Below are positions 1 to 64,000 of a stretch of 64,000 nucleotides of DNA, in pieces. The stretch spans positions 3,330,359 to 3,394,358 of the forward strand of contig OY843751.1 of NCBI GenBank assembly GCA_963693055.1, given 5' to 3'. Numbering within the stretch: position 1 is the stretch's first letter; every line of letters begins with the position of its first letter. Both the position numbers and the translations under genes were made by a program. The notes below the pieces were generated by a model. The model searched no databases and was not told where the DNA came from. It saw nothing but the letters and a program-made list of their open reading frames with translations. This stretch comes from a bacterium. GTDB taxonomy: Bacteria > Zhuqueibacterota > Zhuqueibacteria > Residuimicrobiales > Krinioviventaceae.

Positions 1-180
1 ACGTTCTTCCATCATCAAGTCCAGGACCAGCAGGTCATACTGGTTTTCACGGAGTTTCTTCAATGCATCAGATGACGTATATGCTTCTTCAACCGTATAC
101 CCTTTTGATTCCAGAATCGTTTTGTTGATCTCGATAAAATCCGGATCATCATCTGCCAGTAAAATTTTAATATCTTTCAT
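1..180 (-). CDS. Response regulator receiver domain protein; only the N-terminal part lies in the window and the gene continues past position 1
   Basis: The reverse-complement translation from the ATG at 178-180 reads MKDIKILLADDDPDFIEINKTILESKGYTVEEAY...LVLDLMMEE. This is a CheY-like receiver with an acidic DDD pocket and a phosphoacceptor D. A GGAGAG Shine-Dalgarno sits 8 nt upstream. Confidence 0.75.
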   Translation of the reverse strand, partial: MKDIKILLADDDPDFIEINKTILESKGYTVEEAYTSSDALKKLRENQYDLLVLDLMMEER

Positions 181-214
181 ATTCTCTCCTGTTTTCAAGA
201 AAACAGACTATTAT

Positions 215-586
215 TTAAATACGGTTTACATCCAGCGCTGACTGAATGGCCGTTGTTAAATCATTTATACCAAAAGAGTTCAAATGGTAATAGAAAACTT
301 GTTCTTTACGGATAGCTGTTTCCAGATCTCTGGAATTGGAACGAGATTGAACAATAATCCGTGATGCTGGCGAACTCCCTTTTAAAATGCGGAGTGTTTG
401 ATTTATTTGAATATCTTCCAATCCCGCATCTATGATAATTACATCAAAATGGTGTTCTTGAGCCTGTTGAATACCTGCAAACGGATCATTAACGATCTTG
501 TAGTTTACTTTTTTAGATTCCAGAAAAAGTTCAAGATCGCGGTTAGCTTCGTTTACAGATGTTGATATTAACAGACAATTCATCAC
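215..586 (-). CDS. Atypical receiver-like (pseudo-receiver) domain protein
   Basis: The 123-aa ORF has a CheY-like topology (hydrophobic strand LLIST, then DVIIIDAGLED with a candidate acceptor Asp). The N-terminal acidic pair is replaced by STS, so phospho-acceptance is uncertain. Confidence 0.5.
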   Translation of the reverse strand: MMNCLLISTSVNEANRDLELFLESKKVNYKIVNDPFAGIQQAQEHHFDVIIIDAGLEDIQINQTLRILKGSSPASRIIVQSRSNSRDLETAIRKEQVFYYHLNSFGINDLTTAIQSALDVNRI

Positions 587-771
587 AATACCAATAATTA
601 ATATTATTCATCTGTTTACTATCAATTTGCGTGCCACAGATTCAAGTCAAAAACCGCAACCACAAACATAACACAAGTCATTTAAAAACAGTAAATTAAC
701 AACACTAGCGCAGTAATGTAATAAATGGATTATATCATTTATGAGAGAGTTAAGTGTGGAATTTCTCCACA

Positions 772-2091
772 CTACAAATCGTACTTGCGGATCTTGTCGT
801 AAAGGGTTTTTCGATCAATTTGAAGGGCTTTGGCACTCTTACTAATGTTTCCCTGAAACTTTTCAAGAATGTTATGGATGTGTCTCTTTTCCATATCAGC
901 GAGTGATATAGCATCTGTTTCAGACAAGGTTGTAGAGTGAATATGAGCAGGCAAACTGGATTCATGAATAACCAGAGATTCTTCAATTACAATTGCACGT
1001 TCTATAACATTTTCCAGCTCTCGTATATTACCAGGCCAATGGTACCCCATTAACGCATTTAACGCATTGTCAGAAACAGATTGTATATCATTTCCCCGCC
1101 GTTTATGATTATGCTTTTGGATAAAATGCTCTATTAACAATGGTATATCGTCTTTACGTTCACGTAAAGGTGGTAAATGAATAGGAATAACACTAATTCT
1201 GTAATACAAATCTTCTCGAAACGTGCCCTTATCAACAGAATCTTTAAGATCACGGTTGGTAGCAGCAATAATACGCACATCCACTTTGATGGATTGGGTA
1301 TCTCCTACCCTACGGATCTCTTTTTCCTGTATTGCTCGCAAAATCTTGGCCTGCACATTTAAAGAAATATTGCCAATCTCATCAAAAAAGAAAGTTCCCT
1401 TGTTTGCAAGCTCAAATGCGCCATGCTTTGTAGTATGCGCACCCGTAAAGGATCCTTTAGCATGCCCAAACAACTCGCTCTCAAAAAGTGATTCCACAAG
1501 TGAACCGCAATCCATTGCGAAAAAGGGTTTATTTGTGCGCAAACTGGCAGCATGTATAGCCCGGGCTATCATCTCTTTTCCTGTACCACTCTCACCCAAT
1601 ACCAGAACTGTGCTTTCAGTGGGTGCAATTTTATCGATCATTTCAAATATGTGACGCATTTGCTGCGAATGGCCAATAATTCGCATCGGTTTTCCATCAA
1701 AATCAAACTCATAATACCCATTTTGGTCAGATTTACGGCTTTCCATGATTTGATGAACCAGCTCCAACGCCTGATCTGGCTGAAAAGGCTTGGACAAATA
1801 ATCAAAGGCACCAATACGTCCTGCCTCTACAGCAGTCTCCAGAGAAGCATGCCCCGTAATAATAATGACTTCAAGTGCAGGATTATCTTTTTTCAATTCC
1901 TTAAGCAGCTCTATACCGTTCATGCCCGGTAGTTGATAATCTACAAACGCAACATCATAATTCTTTTTATGAATCTGCTCTAAAGCGTTTGTTGCATTTT
2001 CACAAACATCAACACTCAAACCCTTGTCTTTAAAGTAAAGAGCAAAAGCATCACGAAACGAGAGATTGTCATCAATTAGCAAAATATTCAA
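772..2091 (-). CDS. Sigma-54-dependent Fis-family response regulator (NtrC-like: REC + AAA+ sigma-54 interaction domain + HTH)
   Basis: The N-terminal REC domain reads LLIDDN...VDYQLPGMNG. The Walker A motif is GESGTGKE and the GAFTGA-like motif is GSFTGA. There is a conserved arginine finger region, and the C-terminal Fis-type HTH reads KSAKALQIDRKTLYDKIRKY. Confidence 0.93.
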   Translation of the reverse strand: MNILLIDDNLSFRDAFALYFKDKGLSVDVCENATNALEQIHKKNYDVAFVDYQLPGMNGIELLKELKKDNPALEVIIITGHASLETAVEAGRIGAFDYLSKPFQPDQALELVHQIMESRKSDQNGYYEFDFDGKPMRIIGHSQQMRHIFEMIDKIAPTESTVLVLGESGTGKEMIARAIHAASLRTNKPFFAMDCGSLVESLFESELFGHAKGSFTGAHTTKHGAFELANKGTFFFDEIGNISLNVQAKILRAIQEKEIRRVGDTQSIKVDVRIIAATNRDLKDSVDKGTFREDLYYRISVIPIHLPPLRERKDDIPLLIEHFIQKHNHKRRGNDIQSVSDNALNALMGYHWPGNIRELENVIERAIVIEESLVIHESSLPAHIHSTTLSETDAISLADMEKRHIHNILEKFQGNISKSAKALQIDRKTLYDKIRKYDL

Positions 2092-2208
2092 AATTCAATT
2101 CTTTCTTTTAAGAAAGGAATATAATCAGAAAAAATGAATAATGAAATAATTGATTTTTGTAAGAAACTGTAAAAAATTTTAAAATGCTGATTGTTAAATG
2201 ATTTTAAC

Positions 2209-2237
2209 TTGACATTAGGGTTTGTTTTAATTATAAT
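2209..2237 (+). promoter_or_regulatory. Consensus sigma-70 promoter (TTGACA-N17-TATAAT) for the receiver gene at 2291
   Basis: TTGACA at 2209-2214, an exact 17-nt spacer, then TATAAT at 2232-2237. This lies about 55 nt upstream of the ATG at 2291, which has an AAGGAG RBS. Confidence 0.6.
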
Positions 2238-2290
2238 TACTATTAGTTTTTTAAACATTCGGCCATCGAGGAAAAGGAGTTAAAAACATT

Positions 2291-2659
2291 ATGGCAAGTA
2301 TATTAGTCATAGATGATGAAGAAGAGGTTCGTGATATAATCAAACAAATCCTTGAACATGCGGGATACACAGTTTATACTGCGGGTGATGGTAATCAGGG
2401 AATTAAGACCTATCGTGAAAACCCGACAGATATAGTCATAACCGATATCATCATGCCAGACAAGGAAGGTATAGAAACCATAATTGAATTAAAAACCGAA
2501 TTCCCCGAAGTAAAAATTATTGCTATTTCGGGTGGTGGACGTGTGGGGCCGATGGATTATCTTAAAATGTCGCAAAAGCTGGGTGCGGTTAAAAGTTTTA
2601 CCAAGCCCTTTCAACGCCAGGAGCTACTGGACGCAGTGAGTGAATTATTAGATAACTAG
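2291..2659 (+). CDS. Single-domain response regulator (CheY-like receiver)
   Basis: The protein reads LVIDDEEEVRD...DIVITDIIMPDKEGIE...KPF, a canonical receiver fold with the DD pair, acceptor D and K. An AAAAGGAG RBS precedes it. Confidence 0.9.
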   Translation: MASILVIDDEEEVRDIIKQILEHAGYTVYTAGDGNQGIKTYRENPTDIVITDIIMPDKEGIETIIELKTEFPEVKIIAISGGGRVGPMDYLKMSQKLGAVKSFTKPFQRQELLDAVSELLDN

Positions 2660-2704
2660 GCTTAATTTGCCCACGTTTTTATTCATAACAAAAAGGAGCG
2701 AACT

Positions 2705-4102
2705 ATGTTGAAAAACACAATTTTAATTGGATTGTGTATTTCCGTATGTGTATTCATGTTTTCTTGTACAACTCAAGAGGATACAGCTATGAAATTTACA
2801 GGCGCCAAGGGTGAAGTTACTATAATGACTTTGGATCCGGGTCACTTTCATGCCGCATTGGTCCAAAAAACCATGATTGACCAGATCTCACCGGACGTTT
2901 ATATATATGCACCAGATGGTCCGGATGTTGAAGACCATATCAAACGTATGGAAGGTTTTAACAATCGTGCAGAGAATCCCACCAGTTGGAATCTACATGT
3001 ATATAAAGGTGATGATTTTCTGGATAAAATGATTGCCGAAAAACCCGGTAATGTTATGATGACCGCCGGTAATAACAAGAAAAAAACCGAATATATCAAA
3101 GCAACTGTTGATGCAGGAATCAATGTACTGGCTGATAAACCCATGTGTATTGATAAAAAAGGTTTCGAGTTGTTAAAAGAAGCTTTTGCTTCTGCTGAAG
3201 CTAATAATGTTCTGCTTTATGATGTGATGACAGAACGTCATGAAATTACAACCATATTGCAGCGCGAACTTTCTCTGATTCCCGAAGTATTTGGTGAATT
3301 GGAAAAAGGAACCCCTGACAATCCTGCAGTTACAAAAGAAAGTGTTCACCACTTTTTCAAATATGTTTCCGGCAATCCCATTAAACGTCCGGTTTGGTAT
3401 TTTGATACTACCCAACAAGGCGAAGGTATTGTTGATGTAAACACTCACCTGGTAGATTTGATTCAATGGGAATGTTTCCCCGAACAGATCATCAACTATG
3501 AGACTGATATTGAGATGCTGCAGGCAAACCGCTGGCCAACCATGATCAGCAAAGCCCAGTTTGAAAAAGTTACCCGTGAACCTGAATTTCCTGATTTTCT
3601 GAAAAAGAATATCAATAAAAAAGGCGAACTGGAAGTTTATGGTAATGGTGACATGATTTACAAAATCAATGGCATTCACGCCAAAGTATCTGTTATCTGG
3701 AACTATCAGGCACCTGAAGGCGCTGGTGACACTCATTACTCTATTATGCGTGGAACCAAAGCCAATGTAATCATCAAACAAGGTGTAGATGAAAAATACA
3801 AACCTGAATTGTATGTAGAACATCCGCAAGGCAAAAGCACCAAAGAACTGGATGATGCAATAATGGCTGCTATTCACAATCTTCAGGATAAATATCCTGG
3901 TATTGATCTTGAAAAACAGAAAAAACGCTGGCACATTATTATTCCTGACAAGTACCGTGTAGGCCACGAAGCACACTTTGGTCAGGTAACCCAGAAATAT
4001 CTGCAATACCTGGTTGACGGTAAACTCCCCGATTGGGAAGTTCCAAACATGATCTCCAAGTACTATACTACTACTACTGCTTTAGAGATGGCGTCAAAAT
4101 AA
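2705..4102 (+). CDS. Lipoprotein with a Gfo/Idh/MocA-like oxidoreductase fold (putative oxidoreductase C-terminal domain family)
   Basis: Signal peptide plus lipobox (FMFSCTT). There is a Rossmann-like N-terminal region without a canonical GxGxxG, and the full 465-aa ORF is preceded by an AAAGGAGCG RBS. The product assignment is tentative. Confidence 0.45.
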   Translation: MLKNTILIGLCISVCVFMFSCTTQEDTAMKFTGAKGEVTIMTLDPGHFHAALVQKTMIDQISPDVYIYAPDGPDVEDHIKRMEGFNNRAENPTSWNLHVYKGDDFLDKMIAEKPGNVMMTAGNNKKKTEYIKATVDAGINVLADKPMCIDKKGFELLKEAFASAEANNVLLYDVMTERHEITTILQRELSLIPEVFGELEKGTPDNPAVTKESVHHFFKYVSGNPIKRPVWYFDTTQQGEGIVDVNTHLVDLIQWECFPEQIINYETDIEMLQANRWPTMISKAQFEKVTREPEFPDFLKKNINKKGELEVYGNGDMIYKINGIHAKVSVIWNYQAPEGAGDTHYSIMRGTKANVIIKQGVDEKYKPELYVEHPQGKSTKELDDAIMAAIHNLQDKYPGIDLEKQKKRWHIIIPDKYRVGHEAHFGQVTQKYLQYLVDGKLPDWEVPNMISKYYTTTTALEMASK

Positions 4103-4128
4103 GAACAAACAAGCATTTATTCTTATAC

Positions 4129-4163
4129 AGCCCCTTACATTTATTTGTATGGGGCTTTTTTTT
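4129..4163 (+). terminator. Rho-independent terminator after the 2705-4102 gene
   Basis: Hairpin AGCCCC...GGGGCT (6-bp GC-rich stem, 16-nt loop) is followed by T8. Confidence 0.6.
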
Positions 4164-4261
4164 AACCTTGATTTAACCAGAATTACAAGATTAACATGAT
4201 TTCCTTGATTAACCACCAAAAGGCATTTTTGAGTCCTGATCAATAGTTTACGGATTGGGAT

Positions 4262-4320
4262 GAATTGGAGGGTCGATAATAGTCTGAATTATGATTATCA
4301 GGATTGTTATAATTATAGGA
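4262..4320. repeat. Copy of the dispersed intergenic repeat family (core GTCTGAATTA...GATTATCAGGATTG)
   Basis: The sequence GGGTCGATAATAGTCTGAATTATGATTATCAGGATTGTTATAATTATAGGA matches the units at 6.3-6.7 kb. Confidence 0.5.
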
Positions 4321-4552
4321 TATGAAAAATGAAAAACATTAATCCTCACAAACTTATAATCGAATGCACCCAAATTCAAACAAAAAAATTGAAGCATTTT
4401 TCCACTGAATGATAGGGCCTCAAGCCATCCTCTAAAAAACCTGCAACAATAAATTACTTGGAATCGTCAATTATAAATATATTTTATATATCACACACAG
4501 TTTTATTCATTACTGAAAATTAAACATTCCGAATCCAATTAAGGAGGCGTTT

Positions 4553-6202
4553 ATGAAGCGATTGTTTTTATTCTTGTTCATCTTGTTAGAAATTAACGCA
4601 GCAGCAGCCTCTGACAGTATAGAGTTGGCTAAACAAAACGGCAAACAAGCGCAGGAAGCATTAATCCATAGCAATCGGGTTCTTGATGCATATATGAAAC
4701 GTCTCGATCCTGTAACCGGCCTTCTACCCCGCAAAGGTGGAAACAAAACCTGGTATGTACGTGATTCCGCAGCCGACCTCTATCCTTTTCTGGTGATGGC
4801 AGCTTATTATACGGATCGTGAAATTTATGATCACCAGATGTTTGAAATCCTTCGTAATGAAATCAAACATTCCACACGCGTGGGGATGCTTTCCGATAAT
4901 GTGCTGGCAGGCGGAGGCTTTGAACATGACGAAATTGACATGGATCGCATCATTTTCGGGTCCTGCGAATATGTCAAAGACGGTCTCATTCCCCTTACCG
5001 AACTTTTAGGACACCATGCATGGTATGAGCGAATGACAGGTATTGTTGATGATATGATTGTCAACGCAACCTATGAAACTCCTTATGGTATGCTGCCGTC
5101 CATGAGTGATGAAGTCAATGGAGAATTTTTGCAAGCCCTCTCCCGCCTCGCATATCTTACCCATGATTCTCGCTATATCAATCAGGCCATTTCAATTGGA
5201 GATTTTTATTTCAATGTGGTCATTCCCGGGTCTCACGGATTACCTACTCATATGTGGGATTTGAAAAATAACAAACCGGAAACAAACTTTTTTAATTTTG
5301 CCGATCACGGAAATGAGATCGTTGGCGGTTTATCAGAACTAGTATTATTTTTAAAAGAAACCGGACACCCTAAATTCGATGAATACCAACAACCCATGAT
5401 CAATCTTATTGACCAACTGCTTGAAAGCGGCCTGAATTCTGATGGCGTATGGTATTCCAAGATCAATCCCGAAACCAATGAGATCATTGACGAACGCCAC
5501 GCACACTGCTGGGGGTATTTGTTTAATGCGGTTTATACAACATATTTGATTTCCGGAGAAAAGCGCTTTCTGGATGCTACCGAACGTGCATTACAGGCTG
5601 TAACGGATAAGCCTGCCTACCTTGACGATCCTGATGGAAGCGGACGCAATTACGGTTCCAACGCTTATTCCGATGCAATTGAAAGCGCAATCGTTTTTCT
5701 GAATCGTATGCCGGACGAACATAAATTTACAGTGTTGGATGAATGTGTGGACCGGTTCCTGAAACGCCAGCGGGATGATGGTATTATTGAAGACTGGTAT
5801 GGAGATGGTAACTATGTCCGCACCGCACTCATGTACGTTTTTATGAAATCACAAGGCACATGGATTGAGCCGTGGAATAAAGATGTTAGCCTGGGCGCAG
5901 TTGAACAGGATAACAGTATACTGATAACATTAGTAAGCGAAGAAGACTGGCAGGGTATTCTCCGTTTTGACAAGCCGAGACACAAATTGAACTTCAATCT
6001 TTCAGTCAATTATACACGTTTGAATGAATTCCCGGAATGGTATACTGTAGAACAGGACAAACTCTATTCACTTGACATCAATGGCAAACAAGAGGTATAT
6101 ACCGGAGGAGAGCTTGTACGCGGTATACCTGTAGAATCAAATTCTGGTGAGAGCCTGGTGATTCATGTCTCTGCCTTGCCTGGGCCACCGTATGGACCTT
6201 GA
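4553..6202 (+). CDS. Secreted protein of unknown function; possibly a glycan-active (alpha/alpha)6-barrel-like enzyme, which is uncertain
   Basis: An AAGGAGG RBS precedes a cleavable signal peptide (MKRLFLFLFILLEINAAAA) and a 549-aa ORF. No catalytic motif is recognised with confidence. The gene is flanked on both sides by the intergenic repeat family. Confidence 0.7.
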   Translation: MKRLFLFLFILLEINAAAASDSIELAKQNGKQAQEALIHSNRVLDAYMKRLDPVTGLLPRKGGNKTWYVRDSAADLYPFLVMAAYYTDREIYDHQMFEILRNEIKHSTRVGMLSDNVLAGGGFEHDEIDMDRIIFGSCEYVKDGLIPLTELLGHHAWYERMTGIVDDMIVNATYETPYGMLPSMSDEVNGEFLQALSRLAYLTHDSRYINQAISIGDFYFNVVIPGSHGLPTHMWDLKNNKPETNFFNFADHGNEIVGGLSELVLFLKETGHPKFDEYQQPMINLIDQLLESGLNSDGVWYSKINPETNEIIDERHAHCWGYLFNAVYTTYLISGEKRFLDATERALQAVTDKPAYLDDPDGSGRNYGSNAYSDAIESAIVFLNRMPDEHKFTVLDECVDRFLKRQRDDGIIEDWYGDGNYVRTALMYVFMKSQGTWIEPWNKDVSLGAVEQDNSILITLVSEEDWQGILRFDKPRHKLNFNLSVNYTRLNEFPEWYTVEQDKLYSLDINGKQEVYTGGELVRGIPVESNSGESLVIHVSALPGPPYGP

Positions 6203-6274
6203 TAAACCATCATTAAAGGAATAAACCCAGATTATAGGATTATCAGGATTGACTGATTAGAACAATTCCGGGCC

Positions 6275-6491
6275 CTGAGTGCGAGTGAGTGTCATGCTCA
6301 CGAGTGTATCGAAGGGCCAGTAATTGTCTGAATTAAGACCCTGATTAAAGGATTATCCTGTCTGACTTGATTAGAGCCGGGCTCTGAGTGCGAGTGAGTG
6401 TCATGCTCACGAGAGTATCGAAGGGCCAGTAATTGTCTGAATTAAGACCCTGATTAAAGGATTATCCTGTCTGACTTGATTAGAGCCGGGC
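6275..6491. repeat. Two tandem copies of a ~109-bp unit, with 1 mismatch between copies
   Basis: Unit 1 runs about 6275-6382 and unit 2 about 6384-6491; the units differ by GAGTGTATCG versus GAGAGTATCG. Each unit contains the hairpin GTGAG-TGTCATG-CTCAC and the family core GGGCCAGTAATTGTCTGAATTAAGACCCTGATTAAAGGATTATC. Confidence 0.85.
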
Positions 6492-6610
6492 CTGGTAAGC
6501 TGATCGCCCGGCACTTGAGTGCCGGGCGGAATATCACATTGGGACATGTGTCCCTACATACATAATTCAGGACAGAAGTCCTGACTAAAATTCCGCCGGG
6601 CACAAATGTA

Positions 6611-6700
6611 CCCGGCAATCAAAGGGCTGGTAATTGTCTAAATTATGACCATGATTAAAGAATTTAACAATGATTAAAGGATTATCAGGATTGCCATGAT
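6611..6700. repeat. Degenerate copy of the same repeat family
   Basis: AAGGGCTGGTAATTGTCTAAATTATGACCATGATTAAAG...ATGATTAAAGGATTATCAGGATTGCCATGATTAAA. A further partial copy lies at about 6770-6795 and a remnant at about 8925-8975. Confidence 0.6.
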
Positions 6701-6845
6701 TAAATCCGGGCGCTGTACTTTGACATGCTCAGCAACCGTGCTGCCTTCGCCTAAAGCAGATGGATTTATCAAAGGGCTGGTAATTGTCTTTTTACGTTAC
6801 CAAACAGGAGTTTGGTAACGAGTAAAAAAAACGGCAAACATGAGA

Positions 6846-6871
6846 CGCTCAAAAAGCTGATAGCTATCAGC
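6846..6871 (-). terminator. Terminator of the ABC-F gene
   Basis: The perfect 16-bp palindrome GCTGATAGCTATCAGC at 6856-6871 is followed on the minus strand by TTTTTGAG. It sits about 12 nt after the stop at 6883. Confidence 0.6.
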
Positions 6872-6882
6872 TATTAAAAACC

Positions 6883-8844
6883 CTATTCCTCATTCAACGT
6901 TGCTAGCAATTCTTCAATTTCCATCTGAGCGGTCTCCCACTGTTCCATGTTTTGCTGAAGATTGTTTTTCGCGTCTGCATATTCTTTTTGCAGCTGAGCA
7001 GCTTTGGGACCATCTTTGTAGGTTTCAGGATCAGCAAGTAATGTCTCTATTTCACCAATTCGTGTTTCAAGTATCTCAATCTGAGCTTCACAATCATCCA
7101 CTATTTTTTGGAATTGGTTCCGTTTTTTACTGATTGCCTGCCGCGCTTCCGCTTCTTTGCGTTTATCTTCTTTGGATTTCTTGACTATACTGGTTTTAGA
7201 TGTTGATTCAGTAGGACTAGAAGATTTGGAATCAGTGATTTTGGTTTCATCCTGCTGGCGTCTATGCAAATAATCAGAGTAATTGCCCTCATATACCCGC
7301 AAATGTTTTTCCTTGATCTCAATAACGCGAGTCACGAGTTTATCCAGGAAATAGCGATCATGTGAGATGAGAATAACTGTACCATCATAATATTTTAACG
7401 CATGTTCAAGCGCTTCTTTCGATGCCATGTCCAGATGGTTGGTAGGTTCATCCATAATCAAAAAGTTGACAGGCGACATTAATATCTTGGCAAGAGAAAC
7501 CCGTGCTTTTTCTCCACCCGACAATACCCCAACCTTTTTGAACACATCATCACCCGTGAACTGAAAAACGCCCAATACATCTCTAACCTGTGGTAACAGA
7601 CTGTCAGCAACAGAAGAACAAACCTCATCATAGACCGTTGCATTTAAATCCAACGTATCCACCTGATGCTGGGCATAGTAACCAATATCGGTCTTTTGGC
7701 CAACAGTAATTTCACCTTGCTGTTGTTCAAGCTGCCCTACTACCAGACGAGTGAGGGTTGTTTTACCGGCACCATTAACGCCTACCAATGCCAGTTTTTC
7801 ACCACGGTACAGATCCATATCCACATTTTCAAGGACCCAGTCCTTTTCGTATTTGAATGACATGTTTTTTACATGCAGTACTTCTTTATAACTTTGCTGA
7901 TGTACGGAAAGTTTAAAATTCAAGCGTCTTGGCGGTGGCGGCAGTACAACATCTTCAAGCTTATTTAGCTGTTTCACACGACTTTGTACCTGTTTGGCTT
8001 TACTGGCTTTGTAGCGAAAGCGATCAATAAACTCTTCCTGCTGTTGTCGTTTAGCTTTGACTTCTTCCTGTCGTTTCATCAACAGTTCAAGATTTTCTTC
8101 TTTTCTACGCTCATAATCGTGGTAATTACCGGGATAATGGGTCAGTTTGCCTCTGTCCAGTTCATAAATTTCATTACACAAACGTTCAATAAAATAACGG
8201 TCATGCGACACAATAACCATACTACCGCTGAAACTGAGCAAGTATTGTTCAAGCCATTCGAGTGAAGGTAAATCCAGATGGTTGGTAGGTTCATCGAGAA
8301 GCAGCAGATCCGGTTTCTGGATGAGCAAACGCGCCAAATAAACACGCATACGCCAACCACCACTAAAATCAGAGATAGGACGGTGAAAATCAGATACAGC
8401 GAATCCCAAGCCGGACAAAATCGCTTTAATACTGCTTTCCAGTTTGTATCCGTCAAGCACTTCATAACGGCTTTCCAGAGTGCCCAACTTTTTCAGCAGG
8501 GCATCGTGATCGCCTTCTCCATCTTCAAGCTGATGACGGATCTTGTAAATCTGTTCTTCCAGATCCAATAATTCTCCCTGACCTTCTAACGCAACCTCTA
8601 GAATACTGCCACGCTCAATACTGATCTCTTCCTGAGGAAGAAATCCTATAACATAATCTTTGGGTTTTATCTGCTCCATAGAATCAGGTTGCAGGTCACC
8701 ATTTACCACGCGTAACAAGGTGGTTTTCCCCGCACCGTTGGGGCCAATTAACGCGGAACGTCTACCAGGAGTTATGGTCCAGTTTACATCGTTAAATAAA
8801 TATCTTTCACCAATAGCATAATTTAATCGAGATATTTGCAGCAT
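6883..8844 (-). CDS. ABC-F family ATPase (tandem ABC domains, no transmembrane domain, C-terminal coiled-coil); translation/ribosome-associated, Uup/YheS/EttA-like
   Basis: There are two Walker A motifs (GPNGAGKTT, GVNGAGKTT), two ABC signatures (LSGGWRMRV, LSGGEKARV) and two Walker B motifs (LLLDEPTNHLD, LIMDEPTNHLD). A charged linker separates the domains and the C-terminal tail is rich in K and E. Confidence 0.93.
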   Translation of the reverse strand: MLQISRLNYAIGERYLFNDVNWTITPGRRSALIGPNGAGKTTLLRVVNGDLQPDSMEQIKPKDYVIGFLPQEEISIERGSILEVALEGQGELLDLEEQIYKIRHQLEDGEGDHDALLKKLGTLESRYEVLDGYKLESSIKAILSGLGFAVSDFHRPISDFSGGWRMRVYLARLLIQKPDLLLLDEPTNHLDLPSLEWLEQYLLSFSGSMVIVSHDRYFIERLCNEIYELDRGKLTHYPGNYHDYERRKEENLELLMKRQEEVKAKRQQQEEFIDRFRYKASKAKQVQSRVKQLNKLEDVVLPPPPRRLNFKLSVHQQSYKEVLHVKNMSFKYEKDWVLENVDMDLYRGEKLALVGVNGAGKTTLTRLVVGQLEQQQGEITVGQKTDIGYYAQHQVDTLDLNATVYDEVCSSVADSLLPQVRDVLGVFQFTGDDVFKKVGVLSGGEKARVSLAKILMSPVNFLIMDEPTNHLDMASKEALEHALKYYDGTVILISHDRYFLDKLVTRVIEIKEKHLRVYEGNYSDYLHRRQQDETKITDSKSSSPTESTSKTSIVKKSKEDKRKEAEARQAISKKRNQFQKIVDDCEAQIEILETRIGEIETLLADPETYKDGPKAAQLQKEYADAKNNLQQNMEQWETAQMEIEELLATLNEE

Positions 8845-9074
8845 AGTCCATTCAAAGTTTGTTCATACAAAGAAATGAATTTACTAAAGAATAGACAAAA
8901 ATCCCAATGGAAAAATAACCAAGATTAATACCATGATTAAAAAAGATTCACATGATTTACCATGATTGAAGGATCATATAGTTTTGAGCAAGAAATATTA
9001 TTATGCATTTTTATTTCTTTGCGTACACTGTGATATCTTGGCGACCTTTGCGATCTGTATTTTTTAAGCATTAA

Positions 9075-10490
9075 TTAATACTCGCTGAAATACAATCCCA
9101 CTTCCGAGATTAACGGACACGCGCGCGCATCATTAATGGTCAAACGGACATATCTGGATTTAACTGCATCAATCCGATCCAGCTTTTTATTACCAATGGT
9201 TGTGCCCTTACTCACCTCGATCCATTCATTACCGGACTTTACTTCCACAGTATATGCCTTTATCCGTTGCCCCATCATAATGGGTTCGCGAATTTCGACA
9301 ACATTAAAAGTCTTATCTTCTCCCAAATCCAATTCAAGAGATGCAGAAAGAGTATTATTGTCTGTGGTCCAATAAGTATTATTATCCTTGTCCACTACAT
9401 TCGCTGCCTTGAACTGTTCCGCGTTCCCCCTCACCTCACTTGCAGTTACAGTTGCACCATCAACAAGATTATCATCAAAAATGGAATCCAGTGCTTTTCT
9501 AAACTCATATAGCCGTTTAACATCAGCTTCTTCAAACAGTCCCCTGTCATTGGGTGGTATATTCAGCAACAGTACGCAATTCCGGCCAACGGATTTGAAA
9601 TAGATATCCAGCAAATGTTCAAGCGATTTGGGCTGCTGCTCCTTATGCCAGAACCAGCCTTTGCGTATAGATACATCACACTCGCCTGCCACCCAATCGG
9701 GTCCTTCAATATCACCACTATTTAAATATTTAGTATCGGCTTTACCGATTTTAACTCGGGATTTGTCGATCATGGACCAGCATGTTTCACCGGCAAAACC
9801 ATGTTCATTGCCAATCCAACGGACATCCGGGCCGGAATCGGAAAACATGCACACACCCGGCTGCATTTGGCGAACCAGCGACCAGAACATATCATAATCA
9901 TAGACCTGTACTTTACCATTGGGACCTTCTCCGCAAGCACCGTCAAACCACATCTCGGTCAAGGGACCATAATTTGTCATCAATTCCCGCAGTTGTCCGG
10001 TATAATACTGATTATACGCTTCTCCCTGTCCATAAGTCGCTTCGTGGCGGTCCCAGGGTGAGAGATAGATCCCCATGCTGATTCCAAATTTTTCACAGGC
10101 ATTAGAAAGCTCTCTAACTATATCTCCCTTGCCATCTTTCCAGGGACTGGTTTTCACGCTGTGATCGGTGTATGCGCTGGGCCAGAGGCAGAATCCATCG
10201 TGATGTTTGGCTGTAAGGATGACAGTTTTAAATCCGCATTCCTGAGCGGTTTTGGCCCACTGTTCTGCATCCAGATCGACAGGATTAAAGATTGCAGGTT
10301 CTTCGGTACCGTCTCCCCATTCCTTGTCTGTAAATGTATTGACAGTAAAATGCACAAACATGATCAATTCCTGTTGCTGCCAGGAGAGCTGTCTTGCCGT
10401 GGGTATGGGCAGGATGGGTGTGGGTGGTGTGGTTTGCGCGAACAGGTTAACAGACATAAAAAACAGGATAAATAATTTTAGAATTTTCAT
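9075..10490 (-). CDS. Alpha-L-fucosidase (GH29) with a C-terminal F5/8 type C (discoidin) domain; secreted
   Basis: The GH29 motif TAKHHDGFCLWPS is present, and the C-terminal region is discoidin-like. The start is chosen at the M of MKILKLFILFFMSVNLFAQ (signal peptide), which has a GGAG RBS. The ORF-track start at 10517 is 9 codons upstream. Confidence 0.88.
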   Translation of the reverse strand: MKILKLFILFFMSVNLFAQTTPPTPILPIPTARQLSWQQQELIMFVHFTVNTFTDKEWGDGTEEPAIFNPVDLDAEQWAKTAQECGFKTVILTAKHHDGFCLWPSAYTDHSVKTSPWKDGKGDIVRELSNACEKFGISMGIYLSPWDRHEATYGQGEAYNQYYTGQLRELMTNYGPLTEMWFDGACGEGPNGKVQVYDYDMFWSLVRQMQPGVCMFSDSGPDVRWIGNEHGFAGETCWSMIDKSRVKIGKADTKYLNSGDIEGPDWVAGECDVSIRKGWFWHKEQQPKSLEHLLDIYFKSVGRNCVLLLNIPPNDRGLFEEADVKRLYEFRKALDSIFDDNLVDGATVTASEVRGNAEQFKAANVVDKDNNTYWTTDNNTLSASLELDLGEDKTFNVVEIREPIMMGQRIKAYTVEVKSGNEWIEVSKGTTIGNKKLDRIDAVKSRYVRLTINDARACPLISEVGLYFSEY

Positions 10491-10841
10491 GATAACTCCG
10501 GGAATGGGTCTAACCACAAAGCCGCAAAGGACATAAAGATTTTAAATATACAAATAATCCATAAAAAAGAAAATGAATTGATGGATAATTCCCAATATTT
10601 CAACCATATCAAGAAATTAAAAATATCAGAAAGAAATGATCCGTGAGGAACCGTGTAAATCTGTGGCTTGAATTATTTGGCCATGGATTGACACTAATCC
10701 ACGCAGAATCTCTTCGCGTACTTAATCTTTGTTGTTCCCCCTAAATACAGATAAACCACGAAGGACACGAAACTCACGAAGAAAAACATTGTTTTTTATA
10801 CAATATGTTTTATTTTTAGTTAAACACAATAAGGGGAAATC

Positions 10842-11684
10842 ATGAGCGAAGAAAAAACCTGTTTCATCATAATGCCAATAACTACACCCGAATCACACTT
10901 GGAAGAATACAGAGATGGAAAAACACATTTCAAGCATGTATTAGATTGCCTATTGATACCCAGTGTAAAAAAAGCTGGATTTAAACCAATCCCACCAATT
11001 GCAAAAGGTTCTGATATAATTCAAGCAGAGATTATTAAAAATCTTGAAATATGTGAGCTGGTCTTGTGTGACATGTCAACATTGAATCCAAATGTTTTTT
11101 TTGAATTTGGTATAAGAACTGCTTTAAACAAGCCAGTCTGTGTTGTAAAAGACGAAATCACCCAAAAAGTGCCATTTGATACAACAAATATCAACTATCA
11201 TGAATATAATAGCTCAATAGATCCTTGGGAATTAACTTCTGAAATTGATGCATTATCAACACATATTATAGATTCCTATAAGAGGAGTAATAATAAAAAT
11301 ACTTTGTGGAAATATTTTGGATTAAAAGATAAAGCTATTCCATACCAAACTGAACCAGGTGAAAATTCTGATATTGAATATATTAAAATGCAAATCAATT
11401 CTATAAATCAAAAAATGGGAGGCTTTACTTACACTGAAAATGAAATAGGTCCATTAACTAAAGCTATAGTTAACTTAAACGATTCAAACAAACAGATTTC
11501 TAAGTCCAAAATATATAGAATAATTGAAGAATTCAAACCAACCACAGCTGAAATTGAAAATATTAAAATTCAAGATGGAAACATGATAAATATACATTAT
11601 ACAGGAAAGTGGTCAAGTGTTGATAAAATTCTCTTAATAGATTTCTTTAAGAAAGTACACTATAATGTACAATATGAAATGTAA
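10842..11684 (+). CDS. Standalone protein with an N-terminal NDT/TIR-like (nucleoside 2-deoxyribosyltransferase-like Rossmannoid) domain and an uncharacterised N/K/I-rich C-terminal half
   Basis: CFIIMPITTPE...DIIQAEIIKNLEICELVLCDMSTLNPNVFFEFGIRTALNKPVCVV matches the NDT pattern (AGPFF-like strand, then DSGTAFELGYAxALGKPV with a catalytic Glu in FFEFG). GC is about 33% against about 42% in the flanks. An AAGGGGAAATC RBS precedes it. Confidence 0.55.
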   Translation: MSEEKTCFIIMPITTPESHLEEYRDGKTHFKHVLDCLLIPSVKKAGFKPIPPIAKGSDIIQAEIIKNLEICELVLCDMSTLNPNVFFEFGIRTALNKPVCVVKDEITQKVPFDTTNINYHEYNSSIDPWELTSEIDALSTHIIDSYKRSNNKNTLWKYFGLKDKAIPYQTEPGENSDIEYIKMQINSINQKMGGFTYTENEIGPLTKAIVNLNDSNKQISKSKIYRIIEEFKPTTAEIENIKIQDGNMINIHYTGKWSSVDKILLIDFFKKVHYNVQYEM

Positions 11685-11782
11685 ATAATTTATATTAAAT
11701 AACACCTTTTAAAAATATATCACAAATCCTATTAAAGTAATCCACTACCTGCTTTGCGATCTTTGCGGCTTTGCGGTTATCT

Positions 11783-11816
11783 AAAAAAAAGCCCGTCCCA
11801 AAATCAGAACGGGCCC
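11783..11816 (-). terminator. Terminator of the minus-strand NIPSNAP/PTE/Ldh_2 operon
   Basis: Read on the minus strand, the hairpin GCCCGT...ACGGGC at about 11791-11814 is followed by T8. Confidence 0.6.
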
Positions 11817-11827
11817 AGGTATATTCA

Positions 11828-12619
11828 CTATATCTGCGAGCACCCAAGCGGACGCAGGATAATATCTGTGATATTGGATACGGTGTCTTTGTACTTTTCC
11901 ACCTCACGCAGCTGTAACCAATCCGGATGGGTACGGAACTTGTCCCAACTGGCAAAACGCTCATCCATGTCGTTAAACGCCAGCATATAGGTCAAATTCG
12001 GCATCATGGGGCCTACAATAGTCTGCCCAAACAAAACAGGATTCAAATCGGAATCTTTGAAAATATCAATCTCGCTGCCATTGTTAAACATTTCAACTTT
12101 GAGATTACCGGCCTTAACACTGTGACTCTCGTAAATACGTATTTCATAAATGCGGCTCTTGTTTTTCAACATTTCTGTTGGCACCTCTACCTTGGGCATG
12201 TGCGCAAAACATTGCAGTAAAGAGGATTCCCTGCGAACATACGCTATATTATCCAGCGTTGTGTTGAGGAAATCTGCGCCGGCTTTATTATATTCCGCAT
12301 CATCCAGTAATTTTTGAGGTACTGTTAATACAGATTCTATATTGGGGTGCGGGATCATAATATACAAAGTGGGGTCAGTAGGACCAAAAAAGACATTGAA
12401 CGCACCCACGTTTTTAATGCCTGCACGATTCAATGCGGGTATAGCCGCATCACGATAAAATTCTTCAACGCGGTTCTTGCCAGAACCCACATTCAACCGA
12501 TATTTAATCAATTCAACAATTTCCTGTTTTCCTGTAGCAGCATTTGCATCACTTTGCATGCCTGCCATGGTGGCGGCGCCGGCTGCAACAGAAGCTGATA
12601 AAAAATCTCTACGCTTCAT
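11828..12619 (-). CDS. TAT-secreted NIPSNAP-family protein (tandem NIPSNAP-like domains)
   Basis: The twin-arginine signal reads MKRRDFLSASVAAGAATMAG. The second half matches the NIPSNAP pattern (YEIRIYESHSVKAGN...NPVLFGQ). An AAGGAAGGA RBS precedes it. Confidence 0.6.
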   Translation of the reverse strand: MKRRDFLSASVAAGAATMAGMQSDANAATGKQEIVELIKYRLNVGSGKNRVEEFYRDAAIPALNRAGIKNVGAFNVFFGPTDPTLYIMIPHPNIESVLTVPQKLLDDAEYNKAGADFLNTTLDNIAYVRRESSLLQCFAHMPKVEVPTEMLKNKSRIYEIRIYESHSVKAGNLKVEMFNNGSEIDIFKDSDLNPVLFGQTIVGPMMPNLTYMLAFNDMDERFASWDKFRTHPDWLQLREVEKYKDTVSNITDIILRPLGCSQI

Positions 12620-12631
12620 ATTTTTCCTTCC

Positions 12632-13603
12632 TTAATTTTTCCTTACACGTATTGTATATGCGTGTTTTGGATTTTCAACCAATAACTGATTAATTTCCAA
12701 ATCAGTAAACCCACTTTGTTTTAATGCAGGAATCAATTTCAGGGACAATGAGGCATAATCCCGAAAATCTCCACCATTCGGTTCTCCTACACGGTACCAG
12801 CCCGCATCATGAGATAACAAGACATGGTTCAACACATTATTCGCTTTCATTACGGAAAGCATTTCAACTATCGACTCTATTCGTTTCGGATCGTCCCGCA
12901 TATTATCAATGGATACCCAACCACCCTGTTTTGCAAAACGGATTCGCTCTTCATCTATACCTCGTTGCGAATGTGTCCAGATAAATGCTTGTGGCGAAAC
13001 ACCTTCTTCGTCAAGTATTTCCAACTGTTGAAAGGCCGGTGAACCGGGACCAGTATGAGAATTAATTGTTAATCCGGTAGCAAGGTGGGTTTTGGCTGCA
13101 GCGCGGGCAAGTTTAGCGTGCAGTTCGGATAACACAGAATCTCTGGCAACTGCAATTTTTATAAAACCCGGTTTAATACCCGTATCTTCAATACCATTCT
13201 GCCATTCGGAAATCCATCGTTCAGCCAACTGTTCGGCAGTTTTGGTATGTGCGTGTTTAGGAATATATTGATCATTCATTGCTCCGTAATAACCGGTATT
13301 GGTCAGAATATACATCCCCGATTTTTCGGACAGCATCTTACAAAGCAAGGGATCTCGTCCCACATATGCGGGTGTACATTCAACAAGGGTTTGTATTCCA
13401 AGATCTTTGATTTGTTGCAGATAAGGTAAAACTTTGGCAGTAACCTCTTCTCTATCCCAGCGATGGTAACCTGTACTGTCTGCACCTATAAAATCCACCA
13501 AAACATGTTCATGGCTCAACGTCTGGCCCATGTCATCCGGTGAAATGGCACCATTCACAGTCATCACAATGCTGGTTTCTTTCTGACTTTTACAGGAAAC
13601 CAA
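12632..13603 (-). CDS. Phosphotriesterase-family (PTE/PHP, amidohydrolase superfamily) protein; a probable N-terminal frameshift removes the lipoprotein signal
   Basis: Diagnostic motif GQTLSHEHVLVDF. The ORF as given starts at a TTG. Upstream in the same frame lies ...KKIFYLLLFLVLVSCKSQ (a lipobox) with no ATG. An ATG at about 13639-13641 is in the +1 frame (MIKKYFICFFFWSWF...*) and is separated from this frame by an A7 tract (T7 at 13630-13636). Confidence 0.8.
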   Translation of the reverse strand: MVSCKSQKETSIVMTVNGAISPDDMGQTLSHEHVLVDFIGADSTGYHRWDREEVTAKVLPYLQQIKDLGIQTLVECTPAYVGRDPLLCKMLSEKSGMYILTNTGYYGAMNDQYIPKHAHTKTAEQLAERWISEWQNGIEDTGIKPGFIKIAVARDSVLSELHAKLARAAAKTHLATGLTINSHTGPGSPAFQQLEILDEEGVSPQAFIWTHSQRGIDEERIRFAKQGGWVSIDNMRDDPKRIESIVEMLSVMKANNVLNHVLLSHDAGWYRVGEPNGGDFRDYASLSLKLIPALKQSGFTDLEINQLLVENPKHAYTIRVRKN

Positions 13604-13651
13604 GACCAGAAAAAGAAGCAGATAAAATATTTTTTTATCATTCTCTTTGCC

Positions 13652-14665
13652 TTATAAGCTTTTAATAGTGTTCCATATATTTTCATTCATGGGAATTCCG
13701 TTTTCCAGATTGTCTTTACGTATCTGTAACACACGTTCTCCCGGATAGGTTATTTCAGTTGAGATGTTTGATGATTTGGAATTTTTCACATCTTGAATGA
13801 TGCTATCTACAACATCCAAAACATGGTTAGCGGAATGCAGCTTTGTAATATCAATCGCGATAAATACCTGAGACACATTGTATTCACGTACAGGATCACC
13901 ACCAAGATCACCAACCTGTTTGGTCGATAATCCGCCAGAGATGAGTGTTGCAATTATATCCAGCAACATAGACAGGCCCGCGCCTTTCCAGTATCCTACA
14001 GACAAGGGTCGTTGCGCTTCCAGGATATCTGCCGGATCAGTAGTCAAATCCCCGGCTTTATTGAAACCACCGGGTATAGATAATTGCTGCCCCGCCTGTT
14101 TGACGACCTCCATTTTGCCATAAGAAAACTGTGACATGGCCATATCAAGTACAACCGGCGTTTCTTTTCCGGGCACAGCCAGAACCAAAGGATTGTTTCC
14201 CAGGCGGCAATCGGTTGCTCCCCAAGCCGGCATATTAGGCATGGTGTTCGTCCAGCCGATATAAATAAAGCCATCAGCAGCAACACGACGACCATAAGAG
14301 CCCGCCCTCATCCAATGATTGGTATGGGCCAACCCCACACAACCAATACCAAATTCTGTTGCAAGCACTTTTGCCCGGTCTGCCATTGCCAATGCATTCA
14401 AAATACCGGGGCCCAGTTTTCCATCCCATTGTTCCAGAGCGCCCATCACATTCACATTTACAGGTTCAGCATCTACAATTACCAACTTGCGTTTGATCTG
14501 ATCAATAAACCGGGGGAACCGGTTTGCACCATGAGAATAAACACCCTCAAGGCTGGATTCTGCAAATACAAAAGCCAATGTTTCAGCTTTTTCGGTGGTA
14601 AATCCATACTTTTTCAATACCCTTATGAACTCGGCTTGCATCTCATTAAATTGGATTCTTTTCAT
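13652..14665 (-). CDS. Ldh_2 family (malate/L-lactate dehydrogenase-like, YiaK/AllD-type) NAD(P)-dependent oxidoreductase
   Basis: HGANRFPRFID, GIGCVGLAHTNHW and PMPAWGATD are characteristic of PF02615 proteins. Confidence 0.8.
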   Translation of the reverse strand: MKRIQFNEMQAEFIRVLKKYGFTTEKAETLAFVFAESSLEGVYSHGANRFPRFIDQIKRKLVIVDAEPVNVNVMGALEQWDGKLGPGILNALAMADRAKVLATEFGIGCVGLAHTNHWMRAGSYGRRVAADGFIYIGWTNTMPNMPAWGATDCRLGNNPLVLAVPGKETPVVLDMAMSQFSYGKMEVVKQAGQQLSIPGGFNKAGDLTTDPADILEAQRPLSVGYWKGAGLSMLLDIIATLISGGLSTKQVGDLGGDPVREYNVSQVFIAIDITKLHSANHVLDVVDSIIQDVKNSKSSNISTEITYPGERVLQIRKDNLENGIPMNENIWNTIKSL

Positions 14666-14702
14666 ATTTCACCTGTACTCTGGTTAATATTCAATATCGG
14701 AA

Positions 14703-15266
14703 TCAAAGTTGAGTAGCTTTACGTTTCTCAATAAATCTTGAAAAAAGTTGATAAACTGTAATAACAAAATATGCACAACAAACACCAACAAAGCCTCCTA
14801 CCAACACATCAATAGGATAGTGAACACCAACATATATTCTTGAAATCCCAACCAGTACCGCAAAAGTCCAGTACACATACCAACCTTTTGGAAAAAAGTA
14901 GGTAAAAAATGCCGCAGTAGCAAAGGAATTGGATGCATGTGCAGATGGAAAAGAAAATGATGTTTTCATCCCAATCAACATGTTAACATTTTCAAGAGCA
15001 ACACAGGGCCTGGCTCTTCCAATCAAGGGCTTCAGGAAACCTGCCGAAATCTGATCACTAAATGTGATTACAAAAATTATTAATAAAGCAGCAATTCTTC
15101 CCTTTTTGCCCCCCTTCCATAATAACCAGACATAAAAAACCAGAAATATAGGATACCAGTGTTTCTGGTTCGTAATAAAAGGCATAAACCAATCAAAAAA
15201 GGGATTACTAAGCGAATGATTAAAAAAATAAAAAACAACAGTATCTATATGTTGAAGCCATTCCAT
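14703..15266 (-). CDS. PAP2-family membrane phosphatase (phosphatidic acid or undecaprenyl-diphosphate phosphatase-like)
   Basis: All three PAP2 motifs are present: KPLIGRARPCV, SFPSAHASNS and SRIYVGVHYPIDVLVG. The start is chosen at MEWLQHIDTVVFY. The ORF-track start at 15431 adds 55 residues of doubtful N-terminus. Confidence 0.85.
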   Translation of the reverse strand: MEWLQHIDTVVFYFFNHSLSNPFFDWFMPFITNQKHWYPIFLVFYVWLLWKGGKKGRIAALLIIFVITFSDQISAGFLKPLIGRARPCVALENVNMLIGMKTSFSFPSAHASNSFATAAFFTYFFPKGWYVYWTFAVLVGISRIYVGVHYPIDVLVGGFVGVCCAYFVITVYQLFSRFIEKRKATQL

Positions 15267-15463
15267 TGTAAAAATCCTCTGTATCAAATTTGAACTTTTG
15301 GAATATATGAATATGGAATAATTTTTGCAAATTTTAATTCGGAAAAATAAACCAAAACAGCACAAGGCAATATTTAACAATATCTTAAGATAGCAAACAA
15401 AACCCTTAAACAATGCAGATACAGAGTCCAAATTAACCTCTTAATGCCCAAAGGACACACCGA

Positions 15464-18421
15464 ATGGAAACCAGCTTATTACAAGAATTCGTAGATCATT
15501 ACAATATTTCTTATATTTTCACAGATACCAACCATAAAATAATAAAAATGGAAGGAATGCTCTTTCCCAAACTGGTAAGCAATCTGCATTACATAGATAT
15601 TAAAGATCAACAGTTATGGGACATACTCCCCTTTCTTGAACCTTATCGCACACGAATAACAGGGGTTTATAGCGGACACGCTCCAAAATATTCATTCAAT
15701 TTTAAAAGTGAGAATCCAAAGCTGGAAGAAATCCAAATCAACGTAATATCAAAAACAGATAAAGATCCTGCCGGTTTTTTGTATATTTTTAATGAATTGA
15801 ATGAAAATGGTAAAAGTAAGGTCGGAAACACATTTCAAATTTTACCTTCAAGAGATATACAGCAATCTATTTATAAACAGAAATATGAATTATCTGATCT
15901 TATCCCCCTTTCTGATTTGCAACACTTTCAAAATATGTTTGCAGATGCCACACGTGTAGCTTCATTAATTCTTGATGTTAATGGACACGCAATCACCAAA
16001 CCCAGTAATTATAATCCTGTATGCAAACGTATCCAAAAGCATATCAGAGGGATGCAGGATTGTCAATTTTCAGATAACAAGCTTGCTGAAAAAGCCAAAC
16101 AAGAGGAACAGATTGTATACCAGAGATGTGACAATTGCGATTTTTTAAACGCAGCTATTCCTATCTGGGTTGCTGGCAGACATATCGCCAATTGGATGGT
16201 GGGGCAAATTAAAACCGGTCCAACTGATAGCAACAGAATCATAGAATACGCTCAAAAGCTCCACATTGATGAAAACGAGTTACTAGAAAATTACGAACAA
16301 TTGAAACCCATGTCAGAACAAGAGTTTAAAAGCAGGGTTGAATTATTGAATATTTTTGTACAAAAGCTCTCAATATACATGTACAACAATATGATCATGG
16401 CTTCTGAAATTGTTAATCTCAACCAGATTCGTCATGACCTGGACCATGAAAGAAATTTATTACAGACATTGATGGATAACATTCCGGACTTTATCTATTT
16501 TAAGGACAATGAAAGCAAATTTACCAGAATAAACATTGCTCATGCTCACAATTTAAATGTTTACAGTCCCTCAAAGGCAATTGGTTATACAGATTTTAAA
16601 TTTATCGATGAAGAAACTGCAAGAGAAACTGCAGAAGATGAAAACAATCTACTCAACACCGGCAGACCTTTGATCGGTAAAATTGAAATGATAAAAAAGC
16701 TGGATGGTAAAATAAGGTGGATATCTACTACCAAAGTCCCCGTCAAAGATGGCAACGGACAAATAACCGGCCTGGTTGGGATATCGCGTGATATTACAAA
16801 AATCAAAAGAGCCGAAGAACGATTATTGAAAAAAAATGAGCAATTAGATAAAGCGCTTCAGGCAGCTCAACAGGCAACACAGGCAAAATCTGAATTCCTT
16901 GCCAATATGAGTCATGAAATCAGAACACCTATGAATGGTGTGATAGGTATGACCAGTTTATTGCAAAACACAGATCTTGATCCTGAACAAAAGGAATATG
17001 TAGATACCATTAAGACCAGTGGTGACGGTTTGATGGTTATCATAAATGATATTCTGGACTTTTCCAAGATAGAATCCGGCAAAATGGAACTGGAACAACA
17101 TCCTTTTGATATTCGTGAATGTGTTGAAGAGACGCTTAATATTCATTCCCCCAATGCAAATAAAAAAGGATTGGAACTCACCTGCCTGTTTGATCCCAGT
17201 ACTCCTACAAAAATCATTGGAGATGTAACCCGCATTAGACAAGTTCTGAATAACCTTTTAGGTAATGCAATAAAATTTACCAAAGAAGGTGAAGTGGTAG
17301 TATATGTAAGGTCCCGTGAAAAAAGTGAAGATTTTTATGAACTTGAATTTGCCATTCAAGATACCGGTATAGGTATAGCGGAAGAAAGAATGGGACTTTT
17401 ATTTCAAGCGTTTAGCCAGGTCGATGCCTCAATAACACGGAAATACGGTGGTACGGGTCTGGGACTCGCTATTAGTAAAAAACTATCAAATTTGATGGGT
17501 GGAGATATTTGGGTTAAAAGCAAAGCCGGTAAAGGTTCAACGTTTTACTTTACCATACAAACCAAAATCTCTAAAGGCATTATTAGCGATGACGCATTAA
17601 CCAAAACACTTGATAACAAGAGTATTCTAATTGTTGATGATAATGACACAAATCGTCGTATTCTCGAATTGCAGACACGTGCATGGAATATGAAAACAGA
17701 CAATACCGGGTACCCGCTTAAAGCTTTAGAATGGCTCAAACAAGGTAAAACCTATGATGTAATTCTGTTAGATATGATGATGCCGGAAATGGATGGATTA
17801 ACACTTGCAGAAGAGATCCGCAAGCTGAATGCTCATAAAGGTACACATCTTATCATGCTTACTTCCGTAACCCGAACAGACGAGCATAACCAGCGGTTCA
17901 AAGATTTGAATTTTAGTAATGTATTATCAAAACCTGTAAGACAGGCTGTATTAATGAACACACTGGTTGAAGCATTTAGTGGAAAACAAACCGAACAAAA
18001 AGAAAATGTTATTTTCAAAATGGATGAACAGATGGCGGAACAATTTCCGCTAAACATTCTTGTGGCAGAAGATAATAAAATCAATCAACGGTTGGCACTC
18101 AAGGTTTTAAAAAAGTTGGGATATGATGCAACTATTGCTGAAAATGGCAAAGAAGCTATAGAGATGATGGAAAAACAATCTTTTGACATCATTTTTATGG
18201 ATATTCAAATGCCAATCATGGATGGATTTGAAACCACACAATATATAATAAATAAATGGCATGATGATCGTCCGCGTATCATTGCAATGACAGCAAATGC
18301 CATGGAAGGTGACAAAGAAGCATGTTTAAATGCGGGGATGGACGCATATATCAGTAAACCCATCAACATCAAAAGTTTGGTTAATGAATTAAAAAACAAC
18401 TATCCAGACATGAATGAATGA
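15464..18421 (+). CDS. Cytoplasmic hybrid sensor histidine kinase: PocR-like sensory domain + PAS + HisKA + HATPase_c + two receiver domains
   Basis: The PocR-like region reads DATRVASLILDVNGHAITKP...CDNCDFLNAAIPIW. The H-box is [18 protein letters not shown], and the ATPase has the N, G1 and G2 boxes (GTGLGLAISK). REC1 reads [12 protein letters not shown]...DMMMPEMDG and REC2 reads ILVAEDNKINQ...DIQMPIMDG. No TM segment is found. Confidence 0.9.
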   Translation: METSLLQEFVDHYNISYIFTDTNHKIIKMEGMLFPKLVSNLHYIDIKDQQLWDILPFLEPYRTRITGVYSGHAPKYSFNFKSENPKLEEIQINVISKTDKDPAGFLYIFNELNENGKSKVGNTFQILPSRDIQQSIYKQKYELSDLIPLSDLQHFQNMFADATRVASLILDVNGHAITKPSNYNPVCKRIQKHIRGMQDCQFSDNKLAEKAKQEEQIVYQRCDNCDFLNAAIPIWVAGRHIANWMVGQIKTGPTDSNRIIEYAQKLHIDENELLENYEQLKPMSEQEFKSRVELLNIFVQKLSIYMYNNMIMASEIVNLNQIRHDLDHERNLLQTLMDNIPDFIYFKDNESKFTRINIAHAHNLNVYSPSKAIGYTDFKFIDEETARETAEDENNLLNTGRPLIGKIEMIKKLDGKIRWISTTKVPVKDGNGQITGLVGISRDITKIKRAEERLLKKNEQLDKALQAAQQATQAKSEFLANMSHEIRTPMNGVIGMTSLLQNTDLDPEQKEYVDTIKTSGDGLMVIINDILDFSKIESGKMELEQHPFDIRECVEETLNIHSPNANKKGLELTCLFDPSTPTKIIGDVTRIRQVLNNLLGNAIKFTKEGEVVVYVRSREKSEDFYELEFAIQDTGIGIAEERMGLLFQAFSQVDASITRKYGGTGLGLAISKKLSNLMGGDIWVKSKAGKGSTFYFTIQTKISKGIISDDALTKTLDNKSILIVDDNDTNRRILELQTRAWNMKTDNTGYPLKALEWLKQGKTYDVILLDMMMPEMDGLTLAEEIRKLNAHKGTHLIMLTSVTRTDEHNQRFKDLNFSNVLSKPVRQAVLMNTLVEAFSGKQTEQKENVIFKMDEQMAEQFPLNILVAEDNKINQRLALKVLKKLGYDATIAENGKEAIEMMEKQSFDIIFMDIQMPIMDGFETTQYIINKWHDDRPRIIAMTANAMEGDKEACLNAGMDAYISKPINIKSLVNELKNNYPDMNE

Positions 18422-18438
18422 AATGGTGATACGATAAA

Positions 18439-21400
18439 ATGATCCAATTTAATAAAATACTTGTTGTTTGCGTTGTCTTTTTCAATATTTCTTTAATCTT
18501 TGCTCAGAATATTGAATTTCTAAGGTCAAGAAACGAGCAACTGGAACAACGTGATTTGAATAGATACAGGTGGGACCACTTGACTAAACGTGATGGTTTA
18601 GGCCAGGGAAATGTTGACTATATTTTAAAAAAGTCTGATGGAAATATTTGGATGGTTACCGGCAGCCAGGGTGCAGAAGGTACAGGCATAACCATTTGGG
18701 ATGGATATAAATTTAGAAAGCTTACCACAGATAATGGGCTCTCTACAAATCAAATAACTTCAATTATAGAAGATCTTGAAGGAAATGTTTGGATAGGTAC
18801 AAAAACAAAAGGATTGGCAGTATATCTCAACGATAATATTTGGAAATATTACACCACAAAAGATGGATTAAAAAATAACTTTATTACCTCTTTATATGCT
18901 GACAGACAGGGGCGTATATGGGTAGGCTCATTAAATGGTGTTTCCTTTTTTCAAAATAATGAATTCTTGTCGCTGCAACATTCACCAATGACAGATTCAC
19001 TGGCAATACAAGCTATCTATCAGGCTCCCGATAAGAGCATGTGGTTTGCACAGGAGCCGGGTAATGTTTTTCGTTATAAAGACGGTAAATGGAAATACTG
19101 GACATTATCACAAAATTCATTATGGACGAATATAAATCATTACAACTTTGTTGAATTTAAGCCTAATGAACTATGGTTGCCAACCAATAATGGTATATTT
19201 ATTTTTACAAAAGACCGATATAAACATATCGATACCCGAAACGGACTTCCAGGAAATCAAATTACAGATTTAAAAAAATTCAGCAATGGGAATTTGTACC
19301 TTTGTACAGAATTTAATGGAATTGGTGTCTATGATGGTAATATTTGGAGACATTATAACGATTATGATGGACTCGGAAACGACGTAACGTTTTCTATTGT
19401 CGAAAATGGCGATAATATTCTTATTGGTACCATGACGGGGCTCACAGTATGGCATCCATCAAATTGGAAATACATTACAAAACAAAACGGCTTGTTAACC
19501 AATAGTGTACGTAATGTATTAATTCAGGAGGATAACAGCATATGGTTTTCCACTCCTATGGGCATTGCCGTAAATGAAAATGGTAAATGGCGTTATTTCC
19601 ATCAAAAAGATGGCTTGCCGGGAAAATTCTGCAATAAACTATACAGCGATAACCAAAATAATATTTGGGTCACCTGTACCGACTGGCAATCCAAAGAAAG
19701 CGGCATGGCAATTTATAACAAAAGCACATCTAGATTTGATTATAAAGGGAATTTTCAATCCTTTATTTTCAAAAGTTCAGATGGTGCAGTATGGGCAGGT
19801 AATACAAATAACTGGAAGACCCAAAGAGATCTATTAGTCAGAATTAAAGATGATGTAAAAACAACCTTTAATGAACAAAACGGATTTCCTCTTCTCTCCT
19901 GCTATGGCGGTTTTGAAGCTAAAGATGGTTCCATTTGGATTTATTCAAAACATAATGGAATTGCTGTTTTCAAAAATGAAAATTGGAAACATTTAACAAC
20001 AAAAGATGGTTTGTGCAGTAATAAAATCAGTTCCATGTATCAAACCAGAAATGGAGATATTTGGGTTGGGAGCATGGACAAGGGTGTTTCTATTTACAAA
20101 GAATACAAGTGGAATACTTTTGATAAAAGAAACGGATTTAATGGATCATTCATTAATAATATTCTGGAGACAAAAGAAGGTCATATCTGGTTTGGCTCAG
20201 AAGGTGATGGCATTATCATTTTTGATGGTGAAAACTTTGAACAAATGACCAAACATGGGGGCTTGCCAAGTAATCTGATTTGGGACCTAGACCTGGCAAA
20301 AGATGGCTCAATCTGGGTTAGTACCAAAGACAAAGGCGTTGCAATTTATAAACATTCGGAAAACAAAATACCTCAAACTATAGTATATGATAATGCAAAT
20401 TGGTTAATAAGTAATAATAATAATAAAAACAACTATTATACGATCTTGGAAGATAGCACTCAATATTTGAATAATGTAAGTATTGCCGGACTAAACTGCC
20501 ATCCGACAAGAAAATTAAATGATATTGTAATTAAGGGAAATAAGCTTGACCTGTATGTAGATGCACTTGTCAAATGGCATAAAACAAACTCTGGGATGTT
20601 TAATTATTCATGGAAAATTGATGATCAACCTTGGAGCAAATATGTAAAGGGACCGGTAATTCATATTAAAGATTTAACCAGCGGTCCTCATACATTAGCG
20701 GTACGAGCCAAATCTCCACTGTTTCATGTAGATCCTAACCCTGTGATAGTTGAATTTCGTATCATCAAACCTGTTCCTGTGCTGGCAATCAGTTTTATAA
20801 TTTTGGGAATTATTATCGTATTAATTTCTATTAAACTGTTTGTCATCTCTCAGGAAAAGAAGCGCATTAAATATGATATGGAAGAAGCAGAACGCCAGAT
20901 AGAAATTGCCGAACAAGACCGTCGAATTTTAGAACTGGAAAAACTACGGGCCATACAGGAAAAAGAAATAGAACGTAAAGAAAAAGAATATTCTCTTCAG
21001 GCACAAAAAGTATTAGAAGAAGCTAAAGACCTGGCTGAAGAAGCTACCCGGGCCAAGAGTGAATTTCTTGCCAATATGAGTCACGAAATTAGAACTCCCA
21101 TGAATGCCGTAATAGGGCTTACCGGATTATTGCTCGAAACAGAACTGGATGAAGAACAACGCGATTATGTAGAAACTGTCAAATCCAGTGGTGATGCACT
21201 CATGTCCGTAATAAACGATATTCTGGATTATTCTAAAATTGAATCCGGAAAAATGCAATTTGAACAACAACCATTTAAACTGCGGGATTGTATCGAAAGT
21301 TGTCTGGAGTATCATGCAACCAATGCAGCTAAAAAAAACCTGGATCTTACTTATTATATTGAACCCGGCATTCCTGATGTAATCATCGGAGACTTTAACA

Positions 21401-22611
21401 GGATACGACAAATCCTCAATAACCTGCTGAGTAATGCAGTAAAATTTACAAATTATGGTGACATTTTTGTGCACGCTAATGCAGCTCAAAAAAACGATGA
21501 ATATGAATTTCATCTGATGGTCAAAGATACGGGTATTGGCATTGAAGCAGATAAAGTGGATCATGTATTCAGATCATTTACTCAAGCAGATGCTTCCACT
21601 ACCCGTAAATATGGCGGTACAGGATTGGGTCTTACTATCAGTAAAAGCTTGTGTGAAAAAATGGGTGGAACCATGTGGGTTAACAGCCAACCGGACAAGG
21701 GTTCATCCTTTCACTTTACTTTCTTAGCTCAGGGTAACATTACTCTGCAAAATGAGTTAAAACCAGATAATGAAGACAACTTTAACAACCGTAACATTTT
21801 AATTGTAGATGATAATGATACAAACCGGCGTATTCTTTCAATCATGCTGAAACGTTGGGGCATGAACACCCGAGATGTTGCAACCGGTCAAGAAGCTTTA
21901 GAATTGCTAGATCATGGAGCAGAGTTTGATTTGGCAATTCTTGATTTACAAATGCCTGAAATGGACGGTATAATGCTCGCTGAAAAAATCAGAGAGACTA
22001 AAAGTGCAGAAACGCTTCCCCTTGTTATGTTGACTTCGGTCGGTTTCAGGGATAATGATGAAAAATTTAAGGCATTGAAATTTTCAAGTTTTGTTCATAA
22101 ACCGGTAAAACAATCAAGTTTGTTCAATATTCTCATGCATATCTTTGATGGCAAATTGCCTAGAAAAATCAAAGAAAAAGAACCTCGGGATAATAAAAAT
22201 TCAGAATTCGCCCGCCATTATCCATTGCAAATACTGGTTGCTGAAGATAATCCTATTAATCAGAAACTGGCGCAACGTATCCTGGAAAAATATGGCTATA
22301 CTCCATCCATTGTTGATAACGGACTGGAAGCAGTACATGCGTTGGATCAGCATAATTTCGATCTGGTGTTAATGGATGTGCAAATGCCTGAAATGGATGG
22401 CTACGAAGCAACAAAGATAATTACCGAACGTTTTGGCGGCAGCAGACCCTTTATTATTGCAATGACTGCAAATGCCATGGAAGGTGATCGTGAAAAGTGC
22501 CTGCAAGCCGGCATGGATGATTACGTTAGCAAACCCATTCATCTTGAACACTTGTTAGATTTGTTCAAAGAATATTATGGAAAAATTGTGGATTTAAAAG
22601 CATCGGCATGA
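18439..22611 (+). CDS. Hybrid sensor histidine kinase: periplasmic two-component-regulator beta-propeller (Reg_prop) repeats + Y_Y_Y domain + TM + HisKA + HATPase_c + two receiver domains (HTCS-like but lacking an AraC output)
   Basis: Signal peptide, then many Reg_prop repeats (NxWIGTxxGL). The Y_Y_Y-like motif is [15 protein letters not shown] and the TM segment is [16 protein letters not shown] coiled coil precedes the H-box [19 protein letters not shown]. The G2 box is [10 protein letters not shown]. The two receivers read [12 protein letters not shown] and [11 protein letters not shown]. Confidence 0.9.
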
Positions 22612-22781
22612 CAGAAAAGTAGGCCATAATGACAGATTTACTGACAATCCTGCAATTATTCTGGCAACTCCGCAAATCCGCTAACTGACTGTTAATTAGC
22701 TGCTTACATCATAAAATATCTTTTGCACAGAATTTGCTGCATAGACTCAAAAAAATGCATCAAATTCATGAAAGGATAATC

Positions 22782-24677
22782 ATGGCAGAAAAATCATCTC
22801 AGTACCAGTTTCAAGCCGAAGTAAACCAACTACTGGATATTTTAACCCACTCTTTATATACTCACCGGGATATCTTTGTTAGAGAATTGGTCTCTAATGC
22901 AGCCGATGCGCTGGATAAAGCTCGATTCAAATCTATCAAGGGTGAAGAGATCAACGATTCCGATCTGGATCTTGAAATCCGTATTGATCTCGACAAAGAC
23001 AACAAAACCATTACCCTCTCCGATACAGGTATCGGAATGACCAAAGATGAGCTGATCAATAATATTGGTACCATTGCCCGCTCAGGAACCTCTGACTTTG
23101 TTAAACAATTGTCACAGGAAAATGAAAAAGACGTTAATTTGATTGGACGTTTTGGAGTTGGATTTTATTCTGTTTTCATGGCAGGCGAAAAAGTAGAAAT
23201 TACTACGCAATCTGCTACTCCGGGTGAACCTACATGGGTATGGATTAGTGACGGAAAAGGCGAGTTTACTATTGACGAAGCAGAAACGCCTGCCAAACGC
23301 GGCACTCAGATCAAAGTCTTTCTTCGTGAAGATGCTGAACAATTTGCTGATTCCTATACTATTAAAAATGCTATTGAAAAATATTCAAATTTTGTATCGT
23401 TCCCTATCAAGCTCGACAGTGAACAGGTTAACACTATATCCGCTATCTGGAGAGAACCCAAAAGCAGCTTAAAAAAAGAACAATATACAGAATTCTTTAA
23501 ATATCTAGCAAAACAACCGGATGACCCTATAACTTATCTGCATTTTAGTGCCGATGCCCCCATACAGTTCAACTCGTTGATATTTGTTCCCAAGACCAAT
23601 CTTGAGCTTATGGGATTCGGACGCGATGAAGAAGGCATTCACATGTTTGTTAAACGTGTTCTGGTAGATGCACACTCTAAAGATATTCTGCCCAATTATC
23701 TGCGTTTTGCAAGCGGTGTTGTAGAAAGTGATGAACTGCCCCTCAACATTTCCAGAGAAACCTTGCAGGAAAACCCGTACATGATGAAAATCAAAAATAC
23801 GGTTGTTAACAAATTCCTCAGTCATTTACAGGACTTTTCCAAAGATGAGGAAGCATACAAAGAATTCTGGAACCAGCATGGCAGAATCCTCAAAGAAGGT
23901 TATAACGATTTTCAGCTTAAAGACAAGCTGGTAGAGTTGTTTAGATTCAACTCTTCAAAGTGTGAAAATGGAGATGAACTGGTATCTCTTCGCACTTATG
24001 TGGACCGCATGTCTGAAAAACAACAGGATATCTATTATCTGTCAGGTTCATCACGCGAGGCTATTGAAAATAATCCCGCAATGGACTTGTTCAAATCAAA
24101 AGATATTGAAGTTTTGTACAGTTTCGATCCGATCGATGAGTTTGTACTTTCAGGCATTATGGAATATGATAAAAAGAAATTCGTTTCCGTTGACCAGGCT
24201 GATCTCGGTCATTTGAATGACATTCCCAATCAGGAAAAAGATGAAGAAAAAGAAGAAAAAGAAGAAACAAAATCTGAAGATTTGAAAGATTTTGATAATC
24301 TTGCAAGACGCATCAAAGACATTTTAGGCGGCAAGGTTGAAGATGTTCGCCTGTCTGAGCGGTTGGTCAAGAATCCTGCTGTATTGATTGGATCACAAGG
24401 CGGCATGTCTGCGCAGATGGAAAAGATCATGCATCTCTATAACCAGGATGCCAAATTGGCGCCCAAGGTAATGGAGATTAATCCCAAACATTCGGTAATC
24501 AAAAACATGTTGTCCATTTACAAAAAAGATGTAGCTGACCCTCTTTTGAACAAACTCGCTAACAACCTGTTTAATAGCGTGGCTTTGCTTGATGGCAACA
24601 TTCAAGATCCCCATGAAATGGCAGCAACAATACAGGAACTACTGGAAGAAACTTCCAAACTCTATATTAAAGAATAA
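22782..24677 (+). CDS. htpG: Molecular chaperone HtpG (Hsp90 family)
   Basis: Signature motifs are FQAEVNQLLDIL...RELVSNAADALDK and GTIARSGT, and the C-terminal acidic linker is KDEEKEEKEE. The start is chosen at the M of MAEKSSQYQFQAE. The ORF-track start at 22734 is 16 codons upstream. Confidence 0.93.
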   Translation: MAEKSSQYQFQAEVNQLLDILTHSLYTHRDIFVRELVSNAADALDKARFKSIKGEEINDSDLDLEIRIDLDKDNKTITLSDTGIGMTKDELINNIGTIARSGTSDFVKQLSQENEKDVNLIGRFGVGFYSVFMAGEKVEITTQSATPGEPTWVWISDGKGEFTIDEAETPAKRGTQIKVFLREDAEQFADSYTIKNAIEKYSNFVSFPIKLDSEQVNTISAIWREPKSSLKKEQYTEFFKYLAKQPDDPITYLHFSADAPIQFNSLIFVPKTNLELMGFGRDEEGIHMFVKRVLVDAHSKDILPNYLRFASGVVESDELPLNISRETLQENPYMMKIKNTVVNKFLSHLQDFSKDEEAYKEFWNQHGRILKEGYNDFQLKDKLVELFRFNSSKCENGDELVSLRTYVDRMSEKQQDIYYLSGSSREAIENNPAMDLFKSKDIEVLYSFDPIDEFVLSGIMEYDKKKFVSVDQADLGHLNDIPNQEKDEEKEEKEETKSEDLKDFDNLARRIKDILGGKVEDVRLSERLVKNPAVLIGSQGGMSAQMEKIMHLYNQDAKLAPKVMEINPKHSVIKNMLSIYKKDVADPLLNKLANNLFNSVALLDGNIQDPHEMAATIQELLEETSKLYIKE

Positions 24678-24690
24678 ATAGCTATAAATT

Positions 24691-24724
24691 AAAAAAGGAC
24701 GGCCAATTAGCCGTCCTTTTTTTT
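24691..24724. terminator. Bidirectional rho-independent terminator between htpG (+) and nrdA (-)
   Basis: A6-GGACGGC-CAATTA-GCCGTCC-T8: a perfect 7-bp GC-rich stem flanked by an A-tract and a T-tract. Confidence 0.75.
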
Positions 24725-24786
24725 GTCGTTTATATATAAATCCAGGCGTAATCGCCAGATTTTCTTACGCCCGGATTTGGGAGGAG

Positions 24787-27222
24787 TCATTCACAACTGG
24801 GGCAAATCTTTGCCAGCATGGGATCAGTGGGGCATCCTTCCAGGCTGCCCGATTTCACCTGGTCTACCATTTCATCACCATACTTTTCACGTGCCTCAAG
24901 TTCAATCTGATTCAAATCAGAGAGTTCTACAATGGGTTCCTCAATCGTGATGGATTCTTTTGGTTTGCCATTACCATTTCCATTTGAACCGGCGCGCTTG
25001 CCGAATCCCTTTCGTTCACCACGTTTATTGACATTTGAGGTATATTTCTCGCCCTTGATGGTTTTATCAATAAAGCAGTAATAGGTAGATTTCAATTCCA
25101 TTTTCCATGCATACTGGTAAATCTCGTCCATGTTTGCACGCAAATCTTCATTAATGTAAAGTGATTTGGAAACTGCCTGGTCAATATGACGCTGAAACGC
25201 GGCTGCAATCTCAATCTGTCTGAATGGAGATATTTCATAAGCTGATTTGAACAAGGCTTTATCAATTTTTCCATCCAGTTCATCTATGTACTGTACAGAT
25301 CCGTTTTGACCTTTAATGATCTCGTACATTTCATCATTCCAGAGATCTTTTTCTTCAAGCATCTGCATAAGCTTTTTGTTAACTACAATAAATTTACCGG
25401 ACAATGTATCGCGCGAGTATATATTACTGAAAAAGCTGTCTATGGTTGATGTTGTTCCTGCTATAATAGAAATGGAAGCAGTTGGAGCAATTGCCAGCAG
25501 AACAGAATTTCTGCGGGGTTTATAGTTATACGGTTTGCCTTTTTCCTGCATTTCTAAGTAATGCGCAAACGCGCCCTTTGCCTCAGCCATGGCTTCAGAT
25601 TTTGCATAGGCTGTCTCTTTAAAAAACGCAGCAATCTTGTCTGCCATCTGCACAGCCCTATCAGAATCATAAGCGATACCCAGATCCAGCAATGCTTCCG
25701 CAAAGCCCATAAGTCCCACTCCCATGGGTCTCAAATCCATGGTATTCTTTTTTGATTCCGGTGAGGGATAAAAATTCCTGTCCATAATATTATCAAGCGC
25801 AAGAACAGCGGTTTCTATGGTATCTTTTAATTTTTCCCAATCAATATCAGTCTTTTCCGCATTTACATGTCGAGATAGATTCAACGATGCCAGGGTACAT
25901 ACCGCGGTTGAACCGGGAGAATTGGGAATTGATATTTCTGTACATAAATTTGAACTATTGATAATACTGTAATCTGGACAAGGGTTATGGCGATTATGCG
26001 CATCCTTGAATGTGAGCCATGGATGCCCTGTCTTGGCTAGTTTGAACAGATATTTTTTATAAAATTCTTTACTGTCAACCTTGCGCCAGAGTTTGAGCTT
26101 GCCCGCTTCGGCATCACGAATATATTTTTTATACTTTTTTGTAAAATCATCACCAATGGCTTCAACCAGATCGGGACATTCGGCAGGATCAAACAAATAT
26201 AATGGATCACCCCTGTCAATACGATGCATCATTTCATCCGGCATCCAGAAAGCAGTATTCAGGGAGGGTGTTCGCAGATACGCGTTACCGGTTGTTTCTT
26301 TTAAATCCAGAAACGCTTCAATATCATAATGCCAGGGCTGAATATAGACTACCTGCGAGCTTCTCCTTCTGCCACCCTGCTGTATAGCGTTAACCGTTGT
26401 ATCAAAAATCTTGATGAATGGAATGATCCCTGAAGATCTTGCATTCAACGAATGAATTGCGGAACCCGTTGCTCTGATGCGGGTTACATCTGTTCCTACA
26501 CCACCGGCGAATTTCGCAAGCAATGACGTTTCGCGCACCTTGTCCATAATGCCCATCAGATCATCATCCACCACATTAATATAACAACTGCTGTACTGAC
26601 TGGTAGTCATGCCGGAATTATACAAGGATGGTGTGGAATGCAGGTACTCAAGATTGGATAGCTTGTTATAAATTTTCACAACTTGTTCTTCATTGTCTCC
26701 AATGCCCATGGCAACACGCATAAAAAACCATTGTAGTTTTTCAATAATCTCATAATTTCTGTCACGGGTAAAATAACGGTTCTGCAGAGTAGATAATCCA
26801 AAATAGTCCAGCTCATCGTTACGGGATTCTTGAATTGCGTTTTCAATTTTCTTTAGATCAAAATCGAGCAGGTCTTTTTTAAGGATATTCTCTTTAACGC
26901 CAAACTTGACATATTCACTAAAAGTTTTAAAACGCAGATCAATTTTACGGTTAATGATCTTTTGCAATTGCCGCACTGCCAGTCTGTCATAGATTGTATT
27001 GCGCGGAATGAGCTGTTCAATGGCTTTTAATACCAGGTAATCCAGTTCTTCTGTGGTAACCCTCTCAGGAACCTTAAGATCCAGTTCCTTCAATACTTTG
27101 TATACAATGCCGTAATCATCCTGAATGTCCATATCTTCAAGCAGCCAGAAAATAGCATTCACAATTTTACGGGTTTGAAATTTCTCTTCCACCCCTTCGC
27201 GTTTAACAACAATTCTCTCCAA
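24787..27222 (-). CDS. nrdA: Ribonucleoside-diphosphate reductase large subunit (class I NrdA) with an N-terminal ATP-cone and an extended Gly/Asn/Lys-rich, Cys-containing C-terminal tail
   Basis: The ATP-cone reads MERIVVKREGVEEKFQTRKIV. The catalytic region has NLCTEIS and the PxGxG-type loop. The tail reads ...GNGNGKPKESITIEE...GCPTDPMLAKICPSCE. The co-oriented nrdB lies immediately upstream. Confidence 0.93.
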   Translation of the reverse strand: MERIVVKREGVEEKFQTRKIVNAIFWLLEDMDIQDDYGIVYKVLKELDLKVPERVTTEELDYLVLKAIEQLIPRNTIYDRLAVRQLQKIINRKIDLRFKTFSEYVKFGVKENILKKDLLDFDLKKIENAIQESRNDELDYFGLSTLQNRYFTRDRNYEIIEKLQWFFMRVAMGIGDNEEQVVKIYNKLSNLEYLHSTPSLYNSGMTTSQYSSCYINVVDDDLMGIMDKVRETSLLAKFAGGVGTDVTRIRATGSAIHSLNARSSGIIPFIKIFDTTVNAIQQGGRRRSSQVVYIQPWHYDIEAFLDLKETTGNAYLRTPSLNTAFWMPDEMMHRIDRGDPLYLFDPAECPDLVEAIGDDFTKKYKKYIRDAEAGKLKLWRKVDSKEFYKKYLFKLAKTGHPWLTFKDAHNRHNPCPDYSIINSSNLCTEISIPNSPGSTAVCTLASLNLSRHVNAEKTDIDWEKLKDTIETAVLALDNIMDRNFYPSPESKKNTMDLRPMGVGLMGFAEALLDLGIAYDSDRAVQMADKIAAFFKETAYAKSEAMAEAKGAFAHYLEMQEKGKPYNYKPRRNSVLLAIAPTASISIIAGTTSTIDSFFSNIYSRDTLSGKFIVVNKKLMQMLEEKDLWNDEMYEIIKGQNGSVQYIDELDGKIDKALFKSAYEISPFRQIEIAAAFQRHIDQAVSKSLYINEDLRANMDEIYQYAWKMELKSTYYCFIDKTIKGEKYTSNVNKRGERKGFGKRAGSNGNGNGKPKESITIEEPIVELSDLNQIELEAREKYGDEMVDQVKSGSLEGCPTDPMLAKICPSCE

Positions 27223-27237
27223 GATGACTCCCTCCTC

Positions 27238-28227
27238 TTAATAATTGGTATATTCGGTAGATGATACTTCAAAAAAGTTGGTTAATTTTTTCAGATCTTC
27301 CTTTTGCAGGAATTTGAGCGGATTCTCATCCACATAATAGTGTGGTTCAAATCCCAGTTCTTCCAGTCGCCGGTCTGTTACATATTTCAGGTACAGTTCC
27401 AGTTCCTTGTAGGTCAAACCATAGATTGTGCGTCCACCGAATATTCGCTGTAAATACTCAAATTCCAGATTGGCGCCATCAATAATAATATTGCGGATCT
27501 CGTCTACAAAATCATAATCGTCAACAATCTCAGGGGTCTCTTCAATAAGAATCAGTATAGCTTCAATACCATTCTGCAAGTGCAGGCTCTCGTCTATCAA
27601 TACCAGTTCAACACCAGATACTACATTTTTCATTTTTCCGGTATCTTTCATGGCAAAGAAATGCGCGAACGATGAATAAAAGAAAATACCTTCCATTACT
27701 ATATTATTCAGCAATATACTTTTTACGATCTGCTTTCTACCATCAACCGAATAGGGATCACCTTTACCATAGGTGAGCTTGTCTACTTCACGGATTACAA
27801 TATCCTGTTTTTCTTTTAGCAGTTTATCGGTTTGGGTTATTTTGTACATTTTACTGCGGTCCATTTCAAATGTCTGCATTACGCTTTCGAAAAAATCACT
27901 GTGGATATTTTCAACAAACATCTGCGTGGTAAATGACATTTTGGCATAAGGATCGATCAACAACGGAAAAAATCCGTTTACTAGCACATTGCCTACCAGC
28001 AATTCGGATGATGAAAAATATCCTACAGCCATATCAAACACTTCTTTTTCTGAAGCACTCAACGAGTTGTAATCCAATACATCCTGTTGAATGTTTAGCT
28101 CTTCCGGAAACCAGATGGCTTGTTTTTGTTGTTTATAGAGTTCTTTGAAAATGGGGAATTTGGGATCATCGCTGATATCGATATTTTCCCTGACCGAAGT
28201 TTTGCCAATCAAAGCGGATTTCTGCAT
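27238..28227 (-). CDS. nrdB: Ribonucleotide reductase small subunit NrdB; by residue pattern it is probably a class Ic (R2c, Mn/Fe) rather than a tyrosyl-radical class Ia protein
   Basis: The ferritin-like ligands are intact (SSSELLV, VENIHS, MEGIFF, IDESLH). The ExxHSxxY motif reads ENIHSDFF, so Phe occupies the radical-Tyr position. The first ligand is Glu rather than Asp. A GGAGGAG RBS precedes it, and the C-terminus reads ...EYTNY. Confidence 0.9.
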   Translation of the reverse strand: MQKSALIGKTSVRENIDISDDPKFPIFKELYKQQKQAIWFPEELNIQQDVLDYNSLSASEKEVFDMAVGYFSSSELLVGNVLVNGFFPLLIDPYAKMSFTTQMFVENIHSDFFESVMQTFEMDRSKMYKITQTDKLLKEKQDIVIREVDKLTYGKGDPYSVDGRKQIVKSILLNNIVMEGIFFYSSFAHFFAMKDTGKMKNVVSGVELVLIDESLHLQNGIEAILILIEETPEIVDDYDFVDEIRNIIIDGANLEFEYLQRIFGGRTIYGLTYKELELYLKYVTDRRLEELGFEPHYYVDENPLKFLQKEDLKKLTNFFEVSSTEYTNY

Positions 28228-28366
28228 AGTTACTCCTCCTCAATATGAATATATTCCGTTTTGTTAAAAGGCCATTAATAACAGCTCTTTTTGATGTGAT
28301 TTAATGTGGTGATTCTGGCTTACTGCACAAAAATTTTGGGTGCAGGAGTTATACAACGAGGAAGTC

Positions 28367-28398
28367 CCCCTATATATTCCCATATATAGGGGTTTTTT
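28367..28398. promoter_or_regulatory. Perfect hairpin/palindrome in the nrdB leader (CCCCTATATAT-TCCC-ATATATAGGGG followed by T6)
   Basis: Arms of 11 bp lie 140-165 bp upstream of the nrdB ATG. Read on the plus strand it has intrinsic-terminator geometry. An adjacent NrdR-box-like 16-mer, ACACTAAATATAGTAA, lies at about 28408-28423. Confidence 0.4.
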
Positions 28399-28461
28399 CA
28401 AATTTTTACACTAAATATAGTAATTTAATGAGATTTATTACAATAGCTTGTGCAAACAATC

Positions 28462-30831
28462 TCATGGCACATACAACAACTTTATGGTAGCTTGCTGATT
28501 GTTTGCGATCAAGTGACACAAATAGAGTCCGGCGCTGACAGTTTGACCATTGTCATCAAGTCCGTCCCAGGATTGGGTATACTGCCCGGCGGATCTGTAT
28601 TCGTTCACCAGGGTGCGCACCTTTTGACCCAACATATTATATATAACGAGTTGTGCATTGCCCATGCCTGCAAGTTCATACTCTATCATTGTAGAGCTGT
28701 TAAAGGGGTTGGGATAGTTTTGCTTCAAACCAATTGTTCGAGGAATGACCGGGTCTTTTTCGTTAACCGAGGTGAGAACGCCCCGATATCTCAATAATCC
28801 AGAACCGTCTGTGACCGCGTATATGATTGACGGATCATTTTGGTCAAAACGGATTTTGTAACATATCCCCGAACCTTCAGGAAAAGCAGCCGGAAAGGGG
28901 CCCCAGGTCTCTCCCGCGTCATAACTTATATGTGCGTCAATACCGGCAGCAACAACAATATTACTATCTGCGGGATGTACAGCTATAGTATAATAAAAAT
29001 CATAAGGACAATCCAAATCACTTTCTATAAAAGACCAACTTTTCCCCCCATCGACTGATTTTAAAAGCCCGTTAAAATAATTTGTTGCCCATACTGTTTG
29101 TTCGTTTTGTGGATTACAACACATATCATAAACTATAAATATGTGCTGTTGTTTTCCCTCATTAGCAAAAGTCCAGTCCAAACCGTTTTCAGAATAATAA
29201 ACTCCATGCATAGAATTTACATTACCATAATCTGTACCTAATAAAAAATTACATCCATCAAGTGAATTCACAAAAACAACAGGCAAAGATTCTTCTGCAA
29301 ACAATACCTTCTGCCAATCTTTACCCTTGTTAACCGTACGAAACAAACCTACATTCGTCCCCGCAAAGAGCAAGCTATCTGAAAATGGAAAAATGGTAAA
29401 CAAAATGCCAATATCATTAGAAAAAAATCTGTCAATTCCATCAACTTTACTAAAAGTTGGTGTTGAACAAACAATATCCATCGCAATATCATTATATTGA
29501 TTATCGTAACCGTTTGTCAATACTGTCCAAACCTTATTTTCGATATTTGTTTGCTTTATATCATTTATTGTACAAAAACCACTGTCAATTTGAGCGTCAT
29601 ACCAGTCACCGTCACCACATTTATAATACATGCCCGCGCCATCTGTGCCATAGTATAGATTTGTTTCAGGTCCGCTATCATCGATCAACAAGGATCTGCC
29701 GGCAAGTCCATCCATTCCCTCAACTTTGCGCTGCCATTCTGTTTCATCTATATCTCGTTTATAAAATCCTTCTTCGGTACCCAGCAACACCTTGTTACCG
29801 TTCACCTGAATGCAATTAACGCTAATACATTCCAATCCGTTATTATCGGTCCGCCAGGTTTTACCGCCATCTTTGGTTTGAATTATACCTTGCGACGTAC
29901 CCACAAACAGGGTACTGTCATTTGTCTGAACAATGGCACGAATGAGTTTATTAGGCAGAATATCCGGAGATATATTTTCCCATGTCTGACCATTGTCCAC
30001 CGATTTATACAAACCATTAAAGAGTCCCGCATACAGTTCTCCTTTTGTAAATGGACTGCAATACAAGGTTACCACCCGTTTATCGGATGTTATGGGAGAG
30101 ATATTATTCCATTGCCCAATTCCCCGATTTGTATTGATATAAATTCCATTCAGCGTACAGGCATATAAATAATCACTGTTGTGTGGAGAGATGTACAATC
30201 CGGTTATGTCCGTTGAACCCAGACCGATATTATTTTCATGCCAGGTTGTACCATTGTCAATTGTATAATGAAACCCCCAACCAAACATACTATTTCCACG
30301 ATACAAACCGGTATATATAATATTCTCATCTTCCGGATGTGAGACAATACTGGAATGAATGGCACCAGAACCCAAATAAAAAATAAGGAGCTCCCAGTTC
30401 TGTCCCTTGTCAGAGCTGTTATAAAAACCATGCTCTGTTGCAACCAGTACTCTATTGTGTAAATAATTAATATCAATTGTATTCTTTGATAAAAGAGCCG
30501 GAATAATTCTCTCTGTATCCAAAAGATACCTGGCCCAGGAATTCCCACCGTCACACGATCTGTAAATGCCACTTTGCTTTGTCGCTGCAAGTATCGTGTC
30601 TTTGCTGATACAACAAATGTCAGAAATGGCAGAACCCTGCGGGCCATAGGTTTCCCAGTCACTGGTATATGGCCCGGAATTGTTTATCGTTCTGTAATGC
30701 GGATTGAATGCATTTGTATCTCGATTAAAAACGCCCCAACGATTGGGATTTTCAAACAAATTCAAATCAAGACCTAAAGCAATTTGACTTTGTAATAAAA
30801 GAACTAAACAACAGATTACATATTTGCTCAT
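28462..30831 (-). CDS. Secreted BNR/Asp-box repeat beta-propeller protein with a T9SS C-terminal sorting domain (paralog 1)
   Basis: Signal peptide MSKYVICCLVLLLQSQIALG. There are at least 8 SxDxGxTW-type repeats (CDGGNSW, DKGQNW, DNGTTW, DNGQTW, DGGKTW, NKGKDW, DGGKSW, DAGETW). The C-terminus NYPNPFNSSTMIEYEL...LLYVP is a T9SS CTD. Confidence 0.85.
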   Translation of the reverse strand: MSKYVICCLVLLLQSQIALGLDLNLFENPNRWGVFNRDTNAFNPHYRTINNSGPYTSDWETYGPQGSAISDICCISKDTILAATKQSGIYRSCDGGNSWARYLLDTERIIPALLSKNTIDINYLHNRVLVATEHGFYNSSDKGQNWELLIFYLGSGAIHSSIVSHPEDENIIYTGLYRGNSMFGWGFHYTIDNGTTWHENNIGLGSTDITGLYISPHNSDYLYACTLNGIYINTNRGIGQWNNISPITSDKRVVTLYCSPFTKGELYAGLFNGLYKSVDNGQTWENISPDILPNKLIRAIVQTNDSTLFVGTSQGIIQTKDGGKTWRTDNNGLECISVNCIQVNGNKVLLGTEEGFYKRDIDETEWQRKVEGMDGLAGRSLLIDDSGPETNLYYGTDGAGMYYKCGDGDWYDAQIDSGFCTINDIKQTNIENKVWTVLTNGYDNQYNDIAMDIVCSTPTFSKVDGIDRFFSNDIGILFTIFPFSDSLLFAGTNVGLFRTVNKGKDWQKVLFAEESLPVVFVNSLDGCNFLLGTDYGNVNSMHGVYYSENGLDWTFANEGKQQHIFIVYDMCCNPQNEQTVWATNYFNGLLKSVDGGKSWSFIESDLDCPYDFYYTIAVHPADSNIVVAAGIDAHISYDAGETWGPFPAAFPEGSGICYKIRFDQNDPSIIYAVTDGSGLLRYRGVLTSVNEKDPVIPRTIGLKQNYPNPFNSSTMIEYELAGMGNAQLVIYNMLGQKVRTLVNEYRSAGQYTQSWDGLDDNGQTVSAGLYLCHLIANNQQATIKLLYVP

Positions 30832-30859
30832 TACAACACTCCCCTGGTAAAAAATATGA

Positions 30860-33205
30860 TCACGGCAAATACAACAGCTTGATAGTAGTTTGTTGATTGT
30901 TCACAATCAAGCGGCACACATAGAGTCCGGCGCTGACGGGTTGACCATTGTCATCATGTCCGTCCCAGGATTGGGTATACTGCCCGGCCGATCTGTATTC
31001 GTTCACTAGGGTGCGCACCTTTTGCCCCAACATATTATATATAACGAGTTGTGTATTACCGTTTCTCGCAAGTTCATACTCTATCATTGTAGAGCTGTTA
31101 AAGGGGTTGGGATAGTTTTGCTTTAAACCAAATCTTCGAGGAATGGCCGGGTCTTTTTCGTTAACCGAGGTGAGAACCCCCTTGTAACAAAGCAAACCGT
31201 TGCTGCTGGTAGCGATATAAAGAACATCAGGATCACCAGGATCAAAATGTGCGTCGTAACACATTCCCGAGCCCGGGGGCAGCGACTCTTTAAATAACTG
31301 CCAGCTCTCACCCGCGTCATAACTGATACATACATCGGTTCCCGCGGTTACCACAATATTAGTATCAACCGGATTTACACACAAAGTAAAAGGTTCCGTA
31401 TCCAAACTATCAGAATCAAAATCATTCCGGCTCCAGGTTACACCCCTGTTTTTAGATTTAAAAATGCCTTGATACATATTTATCGCATAAACCGTATTTG
31501 AATCCAACGGATTTATCTCGATTTCGTTAATCAAATAAACATCCTGACTAAACGGCCCCTCCGCAAGCTGCCAGTTTTCTCCCATATCCTGAGAAATGTA
31601 AATACCATTTGGATCTGTCTCCTTGTTACTAATAGTACCCAAAAGCAAAGTATTGTCAATCCGAACAATTCGGTTAACACCAATGTTCAGATTATCAAAA
31701 GATTTACTCTGCCATGCTTCTCCTCCATTATAAGAAACAAACATCCCATTATTGGTGCCCATAAACATGCGGCTTTCTTTACATTCACAAATAGTGTTTG
31801 GTGCACCAATCAAATCCTCTTTGAATTGGTATATTGTACCAAAATTTTTATTTGCAATATCATAGCGGAACAATGGCATGAGTGTATCATCATATTCTTG
31901 GTTATAACCGGTAACAGATAGCTGGTAAAACGATTCATTGTCATTCGATACACACAAGTCTTCAATTCTGCAAAAACCACTATCCACATTAGCATCTTGC
32001 CAACCACTTCCGTCTGCCTTGAAATACATACCCGCCCCTAATGTTCCGGCATAGATTACGGTACCGGTGTCTGTAGATATTAACTCAAAATCATTTATAG
32101 ACATGGCATTTAAACCGTTTGTACGACGATACCAGATACTATCTTTCAAAGATTTTGTATAAAGCCCTTCCCCAGTTCCAAGCCAGATTTCCTCGTCAAC
32201 ATATAAAAGCGTACGAACATAACAATTATTCAACCCTGTATGATCAGTTTGCCAGCTTGTTCCACCATCTTTACTTTTAAAGAGACCATTTTGAGTACCC
32301 ACATATAATATGCTGTCATCCATCGCAATAATATTGTGAATAATAGTACCATTCGAAATTTCAGGATTGATATTCTGCCAATTCTTACCTCCGTTAACTG
32401 ATTTGTACAACTCGGTATACAATCCCACATACATGATGTCAGAATTATTGGGATCAATGCACAAAGTAGTTACCGGTCCCGCTGGTAAATCATCGCCCAC
32501 ACGCTCCCATTCTACCAACCCGCTATTACGGTTTAAATACAGACCATCCATGGTACAGGCGTATAACCAATCATGTTTATCAGGGGAAAAAACTAAATCC
32601 ACAACATCAGCATTACTCAGGCCTTCATTATTGCAATCCCAACTAATCCCTGAATCATTTGTGTACCATACACCTTGTAAACCAAACAAATCACTATATA
32701 CACCCACATAATAGGTTAACGAATCCAAAGGGTCAACAATAACATTGAATGCCCCAAAAGTGTTAAATAAAATCTGCCAGGATTCACCCAGGTCATCGCT
32801 GCAAAACAAACCAGCATCCGTCGACGCAAGAATACGATTTCCGGAAAAACAAACATCTCGCGCAACCATTGTATTGAACCACTTTTCATCAATAATCAAT
32901 TTTTCCCAGCTCTGCCCCTTTTCATAGCTTTTATAAAAACCAGCCTGACCTGCACCAACAACCATAAAATCACTTTGTGAATCTATCGCCAGACATGAGA
33001 CACGCCCGCCCTCAGGGCCCGTGAATTCCCAGGCACCGGTATAAGACCCAGTACTTTCTACCACTCTAAAACACAGATTGAACGCATTTATGCCTCGATT
33101 AAAAGCGCCCCAACGATTGGTATTTTCAAACAAATTCAAATCAAGACCTAAAGCAATTTGACTTTGTAATAAAAGAACTAAACAACAGATTACATATTTG
33201 CTCAT
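30860..33205 (-). CDS. Secreted BNR/Asp-box repeat protein with a T9SS C-terminal sorting domain (paralog 2)
   Basis: The signal peptide and 5' leader are identical to paralog 1 (GGGGAG RBS). The CTD is about 93% identical at the nucleotide level, while the core is divergent and BNR-rich (EKGQSW, DSGISW, NGGKNW, DGGTSW, NGGEAW, DMGENW, NRGVTW, DAGESW). The start is chosen at the M of MSKYVICC. The ORF-track start at 33238 is 11 codons upstream. Confidence 0.85.
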   Translation of the reverse strand: MSKYVICCLVLLLQSQIALGLDLNLFENTNRWGAFNRGINAFNLCFRVVESTGSYTGAWEFTGPEGGRVSCLAIDSQSDFMVVGAGQAGFYKSYEKGQSWEKLIIDEKWFNTMVARDVCFSGNRILASTDAGLFCSDDLGESWQILFNTFGAFNVIVDPLDSLTYYVGVYSDLFGLQGVWYTNDSGISWDCNNEGLSNADVVDLVFSPDKHDWLYACTMDGLYLNRNSGLVEWERVGDDLPAGPVTTLCIDPNNSDIMYVGLYTELYKSVNGGKNWQNINPEISNGTIIHNIIAMDDSILYVGTQNGLFKSKDGGTSWQTDHTGLNNCYVRTLLYVDEEIWLGTGEGLYTKSLKDSIWYRRTNGLNAMSINDFELISTDTGTVIYAGTLGAGMYFKADGSGWQDANVDSGFCRIEDLCVSNDNESFYQLSVTGYNQEYDDTLMPLFRYDIANKNFGTIYQFKEDLIGAPNTICECKESRMFMGTNNGMFVSYNGGEAWQSKSFDNLNIGVNRIVRIDNTLLLGTISNKETDPNGIYISQDMGENWQLAEGPFSQDVYLINEIEINPLDSNTVYAINMYQGIFKSKNRGVTWSRNDFDSDSLDTEPFTLCVNPVDTNIVVTAGTDVCISYDAGESWQLFKESLPPGSGMCYDAHFDPGDPDVLYIATSSNGLLCYKGVLTSVNEKDPAIPRRFGLKQNYPNPFNSSTMIEYELARNGNTQLVIYNMLGQKVRTLVNEYRSAGQYTQSWDGHDDNGQPVSAGLYVCRLIVNNQQTTIKLLYLP

Positions 33206-33475
33206 TACAACACTCCCCTGGTAAAAAATTATGTTCATGGCGCAATAAATAATTTATTGATTGTTTAAAGTTAAACAACACAACAAAATAACAATATAAC
33301 CATACGCATTTTACACACCAGACACCCCCAAATGGATATTATGGTTTGGAATTACATTATAAATGCCTAACTTTTATTATTGTTCCCCATAAAACACATT
33401 TTCTTGATCTACATCAAGGAAATATATCTAAAAAACAGGTATATTTCTATACATCATATAGCAGGAGGAGACGTA

Positions 33476-33733
33476 ATGACATCAACCAAAGTAACCTCTA
33501 AAACCAACAGTAAGGTCAGTCAATATGACTCGTTTACAGTACGGGTTATGGACTGTCTGGACGAATTGTACACAACCGCTGTAAGGCTGACAAAAGACAT
33601 GCCGAAAGCGGAACAGCTTGTACAAACCACTCTTGAAAAGGGAGCTAAAATTTACAAACCAGAAAGCTCGGCAGTTATTCGTGTTTGGCTTTTGGAAATC
33701 ATGACGCAAACCTATTACGCATCCGCAAACTAG
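33476..33733 (+). CDS. Small protein resembling sigma-70/ECF sigma factor region 2 only (no region 4)
   Basis: A strong CAGGAGGAG RBS lies 6 nt upstream. The 85-aa product ...FTVRVMDCLDELYTTAVRLTKDMPKAEQLVQTTLEKGAKIY...IRVWLLEIMTQTY matches the region-2 pattern (AEDLVQETF...WL..I). It ends 15 nt before the next gene. Confidence 0.5.
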   Translation: MTSTKVTSKTNSKVSQYDSFTVRVMDCLDELYTTAVRLTKDMPKAEQLVQTTLEKGAKIYKPESSAVIRVWLLEIMTQTYYASAN

Positions 33734-33748
33734 ATCCATTGCGAGGCT

Positions 33749-34819
33749 ATGAAATCACTAAAATCATTGATACTCTGGCTGGGATTCGATTTTAGCCGTA
33801 ACAAATTTACAATTCAGCCCTGGCGGCGTGTGGTTCAGTATCTGTTTTTGCTTACGCTGATTTGGATTGGGGTCCAGTTTAGCATTTGGATAGACCAATT
33901 GCAAAATGGACAAACACCGGGTGTCAGCCGTCCTCCGGGTGTAGAAGGGTTTCTGCCTATCAGCGCGCTTATGAGTTTGAAATACTGGGTATTAACCGGG
34001 GTATTCAATACAATCCACCCATCATCACTTGTCATTCTAATCATCGTTATAGTGATGGCAGTGACACTGAAAAAAGCTTTTTGCTCATGGGTGTGCCCTT
34101 TTGGATTACTGTCCGAATATCTTGCCAAAATCCATGTTTGGTTGTTTGACCGTCCCCGTCAATTGCCACGCTGGATCGATTATCCGCTTCGCTCTATTAA
34201 ATACCTGCTGCTGCTCTTTTTTGTATGGGCCATTTTTGCAGGCATGGATGTAACCGCGTTAAAGAAATTTATCTACAGTCCATACAACCGGGTGGCTGAT
34301 ATTAAAATGTACCAATTCTTTGCAGATCCCTCCAATCTTACAATTTATGTACTGATTGGGTTGGTATTGTTATCCATTCTTGTTCGGCATTTCTGGTGTC
34401 GGTATCTCTGTCCCTATGGCGCCATGCTGGGGGCATTGAGCTGGATAAGCCTGTACAAAATCAGACGTAACACAACAACCTGTATCGACTGTGAGAAATG
34501 TACAAAGGTTTGCCCTTCAAACATTGTTGTTCATAAAGTCAAAAGCGCACACAGCGATGAATGCCATGCATGCATGCAGTGTGTGGATGCATGTCCGGTC
34601 AAAGACACGCTATACCTGTCTGCTCTGGGTAACAAGCTCCGTTTACGCAAATGGATGCCGTTAATCATTGTACTCTTGTTCCTGGGTGGCAGCCTGATTG
34701 CACGGGGACTCGGACTCTGGCAAAACTCAATCTCTACAGAAGAGTATAAATCCCATATCAAAAATATCAACTCTCCCATGTATCACCATGCCCGCGGGCA
34801 GGTGCCAAATTATGAATAA
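33749..34819 (+). CDS. NapH/MauN/NosR-like polytopic membrane 4Fe-4S ferredoxin-type protein
   Basis: Several TM helices are present, with the CxxxCP motifs CSWVCPFGLL and CRYLCPYGAM and two ferredoxin clusters, CIDCEKCTKVCP and CHACMQCVDACP. Confidence 0.75.
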   Translation: MKSLKSLILWLGFDFSRNKFTIQPWRRVVQYLFLLTLIWIGVQFSIWIDQLQNGQTPGVSRPPGVEGFLPISALMSLKYWVLTGVFNTIHPSSLVILIIVIVMAVTLKKAFCSWVCPFGLLSEYLAKIHVWLFDRPRQLPRWIDYPLRSIKYLLLLFFVWAIFAGMDVTALKKFIYSPYNRVADIKMYQFFADPSNLTIYVLIGLVLLSILVRHFWCRYLCPYGAMLGALSWISLYKIRRNTTTCIDCEKCTKVCPSNIVVHKVKSAHSDECHACMQCVDACPVKDTLYLSALGNKLRLRKWMPLIIVLLFLGGSLIARGLGLWQNSISTEEYKSHIKNINSPMYHHARGQVPNYE

Positions 34820-34821
34820 AT

Positions 34822-34860
34822 AAAAAAAAGGCGTCCTCCACAAACAAGACGCCTTTTTCT
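34822..34860. terminator. Bidirectional terminator between the NapH-like gene (+) and the chemoreceptor gene (-)
   Basis: A8-AGGCGTC-(12-nt loop)-GACGCCT-T5: a GC-rich 7-bp stem flanked by A- and T-runs. Confidence 0.7.
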
Positions 34861-34879
34861 CGGAGGAATTGGGTATTTT

Positions 34880-36832
34880 TTATTGGGTAAGGTTAAATGT
34901 ATTTACAAGATCACTCATCTGCTTTGCTTGCTGCGACAACTCTTTGGCGGAACTTGCAGACTCTTCCGCATTTGCAGCGTTTTGTTGAGTGATTCCGTTC
35001 ATCTGTTCTACGGCACTATTGATCTGTTCCAGTCCATCATTTTGTTGCTCAGAAGCGGCCGCAATCTCTGCCATAATTTCACTAAACTTTACTACTTTTT
35101 CGGTTATCTCTTGTAGGTTTTCAAGCACCTGCTCATTCAGAGATACACCTTCACTGGTATTACGAATTGAATCTTCAATCAATTGGGATGTTTCCCTTGC
35201 AGATTCGGCGCTGCGCTGCGCAAGGTTTCTCACCTCTTCCGCAACAACTGCAAATCCTTTACCTGCTTCACCGGCACGTGCTGCCTCAACCGCTGCATTC
35301 AATGCAAGCAAATTGGTTTGAAATGCAAGTTCATCAATCGTCTTGACCACTTTGGAAGATTCATCGGATGATGTTTTTATTTTGCCTATAGCTTCAGAAA
35401 GCTGCTCCATGCTTTTCATACCTTTTTCAGTGCTAGTCTTGGCAGAGTGTGTTAAATTGTTAGCAACCTGGGCATTACTGCTGTTCTGCTTGATCATTGA
35501 AAGCATTTCCTGCAAGCTACTTGCAATCTCTTCCAGAGAGCTGGCCTGTTCGGTTGCGCCCTGAGCGGTGGACAAGCTGCTGTCATCTATCTGTGCGGAT
35601 GCCGAAGCAACCTGTGATGCTCCTCTGGCAACATCCAGCATGGCTTTATCGAGATTTTCAACAGCATCATTCAATGAATTTTTAATCATTGCATGATCAC
35701 CACGATACTCCCCATTCATTCGGGCATGCAAATGACGGTCAGCCACTTTGGCAAGCACAGCCGAAGCTTCATTGATAGGTGTTAGCACTGAATCCAGTGT
35801 ATTGTTTACACCTTCTATAATGGATTTAAAACTACCATTATGAAATGAGCTTTCTATACGATAAGACAGTTCTCCATTTTGAGCAGATTGAGCGAGTTGG
35901 TTAATATCATTGACCATCAATTCAATACTGGATTTCATGGTCTTCATTGAAAGACCCAGGGTATCCTGATCGGATGCCAGGTTTATATCATAACTCAGAT
36001 CACCATTCGATATTTTTTCGGCCATCTTTGCTTTATCTTGTAATGCAATATTCAAAGTTTTAAAGGCATTTGCCAATTTACCTACTTCATCTTTTTGGTC
36101 AATATGTATTTCATTGTCCAGATTTCCTTTGCCAATTTCCTGTGCAATATTTGTAATGAGCTTTAAAGGTTTGGCAACACCTTGCCCTATTACAATAATC
36201 AACACAACGCCACTAAGAAAGCCAAACAAAATAACAAAAATCAACCCAAGAGATTTTGCTTTATAATCTTTTGTTGATACATTATGAGCATCAGAAGCTT
36301 TTTGTAATAAAATTTCCGTAATTACATTTAAATGTTCTCTGGCTGTATTAAATTTATCATTGGCCTCTGAGAGTGAGAGCTGTATTGCATTTTCTTTACT
36401 CACCTCATCACCGTTTTGGCAGAGATCAATTACACGCTGAGAAACCTGTTGCCATTCTTTAAAATCACTCTCAAATTGAGGGATAATTTCATGTTCACGA
36501 TCTGAAGTAGCCAGCTTGGTATAATTTGTCCAACGTTCATAGGTCTGATCAACATTTTCCAGATAATCTGCTACAAATTGTTTAAATACTTCTGTACCAC
36601 TCGTTTCAAAAAATAGAGAGCGTTCAGCAACCAATGCTTGCTGCATATCACGGTCTGCTTCAATCAAATAGTCCATACCGGGCATGCTGATTGAAAAGAT
36701 TTCATCTAATGTTTTATCAATTTTTGACATGCTGCTGTATCCTACCAGTCCTACAATAACCAGCAGCAAAATCATGAGAGAAAATCCTATAGTTAGTTTA
36801 ATTCCAATTCCAAGATTATTTACAATTTTCAT
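34880..36832 (-). CDS. Methyl-accepting chemotaxis protein (TM1, periplasmic sensor domain, TM2, HAMP, MCP signalling domain)
   Basis: N-terminal TM segment [22 protein letters not shown] and second TM segment [20 protein letters not shown]. The highly conserved signalling hairpin reads ...[16 protein letters not shown]...[39 protein letters not shown]. Confidence 0.92.
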
Positions 36833-36855
36833 TTCAAACTCCTCAGATCAATATA

Positions 36856-37839
36856 TTAGAATGCACCCTGGAATAAAAATTGGACTGAATCAGCCCCATC
36901 CAAATCAGACATCACATAGTTAAATTGAATTTTAGATTGTTTACGAACATCAGGATTTAAAAAGATATTAAATCCCACTGTTACAAAAGACTGATCTTTA
37001 CTATTATCTGTAAGATCATTAGACTCGTACTTGACGATCGGCTGCAAAAAGGGTTTTAATAAATATCCGGCTTGAGCATAATACACAACTCCATCAGAAG
37101 CATCTGCCTGAAAATCATCACGTGTCATATACTCTCCTTTTAATTCAATCTTTTTAACAGGTGTTAGTTGTATACCCACACCGGCCACGTTTACATTTTC
37201 CTGACCTTCAACACTGGTCAAAGCAGAACCCCAGTATGCTTCTGCATGCAGTTTTTTCGATGGGTCCACATTCACACGTCCAACCAAAGTATAATCATTA
37301 CCAACAGCAGGATCACCAACGTCGATTGCTTTACTGGGGCCGGCATTAAAAACACCCGCAGCAAAGCCAAAACCATATTTTCCAATACCACTCATATGCA
37401 GCATGGCACCGGTATCAAAATGGAAAATAAACTTTTGCGCATAACCACGTTTAACAAAATCCAGACTGTGAGCACCGGTATTCCACTCCATGCCAATGGG
37501 CGTTTTCATCTTTCCAACCGACAAACGGAGCTTTTTGTATGGTTTTACAGTAACCATAGCATAATTGATTAGCTTGGGGGTATCTCCATCAGGACCAATG
37601 CCCTCGGGAGAATCAATAACATCAATCAATAATTTGTAATCCATATATTCATTCAGAGCCCCGGAGAGTCCAAATCGAACACGTTCAAATCCAAATACAA
37701 ATGCTTTATTGTCCTCAGATTTAATAATACTGGTTTGAGTATATCCACCCCATTTTAATGTAGGCTTATCCTGAGAAAAAGTAATCTGCGACAAGGACAG
37801 GATGAAAACAAATAGCAACAATACCCAAGTTTTTAACAT
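36856..37839 (-). CDS. Outer-membrane beta-barrel porin (OprO/P-like or generic porin)
   Basis: Signal peptide, then alternating amphipathic beta-strands and a C-terminal ...FLFQGAF with an aromatic terminus typical of OMP barrels. Confidence 0.55.
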   Translation of the reverse strand: MLKTWVLLLFVFILSLSQITFSQDKPTLKWGGYTQTSIIKSEDNKAFVFGFERVRFGLSGALNEYMDYKLLIDVIDSPEGIGPDGDTPKLINYAMVTVKPYKKLRLSVGKMKTPIGMEWNTGAHSLDFVKRGYAQKFIFHFDTGAMLHMSGIGKYGFGFAAGVFNAGPSKAIDVGDPAVGNDYTLVGRVNVDPSKKLHAEAYWGSALTSVEGQENVNVAGVGIQLTPVKKIELKGEYMTRDDFQADASDGVVYYAQAGYLLKPFLQPIVKYESNDLTDNSKDQSFVTVGFNIFLNPDVRKQSKIQFNYVMSDLDGADSVQFLFQGAF

Positions 37840-38319
37840 AATACTACTCCTTTACTGTAAATATCTTTGGGACACAATTCCAGAATTTCAGAATTGAATC
37901 AAACCAAAAGACATTCACAAATTTATACTAATAAACGACAATGAACTCCACTCAAAATGCATGCCACAAATATAAATCATTTAAGAACTGATATTTAAGT
38001 GCCGCGATTCACTACACTAAAACTTTTTCTTGCTTTACAGGAAACCACAATTACTGCGAAAAATATATAAAAATTCATACATTTCAACCACTTCTTTAAA
38101 AAGCATTCCTGCAAATTGCGTCATAAATAATTGCATAAACCTAAATCATTCCCAAGATGAAACATAATACAAAAATTCAGAAAAATAGTTCACATATAGA
38201 TACATTTTTCTCTCAAATGTCAGTATTTTTTAAGAAATTTTTAATTGATATAAACGTTTTATAATTTAAGAACGTCTAATATTCAAGTAACCAAAAAACA
38301 AAACGTCAACGAGGGGTAT

Positions 38320-39432
38320 ATGATTGGGGAAAAGTTGCGTTCCGTTTCAAGAATGAGCATTATATATTTATGTATTCAAACGTTTACAGCAAACGCAAAT
38401 ATTATGGGGTCAATAACTGACAGTAAAACAAACGAGCCCATTTATTTTTCAAACATTTTTCTGGCAAACACCACAATTGGAGCCACATCAGACAAAAATG
38501 GAAACTTTGAAATTCACCACTATCCCCCGGGTGAGTATGAACTTGTAGTGCACCATATTGGATATAAACCCTATAGTCAAATGATACAATTACACAGAAA
38601 CAAAGACATTCACCTGAGCATCATGCTTGATCAAAGAATCATAAAAGGAGATACGGTAACTGTAACTGCTGAAAATCCTAAAGAGTGGAAAAAGTATCTT
38701 GATCATTTTATTAAACACTTTATTGGGAATTCTCCTAATGCCATTCACACCCGGATCCTTAATCCGGAACGAATCGATCTCGAGTTTGATAAAAATACCG
38801 GATACCTCACTGCCAAGTGCGATACATTCATTCAAATCGAAAACAATAACCTGGGTTACGAGCTGGATGTTTTGCTGCTTGATTTTAAATGGTATGATAT
38901 TGATTTGCATGAAAAATTTTATGGCAAGGAGAAAAAGTCAAAACCCATCAGTTATTTTTTAGCTAAACCCTTGTTCAAAGAGCAAGACCCTGAAAATAAA
39001 AAACAACTATTGTATTGGCAAAAAAAACGCCAAGAGACCTACAAGGGATCATTCAGGCACTTTTTGTCTTGTGCAGTAAATGACGATCTGGAGAAAGAAT
39101 CATTTCATATTTCACGAGACGGACTCTCACTCCCTCATGACAGTCTTTATATTACAGACATGGATACATTGGGAAATTTTAAATTAAGTTTTAATGGAAC
39201 AATTACGGTTCATTATACCAACAGAATCCCCCATGAAAAGAATATTATAAAGCTCTATACAGAATGCCTGAAATGTAATGCAAGAGGCAAACAGGTTGCA
39301 TTTGGTCCGCTGGATGTCATAAAAAAAGGTAAATGGGGTCAGGAACGTACAGCGGACTGGCTCCCTTTTGATTATACTCCGGAATATACAATCAATCAAC
39401 TGTTTCTATACAAAGATTTACCTAGCTTTTAA
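38320..39432 (+). CDS. Secreted protein with an N-terminal carboxypeptidase-regulatory-like (CarboxypepD_reg) beta-sandwich domain; function unknown
   Basis: GSITDSKTNEPIYFSNIFLANTTIGATSDKNGNFEI is typical of the CarbopepD_reg_2 fold. An alternative start at the M of MSIIYLCIQTF (about 38353) gives a better signal peptide. Confidence 0.55.
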   Translation: MIGEKLRSVSRMSIIYLCIQTFTANANIMGSITDSKTNEPIYFSNIFLANTTIGATSDKNGNFEIHHYPPGEYELVVHHIGYKPYSQMIQLHRNKDIHLSIMLDQRIIKGDTVTVTAENPKEWKKYLDHFIKHFIGNSPNAIHTRILNPERIDLEFDKNTGYLTAKCDTFIQIENNNLGYELDVLLLDFKWYDIDLHEKFYGKEKKSKPISYFLAKPLFKEQDPENKKQLLYWQKKRQETYKGSFRHFLSCAVNDDLEKESFHISRDGLSLPHDSLYITDMDTLGNFKLSFNGTITVHYTNRIPHEKNIIKLYTECLKCNARGKQVAFGPLDVIKKGKWGQERTADWLPFDYTPEYTINQLFLYKDLPSF

Positions 39433-39501
39433 GCTGGATAAATAATTGATATCAACAATATTTCCATAATTCTAGAAATATGATAACTTGAGGGGTAAAT
39501 T

Positions 39502-41862
39502 ATGAAAAATTTGTACATGGTTACGCTGGTACTGTTAATAACTGTTTTTAGTTTTGGTCAAACAACACCTCCAGATACTTATAATCTGGGATTGGCTATG
39601 GTGCACAATGATTCATTGAATGCAGCAGAGGACCTGTTTGAACAACTCTTAAAGGCTGATAAAAACAGCCCCTGGGGATATTTGGGACTCGGATTGGTTG
39701 AAAAACATAGGGAAAACCGATTACTGGAAGCTCGAAAACATTTTAAAAAAGCAGCCAAACTGAATCCACAGCTGATTCAGGCATGGACCGAATGGGCTGA
39801 TGCTGAAACTAAATTTGAACAATATGGACAAGCGGCCAATGTTCTTAGAGATGCAATACTTGAAAATCCGGATAATATGGATTTGCTTAATCGTTTTGTA
39901 CACTATGTAGAGTGGCAGGATATGCAGAAAAAAGGCCTAAACACGCTGGATAAAATGATAGAAACGGGTCCCCAACCTGACCTCTATCGCTTCAAAAAAG
40001 CTGAATTGTGGTATGGAATGCATGAATTTGAAAAAAGTATGAATATTGTGGACTCTATTGATAAGAACTCGGATTCGTTTTCAGAAACAATGTATTATGC
40101 TTTGCTGGCAAAAAACTGCTTTACAATGAATAAGATTGAAGATGCGCAGGATTATTATTTAACGGCTATAAACCTGATAAGGGATGATAAAGATGCCACA
40201 TACATTCTGGAAGATATTCGCTATATCATGAATAGTAACGAATATAAGGAATATCAAAATTTACCTATTGATAAAAAGGGGGATTTTTTCCACAGATTTT
40301 GGCGGTCACGTGATCCCAATCATGCTACTATTACAAATGAAAGGATACCCGAGCATTTTAACAGAATTGAATATGCCCGCAAACATTATCACGCTTATAG
40401 TACCGACAGGAGAAACGATGTTAACAAGCTGCGGTTAAATCATTCAAGGATACGGTTTGCTGAAATCATAATGGGGCCTGAACTTTTGAGTAAATCAGAT
40501 TATCCTGATGAACTTTTAAACAATATGGATGTAGATGATTGCGGGCTCATTTACATACGCCACGGTGCGCCAGACCAGACAATATACAAAACAGATTATG
40601 CGACAGAGCTGTTTGAGCCCATGGAATTTATTTGGAAATATTACCAAAATATTGACAGAAAAAAAATGATCTTTCATTTTGTACAGTTTGGTAAAAACAC
40701 CGGCGCTATTGTACAATCCCTTCCCTATTCATTTAAAAACACCTGGGAACTGGGAGCAGATTACGCGGAACTGGATCCGGATATAATAAAAAGTGTTTAT
40801 GAATGGAATGAAAAAGTGCCTGCGGGTGGTGGAGGTATTCCACCGGACATTAAAATTCCGGACAATTCATCCATTCGAAAAGCTCAAGATAAACAAAAAA
40901 ATTCCATTGCTGACAGTTCCAGCGGTTTGCATTATCTTACAAGTCGTATTAAAAATTTAATAATCAAAGATATTTCCGTGGGGATGGAAACAGAAACATC
41001 CGGCTATCAATATTCTGAGGATCCGTTGAATTACCCCTATTATTTTGCTCAATTCAAAGGCAGTAATGGGAAAACAATGGTCGATCTTTATTATGCGGTC
41101 AATGGCAAAGATGTAGCGTTGAACCAGTCTGATTCAACCTCATTTATAGATTTGAAGCGATTTATTGGACTATACGATCAACATTGGAATGAGCGGTTTC
41201 GCTATACAATGGATGAAAATATTAATATTTCTATAAATCCAGAAATATGGAAACAATCAAGCATTACAGATATGATGAATCTGGCGCTGCCCCCTGAAAC
41301 ATACGCTTATGAATTACAAATACAGGACAAAAAATCGGGTAAACTGGGGGTCTATCAAAACACAATAAAAGTTGAGAATTTTAATACAAATAAATTACAA
41401 ATGAGTGACATTTTACTTTCCGGGCCTATATCAACAAAGGGTAAGGTTTCAAGATTTAGAAAAGGCGATATATATTTCACTCCACACATGTTTAATGCAT
41501 ATCGTCAAGATGAAAAAATAGGATTGTATTTTGAAATATATAATCTACTATTTAATGATGAAAACCATACAAAATTCAACATAACATGTATACTGGAATC
41601 CAAAGAAAGGTTATTAATGGTGCCAATAAAGGGAAATTTTAAATCTTTGCTTGGATTGTGGGACTCGGGTATAGGTAGTTCTTATGAATATACCGGTCAA
41701 TCACGAGATGACAAAATTTATGTTAATCTTGATTTTCCGGAAATAGAATCTGGTGAATACGACCTTGTAATCACCGTCAGAGATGAAACCAGTCACATTG
41801 CAGTAGAAAAAACCACAGGGGTCGTAGTTCTTTCCTCATCATTTACCCAAAACACAAATTAG
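39502..41862 (+). CDS. Secreted TPR-repeat protein with a GWxTD-like domain
   Basis: Signal peptide MKNLYMVTLVLLITVFSFGQ, followed by TPR-like helical repeats. FWRSRDPNHATITNE...AYSTDRRND...GLIYIRHGAPDQ resembles the GWxTD domain (the W...DP, TDRG-like and G.PD segments). Confidence 0.55.
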   Translation: MKNLYMVTLVLLITVFSFGQTTPPDTYNLGLAMVHNDSLNAAEDLFEQLLKADKNSPWGYLGLGLVEKHRENRLLEARKHFKKAAKLNPQLIQAWTEWADAETKFEQYGQAANVLRDAILENPDNMDLLNRFVHYVEWQDMQKKGLNTLDKMIETGPQPDLYRFKKAELWYGMHEFEKSMNIVDSIDKNSDSFSETMYYALLAKNCFTMNKIEDAQDYYLTAINLIRDDKDATYILEDIRYIMNSNEYKEYQNLPIDKKGDFFHRFWRSRDPNHATITNERIPEHFNRIEYARKHYHAYSTDRRNDVNKLRLNHSRIRFAEIIMGPELLSKSDYPDELLNNMDVDDCGLIYIRHGAPDQTIYKTDYATELFEPMEFIWKYYQNIDRKKMIFHFVQFGKNTGAIVQSLPYSFKNTWELGADYAELDPDIIKSVYEWNEKVPAGGGGIPPDIKIPDNSSIRKAQDKQKNSIADSSSGLHYLTSRIKNLIIKDISVGMETETSGYQYSEDPLNYPYYFAQFKGSNGKTMVDLYYAVNGKDVALNQSDSTSFIDLKRFIGLYDQHWNERFRYTMDENINISINPEIWKQSSITDMMNLALPPETYAYELQIQDKKSGKLGVYQNTIKVENFNTNKLQMSDILLSGPISTKGKVSRFRKGDIYFTPHMFNAYRQDEKIGLYFEIYNLLFNDENHTKFNITCILESKERLLMVPIKGNFKSLLGLWDSGIGSSYEYTGQSRDDKIYVNLDFPEIESGEYDLVITVRDETSHIAVEKTTGVVVLSSSFTQNTN

Positions 41863-41885
41863 TACACTGAGGGGTGGACGCGAAA

Positions 41886-41915
41886 GCACCGGGCTGTTGG
41901 CCCGGTGCTTTTTTT
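41886..41915 (+). terminator. Rho-independent terminator after the TPR/GWxTD gene
   Basis: GCACCGGGC-TGTTG-GCCCGGTGC (9-bp GC stem) followed by T7. Confidence 0.8.
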
Positions 41916-42138
41916 AAATCGTATTTATTCTGCAAAATTTTCAAGATAGCAGAACATGGAAAAAAACAGATTGTTTTTTAAAAACAAATTATTAATTTAT
42001 GTAGTGTATGAATGTATTCTAATATTCTGCTCAGTTAATTATAAACTTTTTGAATATTTATAGCAGTATATTAAATCCATATTGTACTTTCAGCTTGTTT
42101 AAAGCACCATAAAAACATAATAATTACGGAGGAATTTT

Positions 42139-43581
42139 ATGGCTGAAGAAAAAAAGGATATCACACGTCGTGAATTCGGCAAAACCACACTTAAAACTGC
42201 AACAGCTGTAACTGCGGCAAGTGCCATTACCGGCCCGTTCTTTTCAGGCAAGGTATTGGGCGCAAATGACCAGGTCAATATTGCGCATATCGGTATCCGC
42301 GGCCAGGGTGGTTCTCACATCAATGGTTTTGGAAAAATACCAGGTGTTAAAATTAAAACAATCTGTGACATTGATGAAAACCTGTTTCCAAGACGCGTTA
42401 ACGAAATTAACGAAAAATTCGGTTATAAACCCTCGACCGAATGGGACATGCGTAAAGTTTTTGAAGACAAAGATATTGACGCAGTAACCTTTGCTATACC
42501 GAATCACTGGCACGCACTTGCAACAATCTGGGCTGCTCAAGCCGGCAAGAATGTTTATGTTGAAAAACCTTCAACACATTCTGTTTGGGAAGGTCGCCAG
42601 ATGGTACATGCAGCCCGTGCAAATAAAGTACTTGTACAGGTTGGTTTCCAAAACCGTTCACGCAAAAACACCATGGCTGCAATGAAATTTCTGCATGAAG
42701 GCGGAATCGGTAAAGTATACATGGGACGCGGTATGTGCTTTAAACCGCGTTGGGATATTGGCCGCTATCCCGATGGTCCCATGCAACCCGGTGAAAAAAA
42801 TTACCTGAGAACCAACAAAACCGGTGAAATGCCGACATATGATGCAAAATACCTGGAAAAAGTCCATTATGATATGTGGATTGGACCTGCCCGTAAACGT
42901 GCATTCAACCGCAATCGTTTCCATTACAACTGGCACTGGCAGTTTGAATATGGCAATGGAGACACCGGCAACCAGGGACCACACCAGTTTGACGTAGGCC
43001 GTTGGGGTATTAACAAAGATGAATACCCGGTAAGAGTAAGTTCTTTGGGTAACTTGTATCTGTTTGGTGATTCTCAACAAGATACTCCAAACACCCAAAC
43101 TACTATTTTTGAATACACTGATGGAACAATATTCGAATTTGCTACCCGCGGATTGTTTACCAACCCCGATGGTGAAATAAGAATCGGAAATGTATTCTAT
43201 GGCAGCGAAGGCTGGTTGGAAATTGATGCAAACGGCAACTGGAAAACCTTTTTTGGTTACAAAGGTGAACCCGGCCCGAACTCTGACAACATCGATTCCG
43301 AAAAAGCAGACGCATTGAACACCGTTGGTACCGGTGTTGGCGGTCATTATGGTAACTTTATTGGCGCTGTTCGTTCCGGAAAACAGACTGACCTGACTTG
43401 TGATATTGAAGTTGGTCACCGTTCAAGCGTTCTACCTGCATTGGGTAACATCTCTTACCTCGTTGGCAGAGAATTGGAATTTGACGGTCGTAACGAAACT
43501 TTTGTAGACGATGCTGAAGCAAACGCATTGCTGAAACGCGAAAATTATCGCGCACCTTATGTAGTGCCTGATCTGAGCTAA
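42139..43581 (+). CDS. TAT-secreted Gfo/Idh/MocA-family NAD(P)-dependent oxidoreductase
   Basis: A CGGAGGAA RBS precedes the twin-arginine signal TRREFGKTTLKTATAVTAASA. The Rossmann region reads IAHIGIRGQGGSH, and the family EKP motif reads NVYVEKP. Confidence 0.88.
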   Translation: MAEEKKDITRREFGKTTLKTATAVTAASAITGPFFSGKVLGANDQVNIAHIGIRGQGGSHINGFGKIPGVKIKTICDIDENLFPRRVNEINEKFGYKPSTEWDMRKVFEDKDIDAVTFAIPNHWHALATIWAAQAGKNVYVEKPSTHSVWEGRQMVHAARANKVLVQVGFQNRSRKNTMAAMKFLHEGGIGKVYMGRGMCFKPRWDIGRYPDGPMQPGEKNYLRTNKTGEMPTYDAKYLEKVHYDMWIGPARKRAFNRNRFHYNWHWQFEYGNGDTGNQGPHQFDVGRWGINKDEYPVRVSSLGNLYLFGDSQQDTPNTQTTIFEYTDGTIFEFATRGLFTNPDGEIRIGNVFYGSEGWLEIDANGNWKTFFGYKGEPGPNSDNIDSEKADALNTVGTGVGGHYGNFIGAVRSGKQTDLTCDIEVGHRSSVLPALGNISYLVGRELEFDGRNETFVDDAEANALLKRENYRAPYVVPDLS

Positions 43582-43602
43582 GCATAGTTAACATAGCTTT
43601 AT

Positions 43603-43641
43603 AAAAAAAACGCCATGCAATTCAATTGTATGGCGTTTTTT
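43603..43641. terminator. Bidirectional terminator separating the oxidoreductase gene from the low-GC island
   Basis: A8-CGCCAT-(loop)-ATGGCG-T6, followed by T4. Confidence 0.65.
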
Positions 43642-43724
43642 GTTTTGTAATGTACGCAAAAAATTAGTAAATAAAAAAATTATAAAACATTGAAATTTTT
43701 CATATAATTCATTTGGCAATAGTA

Positions 43725-44501
43725 TTAAAAATTAATTACATTTTTCGATTGTATTTTTTTTGAATACTCAATAGAAGAAATTATATCATTTTCAGTTAAA
43801 ACTTTATCATACTTTTCATATTTCCTTTTCATATCATTTAACCTAATTAATGCATTTCCAAATTTATCATTTAAAAAACCAATTCGACTTATAATATAAT
43901 TATTACAATTTTCATCAAAATTAACATTATAAACTTTTCTTATATAAAAAGCTTTTAAAATGTTTGCTTCAATAGTAGGATTAAGTGATTTATACTTATC
44001 ATTTTTCTGAATAATATCAAGTTGATTATATTTTAAAAAATTTAAAAAATTTTTTATATTCATCTTTTTTGAATGTATATTGATAACTAATGAATCATAA
44101 TTATAAAAACAGCCATTTGCTATACTTTCTAAAATATTATCATCATTTTTAACTACAAGTTTATTATTAAAAGCCCAATTATTTTCAATACACCACGTAT
44201 CAATTTCATAATTATCAAGTAAAATTTTTATACCATTCATCCTATTTATTTTATAGTTCAAATTTGTATTTGTTAATAATTCTTTTACTCGTGTTGTAGG
44301 TAAACCAATTATTATATCTAGATCTCTTGTTTCCTTATCAAGTATTATATCACGTAAAAAACCCCCTACAACATAGGCTGTACCATATGCGAATATTTCA
44401 TAAAAGAAATCTTTAACTTTTAAATTTCTATTTAATAATGTTGAAAATTTTATTATAAATTTTTTCCGTATGCTGTTGTAATCAATTTCATCATAATGCA
44501 T
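43725..44501 (-). CDS. Minimal pol-beta superfamily nucleotidyltransferase with a CCA-adding/poly(A)-polymerase head motif only
   Basis: YVVGGFLRDIILDKETRDLDIIIG matches the class II CCA/PAP head (GGxVRDxLLx5DxD). No RRD motif or body/anticodon domain is recognisable. Its ATG at 44499-44501 directly abuts the TAA of the upstream dGTPase gene. GC is about 22%. Confidence 0.6.
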   Translation of the reverse strand: MHYDEIDYNSIRKKFIIKFSTLLNRNLKVKDFFYEIFAYGTAYVVGGFLRDIILDKETRDLDIIIGLPTTRVKELLTNTNLNYKINRMNGIKILLDNYEIDTWCIENNWAFNNKLVVKNDDNILESIANGCFYNYDSLVINIHSKKMNIKNFLNFLKYNQLDIIQKNDKYKSLNPTIEANILKAFYIRKVYNVNFDENCNNYIISRIGFLNDKFGNALIRLNDMKRKYEKYDKVLTENDIISSIEYSKKIQSKNVINF

Positions 44502-45872
44502 TTATATTCTTATACCTTTCAATTTTTGAAATAATGAAATAGCATATGAATCAGTCATACCTACTATAAAATCTAAAACCAATTGAATCTTATTATATTT
44601 TATGTTATTGTAATAATTTTTACTATAACATTCATAGATATGTCTATAGCTAGAAGATATGCATTTATACAGCCTACTTTCTTTATTATTATTCTTCGTA
44701 TCAAAATCATCAGATAAAATCCCTGCTACAAAAATATCAAGAAGACCACAAATAGCCTCAGAACCTGCTAACTCAGTTTGCATTATTTTTTTATTATCAA
44801 ACACAATATTTTGTAATTTTTTAAATGATTTTCTTATATCAGATGCTTCTGAAACATTTATAATTTCATCGTTCAAACTACCGCTCATGATGCTTTCATA
44901 ATTTTGTTTAAATGCTTGAATTACGTGACCAATCATTTTTGATTGAGCTTTCACACGAAATTTTTGAATTACTAAATTAATTTTATCATTACCATCAACT
45001 TTAATTTTTTTATATAATTCTTCTAGTTCATCATTTAACTCAATATTTGTTTGTAAATTTTCTTTAAATATATCAATAATATCATTATAACATATTATTC
45101 CAAGTTTTACACCATCTTCAATATCAGCAGCACAATAAGCAATATCATCAGCGGCTTCTAATAAATAAACAACAGGATGCCTTTGATTATTTAATTTAAG
45201 CTTATCATTAATTCTTTTATATGCCTCTTGCTCTGAAGCAAAATATCCAAATTTTTTCTTTCGAATTTCAATAGAATTTTTCCCATTATTACCTTCAATT
45301 GAACTAGAGGGATATTTTATTATAGATGCTAAAGATGGAAAAGTTAAATTAAAACTAAACTCATCACCAAAATAATGCAATTTTCTCAAAATTCTAAAAG
45401 TTTGGACATTACCATCAAAATTTTTAAAATCTTCTTTTTCTTGATTATTAAGATCATTGAAAATGTCAGTTTCGAATTTTTTTATAAAAAATTGTTGAAT
45501 TGCTGTTTCACCAAAATGTCCAAATGGTGGATTACCTAAATCATGCACTAAGCCTGATAATTTTAGTAGAGAGCTTATATGCCCCCTAAATATTTCATCT
45601 AAATATTTATTATCAATTAAAAACTTTTCTATACTTAAACCAATCGAACTCGCAATATAAGAGACTTCTAACGAATGAGTCAGTCGAGTTCTTATAAAAT
45701 CACTTTTCTCTAATGGAAAAACTTGTGTCTTATCCTGCAAACGCCTGATTGAAGAACTGGAAATCAATCTTCCATAATCATTTTCAAATGGATTACGACC
45801 ATCATATTCCGATTTTTGTGATTTTTTACGGAATGTTTCTGGTGTTAAAAGCTCATCCCATCTTTTCTTCAT
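44502..45872 (-). CDS. dGTP triphosphohydrolase (Dgt) family HD-domain dNTPase
   Basis: All Dgt hallmark motifs are present: RTRLTHSLEVSYIASSIG, HDLGNPPFGH, AADDIAYCAADIEDG and FIVGMTDSYAISLF. An AAAGAG RBS precedes it and GC is about 24%. Confidence 0.85.
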   Translation of the reverse strand: MKKRWDELLTPETFRKKSQKSEYDGRNPFENDYGRLISSSSIRRLQDKTQVFPLEKSDFIRTRLTHSLEVSYIASSIGLSIEKFLIDNKYLDEIFRGHISSLLKLSGLVHDLGNPPFGHFGETAIQQFFIKKFETDIFNDLNNQEKEDFKNFDGNVQTFRILRKLHYFGDEFSFNLTFPSLASIIKYPSSSIEGNNGKNSIEIRKKKFGYFASEQEAYKRINDKLKLNNQRHPVVYLLEAADDIAYCAADIEDGVKLGIICYNDIIDIFKENLQTNIELNDELEELYKKIKVDGNDKINLVIQKFRVKAQSKMIGHVIQAFKQNYESIMSGSLNDEIINVSEASDIRKSFKKLQNIVFDNKKIMQTELAGSEAICGLLDIFVAGILSDDFDTKNNNKESRLYKCISSSYRHIYECYSKNYYNNIKYNKIQLVLDFIVGMTDSYAISLFQKLKGIRI

Positions 45873-46056
45873 AGTATAAACTCTTTCTAATCATTTATGA
45901 TTATAATTTTTTTAGATGTAATTTAGTAAATATAATAACTATTTATTAATGAAAACAATATATAATTATGATGTCTAATATACAAAAATTAGAAATAAGA
46001 TTATGCTGTCAATTTATAACATTTGATGTATTCATTATATTAATAATTATTATAAG

Positions 46057-46119
46057 CCCCTTTATCCCCTTTATCCCCTTTATCCCCTTTATCCCCTTTA
46101 TCCCCTTTATCCCCTTTAT
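46057..46119. repeat. Perfect microsatellite (CCCCTTTAT)x7
   Basis: Seven uninterrupted 9-bp units lie in the AT-rich spacer about 185 bp upstream of the dGTPase ATG. On the island coding strand this reads (ATAAAGGGG)7, that is G4 tracts spaced by 5 nt. Confidence 0.95.
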
Positions 46120-46349
46120 AATTTGAATAATTAATAGATTTCAGACAAAATATGCAAGAAATAATTGGTTTATTATCCATTTTCAAAAAATAATTTTATA
46201 AAGAAAATTTTCAAATTAATATTTACTAAATATATCAGTGTGAGAATTGTTTAAAAATTACCAACCCGATAAACGATGAGTAAAATGTCCTTGCAACAAT
46301 ATGCAATTTATTGCCCGGCACTTGATAAGTTACCGGGCAAGTATCACTA

Positions 46350-48515
46350 TTACCTTATCACATGATAATATTTTGCCATCCAATAAGGCAGCAGGTATTC
46401 ATCACCGGCGAGACGAGACATTCCCCCACCACCGGAATCAATACTAAAGGCGTTTGAATTGTGGCGGTTCATGGGACGTTCATTGGGTGATAATACCTCA
46501 GAAATTCTTTGACGTCGGAAATTTTTAGGTAAATATTCCAGGTCTTTACGATTCGAATTTTTGATGGTATAGCGGTTCATATCAATAGGATACTCTTTTA
46601 AATGCCAGATAACAGAATCAAAATCCATTACGCCAACTGATGCGTATGGCAATACATTCCACAATGCACTTTTTTCGGGACGTTCAAGTTCCCAGTGATC
46701 AATAATAGCTTCTTTATATACATCCCGTAATTCCTGGGTAAATGCATATTTATAAGATACATAATAGGTTAAAAACGCCATTTCATCATCAGAGTGGTTC
46801 CAGGAATCGCCCATGGTAAATGCATGGTCACGCCATCTATAAACAAAGGTGGTATCTTCTTTAATCTCTTTCATACTGATCTTCATGTTCTCAAGATAGC
46901 CGTAATCATCCATCATGCGGTAGGCTTCAGTCTTGAAAATCTCTTTACCCGTCAAAGCATAGGCAAGCTGCAGCCCGGCAATGAGATGCGTACTGTTTAA
47001 GCGCCTGTCAAAAATATGACGGGGATACGCGTTAACAAACTCGGGATTCCAACGTCCCCACAAGGTGGGTTCTCCATCAATATCCACAAAATAATAATCA
47101 TTTTCAATAATATGAGTCATTATCGCATCGATAAAGTTTGCAATGCGTTCATGTTCTTCCGGGGTTTTGGCAACAAATTCGTCCATGACGGTGGTAACAT
47201 AGAGATAAGCAATATACTCATCGGTACTGGTGTGTCCCTTCCATTCCCAATCCGCTTCAGGAGACTGGCGCCAGCGATCAATGTCAGACATTTTGAATCC
47301 CTTACGTTCAAACGTACGGGACGGAAATCCTTTTAATTGATTGATTGAAAGCAGTCTCTCAAATGTTTCAAAAGATTCCCAGGCATAACGGCGTGCACTT
47401 TCGTCACCGGTTACCGCGTATTTGTAACACAGACTGCCAAGGTAAAAAGTGGTCCACAAGCCATCGTTGTCTGTATCAACAGTAACAGCGGTTGTTAAAT
47501 CACCGGCTTTTTTATAATGCAAAGGACGTGTAAAGCCATAGCTGATGTGATATTGCCTTAAATCTCTTTCAATTTCAGCAGTCTTTTCTGCAAGGGTCAT
47601 ATTGCGATAGTGGATTTTGTTCAAACCGGTTGGCGATAAAACATATACATCTCCCCTGCTGTCTGTAGCCAGATCCACAACTGTATCATTATCCAGCCAG
47701 CGTTTGGATGCGTAATAACGATATTTTTCACCATTGGGAGTAAATGCACCGGCATCAGAACCAAACCACAATTCGCAGCCTTTTGTCATCATGGCTGTAA
47801 TTGCAGGTACGGGTAATTTGGCATCAAGTTCTTTTGTGACAGATCCGGTTTCGCTATTAATTTTTAAATATCCGTTTGTTGTACCCAAAGCAATTTCATC
47901 TTTAACAAAAGCCGCAGCAGTCAAGTTTTTACCTGAATAAACCGTTTCCCATTTTTTATCATCAAGACGGTATAGATTGCTCTTTGTTAACAGATAAAAT
48001 TGAGTTTTGTGCACATACAGGTTTAAACACTCGCCTTTAGGAACATCAACATCACTGATTTTTATCTTGTTATGATACAGGGCAGCATTCTTTTCTCCCA
48101 CCAGCAAAATCTCATCATTGCTGTTCATAGCAATATGATCATAGCTGCCTTTATCAAAATGCGCGTATATGGCTCCGGCATGGGCATTGGTCAGGAACTG
48201 ATCGTTATAGAGATAATAGAGATATCCAGTACCCTCTTGCACCGTAACATCCACAGGCTGCAAATCAGATAAAGATCTGTAAAGTAAATCTTTTGCTAAT
48301 ACATCCTCAAATACTCGCCACAACCCATGATTTGTCTGCACATAAACAATGTCATTATAATCAACAACCACTTTGAGTAATTGCAAATCAGATGGGGCAT
48401 TCTGTGTCTGGTATTTTACCGATACCGGAAAATCATAAGGCTTGTCCACATATTGCGCAAAAGCAAAACTGGATAATAAAATACCGGTCAAAAGAATGAG
48501 TACTATTTTTTTCAT
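46350..48515 (-). CDS. Secreted two-domain protein (N-terminal beta-rich region, C-terminal helical region); putative glycan-active enzyme, function unknown
   Basis: Signal peptide MKKIVLILLTGILLSSFAFAQ, then a 721-aa ORF with no confidently recognised catalytic motif. Confidence 0.6.
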   Translation of the reverse strand: MKKIVLILLTGILLSSFAFAQYVDKPYDFPVSVKYQTQNAPSDLQLLKVVVDYNDIVYVQTNHGLWRVFEDVLAKDLLYRSLSDLQPVDVTVQEGTGYLYYLYNDQFLTNAHAGAIYAHFDKGSYDHIAMNSNDEILLVGEKNAALYHNKIKISDVDVPKGECLNLYVHKTQFYLLTKSNLYRLDDKKWETVYSGKNLTAAAFVKDEIALGTTNGYLKINSETGSVTKELDAKLPVPAITAMMTKGCELWFGSDAGAFTPNGEKYRYYASKRWLDNDTVVDLATDSRGDVYVLSPTGLNKIHYRNMTLAEKTAEIERDLRQYHISYGFTRPLHYKKAGDLTTAVTVDTDNDGLWTTFYLGSLCYKYAVTGDESARRYAWESFETFERLLSINQLKGFPSRTFERKGFKMSDIDRWRQSPEADWEWKGHTSTDEYIAYLYVTTVMDEFVAKTPEEHERIANFIDAIMTHIIENDYYFVDIDGEPTLWGRWNPEFVNAYPRHIFDRRLNSTHLIAGLQLAYALTGKEIFKTEAYRMMDDYGYLENMKISMKEIKEDTTFVYRWRDHAFTMGDSWNHSDDEMAFLTYYVSYKYAFTQELRDVYKEAIIDHWELERPEKSALWNVLPYASVGVMDFDSVIWHLKEYPIDMNRYTIKNSNRKDLEYLPKNFRRQRISEVLSPNERPMNRHNSNAFSIDSGGGGMSRLAGDEYLLPYWMAKYYHVIR

Positions 48516-48617
48516 AAAGCGTTCCTTTCCATATCGTAAGAATTTATCAATATACGCATTAATGAGCTATTTTTCAACTTACTCGAGCAGATTAAATACG
48601 ATGTCAGATTATTTGAT

Positions 48618-49694
48618 TTACAATACACGATCAATAACACCGCCACCCAGCACCAGATCATCTTGATAAAAGACGGCTGACTGGCCGGGAGTAATTGCGC
48701 TTTGTGGTTCCGTGCAAATGACTTTGACTTTGCCATGCTCAACAGGTTCAATCAATGCTTCAAATTCCTGCTGAGATGATCTGATTTTCATATTCACTCG
48801 AGTTGCGCTTTTTAGATCTGCAACCGCTATCCAGTTTAGCTGGTCTACCAAGAAAGAGTCATTAAATACATATTCACGCGGACCAACAACTACCTGATTA
48901 CTGTGCGCGTCAATATTGATCACATAAAGTGGTTCTGATGAAGAAATGCCCAATCCTTTACGTTGTCCTATGGTATAATTCCAAACACCCTTGTGCTGTC
49001 CCAGCACTTTGCCATCTATATGTACAATATTTCCGGTTCTCTCACGAATATCGATCAGGTCGTTATAATCACCACTGTAAAAATCCTGACTGTCAGATTT
49101 ATCATGCAATGAGATTTGGTTTTGTCGGGCTATCTTTCGTACCTCTGTCTTTTCAAATTCGCCCAGGGGTAACAGCAGCTTTTGCAACTGCGGCTGAGTA
49201 AGGCGATACAGAAAATAAGTTTGATCTTTGGAAGAATCGACAGCCTTGAGTAATACATAACGACCGGAAGATTCCTGATAGTTTACTCTGGCATAATGCC
49301 CGGTGGCAAATTTATCAAAAGCTTCACCTGAATCCTGAATCATTGTGGGCAAAACATCCAGCTTGATCTGTTGATTACACTGAATACAGGGATTCGGTGT
49401 TCGTCCTGCAAGATACTCTCGCTTGAAATAATCCAGCACAATCTTTTTATAAGCCGTTGAACAATCATAAACCTGAAAAGGGATTTTTAGTTCGTTGCAA
49501 AGGACCCGTGCTTCATCAATATCATCCTGTTCTTCCGGGCCAAAGCAAGCGTGTTTACCGGTATGAGAAGTAACATTTGTAGAGTGGTTCCAAATGGCCA
49601 TGGTAACGCCAAAAACATCGTGCCCCTGTTCTTTTAACATATATGCGGTAACAGCAGAATCTACTCCGCCGCTTAATCCTACAGCTATTTTCAT
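48618..49694 (-). CDS. mnmA: tRNA-specific 2-thiouridylase MnmA
   Basis: The PP-loop reads MKIAVGLSGGVDSAV, and the catalytic cysteines lie in the NPCIQCN and FYSGDY regions. The start is chosen at the M of MKIAVG. The ORF-track start at 49736 is a TTG 14 codons upstream. Confidence 0.9.
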   Translation of the reverse strand: MKIAVGLSGGVDSAVTAYMLKEQGHDVFGVTMAIWNHSTNVTSHTGKHACFGPEEQDDIDEARVLCNELKIPFQVYDCSTAYKKIVLDYFKREYLAGRTPNPCIQCNQQIKLDVLPTMIQDSGEAFDKFATGHYARVNYQESSGRYVLLKAVDSSKDQTYFLYRLTQPQLQKLLLPLGEFEKTEVRKIARQNQISLHDKSDSQDFYSGDYNDLIDIRERTGNIVHIDGKVLGQHKGVWNYTIGQRKGLGISSSEPLYVINIDAHSNQVVVGPREYVFNDSFLVDQLNWIAVADLKSATRVNMKIRSSQQEFEALIEPVEHGKVKVICTEPQSAITPGQSAVFYQDDLVLGGGVIDRVL

Positions 49695-49763
49695 GAGTTT
49701 TCCATAGATAAAACAACAATTTGGAAAATAAAACAAATATTGGCAGGAAAAATTCCGGAGAAA

Positions 49764-50507
49764 CTAAAAAACGCCGAGTAGTTTAGCGGACATGATCAGA
49801 ATGGCTACCAGTAAAACAATACGAACAACCTTTTCACCTTTTTTCACAGCTACCTTGGCAGAAAACCAGGCACCGGTTGCATTACCGGCAGCAAGGGCAA
49901 GACCATATTCCCACCTCACATTACCTGTCAGAATGAATACTGCAAGCGCGGGTATGGTATAGAAAAATATTACAAAAACTTTATGCATATTGACTTTGAC
50001 CAGATCAATCTTTAATATATTTTGCAGTGCTGCCATTAAAATAAATCCAACGCCTACCTGTATAAAACCACCGTAAAATCCAATTCCAACCATAGCGGGA
50101 TAAATGAGCCAGGCATTTTTAGGGTTTTCCGAGAATTTTATTTTTTTCTTGGGAAGCACAATGGTTATCATAATACCAATCATAACAATACCCAAAATCT
50201 TGTGGAACAATGCGTTGTTAATATGCACAGCCAGAAAAGCACCCAAAATAGCACCGGGAAGCGCGAACAAAGACATTACAGTACTGTGTCTGAATGAATG
50301 GACTTTTTCCTGACGGAAGGATAAAATTGCGGATATATTTTGGATAAAAATTGCTACACGATTTGTGCCATTTGCAAGTGCACCATCAAGCCCTAAAAAT
50401 ATTAACAATGGCAAAATAATGGCTGAACCACCACCTGCCATAACATTCATAAAACCGGTAAATACACCTGTTGTATAAAGCAATAATATCTTTGGTATTT
50501 CATGCAT
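49764..50507 (-). CDS. TauE/SafE (DUF81) family anion exporter membrane protein
   Basis: There are two repeats of the TM bundle with G-rich motifs (FMNVMAGGGSAIILP; GVGFILMAAL). Confidence 0.8.
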   Translation of the reverse strand: MHEIPKILLLYTTGVFTGFMNVMAGGGSAIILPLLIFLGLDGALANGTNRVAIFIQNISAILSFRQEKVHSFRHSTVMSLFALPGAILGAFLAVHINNALFHKILGIVMIGIMITIVLPKKKIKFSENPKNAWLIYPAMVGIGFYGGFIQVGVGFILMAALQNILKIDLVKVNMHKVFVIFFYTIPALAVFILTGNVRWEYGLALAAGNATGAWFSAKVAVKKGEKVVRIVLLVAILIMSAKLLGVF

Positions 50508-50572
50508 AACTTTATCCTAAAGAAAAAATAATATACTGAATTAAAATAAAAAAATCCAGTTTGAAAAATTGG

Positions 50573-50601
50573 TCAAATTCACTTGCAATTCTGCACACAT
50601 T
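50573..50601 (+). promoter_or_regulatory. Candidate sigma-70 promoter (TTGCAA-N17-TATTTT) for the 50653-56340 plus-strand operon
   Basis: Hexamers with 17-nt spacing lie about 50 nt upstream of the ATG at 50653. Confidence 0.3.
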
Positions 50602-50652
50602 TTGATATTTTTGAATATAGGCCACGTAGTATTTTACAGGACATCAAACAGA

Positions 50653-51495
50653 ATGAAAACAACCCATTTCCTATTAATGCTTTTATTGGGGACAAGCATT
50701 AGTATATTCGCTTTACCCGCAAAAAAATCATTAAACGGATGGGAACAGACACAACCGGAAACAGTTTATACAACCAATCTACACGAACACATAAACGGAC
50801 AATCTCCCCTCTATTATGAACTGGGTTTTGATTCATTATTTGTATTGCAATTTAAAAAAAAGAATTCCGAATTAGAGTTGAATATCTATAAAATGCAATC
50901 ACCAGAATCAGCAATGGCCATATATCTGGTATCAGCAGGTAACGAAATTCCATCTGACGTGTTTCAGGAAAGAAACAGTGTAAATCCCTACCAGTTAAAT
51001 CTGGTCAAGGGGAGTTATTATTTTCAGATCAACATGTATAATAGCGATGCATCTACTCTCAAAGACATTCGCACTATAATTTCACCTATATTATCCAAAA
51101 TTAAAAAACAAAATATTGTTCTTTTAAACCGATTGCCTCAAAATGGTCTTGTTAAAGGATCAGAACGCATTGCCAGGGGCATGTATTCCATGCGAAATAT
51201 TTATTATTTTGGTAAAGGTGACCCCCTGATGTTAGATGGGAATATATTTGCGGTTGCAGGCGAATATGATGATGGTAACAAAAAATATACCCAACTGATT
51301 ATCGAGTATCCTGATATTGTTCAGGCAAAAACAGTATTTGACAGTTTAAATTCTGATACAAATAAATATTGGAAGATAGTGTTAAAGCAAAACAACAAAA
51401 TGGTTTTTAAAGATATTTACAATCATTTTGGTAAAGTTCTGTTATCCCAAAACAAAATTACGATCAACACAAAACTGGAGAATATTCCAAATTGA
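50653..51495 (+). CDS. Secreted hypothetical protein, translationally coupled to the downstream glycoside hydrolase
   Basis: The start is taken at the M of MKTTHFLLMLLLGTSISIFALPA (signal peptide). Its stop overlaps the next start by 4 nt. Confidence 0.6.
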   Translation: MKTTHFLLMLLLGTSISIFALPAKKSLNGWEQTQPETVYTTNLHEHINGQSPLYYELGFDSLFVLQFKKKNSELELNIYKMQSPESAMAIYLVSAGNEIPSDVFQERNSVNPYQLNLVKGSYYFQINMYNSDASTLKDIRTIISPILSKIKKQNIVLLNRLPQNGLVKGSERIARGMYSMRNIYYFGKGDPLMLDGNIFAVAGEYDDGNKKYTQLIIEYPDIVQAKTVFDSLNSDTNKYWKIVLKQNNKMVFKDIYNHFGKVLLSQNKITINTKLENIPN

Positions 51496-54200
51496 AGATC
51501 AAACTTTTTATCCTGATGACTGTGTTATCAAGTCAAATTCTTGCAGCCAGTCCCAATATCACGGCTGAAAATCGTCCCTGGACCCGTTGGTGGTGGCCGG
51601 CGAGTGCGGTAGATTCAGCCGGTATTACTTTTCAGATGGAATCGTTTCATCAAGCAGGTATGGGCGGAGTAGAGATTACACCTATTTACGGCGCAAAAGG
51701 CTATGAAGACCGTTTTATCGACTTTTTATCACCTCAATGGGTGGATATGCTGCAATTCACACTGGACGAGGCAGACCGTCTTGGTTTGCAAGTGGATATG
51801 AACAACGGTACAGGCTGGCCTTTTGGTGGCCCACAGATCACTCCTGAACTGGCGGCCTGTAAAGTTGAGATTGTAGAGCTGCCGGCTGACTCTGTGCTGC
51901 TGTCCCCTCAAAAGCTATTGGGAGTTATAGTTCATGACAAAAAAAACAAGATCATCACTACAGATTTTAAAAAGTCTTTATCAAAACTTGAAACCCAAAA
52001 AGTTACTGCTATCTATGAAGGCAGAACTCGTCAAAAAGTAAAACGGTCAGCTCCCGGTGGTGAAGGCTGGGTAATGGACCATTACTCCACTCTGGCAACA
52101 GATACATATCTTGACCGGTTCAGTGAAACAATTCCGGTAGAGGTCATGTCACGCGTTCGTACCATTTTTAATGACTCGTATGAAGTGTATGGTGCCAACT
52201 GGACCCCGGACATGTTTGCTGAATTTGAAAAACGTCGCGGTTACAAATTACAAGACCATCTGGATGCTTTGGCAGGTCTTGGAGATGAGGACACCATTGC
52301 ACGTGTCAAATCCGATTATCGTGAAACCATTGGTGATTTGCTATTAGAACATTTCACCCAACGCTGGACGAATTGGGCGCATGAACAGGGTACGTTGACA
52401 CGCAACCAGGCCCATGGCTCTCCCGGAAACCTGCTTGATCTTTACGCAACAGTGGATATTCCAGAGACTGAGATTTTCGGCCCCACACGCACTCATGTAC
52501 AAAATCTGAAAATTGATCCTGATTTTCCAACCGAGGGACGTATTCCCCCCGATATGTTTATGATGAAATTTGCTTCTTCAGCAGCAAACATAACCGGTAA
52601 AAAACTGACATCCTCAGAGTCTTTTACCTGGCTGGGCGAACATTTTAAAACCGCACTTTCTCAATGTAAACCCGAGATAGACCACATGTTTATCAGCGGT
52701 ATTAACCACATCCTGTTTCATGGGACGTGTTATTCTCCGCAAGATGCCCCCTGGCCCGGTTGGTTGTTTTACGCATCCGTTCAGTTTGGGCCTGAAAATT
52801 CAATCTGGCAAGATTTGCCTGCAATGACCGAATATATAACCAACTGTCAAAACATGTTGCAAAACTCTACGCACACCAACGATGTTTTGATATACTGGCC
52901 CATTTATGACATCTATTATGATACGGAAGGGCTCATGAAAACTTTTACCGTACATGGTATTGATGAATGGCTCTATCCTACTGATTTTTACCAGACCGCA
53001 AAATTGCTACACCAGAATGGTATTGCGTTTGATTATATTTCAGACCATTTGCTAGAATCAGTTAATGTTAAAGACGGACAGTTGATGACAGCCGGTGGCC
53101 CTTATAAAACCATCATTGTACCGGAAACACGATTCATGCCGGTCTCTACACTAGAAAAGCTCTACTCTCTTGCAGAAAATGGTGCAACTGTGTTGTTTCA
53201 TCATCAGTATCCTCAAGATGTGCCCGGATTCAATGATCTGAAAAATCGCAGAAAAAGCTTGAAACAATGTGCAGACAAGGGAGCAAAAATAACAGGCAAT
53301 CGTTTTGCCGTAACCGATCATATCCTCCCCGATCTTGACAGATTAAACGTCAACAAAGAAAGCCTGGCAGATTCAGGGCTGGTATATATAAAAAAGAATT
53401 ATAATGATAAACCCTTTTATTTTGTCAGCAATTTGACATCAAAACCGGTTAACGGGTGGATACCCTTTAATGTTAAATCCGAATCTGTTTGGGTATGGTT
53501 GTGGAAACCTATCCAGAACCATCTGGGCAAAGGTCAAATCGTTCAAATAAATGATTCTGAATCAATGGTCTATTTACAAATTGAATCCGGTGAATCCGTT
53601 CTCTTGTTGTTTGATTTTGAACTACCGCAGGAATTTAAAAACCTGCGCAAAGGTGACAATCCTGTTCTGCTGACAGGTCCGTGGGACCTTGAATTTACCA
53701 AGGGCGGTCCGGAATTACCCGGCTCTGCCACAATAAAATCTCTAAAATCATGGACAGCTTTGGATGACAAGGAATGTCAACGCTTTGCAGGTACGGGCAA
53801 ATACATAACCACCTTTGACAAACCGAAAATTCAGGCAGACGAGTGGCAACTGGACCTGGGTAAAGTCTGTGAAAGCGCCAAAATCCGTATAAATGGCAAA
53901 GATCTGGGTACGGTATGGTGCCTGCCCTTTAACCTCACATTTCCGGCCACATTACTAAAAGACAAAGGCAATACACTTGAAATTGAGGTTACCAACCTTT
54001 CCGCAAACCGTATCAAAGATCTGGAACAACGGGGTGTTGAATGGAAACGCTTTTACGAGATCAACTTTGTGAATATCAATTATAAACCGTTTGATGCCTC
54101 TGCTTGGGAGCTGGTACCATCTGGACTTTTAGGGCCTGTTCAGCTTGTACCAATGCATTATTTTAAACCGGACGTACATTTGATCAAAAAATCGGAGTAA
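51492..54200 (+). CDS. Large secreted glycoside-hydrolase-like protein (family uncertain, possibly GH106/rhamnosidase-like)
   Basis: A signal peptide, an N-terminal W-rich motif RPWTRWWWPAS and a C-terminal beta-sandwich. It has a TTG start that overlaps the upstream stop. An ATG alternative lies at about 51516. Confidence 0.55.
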   Translation: MKIKLFILMTVLSSQILAASPNITAENRPWTRWWWPASAVDSAGITFQMESFHQAGMGGVEITPIYGAKGYEDRFIDFLSPQWVDMLQFTLDEADRLGLQVDMNNGTGWPFGGPQITPELAACKVEIVELPADSVLLSPQKLLGVIVHDKKNKIITTDFKKSLSKLETQKVTAIYEGRTRQKVKRSAPGGEGWVMDHYSTLATDTYLDRFSETIPVEVMSRVRTIFNDSYEVYGANWTPDMFAEFEKRRGYKLQDHLDALAGLGDEDTIARVKSDYRETIGDLLLEHFTQRWTNWAHEQGTLTRNQAHGSPGNLLDLYATVDIPETEIFGPTRTHVQNLKIDPDFPTEGRIPPDMFMMKFASSAANITGKKLTSSESFTWLGEHFKTALSQCKPEIDHMFISGINHILFHGTCYSPQDAPWPGWLFYASVQFGPENSIWQDLPAMTEYITNCQNMLQNSTHTNDVLIYWPIYDIYYDTEGLMKTFTVHGIDEWLYPTDFYQTAKLLHQNGIAFDYISDHLLESVNVKDGQLMTAGGPYKTIIVPETRFMPVSTLEKLYSLAENGATVLFHHQYPQDVPGFNDLKNRRKSLKQCADKGAKITGNRFAVTDHILPDLDRLNVNKESLADSGLVYIKKNYNDKPFYFVSNLTSKPVNGWIPFNVKSESVWVWLWKPIQNHLGKGQIVQINDSESMVYLQIESGESVLLLFDFELPQEFKNLRKGDNPVLLTGPWDLEFTKGGPELPGSATIKSLKSWTALDDKECQRFAGTGKYITTFDKPKIQADEWQLDLGKVCESAKIRINGKDLGTVWCLPFNLTFPATLLKDKGNTLEIEVTNLSANRIKDLEQRGVEWKRFYEINFVNINYKPFDASAWELVPSGLLGPVQLVPMHYFKPDVHLIKKSE

Positions 54201-54203
54201 TAA

Positions 54204-55802
54204 ATGAACAAGAAAATCAATCGTCGTCAATTTATATCCCGAACAGCAACAGGAATCGGTGCAATAACTGCGGGTAGTGTATTTAGCAGTTTAAGCTGCA
54301 CCAAAACCACCAAACGACCCAACATACTTTTAGTTATGGTGGATGATATGGGTTATTCGGATCTGGGCTGCTTTGGCTCTGAGATAGATACCCCAAATGT
54401 AAACAACCTAGCCAATAACGGCATACGCTTTACCCGGTTTTATAATGCTTCCCGCTGCTGCCCTACCCGGGCATCACTCATGACTGGCCTTTATCCACAC
54501 GAGGCTGGAATTGGTGATATGGTGGGTTCAAAATATAACATGCCCTCATACCAGGGTTATCTGAATGACGAATCTGTTACCATAGCAGAAGTTATGAAAT
54601 CTGCCGGATACACAACTCTCATGTCCGGTAAATGGCATGTGGGTGAACATAAACCACACTGGCCCTGTGACCGTGGATTTGATCGCTACTTTGGTCTCAT
54701 CAGCGGAGCAGCCAATTACTGGGATATTACCAAAGGCAAAGCCCCAAATGTAAATCGTCAAATGGCACTGAATAATGATCCATGGACTCCCCCGAAAGAG
54801 GGATTTTACATGACCGATGCCATTACCGACCATGCAGTTGAATTTTTAAATGAAAATATTTCAGATACCAAACCTTTTTTCATGTACCTTGCCTTTACTG
54901 CTCCACACTGGCCACTGCATGCATGGCCCCAGGATATTGCCAAATACAAAGGTAAATATATGATGGGCTGGGATGAACTCCGGCGCATTCGCTATAAACG
55001 TATGGTAGAAATGGGTATCATTGATGAAAAATGGGACCTGAGTCCGCGTGACCCTCAAGCCATGGCCTGGGAAGAAGTCAAAGATAAAGAGCTGATGGAT
55101 TCAAAAATGGCAACCTATGCCGCTATGCTGGACCGTATGGACCAGAACCTGGGCAGAGTTTTAAATACAATCAAAGAAAAAGGCCAGGAAGAGAACACAT
55201 TGATCATGTTCCTGTCCGATAACGGTGCCTGCCATGAGAGTGGTCCATTGGGATTTGACCGTAGAGACAATGGCCTGCCGGTAGGTGGTGTGGATTCGTA
55301 CATGAGTTATGGGTTAAGCTGGTCTAATGCCGGTAACACCCCCTTTCGTATGCATAAACACTGGGTGCACGAAGGCGGAATTTCAACACCCTTTATCGCC
55401 AAGTGGCCTGCTGTGATCAAAAATACCGGTGGATTAAATACCGAGACCGGCCACATAGTGGATGTAATGGCAACCTGTGTAGATGTTGCGGGTGCAGACT
55501 ATCCCGAAATATACAATGGTAAATCCATCAAACCCATGCGTGGTAAAAGTCTGGTACCTGTATTTAAAGCCGGAGAACGTAACGGACACGAATATTTATT
55601 CTGGGAACATGAAGGTAACAAGGCCGTTCGTCATGGCAATTGGAAACTGGTATCCAAAGATAATGATGAATGGGAATTGTACGATCTTGAACTGGACCGC
55701 AGCGAGCTGAACAATCTGGCCAAATCTAAACCTGATCAAGTTGAGCAATTGATTGCCAAATGGACAGAATGGGCCAAAGAAGTGGGCGTATATCTGGGAT
55801 AA
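54204..55802 (+). CDS. TAT-secreted arylsulfatase (Cys-type, formylglycine-dependent sulfatase family)
   Basis: The twin-arginine signal reads NRRQFISRTATGIGAITAG. The sulfatase signature CCPTRASLMTG (CxPxR) and downstream GKWHVG are present. Confidence 0.92.
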   Translation: MNKKINRRQFISRTATGIGAITAGSVFSSLSCTKTTKRPNILLVMVDDMGYSDLGCFGSEIDTPNVNNLANNGIRFTRFYNASRCCPTRASLMTGLYPHEAGIGDMVGSKYNMPSYQGYLNDESVTIAEVMKSAGYTTLMSGKWHVGEHKPHWPCDRGFDRYFGLISGAANYWDITKGKAPNVNRQMALNNDPWTPPKEGFYMTDAITDHAVEFLNENISDTKPFFMYLAFTAPHWPLHAWPQDIAKYKGKYMMGWDELRRIRYKRMVEMGIIDEKWDLSPRDPQAMAWEEVKDKELMDSKMATYAAMLDRMDQNLGRVLNTIKEKGQEENTLIMFLSDNGACHESGPLGFDRRDNGLPVGGVDSYMSYGLSWSNAGNTPFRMHKHWVHEGGISTPFIAKWPAVIKNTGGLNTETGHIVDVMATCVDVAGADYPEIYNGKSIKPMRGKSLVPVFKAGERNGHEYLFWEHEGNKAVRHGNWKLVSKDNDEWELYDLELDRSELNNLAKSKPDQVEQLIAKWTEWAKEVGVYLG

Positions 55803-55851
55803 ATTATGATGCTTGAGCGGTCACATGTCACTCAAGCTTTTGGAGAATATT

Positions 55852-56340
55852 ATGAAAAAAACATGGTTCTTGTTCCTCTTACTAACTATTGTAATATCCG
55901 GTTGTGAAAAAATGGATGAAAAATCCACAACTGCATCAGAATCAGAAACAGTAACGACCAAAGATCAAACCCCTTCCGAGATTATCATTTCAAAAGAACT
56001 GGAAGCTCTTACTCGCTGGAGTCATGGTGATCCATCCGGATATATTGATATTGCAGCAGATGATATCACCTATTATGCCGAAGGTTGCGATACATTGATC
56101 ATAGGGATCAAGGATTTCACAACCGTGAATGCCGCACTTGAAGGCAAGGTAAACATTCCCCATCTAGAGTTGAAAAATCCCAAGGTTGAAATGTATGGTA
56201 ATGTTGGCATATTTACTTTTGTACTGCACAATTTCAATGATGAACGGGAACTCACCTCTCGCTGGAAAACAACCGAAGTTTACGAAAAAATCGATAACGA
56301 TTGGAAGCTGGTACATTCCCACTGGTCACTTTTAAGATAG
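55852..56340 (+). CDS. Lipoprotein with a DUF4440/SnoaL-like (NTF2-fold) domain
   Basis: The start is taken at the M of MKKTWFLFLLLTIVISGC (lipobox). ...TRWSHGDPSGYIDIAADDITYY...WKLVHSHWS matches the NTF2-like pattern. Confidence 0.6.
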   Translation: MKKTWFLFLLLTIVISGCEKMDEKSTTASESETVTTKDQTPSEIIISKELEALTRWSHGDPSGYIDIAADDITYYAEGCDTLIIGIKDFTTVNAALEGKVNIPHLELKNPKVEMYGNVGIFTFVLHNFNDERELTSRWKTTEVYEKIDNDWKLVHSHWSLLR

Positions 56341-56376
56341 ATGCACAAACGCTGAATTGGAATTTAATTTAAAAAA

Positions 56377-56407
56377 ATCCCGAGGAATTAGATTTCTCGG
56401 GATTTTT
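56377..56407 (+). terminator. Rho-independent terminator ending the plus-strand sulfatase operon
   Basis: A7-ATCCCGAG-(10-nt loop)-CTCGGGAT-T5. Confidence 0.75.
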
Positions 56408-56520
56408 CATTTCTGGTTCTTAAACTCTACCTTGTTTTCTAAATACAATCTCGTTCCAGTGCAAAGCCCATGAACGATAAGTAAAACTTTTAGCCATTCT
56501 GTTTGTTTGTATTAGCGTTG

Positions 56521-56563
56521 AAAAAAGAATCTGCCTTGTCCGCAATCAAATCGTACAAGGCAG
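56521..56563 (-). terminator. Terminator of the minus-strand FGE-fusion gene
   Basis: Read on the minus strand, CTGCCTTGT-(15-nt loop)-ACAAGGCAG is followed by ATTCTTTTTT. Confidence 0.6.
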
Positions 56564-56586
56564 ATATGATAAAAATTATAAACGGT

Positions 56587-58986
56587 CTATTTTTTTGCTT
56601 TAATCAATGGCTGATCATAAATTGAAGGATAACCGCCACCCATGTTGCGGGCCAACCAGAGTCGGTAATCCAGAGAGGTGGTAGCGGTTAAATATTTTTT
56701 GGTGATAGGAGTTACCGCAGTAACCACAGCTACAGCGGGGCCATCTTTATCGTTTACAATGAGTACGAGTTCGTCCCGGAAATCGCCATATAAATCAGCG
56801 GTCATTCTTAATCCGCTATGAGGCACAGGATTAGGGACCTCACCCTCCACCGTTACTACTTTATCACCATCATAATTGCCTATTACCCTGCCACTGCCAC
56901 TCAGCAGTTCGCGGGTATCATCTCCATCCCATTCAAAAGGAAGATAGCCAAAAGGTTGAGCTTTTTTTAACAAACGGCCGTCAGCAGAAAACATTGCTAA
57001 TTTAGCGTCACCATGACCGGTACGGGTACACAGACATTCCATACCTGGTGAGCCGTCCCAAATATCTGCCGCCCAGCCGTTATGACCATGCGACCAACGT
57101 GGATCGTCTTCCTTGTTCTCTTTCCAAATGATCTCGCCGGTACTGGCATCGCACATGTATGTTCCGGCATTGATATTGTCTTCAATCAGGTACCACACTT
57201 CAAGACCGGGACGATCCGGTAAAAAGTCGAGTATCTTGACCTTGTCCGCATGCCGTTTATAGATAGACCATCGCAGTGTACCGTCAGAATTGAGACAGGT
57301 GGTACCATCAAACACTTCTTGCTTTCCATCACCGTCCACATCACACACTTCAATTTTGTGCCCACCGCTGCCGTTGGTAGCGCCGGTGCTTTTATATTCC
57401 CACAGCTTTTTCAAATTATGATCAAAAGCTGTAAGGACTTCATTTTCATAGAGTCCGGTTTGGGTTATCACTGCTGGGTGAACACCATCAAGATAACCGA
57501 TTGATAATTGAATACGGGTAGATGACCGGTAAATATCAGATATCATTTCGGGCCAGAGATTTTTAGCTTTGAGCTTGCCGGTCATTCCGTCAAGAATTGT
57601 GACATAGACCTCATCGCCAATCTGCATGCGGCAAATGACTTCGGCCTTGCCGTCACCATCCATATCCCAGACATTAAAAGGTACATTGCTTGCACTGCCC
57701 CAACAATGGTCATGCCAGCAAACATCTTTGCACCATAAAGATCGACCATAAGAGGTAAAAGCTTCTATCTGTACAGGTACTTTGGGATTCTGTGATTGTT
57801 CATGATTGCCGTTATACATCTTTATTACACAATCCATAACACCATCGCCATCCAGATCTCCAAAAATGGGAACAATCTGGTCCTTGGTAATGGGTTTGAA
57901 ACGTGTAACAATAGGCAAATATGTTTCCTGATCAACAACTTTAATATCGGTCCAATCCGATCGTTTACCTTCCTTCTCTTTGCTGTTTACCGAACGAACA
58001 TAATAGTGATAATGTTTTCCGGGACTCACATCGTCATCGATAAAGCAGGTACCATCTTTGACCGGCGATTTTGTGATGCGGAACCCGTCATGCCGCCGGG
58101 AATCACTGCGATAAACGTGAAAACCGTCCCCTTGTTTGTCTGTTTCAAGAAGCGCCCACGAAAGAAAGACACTTGAAGGGCCGGTTTGAACAACACAGGA
58201 TTTACGCGGCAAGATCGTCCAGTCTCCGGGATTCGGTTCACGTACCGGACGAAAGCCTTTATCCGGACTCTTGATGCCCTGTATTGAGCTATCTGTTCCA
58301 CCGCAGTGCAGATAAATTTCGCCAACAGCCCAGGATCCGCCAGCTAATCCTTCTTCAAGACATCGAGGATCAATTACACGATATTTAAATCGAATTGCAG
58401 AAGCGTCATTCCGGTCGTCTACTCCCTGCCATACATTTCCCATAATATGGTACAAGCCATAACCGTTTTGGTAACCCGATTTAGCAGGTTGAAGCCATTT
58501 TTCCCAATCGGGATAGTTGCGTTTGTGATCATGGTTGTAATTGGCAAATTTGGGTGATGCCTTGTCACCCCAGGGGAAAAGCTTGTCTACTAGCCCCCCT
58601 CTGGATGCCCATTCAAACTCGGCTGTTGTGGGAAGACGATACAAACGGCCCTCTTTGGCAGAACGCCAGTCAAGATAGGCCAGCATGTCGTAACGGTTGA
58701 CATAAATAACGGGGTAATCTTTTTTGCCATTGGGGATTTCACCGTTTTCCCAGTACTCGGGTACCGGGTAGCCAGTGTCATCGGTAAACGCTTTATACTC
58801 GGCATTGGTAATTGTGTGATCCAGAATCTCAAAGTCATCTACCCTGACCTGTTGACGGGATTTGTACAAAATACTACCGCTTTTAAACTCGGCACCTTTA
58901 ATAAGCACAAAGCCATCATCAGCCATAACAGCACTAACAAGGAAAAGCAGAAAAACCATACTCGTGTAGAATCTTGCTTTCAACAT
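56587..58986 (-). CDS. Secreted fusion protein: FGE-sulfatase (SUMF1/EgtB/PvdO-family) domain + fibronectin type III + FG-GAP/PL11-like calcium-binding beta-propeller
   Basis: Signal peptide, then the FGE-like region ...RLPTTAEFEWASRGG...GYGLYHIMGNVWQG. After a Fn3-like segment come repeated DxDGDGxxE motifs (DLDGDGVMD, DMDGDGKAE, CDVDGDGKQE). Confidence 0.7.
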   Translation of the reverse strand: MLKARFYTSMVFLLFLVSAVMADDGFVLIKGAEFKSGSILYKSRQQVRVDDFEILDHTITNAEYKAFTDDTGYPVPEYWENGEIPNGKKDYPVIYVNRYDMLAYLDWRSAKEGRLYRLPTTAEFEWASRGGLVDKLFPWGDKASPKFANYNHDHKRNYPDWEKWLQPAKSGYQNGYGLYHIMGNVWQGVDDRNDASAIRFKYRVIDPRCLEEGLAGGSWAVGEIYLHCGGTDSSIQGIKSPDKGFRPVREPNPGDWTILPRKSCVVQTGPSSVFLSWALLETDKQGDGFHVYRSDSRRHDGFRITKSPVKDGTCFIDDDVSPGKHYHYYVRSVNSKEKEGKRSDWTDIKVVDQETYLPIVTRFKPITKDQIVPIFGDLDGDGVMDCVIKMYNGNHEQSQNPKVPVQIEAFTSYGRSLWCKDVCWHDHCWGSASNVPFNVWDMDGDGKAEVICRMQIGDEVYVTILDGMTGKLKAKNLWPEMISDIYRSSTRIQLSIGYLDGVHPAVITQTGLYENEVLTAFDHNLKKLWEYKSTGATNGSGGHKIEVCDVDGDGKQEVFDGTTCLNSDGTLRWSIYKRHADKVKILDFLPDRPGLEVWYLIEDNINAGTYMCDASTGEIIWKENKEDDPRWSHGHNGWAADIWDGSPGMECLCTRTGHGDAKLAMFSADGRLLKKAQPFGYLPFEWDGDDTRELLSGSGRVIGNYDGDKVVTVEGEVPNPVPHSGLRMTADLYGDFRDELVLIVNDKDGPAVAVVTAVTPITKKYLTATTSLDYRLWLARNMGGGYPSIYDQPLIKAKK

Positions 58987-59191
58987 GGACTCCTTTTAAT
59001 AAAAAGTGATAATAAAACTGGGGTGGCTGTCAATTAACACAATGTATTGTTCGTTATTATCTAAATAAAAAACTAATAATTGACAATAAAAAGTACAAAA
59101 TTGTAAACTCGAAAAAAAAGAATATTGTTATGATCAAAATTCAAACCACAATTTAATTCACATGTAATGCCAGGAAATTAGAATAAGGGAA

Positions 59192-59800
59192 TTAATCATT
59201 CCAATCTTTTACTGGGCGAATATTATCTTGCAACAACTGGTTTGTAAATTCACCAATACAATTTAAAATTTGATTCGTTTTTGGTATACTAAAAATAAAC
59301 TCTAAATTCTTAATTAAAACGATCCCATTTTTATTAGAACGAAATTGATATTTTTTTAATAATGCCTTGAGTGATGAAATCTCTTTATCCCGAAGGTCTA
59401 CAGGAATGGCAATTGTAATATATTTTTTGGAATTATTATAGATAGGAAAAATAGAAATAATAAATCCGTTATGAGGACCTAGATACTGTCGTTCCTGTTG
59501 TTGATAACCATATAAAGTTAATGCAGTCATTTTAGGATTATTGAATAACCTTTTCTCTCTTTTAGGTCTGAAAATTTTTTCGTCTAAAAGCAAAATCGAT
59601 CCTATTAAAATGGATAGAACAAGTGCAAAAAGGAATGCAAAACAAAACAGAAAATAATCAAAATTATAATGTGATTTAATTATTATTACAATAGTAAACA
59701 TAATCCATAAAACAATAAAATTCAGTAAATAGAATTGTTTTATATTTTTCCATACTATTTTTAATAACGTTTCATTAGCTGAAAAAGTAGTAATTTTCAA
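59192..59800 (-). CDS. Low-GC orphan membrane protein (2 TM helices + soluble domain), function unknown
   Basis: The 202-aa product has TM helices LLNFIVLWIMFTIVIII and FLFCFAFLFALVLSILIGSILLL. GC is about 30% against about 45% in the flanks, and no family is recognised. Confidence 0.5.
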   Translation of the reverse strand: MKITTFSANETLLKIVWKNIKQFYLLNFIVLWIMFTIVIIIKSHYNFDYFLFCFAFLFALVLSILIGSILLLDEKIFRPKREKRLFNNPKMTALTLYGYQQQERQYLGPHNGFIISIFPIYNNSKKYITIAIPVDLRDKEISSLKALLKKYQFRSNKNGIVLIKNLEFIFSIPKTNQILNCIGEFTNQLLQDNIRPVKDWND

Positions 59801-59968
59801 CTTTAATCTCCACTATTTTGAATTTACATTTGAACATTGAAATCATCAAGTTTTTCTCAACCTCATTCCCAGGCAGAGCCAGGTAACGAGAACTAGATAA
59901 TTTCTATTAACAACCTTTATATCAGTATTAATCTGCGTTTATCTGTGGTTCAATAATTAAAAATTTAA

Positions 59969-61111
59969 TTATGTATTCGGTAAAACCTCTATCACTGAAA
60001 CCGGACAAGCAATCACGCACGCACCACACCCAACACATGCATCCTTTATAATCTCGGGGCTGGCAGAAAAATCTGTATTCGATTTTTTAATCACCACTGC
60101 CTGATAAGAACAGAAATTTTTACACTGGTTACATTCTTTTAATTGTGTCAGCAAGCAATCTTTAACATGGATAACAGCAATGCCCATGACATAATTCTTC
60201 TTTTCATCACCGGTAATTCTTTTCAACGTTCCTGAAGGACACACATCTCCACAGGCTGTACATTCCGGTAGACAATAGCCATTTTTTAAGGAAACATGCG
60301 GCGTTAAAATGCCTGCCAAATCAGAGAGATCAAACGAGGATTGTATTATATCCGTAGGACACGCTTTACCACAATTACCGCAACGTAGGCAACTTGCCAG
60401 CAGTTCTGCTTCCGGTAATGCAGCAGGCGGACGGATAACAGTCCTGCGAGTATTTGAAAAGACAGACCGGATTGAAAATCCTGCTGCGAACCCGGTTATC
60501 GCTCCCAGGGCCAATCTTCTCGAGTGGTTAAAACGGGACTGTTGAGACCGGAAAACCAATCGTTTCAGACGGGTTAGCAAGTCCTGTAATCCTCCAAGCG
60601 GACAAACCTTGCCGCACCAGACAAAGGGTAAAACAAAATTCAAAAGCAGCAGCAATACGAGTCCGGCAGCTTTGAGGATAATAAGAAAAACCGGTTGGCT
60701 TTTAAAAGCACTGAAAAATGTATAAAAAATAGATATGGGGTCCAATAATCCCAAAATGGTTGTCCCTGTCAAGGCTGCAACTAATCCCGCAACGGCTAGC
60801 GCTATTCCCAATGCGGGAATGTGCTTGACAATCCCAGAACGTCTTCCCCGTTTTGATACCGCATCACAAAGCGCACCGGTGGGACACATCCATTTACAAT
60901 ACCAGCGATGACGCATAAAAGATGCAATCAATACAAGTATGGCAATTACCTGCAGCCCCCCAAAAGTAAATTGACCAATGACCATCAACAGCATTAGATA
61001 GGGACTGGTCCATAAATAGAAACCGCTGAACCCTTTCCAGGATATAGGTAATGCAAACAAAACTGCAATACCAAATAAAATCCAACGAACATTAAAAGAC
61101 TTGAACCTCAT
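59969..61111 (-). CDS. Polytopic membrane polyferredoxin (NapH/MauN/NosR/RnfB-like, multiple 4Fe-4S motifs)
   Basis: CKWMCPTGAL and CGKVCPLGGL precede the clusters CLRCGNCGKACP, CTACGDVCP and CVGCGACVIACP. Its ATG overlaps the stop of the upstream FAD oxidoreductase (ATGA). Confidence 0.75.
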   Translation of the reverse strand: MRFKSFNVRWILFGIAVLFALPISWKGFSGFYLWTSPYLMLLMVIGQFTFGGLQVIAILVLIASFMRHRWYCKWMCPTGALCDAVSKRGRRSGIVKHIPALGIALAVAGLVAALTGTTILGLLDPISIFYTFFSAFKSQPVFLIILKAAGLVLLLLLNFVLPFVWCGKVCPLGGLQDLLTRLKRLVFRSQQSRFNHSRRLALGAITGFAAGFSIRSVFSNTRRTVIRPPAALPEAELLASCLRCGNCGKACPTDIIQSSFDLSDLAGILTPHVSLKNGYCLPECTACGDVCPSGTLKRITGDEKKNYVMGIAVIHVKDCLLTQLKECNQCKNFCSYQAVVIKKSNTDFSASPEIIKDACVGCGACVIACPVSVIEVLPNT

Positions 61112-62433
61112 CCCAAATTGGCCTTTTGCTCACGTAACAGATTTTGTACCTGGGGAACATCCACGGATTTAGCGGTTGTATTGTTTTTCGCTGCAATGGC
61201 AGCCGCTGCTCCGGCTGCATGCCCGGTAATCAGGCAGGTACCAATGATTCGTGTATCCTGAAACAGGGATTCTTCAAAATCAAAACAACGTCCTGCTACT
61301 AGAAGGTTTTGCGTATTTGACGGGATTAATGATCTTAGGGGTATTTGCCACAAGGGCCTTTTTTTCATAGGAACGCGTTTCCCCTGGTAAGGAATAGTTG
61401 TCCACGCTCCGCTTATGCCCACAACATCCTTGAATGATTTAAAAGTCATGGAATCCTGAAGGGTTAAACGATATTCTCCATTCAACAATCGGGAGATACG
61501 GGTTCCCAACTGTGATGCCGTATCAAGCACGTATAATTTCTCATATCCCGGAGTAGATTTGATCTTTTTAAATGTTTCCCAAATATCCAAGCGATACTGC
61601 TGTTGCATGTGAGACAGGTTCCAGGCATCCAACACATCCTGATAGTCACCGGTAGTCATATTGACCCAATTTACGCCTTCTATGGGGGTCGATTTGCCAA
61701 TATTCAATTCTTTGTATCCGGGTTTGGTTTTATCCACCAGATGGGTATTACCCAGACGATGTACCAACCCAACCTCATATTTCATGGTACGATAGGATTC
61801 ACCTGCCAGATGATAAATATCACCATCCCCCGTACAATCCACAATCATTTTTGCTACAATTGCACCGCGTCCCGATTTTGTTTCTACCAGTACAGCTTTA
61901 ATATGGTCATTTTCAACAATCACATTACCTGCCCAAGCATGATACAACATGCGCACCCCGGCTTCTTTGACCATCTCTTCCATTACATACTTGCCGGCCT
62001 CTGGATCTATAATCGTGTTATAATCCCGTATAGCCATGCCCATATCACGCAGTTTTTGTTCAATTTCTCCACCAATGCCATACAAAACGCGTTTAAACTT
62101 TCCGGATTCATCAATTGCATGCGTAGATAACAATGGCAAAACCAATCCACCGGTCCATAAACCACCCAGATGGTTATAACGCTCAGTGAGAACAACATCA
62201 GCGCCGGCCCTACCTGCAGATACCGCCGCCGCTACACCGGCAGGCCCTCCTCCCACCACAAGTACATCCGTTGTTGCCAGGATAGGTATGTCACGCGCAG
62301 GTTCACGTATGGTATCAACACCGGTCAAATCCGTAGTTTTAGTCTTAACTGCTTCTTTATTTTCACATCCAGTACTACTCATGACCGCGCCGGCACCTGC
62401 AGCCAAAGTGGTTAAAAACCTGCGACGTTTCAT
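61108..62433 (-). CDS. TAT-secreted FAD-dependent oxidoreductase (PF12831-like)
   Basis: An AGGAGGAGG RBS precedes the twin-arginine signal MKRRRFLTTLAAGAGAVMS. The FAD dinucleotide-binding region reads VLVVGGGPAGVAAAVSAGRAGADVVLTE. The start is chosen at MKRRRF. The ORF-track start at 62496 is 21 codons upstream. Confidence 0.8.
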   Translation of the reverse strand: MKRRRFLTTLAAGAGAVMSSTGCENKEAVKTKTTDLTGVDTIREPARDIPILATTDVLVVGGGPAGVAAAVSAGRAGADVVLTERYNHLGGLWTGGLVLPLLSTHAIDESGKFKRVLYGIGGEIEQKLRDMGMAIRDYNTIIDPEAGKYVMEEMVKEAGVRMLYHAWAGNVIVENDHIKAVLVETKSGRGAIVAKMIVDCTGDGDIYHLAGESYRTMKYEVGLVHRLGNTHLVDKTKPGYKELNIGKSTPIEGVNWVNMTTGDYQDVLDAWNLSHMQQQYRLDIWETFKKIKSTPGYEKLYVLDTASQLGTRISRLLNGEYRLTLQDSMTFKSFKDVVGISGAWTTIPYQGKRVPMKKRPLWQIPLRSLIPSNTQNLLVAGRCFDFEESLFQDTRIIGTCLITGHAAGAAAAIAAKNNTTAKSVDVPQVQNLLREQKANLG

Positions 62434-62510
62434 TTTTCCTCCTCCTGTATTATCTTTGTAATTTTTATAAATTAAGGATTTATTTACGAAAATCAAGCAG
62501 GAAACAAAAC

Positions 62511-62539
62511 TTGCATTTCGAACATATGTTCATTATATT
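62511..62539 (+). promoter_or_regulatory. Sigma-70-type promoter (TTGCAT-N17-TATATT) whose spacer contains a perfect 12-bp palindrome, GAACATATGTTC, a candidate operator
   Basis: TTGCAT at 62511-62516 and TATATT at 62534-62539 lie about 30 nt upstream of the ATG at 62570. The palindrome at 62520-62531 overlaps the spacer. Confidence 0.5.
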
Positions 62540-62569
62540 GTGCCGCATGAATCATCATAAAGGATAAAA

Positions 62570-63034
62570 ATGTCACGCACAAAAAAACAAAAAATGGTTG
62601 AAACACCACCCGTATTTAAAACATTCAAACCGGTTGGGATCAAACGAAGTAACCTGCAACATCTGGCTCTGAATCTGGATGAATATGAAGCCATAAGACT
62701 TGCAGATTATATGGGTTTAGACCATAAAGAAGCTGCAGAAGAAATGGATATATCACGTCCATCCTTTTCACGTTTAATTGAACATGCAAGAAACAAACTG
62801 GCCACATTTCTAATTGAAGGTAAAGCATTGGCTATTGAAGGTGGAAACATACATTTCAGGGGGAACATATATCAATGTTTACAATGTGATCATATGTTCA
62901 ATATTAGTATTGAAAACAGTATGAATGAATGTCCATCTTGCAGTTCAAAAACACTGGTCAATCTTGCTGGCGGCTTTGGTCATGGTGAGTGTTGTGTAAA
63001 AAATCTTGAACAGGATGATGAAAACCATGCATAA
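62570..63034 (+). CDS. UPF0251/DUF134-family predicted DNA-binding protein with a C-terminal CxxC...CxxC zinc ribbon
   Basis: FKPVGIKRSNLQHLALNLDEYEAIRLADYMGLDHKEAAEEMDISRPSFSRLIEHARNKLA matches the DUF134 pattern. The C-terminus reads CLQCDH...CPSCSS...CC. Confidence 0.7.
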   Translation: MSRTKKQKMVETPPVFKTFKPVGIKRSNLQHLALNLDEYEAIRLADYMGLDHKEAAEEMDISRPSFSRLIEHARNKLATFLIEGKALAIEGGNIHFRGNIYQCLQCDHMFNISIENSMNECPSCSSKTLVNLAGGFGHGECCVKNLEQDDENHA

Positions 63035-63083
63035 TTTTAAATAACAATATTTTAAAAACAAAACGACAAGACTCGAGGAAGTA

Positions 63084-64000
63084 ATGAAAAAGACAGACGT
63101 ATTGGTAATTGGAAGCAGCGCAGCAGGTTTGGTTGCCGCAATAACAGCAAAAACAGTTAATCCGGATAAAGATATCGCAGTAATTCGCAAGGAAGAAAAA
63201 ACACTGGTTCCTTGTGGAATTCCTTATATTTTTGCTTCAGTAGAAAGCAGCGACAATAACATTCTGCCATCAGACAAAATGTTTCAAAGCGCAGGAGTAA
63301 ACCTGACAATTGGCAGTGTATCATCAATATCACGTAATGATAAAAAATGTATTTTGGAAAACGGTGATGAAATAGCATATGATAAACTGGTAATCGCAAC
63401 AGGATCTTCTCCCTCTATACCCAAATGGTTAAAAGGCGCAAATTTGAATAATGTATTCACTGTTCCCAAAAACAAAGTATATCTTGATGAAATGCAGGAA
63501 AAGCTGCAAGACTGCAATAAAGTTATCACTATTGGAGCAGGTTTTATTGGCGTTGAACTTTCAGACGAGTTGAACAAAGCTGGCAAAGAGGTAACCCTGG
63601 TTGAAAAGTTGCCACACATATTAGGATTGGCATTTGATGAAAAGATTGCCAGCAGAGCAGCCACCCTTTTGACAGAAAGAGGTGTTAATATCAGAACGGG
63701 TATTGGTGTTAAAGAAATTGTTGGTGATGGCAAGGTTAGTGGTGTATTGCTTGAAAATGGAGAGACACTTGAGGCAGACGCCGTTGTTTTAGCAATGGGA
63801 TGCAAACCCAACTCTCAATTGGCTCTGGACGCAGACTTGCCTGTCAGTTCAAATGGCTTTATCAAAGTAGATGAATATATGCGTACCGAAGACTCGGATA
63901 TTTTTGCAGTTGGTGATTGTGCAGAAAAAAGAGATTTTATTACCCGCAAGCCCAATTCCGTAATGCTTGCTTCTACTGCATGTGCAGAAGCCAGAACAGC
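63084..64000 (+). CDS. FAD-dependent pyridine nucleotide-disulfide oxidoreductase (NADH oxidase/CoA-disulfide reductase-like); the C-terminus is cut by the window end
   Basis: FAD-binding VLVIGSSAAGLVAAITA is followed by an active-site Cys near LVPCGIPY. The NAD-binding region reads ITIGAGFIGVELSDEL, and there is a GDCAE motif. Confidence 0.8.
   Translation, partial: MKKTDVLVIGSSAAGLVAAITAKTVNPDKDIAVIRKEEKTLVPCGIPYIFASVESSDNNILPSDKMFQSAGVNLTIGSVSSISRNDKKCILENGDEIAYDKLVIATGSSPSIPKWLKGANLNNVFTVPKNKVYLDEMQEKLQDCNKVITIGAGFIGVELSDELNKAGKEVTLVEKLPHILGLAFDEKIASRAATLLTERGVNIRTGIGVKEIVGDGKVSGVLLENGETLEADAVVLAMGCKPNSQLALDADLPVSSNGFIKVDEYMRTEDSDIFAVGDCAEKRDFITRKPNSVMLASTACAEART

Follow-up and report, generated by a model that had tools for sequence, protein, structure and literature searches.

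The 680-nt region between two convergent genes, one for a 549-aa protein and one for an ABC-F ATPase, is a real and non-random feature that is specific to this lineage. Features of its kind are well known, but its sequence form is new. The region has a modular anatomy, is confined to this locus as far as tested, is rearranged between two genomes, and carries hairpins that are conserved mainly in their stems and that differ in stability between the two strands. It is best described as a locus-bound mosaic of nested palindromes with GATTA-rich short-repeat spacers between them, in which a subset of the hairpins appears to be under constraint. Nothing in the block suggests a new class of system. 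The reading that we favour, at somewhat less than even chances, is that the mosaic was built locally within this lineage and that its conserved hairpins act in RNA on both convergent 3' ends.

Anatomy of the block

The block is the largest intergenic gap of the 64,000-nt stretch of DNA that was analysed (the window). It measures 680 nt compared to 60-250 nt for the other convergent pairs, most of which contain one compact canonical bidirectional terminator each. Its neighbours are housekeeping genes. As the preliminary description had said, the block holds no ORF of at least 60 aa, the longest being 54 aa. Small ORFs of 40-54 aa were considered as genes and rejected, since the modules are rearranged in a related genome and the same frames therefore cannot persist there. 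The block folds far better than its dinucleotide shuffles, with z = -8.25 for the + strand and z = -7.1 for the - strand, and the corresponding block of the relative gave z = -7.7. The segment 6501-6639, which comprises the element e and the tail that follows it, gave z = -7. The features are listed in Table 1.

Table 1. Features of the intergenic block and its surroundings (positions in the window)
Feature	Position	Strand	Description
Degenerate tail-plus-spacer junction copy	4267-4305	+	Upstream of the 549-aa gene; nhmmer E = 1e-3
549-aa ORF	4553-6202	+	No Pfam domain; the block starts after its stop codon
Intergenic block	6203-6882 (680 nt)		Between two convergent genes
S0, GATTA-rich spacer	6203-6261	+	Directly past the stop codon of the 549-aa gene; GGATTR motifs with a 9-nt period
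E1	6262-6329	+	66-nt imperfect palindrome (6262-6327); ends in the 22-nt tail (6308-6329)
Tandem duplication, 109-bp unit	6268-6492	+	Copies 6268-6376 and 6377-6485, plus the start of a third
e	6501-6621	none	121-nt imperfect palindrome carrying four hairpins
Tail copy ATCAAAGGGCTGGTAATTGTCT	6618-6639	+	Directly after e
S3, GATTA-rich spacer	6640-6705	+	Degenerate copy of the tandem-unit spacer
E4, decayed E unit	6706-6789	+	CCGGGC head, eroded interior, intact tail (6768-6789)
h, long hairpin	6785-6831	none	Core CGTTACCAAAC-AGGA-GTTTGGTAACG (6795-6820)
ABC-F intrinsic terminator	6851-6875	-	Hairpin 6855-6872, then UUUUU; canonical
ABC-F ATPase gene	6883-8844	-	Its stop codon bounds the block

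The E unit is the first module past the S0 spacer. In E1 the head ACAATTCCGGGCCCT pairs with AGGGCCAGTAATTGT to form an outer stem around the inner hairpin GTGAG-TGTCATG-CTCAC (6285-6301), and the termini form 15-nt inverted ends with 12/15 positions matching. The tail of E1 is ATCGAAGGGCCAGTAATTGTCT. More generally, a 22-nt tail, ATCRAAGGGCYRGTAATTGTCT, includes the 3' arm of E and is present in the block in four copies in direct orientation, at 6308, 6417, 6618 and 6768. An E unit together with a 47-nt GATTA-rich spacer makes up the 109-bp unit, and the spacers S1 and S2 lie within the tandem units. Tandem Repeats Finder reported 6268-6492 with a period of 109, 2.1 copies and 97% matches, in agreement with the two tandem 109-bp units of the preliminary description. 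The tandem copies U1 and U2 are 98% identical, with one mismatch in the frame used there and two differences per full unit. The degenerate copies that it had mentioned were likewise recovered. A 38-nt core occurs exactly twice in the block, a third copy with 85% identity lies at 6618-6664, and partial copies lie at 6206-6251 and 6768-6789. The same description had called this core the core of a family. The exact repetition holds, but a dispersed family was not found, as the copies in the window are those of the block plus the degenerate one at 4267-4305, which was also seen as two adjacent short matches.

The hexamer CCGGGC recurs every 109-110 nt (at 6268, 6377, 6486, 6596 and 6706). A regular 110-bp array of six units was considered and rejected because U3 and U5 have no significant in-register similarity to the others. 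Only U1, U2, U4 and part of U0 are mutually homologous, the similarity of U4 to U1 and U2 having z = 7. E4 folds no better than its shuffles (z = 0.01). Within the window, GATTA clusters with a 9-12-nt period were found in only three intergenic regions, all of them around the two genes. These clusters have a single orientation and are conserved in the relative.

The element e is itself an inverted duplication. H1 (6505-6528) and H2 (6541-6554) make up its left half, which repeats in inverted orientation the right half with H3 (6568-6583) and H4 (6595-6616), and H1 aligns with the reverse complement of H4 over 51 nt without gaps. The 32-nt arms at 6501-6532 and 6590-6621 are 78% complementary and are separated by a 57-nt spacer. 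The element can fold into separate local hairpins or into a single long one, the latter being the minimum-energy structure in the relative. In the window, e lies between GGGCCTGGTAA and GGGCTGGTAA, which may represent a target duplication; the relative has no such flanks. A hairpin similar to H1 was seen at 46311-46340, with 15/16 bases in common, but the match is not significant (E = 0.33-0.5). A perfect-hairpin scan returned the four hairpins of e and the core of h, the five that had been listed before. The core of h is extended by pairing of the T-run that precedes it with the A-run that follows it. This geometry, described correctly at the outset, is the reverse of that of a terminator and fits neither strand.

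The hairpin at 6855-6872 is the only one in the block that qualifies as an intrinsic terminator. It is followed by U5 on the - strand, and the block ends with this ABC-F terminator, again as first described. No U-tract follows the E units, H1, H2, H3 or h. On the - strand, H4 has a weak tail, AAUUUUAG, in the window block, and this tail is absent in the relative. The 549-aa gene has no canonical terminator, and E1 is the first structure past its stop codon.

The same modules are rearranged in a related genome

Homologue searches with both flanking proteins returned only two genomes of the clade. The next best homologues were 70% and 68% identical, and several of these were labelled KSB1. The relative (L001) is a MAG of the KSB1 phylum in which the locus is syntenic and the flanking proteins are 91-94% identical. 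Three more distant loci were not syntenic and did not contain the modules.

The intergenic region of L001 is 428 nt long and consists of the same modules in another order and copy number. It has one E unit compared to two in the window, the 109-bp tandem duplication being absent, and its first E unit leads directly to h and then to e with its tail. Where the window has the ABC-F terminator, L001 has an AT-rich palindrome and no such terminator. S0 is orthologous to L001 11651-11705 (~80% identity plus indels), and e is conserved at L001 11844-11966. E4 and h together correspond in position to the L001 E unit, window 6756-6824 being 91% identical to L001 11732-11800. With every alignment column counted, the whole block is 43% identical to L001. 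This is less than in any of the other intergenic regions among the six compared, which range from 54 to 95%. Neutral sites are ~33% diverged between the two genomes, and the spacers differ by slippage-like indels. Since the tandem copies are ~98% identical to each other against this neutral divergence, the tandem duplication is recent and specific to the lineage of the window. Given the different module order and the decay of E4, a large part of the block may be neutral, the tandem duplicate and the spacers among it.

Stem-biased conservation and strand asymmetry

Four-fold sites in the two flanking genes and in the fucosidase gene are 66-69% identical between the window and L001, and the unpaired bases of e, with 44/62 identical (71%), do not differ from this neutral level. 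The stems of e are identical at 54/56 positions (96%; Fisher p = 1.7e-4 against the unpaired bases), in a comparison of two sequences that contains one truly compensatory pair and uses a structure derived from those same sequences. Both changes in the e stems are C-to-U changes that keep G-U pairs, and no two-sided compensatory change was found within e between the window and L001. The compensatory pair lies in the outer stem of E, where ACAATT/AATTGT in the window corresponds to ACGATT/AATCGT in L001, one change from A-T to G-C. The inner hairpin of E is replaced in L001 by a different perfect hairpin, TCCGCC-GCA-GGCGGA, in the same place. The tail after e is identical at 22/22 positions and the core of h at 26/26. 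Secondary structure conserved at a homologous locus, for which the preliminary description had proposed a test, was thus found in the one relative. Taken together, constraint on a subset of the block hairpins is the description that best accounts for these sequence comparisons. Template-switch repair (quasi-palindrome mutagenesis) can also keep palindromes symmetric, without selection.

The predicted stability of the hairpins differs between strands. RNA of the + strand was favoured for E1 (-26.7 kcal/mol on the + strand, -19.9 on the - strand) and E2 (-21.0 and -10.6), as well as for the E unit (-33.5 and -28.8) and H1 (-17.9 and -9.3) of L001. H4 favoured - strand RNA both in the window (-14.1 on the + strand, -19.2 on the - strand) and in L001 (-11.1 and -19.3). 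E1, E2 and H1, on the side of the + strand gene, thus favour the + strand. This asymmetry, seen in a small sample of four informative substitutions, is as expected if each hairpin acts in the transcript of the gene that it faces. Being of the G-U type, it points to recognition as RNA rather than as duplex DNA.

Distribution and comparison with known families

The 22-nt tail was used as a 22-mer with four two-fold degenerate positions to scan one genome per species from 185,579 species. It was found only at the orthologous locus of the relative (CAXXMD010000002.1, two copies), apart from one match in high-G+C DNA of an archaeal MAG that had none of the other modules and was read as chance. In JGI metagenomes and viral contigs, the tail matched one phage stretch only, also without the other modules and also read as chance. 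An exact-pattern scan of genome contigs with a 27-nt core gave no matches, viral contigs gave none for h or H4, and a plasmid database searched in distant mode gave no match. BLAST and profile searches of the 64-kb window revealed no significant further module copy except 4267-4305. Within these searches, which cover the tail module genome-wide and every module across the 64 kb, the block is no dispersed repeat, the tail being confined to this locus and that of the relative.

The preliminary description had offered four identities for the block: a structured ncRNA, a REP/BIME-like cluster, a MITE array or attC-like recombination sites. The covariance-model search that it had proposed was run and gave no Rfam family at gathering score in the whole window. 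A permissive search of the block gave chance-level matches only, with no E-value below 0.01. The best sub-threshold match was MicF at 22.3 bits (gathering 79), the lowest E-value (0.018) was that of Acido-Lenti-1 at 21.6 bits (gathering 37), and the weak matches in the window block and in the L001 block were mutually inconsistent. A known structured ncRNA was rejected on these grounds. What stands of that suggestion is the conservation of stems at 6501-6639 while the loops changed at the neutral rate.

REPs are 20-40 bp long, number more than 100 per genome, bear GTAG/CGTC tags and are associated with RAYTs (PMC2817692, PMC3733652). The block resembles BIME/REP clusters in its GC-rich imperfect palindromes with partly alternating orientation and short linkers, and in its extragenic position, often at 3' ends. 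In contrast to REPs and BIMEs, its palindromes are heterogeneous and tagless, and the tail, which was scanned genome-wide, is confined to the locus. GTAG was found in neither block and CGTC was not found in the window block; L001 has two CGTC, neither of them placed like a tag at a palindrome end. No transposase domain was found among the 14 window proteins scanned, and no RAYT was seen. REPINs can form local hairpins or one long hairpin (PMC3116915, PMC3337134). The element e shares this architecture, having two inverted palindromic units around a short spacer and the potential to form a long hairpin. However, REPINs form large, RAYT-mobilised populations within a genome, whereas e was found once per genome sampled, at the orthologous place in both. 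Terminal inverted repeats of the MITE type are also present, at the 15-nt ends of E1 and the 32-nt ends of e. The many dispersed copies that characterise REP/BIME, REPIN and MITE families were not found within the scans made, and no clean target-site duplication was seen; both genomes carry e, so that neither offers an empty site. Lacking the tags and, where testable, the copy number, the block is not filed under REP/BIMEs, REPINs or MITEs. Of the cluster suggested earlier, the nested and inverted palindromes, the modularity and the convergent position remain, without the tags and, where testable, without dispersed copies; of the MITE array, the terminal inverted repeats and the architecture remain.

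The block is also similar to the BOX elements of Streptococcus (boxA-boxB(n)-boxC), which are modular, vary in the tandem number of an internal module and have strongly folded predicted RNAs. The block has two tandem units where L001 has one. BOX elements are themselves enriched between convergent genes, as are small structured repeats (PMC3049150), and the block is likewise convergent. There is no sequence similarity to BOX, however, and BOX is dispersed in about a hundred copies per genome, whereas the block is a single locus in the available sequence. When large, these modular BOX elements add 600-650 bp to the 3' end of the upstream operon and are co-transcribed with it, and their 3' structures are thought to impede 3'-to-5' exonucleases (PMC3049150). 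Some BIMEs attenuate transcription (PMC3049150), and roles in transcription termination and mRNA stabilisation have been hypothesised for REPs (PMC3733652). By analogy, the block probably works like BIME/BOX-type clusters, without membership of either family.

Like bidirectional terminators, the block places hairpins between two 3' ends, and H1 and H4 are each most stable on the strand of the gene that they face. Unlike them, its hairpins lack U-tracts and h has the reversed geometry. Each canonical bidirectional terminator of the window is one hairpin, preceded by an A-run and followed by a T-run, in a gap of 60-143 nt. A hammerhead-like CUGAGUG...GAA in the E unit was rejected by eye, as a U occupies the position of the essential G8, and Rfam gave no match there. 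An oriC with DnaA boxes, a dif site, iterons, CsrA-sponge GGA motifs and CRISPR were dropped on sequence inspection. The grounds were a consensus that did not fit, uneven spacing, the strand of the motifs, which was wrong at the other GATTA clusters, or absent partner genes.

Integron attC sites consist of an imperfect palindrome of 57-141 nt flanked by R'' (RYYYAAC) and R' (GTTRRRY). The imperfect palindromes, which measure 60-120 nt and follow one another in tandem with a common orientation, and the variation from copy to copy of the sequence past the 22-nt tail, resemble a cassette-less array of such sites. No RYYYAAC/GTTRRRY pair was found on either strand of the window block or the L001 block, which excludes attC sites. 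The block also has no cassette ORFs, and there is no integrase among the neighbouring genes checked. We consequently regard the attC proposal as having next to no chance of being correct.

Origin and possible role

In the reading that we favour, local duplication would have enlarged the mosaic, and recombination among its repeated modules, chiefly the 22-nt tail, would have reordered it. The near-identical pair of 109-bp units would then be the latest event of this kind. RNA is the most likely level at which the conserved hairpins (the E unit, the four of e, and h) would act. As the 549-aa gene lacks a canonical terminator, its transcript would run into the E units and H1, while an ABC-F read-through transcript would meet H4. 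Stable hairpins may stop or slow the polymerase and block 3'-to-5' exonucleases. As a result, the two 3' ends would be defined and stabilised and the convergent transcripts kept apart, as proposed for BIMEs and large BOX elements. On this basis, we infer that the block is transcribed and has a role as barrier and stabiliser. Termination at the other block hairpins is less certain, as only the ABC-F terminator has a U-tract and the genome otherwise uses canonical terminators.

The same anatomy could have been left by REPIN- or MITE-like small non-autonomous elements, one inserted in another where a 3' region tolerated them, together with a neutral tandem duplication and with no function for the host. 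The REPIN-like plan of e (inverted 32-nt units, a 57-nt spacer and a 51-nt alignment of the halves), the 15-nt inverted ends of E1, the GGGCCTGGTAA/GGGCTGGTAA flanks and the different module order in the relative would all fit such a graveyard. So would the hairpin at 46311-46340 that shares 15/16 bases with H1, and the enrichment of such repeats between convergent genes (PMC3049150). Against this, the tail occurs at this locus only in the whole MAG of the relative, the 64 kb hold no further significant module copy, and the 46311 match itself has E = 0.33-0.5. There are no GTAG/CGTC tags, the relative has no duplication flanking e, and the window proteins scanned, which are part of the set, include no transposase or RAYT. 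Moreover, stems that are kept while their neighbours drift neutrally are unexpected for dead elements. We consider this origin plausible, though less likely than the favoured reading. A free-standing small RNA gene of a new family at 6501-6639, made of four hairpins and an invariant tail and with the E units as partial siblings, would suit the pattern of conservation, which is typical of structured RNA: stems are 96% identical, loops and linkers 71%, and the single-stranded tail 100%. The segment is ~140 nt long, it folds with z = -7, and its location between convergent genes fits. On the other side, no promoter or terminator is conserved in both genomes, and the promoter-like sites occur at the level of shuffles and are not conserved in L001. 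The segment has no Rfam relative, is known from two genomes and has no compensatory change on both sides of a stem. It is an inverted duplication whose outer hairpins prefer opposite strands, and it is therefore a poor fit to a single sRNA transcript. An independent gene of this kind is doubtful. A slightly broader proposal, still improbable on present evidence, is that 6501-6639 and its orthologue represent a structured RNA element new to science and peculiar to the KSB1 lineage. Such an element could be an sRNA of ~140 nt, or else two 3'-end hairpins that face each other, lack U-tracts and are each tuned to the transcript of the gene on their side. The repeated tail would then be recognised by a putative processing or binding factor.

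Like BIMEs, to which IHF and gyrase bind, the block could act as DNA, with its phased GATTA motifs and palindromes binding a regulator or nucleoid protein or extruding cruciforms. The GATTA clusters, with their 9-12-nt period and one orientation, their restriction to three intergenic regions and their conservation in the relative, are consistent with such a platform, as are palindromes symmetric enough to fold on both strands. The GATTA motif is not known to be bound by any protein, however, the spacers differ by slippage-like indels, and four unrelated palindromes would require several proteins. The G-U-type strand asymmetry also favours RNA over duplex DNA, and we judge a DNA-level role to be very improbable.

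If the RNA-level reading is true, the locus is a small natural case of palindromic mosaics that arise in situ, through duplication and recombination instead of transposition, and convergent genes of KSB1, a little-studied phylum, could define their 3' ends by strand-tuned hairpins without U-tracts. Hairpin-rich tandem blocks are typical trouble spots in assembly and annotation. The 109-bp unit is likely to be a variable-number marker for strains of this lineage.

Terminators and a further hairpin

Three textbook bidirectional intrinsic terminators were found in the window, each between another convergent gene pair, and they show that the source organism normally relies on canonical terminators. 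A GC-rich hairpin also lies ~10 nt past the stop codon of a 721-aa ORF on the minus strand. This hairpin and H1, one of the two outer hairpins of the 121-nt imperfect palindrome in the block, have ATYGCCCGGCACTTGA in common, followed by TATCAC, a likeness short of statistical significance (E = 0.3-0.5). By eye, its pairing is better on the minus strand owing to a U-G pair, as in H4, the other outer hairpin. Separately, the 9-mer CCCCTTTAT forms a perfect tandem array of seven copies in an AT-rich intergenic region of 477 nt.

Features of the window and of the syntenic locus in the close relative (L001; KSB1-phylum MAG, CAXXMD010000002.1)
Feature	Window	L001	Strand or layout
Oxidoreduct_C gene	2705-4102		
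549-aa protein gene	4553-6202		+
NCCNTGATTAA-form tandem motifs	4160-4215, 6203-6705, 8918-8967	9683-9721, 14114-14165	+
Variable slot	10790-11785 (ORF 10842-11684)	15990-16871	+ (window), - (L001)
Bidirectional intrinsic terminators	24691-24722, 34826-34870, 11697-11720		A-run, GC hairpin, T-run
CCCCTTTAT array	46057-46119		
GC-rich hairpin	46311-46340		

Short tandem motifs

Motifs of the form NCCNTGATTAA recur with a period of 9-12 nt, as in the three copies of ACCATGATTAAT in L001. Within the 64-kb window their clusters are restricted to three adjacent intergenic regions near the 549-aa and ABC-F genes; the rest of the window has none, and neither do the more distant KSB1 loci. The clusters keep one orientation throughout and are retained in the relative. 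They could be binding sites for some protein or products of slippage.

Neighbouring genes

No Pfam domain was found in the 549-aa protein. Its homologues number over 1000, and the MAGs that carry them bear the labels KSB1, Hydrogenedentes, Omnitrophica, Gemmatimonadota and Acidobacteria. At two more distant loci (L008 and L010) the homologue is encoded amid carbohydrate-active enzyme genes, and the protein may represent an uncharacterised carbohydrate-active enzyme family. The Oxidoreduct_C gene and its orthologue share 98.7% amino acid identity and 82% identity at four-fold sites, where its neighbours reach only 66-69%. This much closer match points to a recent transfer from one lineage to the other or to codon constraint of unusual strength. 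Further along is a small variable gene slot in an otherwise collinear region, where unrelated genes of ~280-290 aa, neither with a Pfam domain, occupy the same syntenic position on opposite strands in the window and L001.

Follow-up and report, generated by a model that had tools for sequence, protein, structure and literature searches.

The locus considered here raises the question of whether a standalone gene of low GC content belongs to a biological conflict system or serves some other, for instance metabolic or selfish, end. The gene lies in the window, i.e., the whole 64,000-nucleotide stretch of bacterial DNA that we analysed, and belongs to a large, uncharacterised family without a dedicated entry in Pfam, NCBIfam or PADLOC, whose members are labelled "hypothetical" nearly everywhere. 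Because it combines a one-gene, low-GC, strain-specific insert with a conserved NDT/TIR-like N-terminal domain (the head) and a hypervariable tail, we regard it as a plausible single-protein candidate for anti-phage defence. The arguments are as follows.

The gene and its strain-specific segment

The open reading frame (Table 1) proved to be real, its ATG start and N-terminus agreeing with the alignment of homologues. Its GC content of 0.293 is below the 0.409 of the flanks; the dip noticed in an earlier, sequence-only reading of this DNA is thus confirmed, while the figure of about 33% given there was too high. That reading had also credited the gene with a ribosome-binding site of its own, and the AAGGGG hexamer in front of the start codon is indeed Shine-Dalgarno-like and may well act as such. 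The terminator beyond the gene had rightly been assigned to the opposite strand, where a NIPSNAP gene (11828-12619, minus strand) converges on the ORF.

Table 1. Features of the locus (positions in the window).
Feature	Position	Strand	Basis and remarks
Host triplet array (CNCAAAG x3), just 5' of the fucosidase start	10511..10538	+	Pairs, as left arm, with the downstream array (28-nt inverted repeat); conserved in L082
Upstream CACGAA triplet array, CACGAAGGA-CACGAAACT-CACGAAG	10757..10781	+	Host DNA, outside the insert; the left breakpoint comes 9 bp after its end
Strain-specific variable segment, 994 bp, low GC	10791..11784	.	blastn of the window against L082, which has an unrelated 915-bp segment instead
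AAGGGG, Shine-Dalgarno-like element, 5 nt 5' of the ATG	10831..10836	+	Within the variable segment; read from the sequence, function inferred
Standalone ORF, 280 aa, ATG start; coordinates include the stop codon	10842..11684	+	ORF calling and homologue alignment
N-terminal NDT/TIR-superfamily Rossmannoid head, aa 1-165	10842..11336	+	AlphaFold, Foldseek, Pfam, PADLOC
GAA codon of E88 in FFEFG, predicted catalytic Glu	11103..11105	+	Aligned to the Rcl/DNPH1 catalytic Glu in GVGYELG
Linker, aa 166-215, with amphipathic coiled-coil-like helix, aa 174-193	11337..11486	+	Low model confidence; weak Lpp/leucine-zipper-type matches
Hypervariable C-terminal alpha-beta-beta-alpha-beta module, aa 216-280	11487..11681	+	pLDDT above 90
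Downstream array of 3 x CTTTGCG-type units, CTTTGCGAT-CTTTGCGGC-TTTGCGG	11752..11779	+	Right edge of the variable segment; absent from L082
Intrinsic terminator (hairpin and T-run) of the converging NIPSNAP gene	11789..11816	-	Conserved host DNA; homology with the relative restarts here

The DNA of the closest relative, hereafter L082, is 86-94% identical to the window and collinear with it, at 88-89% identity, over 6883-10790 and 11785-22613, and blastn found no homology between the two across 10791-11784, a stretch which in the window contains one ORF only and in L082 is replaced by an unrelated gene. Accordingly, the description of the gene as an isolated inserted cassette is supported, and a place in a syntenic core-genome context, which would have spoken against it, was not found. 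In the related genomes compared, homology is limited to the gene or to its head, and the locus in the window has neither transposase nor integrase nor target-site duplication. The segment is best read as a horizontally acquired, strain-specific islet of 1 kb with a single self-contained gene.

The N-terminal head and its predicted active site

In the AlphaFold model the head has the element order b1-a1-b2-a2-b3-a3-b4-b5-a4 (pLDDT mostly 80-97), with CFIIM forming strand 1, as had been anticipated for CFIIMPI. The best Foldseek matches of the model are NDT (8pqr, E=5.8e-4), MilB (4ohb), DNPH1 and BcmB, with probabilities of 0.96-1.0 and TM of about 0.5, together with TIR structures (RPS4, RPP1, SARM1, SfSTING; E from 2e-3 to 2e-2), so the NDT/TIR-like fold suggested from the letters is borne out by structure prediction. 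Profile searches point the same way: Pfam PF05014 (Nuc_deoxyrib_tr) matches the window protein with 16.4 bits (E=0.0099), below its gathering threshold of 28.8 bits, and all 72 of the 72 homologues tested, likewise sub-threshold (best E=1.9e-4), and the PADLOC profile PDLC00733 (CBASS "Effector TIR") matches the window protein with E=5.5e-6 and again 72/72 homologues (best E=3e-8). A PDB profile match was marginal (E=0.027). It should be noted, as a point against a role in conflict, that the sequence matches to NDT, DNPH1 and TIR proteins are all sub-threshold or marginal.

In the profile alignment E88 of FFEFG coincides with the Rcl/DNPH1 catalytic Glu and NKPV with GKPI, in keeping with the catalytic position proposed for this residue. 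In the NDT of L. leichmannii the catalytic Glu is E98, situated at the start of the helix that follows the central strand. All family members compared (267/267) have E88, and distant phage and plasmid relatives keep it too. Altogether nine polar or aromatic head residues, the Glu at the catalytic position among them, are invariant in these 267 sequences. H29, D77, N82, R92, D104, D113 and Y122 are polar residues that, like E88, do not vary, and the mean pairwise identity of the head is 69%.

With the NDT, DNPH1 (Rcl) and MilB-BcmB enzymes (PF05014, clan Nribosyltransf) the family shares the flavodoxin-like Rossmannoid fold and the motif register, namely a hydrophobic strand 3, a loop and xxxE-x-G...(G/N)KP(V/I). 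However, every member stays below the Pfam gathering score, strand 1 (CFIIMP) lacks the Gly-rich phosphate or sugar loop, and there are additional invariant residues (H29, H32, R92, D104, PFD113, Y122, W129, H141, N153, W156) and about 115 further amino acids, which form the coiled-coil linker and the hypervariable domain; the gene, moreover, is mobile and patchy rather than metabolic. The acidic residue D69 in helix 2 of Rcl, mutated in PDB 2klh and 4fyh, belongs to a variable D/A/N column that aligns with I64 of the family. A second acidic residue is thus absent at this position of the profile alignment, Ile being found instead, and the chemistry may therefore differ from that of DNPH1.

The linker and the C-terminal module

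The C-terminal part had been called unassignable. This holds insofar as the module gave no significant fold match, only a weak KH-II/RbfA/NusA-like resemblance, an observation which also tells against a conflict function; yet the region is not featureless, consisting of a coiled-coil-like linker and a confidently modelled small alpha/beta domain. Mean pairwise identity falls to 30% in the linker and to 16% in the module. In two members of the family (L004 and L010), whose genes are 90% identical in DNA, the C-terminal module has been swapped, and the identity breaks off sharply. The module is best explained as a small domain conserved in structure and hypervariable in sequence. We propose that the tail is sensor-like, as the difference between 69% identity in the head and 16% in the C-terminal domain and the sharp break in L004/L010 would suggest.

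Distribution and genomic neighbourhood of the family

At 50% identity the family falls into 767 clusters if the cut-off is E<=1e-30; with E<=1e-10 there are about 3,300. Its distribution is patchy, covering many bacterial phyla and methanogenic archaea, and a survey of 185,579 species genomes yielded no more than 78 loci. The GC content of the gene is below that of its own flanks at 48/62 loci (median -0.07).

Clustering of the neighbours at the 78 loci revealed no recurrent partner gene, and no Pfam family occurs more than twice among the 128 immediate neighbours. Known multi-gene systems were considered and rejected on these grounds. A type II toxin-antitoxin pair is contradicted by the lack of a recurrent neighbour cluster, and of any conserved adjoining small ORF that could encode an antitoxin, across the 78 loci, and by a variable segment made up of this ORF alone. 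A retron with an NDT-like effector would call for a reverse transcriptase and an msr/msd ncRNA beside the gene; the window has no RT-like ORF there, no neighbour is conserved, and a search of 10300-12000 against Rfam gave no credible match. As to CBASS, Pycsar and Thoeris, whose TIR NADase effectors share with the family the PDLC00733 match in 72/72 members, the Foldseek matches and a Glu at the equivalent position after strand 3, the close family differs from them in having no match to Pfam TIR, TIR_2 or CAP12-PCTIR_TIR at E<=1 in its 72 members. No CD-NTase, pyrimidine cyclase or ThsB-type signal generator neighbours the gene in the window, and no family recurs at the 78 loci or among the 128 neighbours that could take this part. 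With neither a cyclase nor a SAVED, STING or ThsA partner in the vicinity, the protein cannot be a signal-activated effector of these systems.

Whether homologues sit in defence islands had been raised as a question, and such an association proved to be only occasional. RES toxin, type II restriction-modification, HEC-06 and PDC-S21/S35 genes are occasional neighbours, one member lies within an integrated phage-like element, and another, in an island with a transposase, adjoins a CAP12/Pycsar-type TIR gene; most homologues, however, occur singly between housekeeping genes, outside any recognisable defence island. The surroundings of the window copy are of the housekeeping kind too, and in three Chlorobaculum genomes the gene is syntenic, therefore with some vertical persistence. 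Both observations speak against a conflict role.

They would suit a metabolic or housekeeping N-glycosidase or transferase, acting for example in nucleotide salvage or sanitising like DNPH1, MilB/BcmB or NDT, with no part in conflict and with the tail as an oligomerisation or regulatory domain. NDT, DNPH1/Rcl, MilB and BcmB are, after all, the best sequence and structure matches. Nevertheless, we consider such a function unlikely. A metabolic gene would hardly be confined to so few loci despite a head 69% identical across phyla and archaea, have a GC content systematically below that of the host, lack any biosynthetic or salvage operon partner, or be missing where a relative, its flanking protein being 96% identical, has a different gene in the slot. 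The same is true of a C-terminal module that is hypervariable and swapped between near-identical genes, of the relatives located in prophage lysogeny modules, and of a head without the Gly-rich phosphate loop of DNPH1 in strand 1 and with Ile in place of D69.

Distant relatives on phages and plasmids

Uncharacterised distant relatives are encoded on temperate phages, among them a P2-like Pantoea phage-plasmid, where the gene lies between the CI repressor and the integrase, Streptococcus (Javan) prophages, where it lies in the lysogeny module, a Klebsiella lambdoid prophage, where it lies in the early accessory region, as well as E. coli prophages and Staphylococcus phages. These proteins of 229-305 aa are of similar size, standalone like the window gene, retain all core residues of the head in common with the window family and show sub-threshold matches to PF05014, CAP12-TIR and PDLC00733. 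They differ in that the identity, 25-37%, is limited to the head and their tails are unlike those of the window family, which itself is almost entirely chromosomal. In the viral contigs of IMG/VR the close family is nearly absent, being represented by one locus, and this, again, speaks against a conflict role.

The location of these relatives brings up a selfish or offensive function, i.e., an orphan toxin, an addiction module, or a counter-defence enzyme derived from a phage or another mobile element, which would break down signalling nucleotides of the immune response (cADPR-type, cyclic oligonucleotides) or signals derived from NAD. Occurrence on prophages, the phage-plasmid, the integrated phage-like element and plasmids, the low GC and mobility of the gene, the toxin-antitoxin and restriction-modification genes that sometimes adjoin it, and the resemblance of the head to enzymes acting on nucleotide N-glycosidic bonds are all in line with this idea. 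To our mind it is as improbable as the metabolic one: there is no conserved small ORF alongside to serve as an antitoxin, the window copy and most others occupy chromosomal contexts free of mobile elements, and the close family is almost missing from viral contigs. The prophage relatives, moreover, share their site with the repressor and integrase, which implies expression during lysogeny, a trait typical of the defence genes of prophages rather than of early anti-defence genes.

Repeats around the gene

Two triplet repeats of 9-bp period, at 10757-10781 and 11752-11777, had been taken for possible boundary or regulatory elements. Both exist: the upstream array gives 2 overlapping pattern matches versus 0.26 expected, and the downstream one, with period 8 according to TRF, gives 4 matches of its 16-mer versus 0.34 expected and 0/100 in shuffles. 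As equivalent boundaries they fail, since the upstream array is host DNA, present also in L082 (as CAACGAAGGATACGAAACTCACGAAGG), which lacks the gene, and the downstream one is inside the variable segment. The downstream array forms, with the host array in front of the fucosidase gene, an inverted repeat of 28 nt (82% complementary, 1.2 kb apart). Triple arrays of this sort are rare, the window having 6 of them versus 1.6 expected and a maximum of 4 across 30 shuffles.

Could these repeats delimit a discrete mobile cassette carrying the gene, be it MITE-like, IS-like, integron-like or a substrate of site-specific recombination? The inverted repeat scores 16.5 versus a shuffle maximum of 11, the 16-mer is confined to the two arms within the 64-kb window, and the breakpoints come 9 bp past the upstream array on the left and 5 bp past the downstream array on the right. 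Against this, the left arm and the upstream triplet are host DNA kept in L082, 250 bp and 9 bp outside the segment, the alternative cargo of L082 has no right-end array matching the downstream triplet, and the locus is devoid of the transposase, integrase and target-site duplication expected of such a cassette. Nor are the repeats a feature of the family: a flanking inverted repeat above the null was found at only 4/62 other loci, with no common motif, and the UTR DNA of the window gene is shared with no other locus. We therefore hold a repeat-bounded cassette to be very unlikely, and an IS, MITE or integron cassette was rejected on account of the conserved host DNA in one arm and the upstream triplet and of the lack of a recombinase nearby.

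Proposed function and significance

Our preferred reading, to which we give roughly even chances, is that the protein is a single-protein sensor-effector N-glycosidase for biological conflict, most likely acting in anti-phage abortive infection. In this case the helix and the C-terminal module would determine the oligomeric state and sense a trigger derived from the invader, whereupon the head would hydrolyse an N-glycosidic bond, either of NAD+, as TIR domains do, or of a nucleotide, as DNPH1 and MilB do, and the cleavage would deplete an essential metabolite. In favour of this reading we count the fold and the invariant Glu, the lack of a partner gene, the mobility of the gene (missing from L082, GC-poor, patchy across phyla), the few members beside phage-like or defence genes, the swapped C-terminal module, the relatives in prophage lysogeny modules and on plasmids, and the precedent of Swarozyc (below). 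That the protein is an enzyme, what it cleaves, and that it oligomerises, senses a trigger and confers defence is what we infer from the sequences and the model. That it is instead a TIR-like scaffold or regulator devoid of catalysis, or an ORFan in decay without current function, is scarcely credible: AT-rich composition and the failure to reach any curated family threshold would suit it, but nine head residues, the Glu at the catalytic position among them, never vary in the sequences compared (267/267), hundreds of clusters preserve an intact ORF of uniform length (about 280 aa), and both domains are confidently modelled.

NDT/TIR-superfamily N-glycosidases are a recurring weapon in prokaryotic and eukaryotic immunity, and the family, with an ultra-conserved predicted catalytic head, a coiled coil, a swappable hypervariable tail and no partner, is a compact candidate for a new one-gene defence system. 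It also lends itself to studying the gating of a TIR/NDT-type enzyme by a small recognition module. More speculatively, and with rather low probability, it may be an immune module made up of one gene, very widespread in bacteria and archaea and so far unrecognised, in which a coiled coil joins an NDT/TIR-like head that hardly changes at all to a fast-evolving exchangeable recognition module of about 60 aa (possibly KH-like). The substrate of the head would then be not plain NAD+ but a nucleotide species, e.g., a phage-modified (d)NMP (cf. DNPH1, MilB), or a base in nucleic acid. Such a chemistry, should the nucleotide-species reading be true, would be new to defence by standalone proteins.

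The concept of a sensor-effector defence protein has a counterpart in Swarozyc, a single protein with a DUF4062 TIR-like NADase domain, an essential Glu and a C-terminal auxiliary domain needed for defence, which is activated by the phage portal (bioRxiv 10.64898/2026.05.01.722283). The window family, known from sequence and model, likewise joins a TIR/NDT-like head with a Glu to a C-terminal auxiliary domain in one polypeptide; it differs in that DUF4062 (PF13271) matches 0/72 of its members at E<=1 and that its tail, a coiled coil plus an alpha/beta module of about 60 aa, is of another kind and much smaller. A homologous head (tblastn E=3e-9) is also found in proteins annotated as "TRAFs-binding domain-containing protein", one of them encoded on a plasmid, in which it is fused to TPR-S/PF13281 (MAP3K_TRAF_bd). 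They keep C7, P12, D77, N82, N84, E88, G90, R92, FD113 and Y122 and, as in the window family, have the head followed by a presumed C-terminal sensor, but are about 420 aa long, with a TPR-S array (PF13281 E=8e-37, PF20308 E=2e-26) and an identity of about 26%; PF13281, PF20308 and TPR have no match in the 72 members of the window family. As for the locus itself, the window and L082 together document a precise 1-kb "slot" in which unrelated low-GC genes are swapped between otherwise collinear genomes.

Fold and predicted active site

The AlphaFold2 model of the window protein, built from a 72-sequence alignment, has a mean pLDDT of 80.9 and comprises a confident alpha/beta head (aa 1-160), a low-confidence helix (aa 174-193) and a confident a-b-b-a-b module (aa 221-280). 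The elements of the head follow the order b1 (CFIIM), a1, b2, a2, b3 (LVLCD), a3 (PNVFFEFGIR), b4 (VCVVKD), b5, a4, CFIIM thus being the first strand, as the sequence-only reading had proposed. Foldseek against PDB ranked a Chroococcidiopsis NDT at the top (E=5.8e-4, TM 0.53 to the target), and MilB, DNPH1, BcmB and the TIR domains of RPS4, RPP1, SARM1 and SfSTING were among the first-ranked matches. In Pfam, the window protein matches PF05014 with 16.4 bits, below the cutoff of 28.8; the same sub-threshold match occurs in 72 of 72 aligned homologues, none of which reaches the threshold, and all 72 match the PADLOC CBASS "Effector TIR" model PDLC00733 (best E=3e-8). No match to DUF4062 or to the canonical TIR models of Pfam was obtained for any of these homologues, and NCBIfam holds no model for the family. 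Taken together, the predicted structure and the profile matches support the affiliation of the head with the NDT/TIR superfamily, which the sequence-only reading had suggested.

A head-only profile aligns ADLVLCDMSxLNPNVFFEFGIRTSLNKPV with ADVVVAEVTQPSLGVGYELGRAVALGKPI of Rcl/DNPH1 (E=0.027), so that E88 of the FFEFG motif stands opposite the catalytic Glu and NKPV opposite GKPI. E88 is unchanged in all 267 family sequences, and H29, D77, N82, R92, D104, F112, D113 and Y122 are likewise invariant among them, in agreement with the earlier proposal that the Glu of FFEFG is the catalytic one. The position equivalent to D69 of Rcl is occupied by Ile; therefore, simple orthology of the family to DNPH1 or NDT does not hold.

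Family distribution and genomic neighbourhoods

Over 1,000 homologues, about 280 aa in length and with few exceptions labelled "hypothetical", came from the word-indexed search, and the exhaustive profile search, clustered at 50% identity, gave 767 clusters at E<=1e-30, 3,279 at E<=1e-10 and 11,872 at E<=1e-3. The best 150 profile matches are all 212-386 aa long, the match spanning the first ~200 residues. The 78 loci recovered from GTDB contigs (one genome per species) belong to Planctomycetota, Zixibacteria, Nitrospirota, Chlorobiota, Chloroflexota, Verrucomicrobiota, Actinomycetota, Acidobacteriota, Desulfobacterota, Pseudomonadota and Bacteroidota, and among archaea to Methanoperedens, Methanosarcinaceae and Methanolobus. 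Mean pairwise identity falls from 69% in the head (minimum 59%) to 30% across the linker and 16% over the C-terminal module; two Planctomycetota genes share 90% DNA identity up to about codon 194 and are unrelated beyond it, and in other locus pairs the similarity is confined to the head or to the gene. Modelled alone, the C-terminal module has a pLDDT above 90, and the structure search with it returned no significant match, only a faint likeness to KH-II, RbfA and NusA modules (best E=0.11).

More distant, head-only relatives (25-37% identity) were found by tblastn in 58 phage records and 29 plasmids, and retain C7, P12, D77, N82, N84, E88, G90, R92, FD113 and Y122. They lie between the CI repressor and the integrase in a P2-like Pantoea phage-plasmid, in the lysogeny module of Streptococcus phage Javan566, and between the replication and nin genes of a Klebsiella lambdoid prophage; in six or more further streptococcal prophages, the distance to the integrase end is 3-6 kb. 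In Escherichia phage vB_EcoM-689R2 (L085 3438-4199, 4929-5846) the relative is located about 700 bp from a separate "TIR-like domain-containing protein" gene, both surrounded by genes for replication (DNA polymerase, helicase, nuclease), and an Aliarcobacter plasmid encodes the same head fused to a TPR-S/PF13281 array. These positions and fusions thus suggest that the head is a reusable, putatively catalytic module that is combined with differing presumed sensor tails and frequently carried by temperate elements.

Clustering of all ORFs within 6 kb of the 78 loci revealed no recurrent neighbour, the largest clusters (ABC ATPases, histidine kinases, SDRs) covering 7-9 loci at scattered positions. 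No Pfam family is represented more than twice in the 128 genes immediately adjacent to the homologues. The majority of these are housekeeping genes, and a few are conflict genes (two RES, two type II REases, a MTase, HEC-06, PDC-S21, PDC-S35, CAP12-PCTIR_TIR and mads3); one further homologue examined has plain housekeeping surroundings. The Chlorobaculum copy is flanked by a Xre-RES toxin-antitoxin pair and a BglII-like endonuclease, and another member (L091 8001-9767) immediately precedes a CAP12/Pycsar-type TIR-domain gene in the same orientation; the island around them also contains a DDE transposase, a fragment of RHS and a protein with ankyrin repeats. A full-length member (48% identical) is carried by a ~15-kb integrated phage-like element (L090 1669-16833) with a large serine recombinase, Phage_min_cap2 and GP7, whose insertion site lies between the Rieske and cytochrome b genes of the host. 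We consider a metabolic N-glycosidase rather unlikely, and a selfish-element or counter-defence enzyme appears improbable to about the same degree.

In two homologue loci (L002/L003 9170-9710, 11440-12480) the region is locally rearranged: the homologue lies between truncated (158 aa) and full (315 aa) copies of an HMGL-like gene, a ~100-bp upstream segment is duplicated and an FGE-sulfatase-like pseudogene remnant is present. ARAGORN found no tRNA there, despite a tRNA-like 3' motif.

Proposed function

The best-supported reading of the window protein is a standalone sensor-effector, whose head would act as an NDT/TIR-superfamily N-glycosidase on NAD+ or a nucleotide, and whose coiled coil and hypervariable tail would set the oligomeric state, control the head and recognise a trigger. 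We infer catalysis, substrate, oligomerisation, trigger and phenotype alike. The closest functional precedent is Swarozyc, a single-protein system that couples a TIR-like NADase of the DUF4062 type to an auxiliary domain, is switched on by the phage portal and requires both the catalytic Glu and the auxiliary domain (10.64898/2026.05.01.722283); the window family, in contrast, is not DUF4062. It also differs from other known systems: it lacks the nearby signal generator of a CBASS, Pycsar or Thoeris effector, the reverse transcriptase and ncRNA of a retron effector, the partner gene of a toxin-antitoxin toxin and the TPR array of a PF13281/TPR-S protein, and so is none of these. The window gene is an uncharacterised architectural variant in a well-known class of conflict enzymes, and a good candidate for experiment.

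The variable slot and the triplet repeats

The NIPSNAP protein encoded beside the window gene is 96% identical to a homologue from a 2.45-Mb contig of a close relative (L082), which is collinear with window positions 1435-22613 at 86-94% nucleotide identity except for 10791-11784. The corresponding 915-bp slot of L082 (10871-11752) contains an unrelated 293-aa ORF on the other strand (GC 0.27), with a signal-peptide-like N-terminus and no match in Pfam or PADLOC. So a variable slot separates the NIPSNAP terminator from the fucosidase leader, and the window gene fills it in a strain-specific manner, which supports its description as an isolated inserted cassette. Because L082 has a different low-GC gene there, the slot is an exchange hotspot for unrelated 1-kb cargo. 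Elsewhere in the collinear region, the intergenic stretch 6203-6882 is rearranged relative to L082; at 6268-6492 it holds a 109-bp unit repeated 2.1 times (97% identity).

Features of the window gene and its surroundings
Feature	Position	Strand	Remark
ORF	10842-11684	+	280 aa; start codon backed by conserved homologue N-termini
AAGGGG element	5 nt 5' of ATG of the ORF		read from sequence
Hairpin, then T-run	11789-11816	-	terminator
Upstream 9-bp-period triplet	10757-10781		CACGAAGGA-CACGAAACT-CACGAAG
Downstream 9-bp-period triplet	11752-11777		CTTTGCGAT-CTTTGCGGC-TTTGCGG
3x arrays of C[AG]C[GA]AAG-like units in leader	10514-10538; 10642-10668 (inverted); 10757-10781		

Both 9-bp-period triplets are present as reported, and the window contains few such triple arrays (6 observed vs ~1.6 expected). 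The ~280-bp leader 10511-10790, 5' of the fucosidase gene (9075-10517, minus strand), is kept in L082 at ~85% and has no credible Rfam match; since it is conserved there as a whole, the leader, including the upstream CACGAA triplet, is host DNA. The left breakpoint follows the CACGAA array at a distance of 9 bp. The downstream triplet is located within the variable segment, its array (11752-11779) stopping 5 bp before homology resumes at 11785, and repeats the host array 10511-10538 in inverted orientation (23/28 nt). Flanking inverted repeats exceed the shuffle null in only 4 of 62 other loci, triplet arrays near these homologues have no motif in common, and no other locus shares the UTR DNA of the window locus. 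Therefore, we do not regard the repeats as mobile-element termini: the earlier suggestion that they could be boundary elements over-interpreted them, and a mobile cassette bounded by inverted repeats is quite improbable. The intergenic DNA that separates ORFs 44502-45872 and 46350-48515 (both minus strand) contains, at 46057-46119, a perfect 9-bp x 7 tandem repeat, CCCCTTTAT.

The ORF itself is as first delineated, with a start that agrees with the homologue N-termini, and the least probable reading is that it is non-catalytic or decaying. Its low GC had also been noted, at about 33%, and is lower still: GC drops to 0.26-0.33 across the gene and is 0.293 in the ORF vs 0.409 in the flanks. The family gene is GC-poorer than its own flanks in 48 of 62 loci and richer in only one (median difference -0.07). 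The hairpin downstream does read on the minus strand, as had been stated.

Follow-up and report, generated by a model that had tools for sequence, protein, structure and literature searches.

We found that a low-GC two-gene island in a 64,000-nucleotide stretch of bacterial DNA (hereafter the window) is very probably a member of the Clover anti-phage family, which we place in Bacteroidota on the basis of its relatives. Clover combines a dGTPase, CloA, with a nucleotidyltransferase (NTase), CloB, and has been studied in Salmonella enterica SA20044414, E. coli H5, and Xanthomonas (Yamaguchi et al., bioRxiv 2025, PMC12265719; cited as published in 2026 in PMC13434031). CloA is activated by dTTP and inhibited by p3diT, the product of CloB (PMC12265719). 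According to the same paper, the pairing of a dGTPase with an NTase was flagged bioinformatically in 2023 by Nicastro et al. The pairing, which a preliminary description of this DNA had regarded as undescribed, corresponds to that of CloA and CloB, and what is new here is modest: a Bacteroidota clade and the replacement of four residues in its predicted inhibitor pocket. The text of PMC12265719 lists proteobacteria, Bacillus, Clostridia, and Myxococcia and does not name Bacteroidota. Clover is regulated by two nucleotides, one that activates and one that inhibits, and our assignment would extend it to a phylum absent from the text of the original paper and comprising major gut, marine, and soil bacteria.

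The island and its flanking elements are as follows:

cloA-like gene, 44502..45872, minus strand: open reading frame of 456 aa encoding a Dgt/SAMHD1-family HD-domain dGTP triphosphohydrolase, the presumed effector
cloB-like gene, 43725..44501, minus strand: open reading frame of 258 aa encoding a Pol-beta NTase with a class II CCA/PAP-type head plus neck
TAAATG stop-start junction, 44499..44504, minus strand: translational coupling of the cloA-like and cloB-like genes, read from the sequence
bidirectional intrinsic terminator, 43605..43641, no strand assigned: common to the island and the convergent Gfo/Idh/MocA oxidoreductase gene
AT-rich upstream spacer, 45873..46349, minus strand: GC 0.24, presumed promoter and leader
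(CCCCTTTAT)x7 repeat, 46057-46119: within the upstream spacer, coding strand GGGGATAAA

The cloB-like start codon lies directly 3' of the cloA-like stop codon (...ATA TAA ATG CAT...), and the two minus-strand reading frames and their fusion were as originally described. GC content is 0.265 in the cloA-like gene, 0.202 in the cloB-like gene, and 0.239 and 0.231 in the upstream and downstream spacers, compared with 0.446 and 0.402 in the genes on either side of the island. The low GC noticed at first reading was borne out by these measurements (20-27%), and the flank value of about 42% given with it was roughly right, although the mean of the window is 39%. The two 1-kb bins of the island have the lowest GC in the window, 4.2 and 3.6 SD under the mean of the remaining window (mean 0.392, SD 0.038).

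Both the bidirectional terminator and the perfect 9-mer repeat of the preliminary description were found. The terminator stem comprises 17 pairs (5 G-C) and is flanked by A6 at its 5' end and T6 at its 3' end; it was also picked up as an inverted repeat (I7) with 94% complementarity. The repeat is 100% perfect but was not found upstream of the module in other loci; therefore, we do not regard it as belonging to the system. In the upstream spacer, the exact Bacteroidota -7 motif (TAnnTTTG) was not found, and sigma-70-like matches were no commoner than in shuffled sequence. Around the island there were no convincing direct repeats (AT-rich matches at 74% identity only), no tRNA gene that could mark an insertion scar, and, in a Pfam scan of the immediate neighbours, no integrase or transposase. 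The flanks consist of housekeeping genes, and the pair stands there without a defence island.

The HD protein contains each of the Dgt motifs first read from it, RTRLTHSLEV (position 61), HDLGNPPFGH (110), AADDIAY (240), DIEDG (250), and GMTDSYA (438), just as the NTase contains those quoted for it. Profile searches agreed with the dGTPase assignment (TIGR01353 dGTP_triPase, 326 bits; PADLOC dGTPase, 2e-72). The score against PRK01096 (NF002205, an "equivalog" dGTPase model) was 427 bits, just below the 439-bit cutoff, and that against the E. coli-type housekeeping Dgt model NF003429 was 318 bits (cutoff 405). The models for single-gene defence dGTPases gave 202.7 bits (NF041026, cutoff 400) and 167.9 bits (NF003701, cutoff 383). 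The closest solved structure was the octamer of Salmonella CloA (SeCloA; 9p8s-v, 1e-74), with E. coli Dgt (2e-54) and the single-gene Shewanella SpdGTPase (9p8w, 3e-29) more distant. In phmmer searches of the PDB, the HD protein scored 255 bits with SeCloA, 192 with P. syringae 2pgs, 188 with E. coli Dgt, 184 with the L. blandensis dGTPase, and 105 with SpdGTPase, which makes characterised CloA a closer match than either housekeeping Dgt or the defence dGTPases encoded by single genes. The single-gene anti-phage dGTPases (Tal et al. 2022) share with it the HD fold and the depletion of dGTP, and the PADLOC dGTPase model picks up both. They are, however, much more distant and have no partner NTase, whereas genes of the type found in the window are always paired with one. 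In vitro, SpdGTPase is also active constitutively, and it assembles as a hexamer, not an octamer (PMC12265719).

Identity between the window CloA and characterised proteins is about 36-40%. All six metal/catalytic residues, comprising the metal-binding H..HD..D set and the catalytic HE dyad, are kept (H66, H110, D111, D242, H119, and E122, equivalent to SeCloA H69, H117, D118, D242, H126, and E129), as they are in 32/32 Bacteroidota CloA homologues. SeCloA numbering taken from the 9p8s-v alignment reproduces nearly all of the residues named in PMC12265719, the sole mismatch being position 377 (Glu in the 9p8s-v chain, Q377 in the text), and this agreement confirms the identification. Judged by sequence and comparison, the first gene encodes a catalytically intact CloA-type dGTPase.

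The second protein carries the motifs GGFLRDIIL (at 46) and DLD (60-62). Its Pfam match is to the PolyA_pol head (2e-7), as the motif reading had implied, and covers residues 42-102 only; SeCloB itself yields an equally weak match. The AF2 model (pLDDT 91.7) has class II A-adding and CCA-adding enzymes as its top Foldseek matches (TMq 0.55-0.64, E 7e-10), aligning over 218-272 columns. The model indicates a head plus a neck but neither the body nor the tail that bind tRNA, so that "head-only", the term used initially, was too narrow. The fold of head (GG-x-RD, DxD) and neck is shared with the class II tRNA nucleotidyltransferases (CCA-adding, A-adding, and PcnB). Unlike them, with their four parts (head, neck, body, and tail) in about 390-470 aa, the window NTase has neither body nor tail and thus no predicted tRNA-binding platform, and it falls far below the cutoffs of their sequence models: TIGR01942 gave 21 bits (cutoff 306), NF009814 gave 19 (290), and NF008634 gave 18 (702). 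A PADLOC match to SduA (E 0.004 over 22 residues) was dismissed as noise.

The NTase aligned with Salmonella CloB (L041:7370-8203, whose D71 and D73 agree with the numbering in PMC12265719) at 22% identity over 216 aa (BLASTP, E 3e-13), and hhalign of the NTase family against SeCloB gave a probability of 97.4% (E 1.3e-11). Residues G46, G47, R50, D51, D60, D62, N86, G90, D101, W103, W109, A110, F111, and D136 are invariant with three reference proteins, and the proteins of SeCloB, Phaeobacter, Bacillus thuringiensis (Bt), and Bacteroidota type agree without exception in 17 columns (16 besides the start Met). D60, D62, and D101 align with SeCloB D71, D73, and D113. The protein (258 aa, compared with 277 aa for its Clover counterpart) thereby shares the DxD, the third Asp, and the W..WAF core of CloB, with the active site [D/E]h[D/E]...h[D/E]h. 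At E<=1e-3, a profile of the Bacteroidota NTases recovered 1085 cluster representatives. Each of SeCloB, Phaeobacter CloB, and Bt CloB matched 129-137 of the top 149, which indicates that the profile grades into the wider CloB family. By the same kind of evidence as for the first gene, the second encodes a CloB-type NTase with an intact DxD...D active site.

The closest pair that we compared, a Firmicutes-type Clover-like one, is on the Bacillus thuringiensis plasmid pBT62A. Its CloA is 40% identical to that of the window (E 3e-113) and its CloB-like protein 29% identical (E 4e-18); the CloB motif NPQIELNLLRAL resembles NPTIEANILKAF, and both CloAs score highest on NCBIfam PRK01096. In contrast to the window protein, the putative Bacillus CloB is shorter (230 aa).

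We scanned the genomes of approximately 185,000 species with two peptide patterns and found at least 38 related loci, mostly in Bacteroidota; because the scan relied on these two patterns, this number is a lower bound. In 37 of the 38 loci, the gene immediately upstream of the NTase, on the same strand, encodes a CloA homologue; the remaining locus is cut at a contig edge. These CloA homologues are 52-68% identical to the window CloA, and most loci have a gap of 0, -1, or -4 nt between the two genes. On this evidence, the cloA-like and cloB-like genes are coupled and always travel together, in the order, adjacency, and shared direction known from Clover. GC content of the module is below that of its flanks in nearly all loci. 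Among the flanking proteins (n = 181), only six small clusters recur between loci, and none includes a flank of the window. These patterns indicate that the pair moves horizontally into unrelated contexts, with the mobile and patchy distribution of Clover. The window pair, too, sits outside any shared synteny and has foreign GC, rather than belonging to a core-genome context of normal composition. The early suggestion of a horizontally mobile, two-gene, nucleotide-targeting defence-type module is upheld.

The NTase neighbourhoods also include defence genes at some loci (AbiEii, PDC-M30, PDC-M41, type II R-M, and DRT), and Clover likewise lies in defence islands at some loci. In Labilibaculum (L042), the pair stands alone among housekeeping genes, as in the window. 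Four loci are decaying (L014, L025, L034, and L038). A broken CloA accompanies an intact CloB at three of them (L014, L025, and L034). Two MAG contigs carry a stop in CloB (L036, where CloA is intact, and L001); the decayed loci may or may not fit the earlier loss of CloA that toxin logic would predict.

To compare ligand pockets, we used SeCloA numbering and took clade counts from 32 Bacteroidota CloA. The activator (dTTP) pocket comprised R47, D61, K256, S418, T449, Y452, Q172, N420, and A444. Six of these nine positions are kept in the window CloA. Among them are D61 and T449, which read the thymine edge, and R47 and Y452 (Y443 in the window protein), which form the stacking pair. The differences are Q172H, N420S, and A444F, at which the clade shows Y, S, and F. 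R47, K256, D61, and T449 are invariant in the clade, and Y452 and S418 are each present in 29/32. With the residues that read thymine conserved in the activator pocket, the window CloA has likely kept the ability to sense dTTP.

The inhibitor (p3diT) pocket comprised T25, R29, R34, D37, R38, F41, N75, N181, Q311, and R314. Five of the ten are kept in the window CloA (R29, R38, N181, Q311, and R314), all invariant in the clade, and among them Q311, R29, R38, and N181 contact the first thymidine and the triphosphate. Clade-wide replacements occur at R34N (29/32), D37G (31/32), F41S (32/32), and N75Y (31/32), which are N31, G34, S38, and Y72 in the window protein; T25 is variable. In SeCloA, the second thymidine of p3diT is recognised through its Watson-Crick edge by D37 and N75 and through its sugar by F41, and R34 holds the triphosphate and the phosphodiester (PMC12265719). 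Since the four substitutions include both second-base readers, the inhibitor signal of the Bacteroidota clade may differ from p3diT. The window CloA is predicted to have a p3diT-type pocket in which the second-nucleotide half is different, and its exact inhibitor is uncertain because part of this pocket is remodelled.

A Clover system with unaltered architecture and logic and a different signal is therefore a considerable possibility, though short of a probable one. In that case, the Bacteroidota CloB would make an inhibitor other than p3diT, differing for example in second base, sugar, or length, and the remodelled CloA pocket would read it. The clade-wide replacements and the unchanged first-thymidine and triphosphate contacts both favour this explanation. 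So does the distribution of R34, D37, and F41, which are each fixed (119/119) in proteobacterial CloA and only conservatively changed in the Bacillus protein (K34, E37, and Y41; also K314), unlike in the Bacteroidota clade. CloB differs as well, in a Bacteroidota-specific segment, YKxLNPT(I/T)EANILRAF. The part of it that aligns to motif D of CCA enzymes reads NPT(I/T)EAN where SeCloB has TPDVNGA, and differs from class II CCA enzymes too; if it works as in those enzymes, this segment would be the nucleotide-selecting template. On the other hand, position 75 already varies among proteobacteria (N90, T23, A4, S2), and the same ligand could be held by a rebuilt pocket. Furthermore, p3diT is also made by the distantly related Xanthomonas CloB (PMC12265719), and the signal is thus common to the proteobacteria at least. 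We hold only tentatively, and with rather more doubt, the specific version in which Bacteroidota Clover is a distinct clade whose CloB inhibitor has changed at the second nucleotide and is read by a co-evolved CloA pocket. If the signal does differ, the Clover family would have diversified its "off" signals, comparable to the "on" signals of CBASS and Thoeris.

The remaining explanations do without a defence role or without a free signal. A self-stabilising addiction module, in which a toxic dGTPase and an antidote-making NTase persist as a mobile unit with no useful phage defence here, seems unlikely. It would fit the strong toxicity of Clover CloA without active CloB (PMC12265719), the lone insertions into housekeeping DNA in the window and in Labilibaculum, and the decaying loci. 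Against it, homologous systems protect more than 10,000-fold against T5-like phages (PMC12265719), known defence genes adjoin several Bacteroidota loci, and activator-pocket residues that addiction alone would not need are conserved. We consider it highly improbable that the pair is the canonical dgt of its lineage beside a truncated cca or pcnB gene. The near-cutoff PRK01096 score and the restriction of the NTase match to the CCA/PAP head profile point that way, but PRK01096 also accepts the Clover-type CloA from the Bacillus plasmid (458 bits) and hence cannot tell housekeeping proteins from those of Clover. A GC content far below that of the host (z -4.2 and -3.6), the occurrence of the pair at just 38 loci (a lower bound) in approximately 185,000 species, and the lack of synteny between loci also argue against a housekeeping role. 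CCA and PcnB models give 13-21 bits against cutoffs of 290-700, and the nearest characterised relatives of the two proteins are the defence proteins CloA and CloB. The early judgement against a housekeeping CCA/PAP role for the NTase agrees with these scores and with the missing body and tail. Just as improbable is an NTase that tails nucleic-acid 3' ends (tRNA or RNA) beside dNTP depletion. A-adding and CCA-adding enzymes are its nearest structural matches, but the domains that hold tRNA are absent, and the characterised homologue makes a dinucleotide that was found bound in CloA (PMC12265719). The idea of a tRNA 3'-end modifier, raised in the preliminary description, found no support.

Against the Clover assignment stand the low identity to the characterised proteins (22% for CloB, about 36-40% for CloA), the four clade-wide replacements in the inhibitor pocket, the three altered activator-pocket positions, and the placement of the pair alone among housekeeping genes in the window and in Labilibaculum. 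For the assignment, we carried the mechanism over from the Salmonella and E. coli systems that have been characterised. CloB would constitutively make a short 5'-triphosphorylated deoxynucleotide (in Salmonella, p3diT, or pppdTpdT), which would sit at the interface of the CloA dimer, in an allosteric pocket, and keep an otherwise toxic dGTPase off. A phage that raises dTTP would cause dTTP to bind the adjacent activating pocket and outcompete the inhibitor. The released CloA would then hydrolyse dGTP and starve phage DNA replication. The cloB-like product of the window is presumed, by analogy, to restrain its CloA through the nucleotide that it makes. Of the roles first proposed for the NTase, a toxin/antitoxin-like partner matches the working of the characterised homologue; a signal generator for the dGTPase fits it too, except that the signal inhibits the enzyme instead of activating it. 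Hailong (oligo-dA) and Panoptes/MISS (2'3'-c-di-AMP) resemble Clover in that a constitutive nucleotide holds an effector off until infection relieves the block, a negative-signal logic discussed in PMC12265719, whereas their proteins, effectors, and signals are unrelated to those of Clover.

Current annotation pipelines would label the two genes of the window "dGTPase" and "hypothetical/nucleotidyltransferase", and PADLOC would report a single-gene dGTPase. With such labels, Clover loci are being missed or misfiled.

The two genes of the island lie on the minus strand at exactly the coordinates first described for them and are fused stop-to-start through TAAATG.

Features of the two-gene island in the window
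43605-43641: hairpin of 17 pairs with an A-run and a T-run at its sides, candidate bidirectional terminator
43725-44501, minus strand: cloB-like nucleotidyltransferase (NTase) gene, open reading frame of 258 aa
44502-45872, minus strand: cloA-like HD-domain dGTPase gene, open reading frame of 456 aa
46057-46119: (CCCCTTTAT)x7 microsatellite, perfect array, 185-247 nt 5' of the cloA start

As the preliminary description proposed, the island is low in GC (0.265 in the cloA-like gene, 0.202 in the cloB-like gene, and 0.23-0.24 in both spacers, versus 0.446 and 0.402 in the flanking genes). No other 1-kb bin in the window is as GC-poor as its two, which fall 4.2 and 3.6 SD below the average for the remainder. 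The bidirectional terminator described earlier was found as a hairpin with its A-run and T-run; its role as a terminator, which would serve the convergent oxidoreductase gene too, is plausible. The perfect 9-mer microsatellite was also recovered, without a mismatch. This array is unique to the window locus, being absent upstream of the module from the other 37 loci that encode a related NTase; it could permit slipped-strand promoter switching or simply be local junk. The neighbors are ordinary genes, encoding a Gfo/Idh/MocA oxidoreductase, an unannotated 721-aa protein, MnmA, and TauE. Pfam gave nothing at E ≤ 0.01 for the 721-aa open reading frame (46350-48515, minus strand), directly 5' of the island. 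GC also drops sharply in a second kilobase, at 59001-60000 (0.262 versus about 0.39), which may be another small foreign insertion. Its 202-aa open reading frame (59192-59800, minus strand) had no significant Pfam match and only a weak, sub-threshold match to MgtE.

All of the protein motifs originally named were located in the two proteins, and profile searches confirmed a Dgt-family dGTPase and matched the NTase to the PolyA_pol head profile only. The best solved structures for the HD protein were four octameric entries, 9p8s-v (1e-74), to which it is nearer than to E. coli Dgt (2e-54), with the single-gene defense dGTPase 9p8w far behind (3e-29). Residue numbering from the 9p8s-v alignment matches nearly all residues named for Clover, an anti-phage system consisting of the dGTPase CloA and the Pol-beta NTase CloB (PMC12265719); therefore, these entries are Salmonella CloA (SeCloA). 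Only position 377 disagrees: the chain has Glu, and the text gives Q377. In the recovered Salmonella locus, the gene 3' of CloA encodes a 277-aa protein, which we identify as SeCloB because its D71 and D73 are exactly the residues mutated in that study (PMC12265719).

Against SeCloB, the window NTase gives an alignment of 216 residues (E = 3e-13; family profile match, 97.4% probability). A Bacillus thuringiensis plasmid encodes a still nearer relative (29% identity, E = 4e-18), the partner of a CloA-like protein that has 40% identity to the window CloA. Beyond the start Met, 16 residues are invariant among the Salmonella, Phaeobacter, Bacillus, and Bacteroidota NTases, including GG..RD, DxD, a third Asp, and W-x5-WAF. 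When a Bacteroidota NTase profile was run against a 1.84-billion-protein library, 1085 cluster representatives were found. Each of the three reference CloBs matches 129-137 of the top 149, and these proteins therefore form one continuous family. By sequence, the window pair is directly homologous to Clover and is a family member from a phylum unnamed in the text of the Clover paper, which does not name Bacteroidota (PMC12265719).

On its own, CloA shows no activity in vitro; dTTP, which climbs during infection, specifically activates it. The CloB product, p3diT (pppdTpdT), lodges in a neighboring allosteric pocket formed at the dimer interface of CloA and keeps the enzyme off, and CloB inactivation leads to toxicity (PMC12265719). 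This work is cited as published in a 2026 review (PMC13434031). The pairing is thus not undescribed, as first thought, but the interpretation offered for it holds in kind on the basis of Clover homology: a mobile nucleotide-targeting defense module whose NTase is both signal maker and antidote. For the window pair, we infer defense activity, toxicity, oligomeric state, and product by analogy with its homologs.

The confident AF2 model of the NTase (pLDDT 91.7) matches class II A-adding/CCA-adding enzymes over 218-272 aligned columns (TMq 0.55-0.64), which points to a head and neck and no counterpart of the tRNA-holding body and tail of those enzymes. The earlier "head-only" assignment was therefore right about the missing body and tRNA-binding region but overlooked the neck. 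This predicted architecture suits a maker of free short nucleotides rather than a tRNA extender. CCA and PcnB sequence models scored 13-21 bits on the NTase against cutoffs of 290-700. On the NCBIfam "housekeeping" equivalog dGTPase model NF002205 (PRK01096; cutoff 439 bits), the window CloA scored 427, the Bacillus plasmid Clover-type CloA (3965-5371 of its locus, L040) 458, and SeCloA (P0121) 342. With scores near or above the cutoff, annotation pipelines will routinely name some Clover effectors plain dGTP triphosphohydrolase.

When one genome from each species was scanned, 38 loci encoding this NTase family (about 256 aa; named members are Bacteroidota) emerged, mostly in Bacteroidota and three with other labels. 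A dGTPase homolog with 52-68% identity to that of the window lies directly 5' on the same strand in 37 of the 38, the remaining locus being cut by a contig end. Most loci have no gap between the two genes or an overlap of 1 or 4 nt. Module GC is below flank GC in nearly all loci. The 181 flanking proteins yield just six small clusters common to any two loci, none containing the window's neighbors, and the commonest Pfam family among the 120 nearest neighbors occurs at most four times. The low GC, unshared flanks, and varied neighbors exclude a core-genome housekeeping pair, and the pattern fits a small cassette moving horizontally. Some modules adjoin defense genes (AbiEii, PDC-M30, PDC-M41, type II R-M, and DRT reverse transcriptase). 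The flanks are ordinary, by contrast, in the window and around the Labilibaculum module. Bacteroidota-type modules on MAG contigs labeled Cloacimonadota (L001), Erythrobacter sanguineus (L005), and Alphaproteobacteria (L036) may reflect cross-phylum transfer or mis-binning.

A few loci are decaying, and CloA is mostly the gene hit; with so few loci, and with a strong dependence on MAG quality, these counts carry little weight for the predicted earlier loss of the toxin. CloA is frameshifted, stopped, or 5'-truncated beside an intact CloB in L014 (4629-5994), L025 (4014-5438), and L034 (5298-5975). L038 (5722-6378) retains remnants of both genes, and CloB carries a stop in L036 (1587-2159, CloA intact) and L001 (158-877).

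We aligned 32 Bacteroidota CloA homologs with SeCloA and 119 proteobacterial matches (SeCloA numbering). Catalytic residues are invariant throughout. In the dTTP pocket, all Bacteroidota CloAs share R47, D61, K256, and T449, and 29/32 have Y452. These residues recognize the thymine edge and stack against the base, so the proteins probably still sense dTTP. Q172 is changed to Y/H, N420 to S, and A444 to F. In the first-nucleotide half of the inhibitor pocket, R29, R38, N181, Q311, and R314 are invariant; all but R314 contact the triphosphate and first thymidine (PMC12265719). In the second-nucleotide half, SeCloA reads the second thymidine's base with D37 and N75 and its sugar with F41; R34 forms a bridge between the triphosphate and the phosphodiester (PMC12265719). 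All 119 proteobacterial sequences have R34, D37, and F41, and most have Asn at position 75. The Bacteroidota CloAs carry N at 34 (29/32), G at 37 (31/32), S at 41 (32/32), and Y at 75 (31/32). This clade-wide, non-conservative remodeling, as read from the alignment, is the single new feature. The signal's second nucleotide may differ, or the same ligand may be read otherwise. The CloB segment aligned to CCA-enzyme motif D, which we take to be a nucleotide-selecting template, differs in sequence between the clades. Q127 is F across the whole Bacteroidota clade; E. coli Dgt presumably has F there likewise, and so we read no substrate change into it.

The window also encodes a full methyl-accepting chemotaxis protein (34880-36832, minus strand; 4HB_MCP, HAMP, and MCPsignal), in a genome that carries a mobile module whose relatives are mostly Bacteroidota. 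In the Salmonella Clover locus (L041, 1-11245), the characterized operon has IS3-type transposases on one side and a phage-type integrase on the other. An adjoining cluster of QueC, Nuc_deoxyrib_tr/PfkB, Ogg-HhH, and D12-methyltransferase-like genes might serve to modify nucleotides or DNA. On the conjugative Phaeobacter plasmid pP14_b (L039, 1908-6195), the Clover-type pair, whose CloA has 51% identity to SeCloA, directly follows a TcmP and DUF5131 (Gp37/Gp68) pair; DUF5131 also occurs twice among the Bacteroidota module neighbors.
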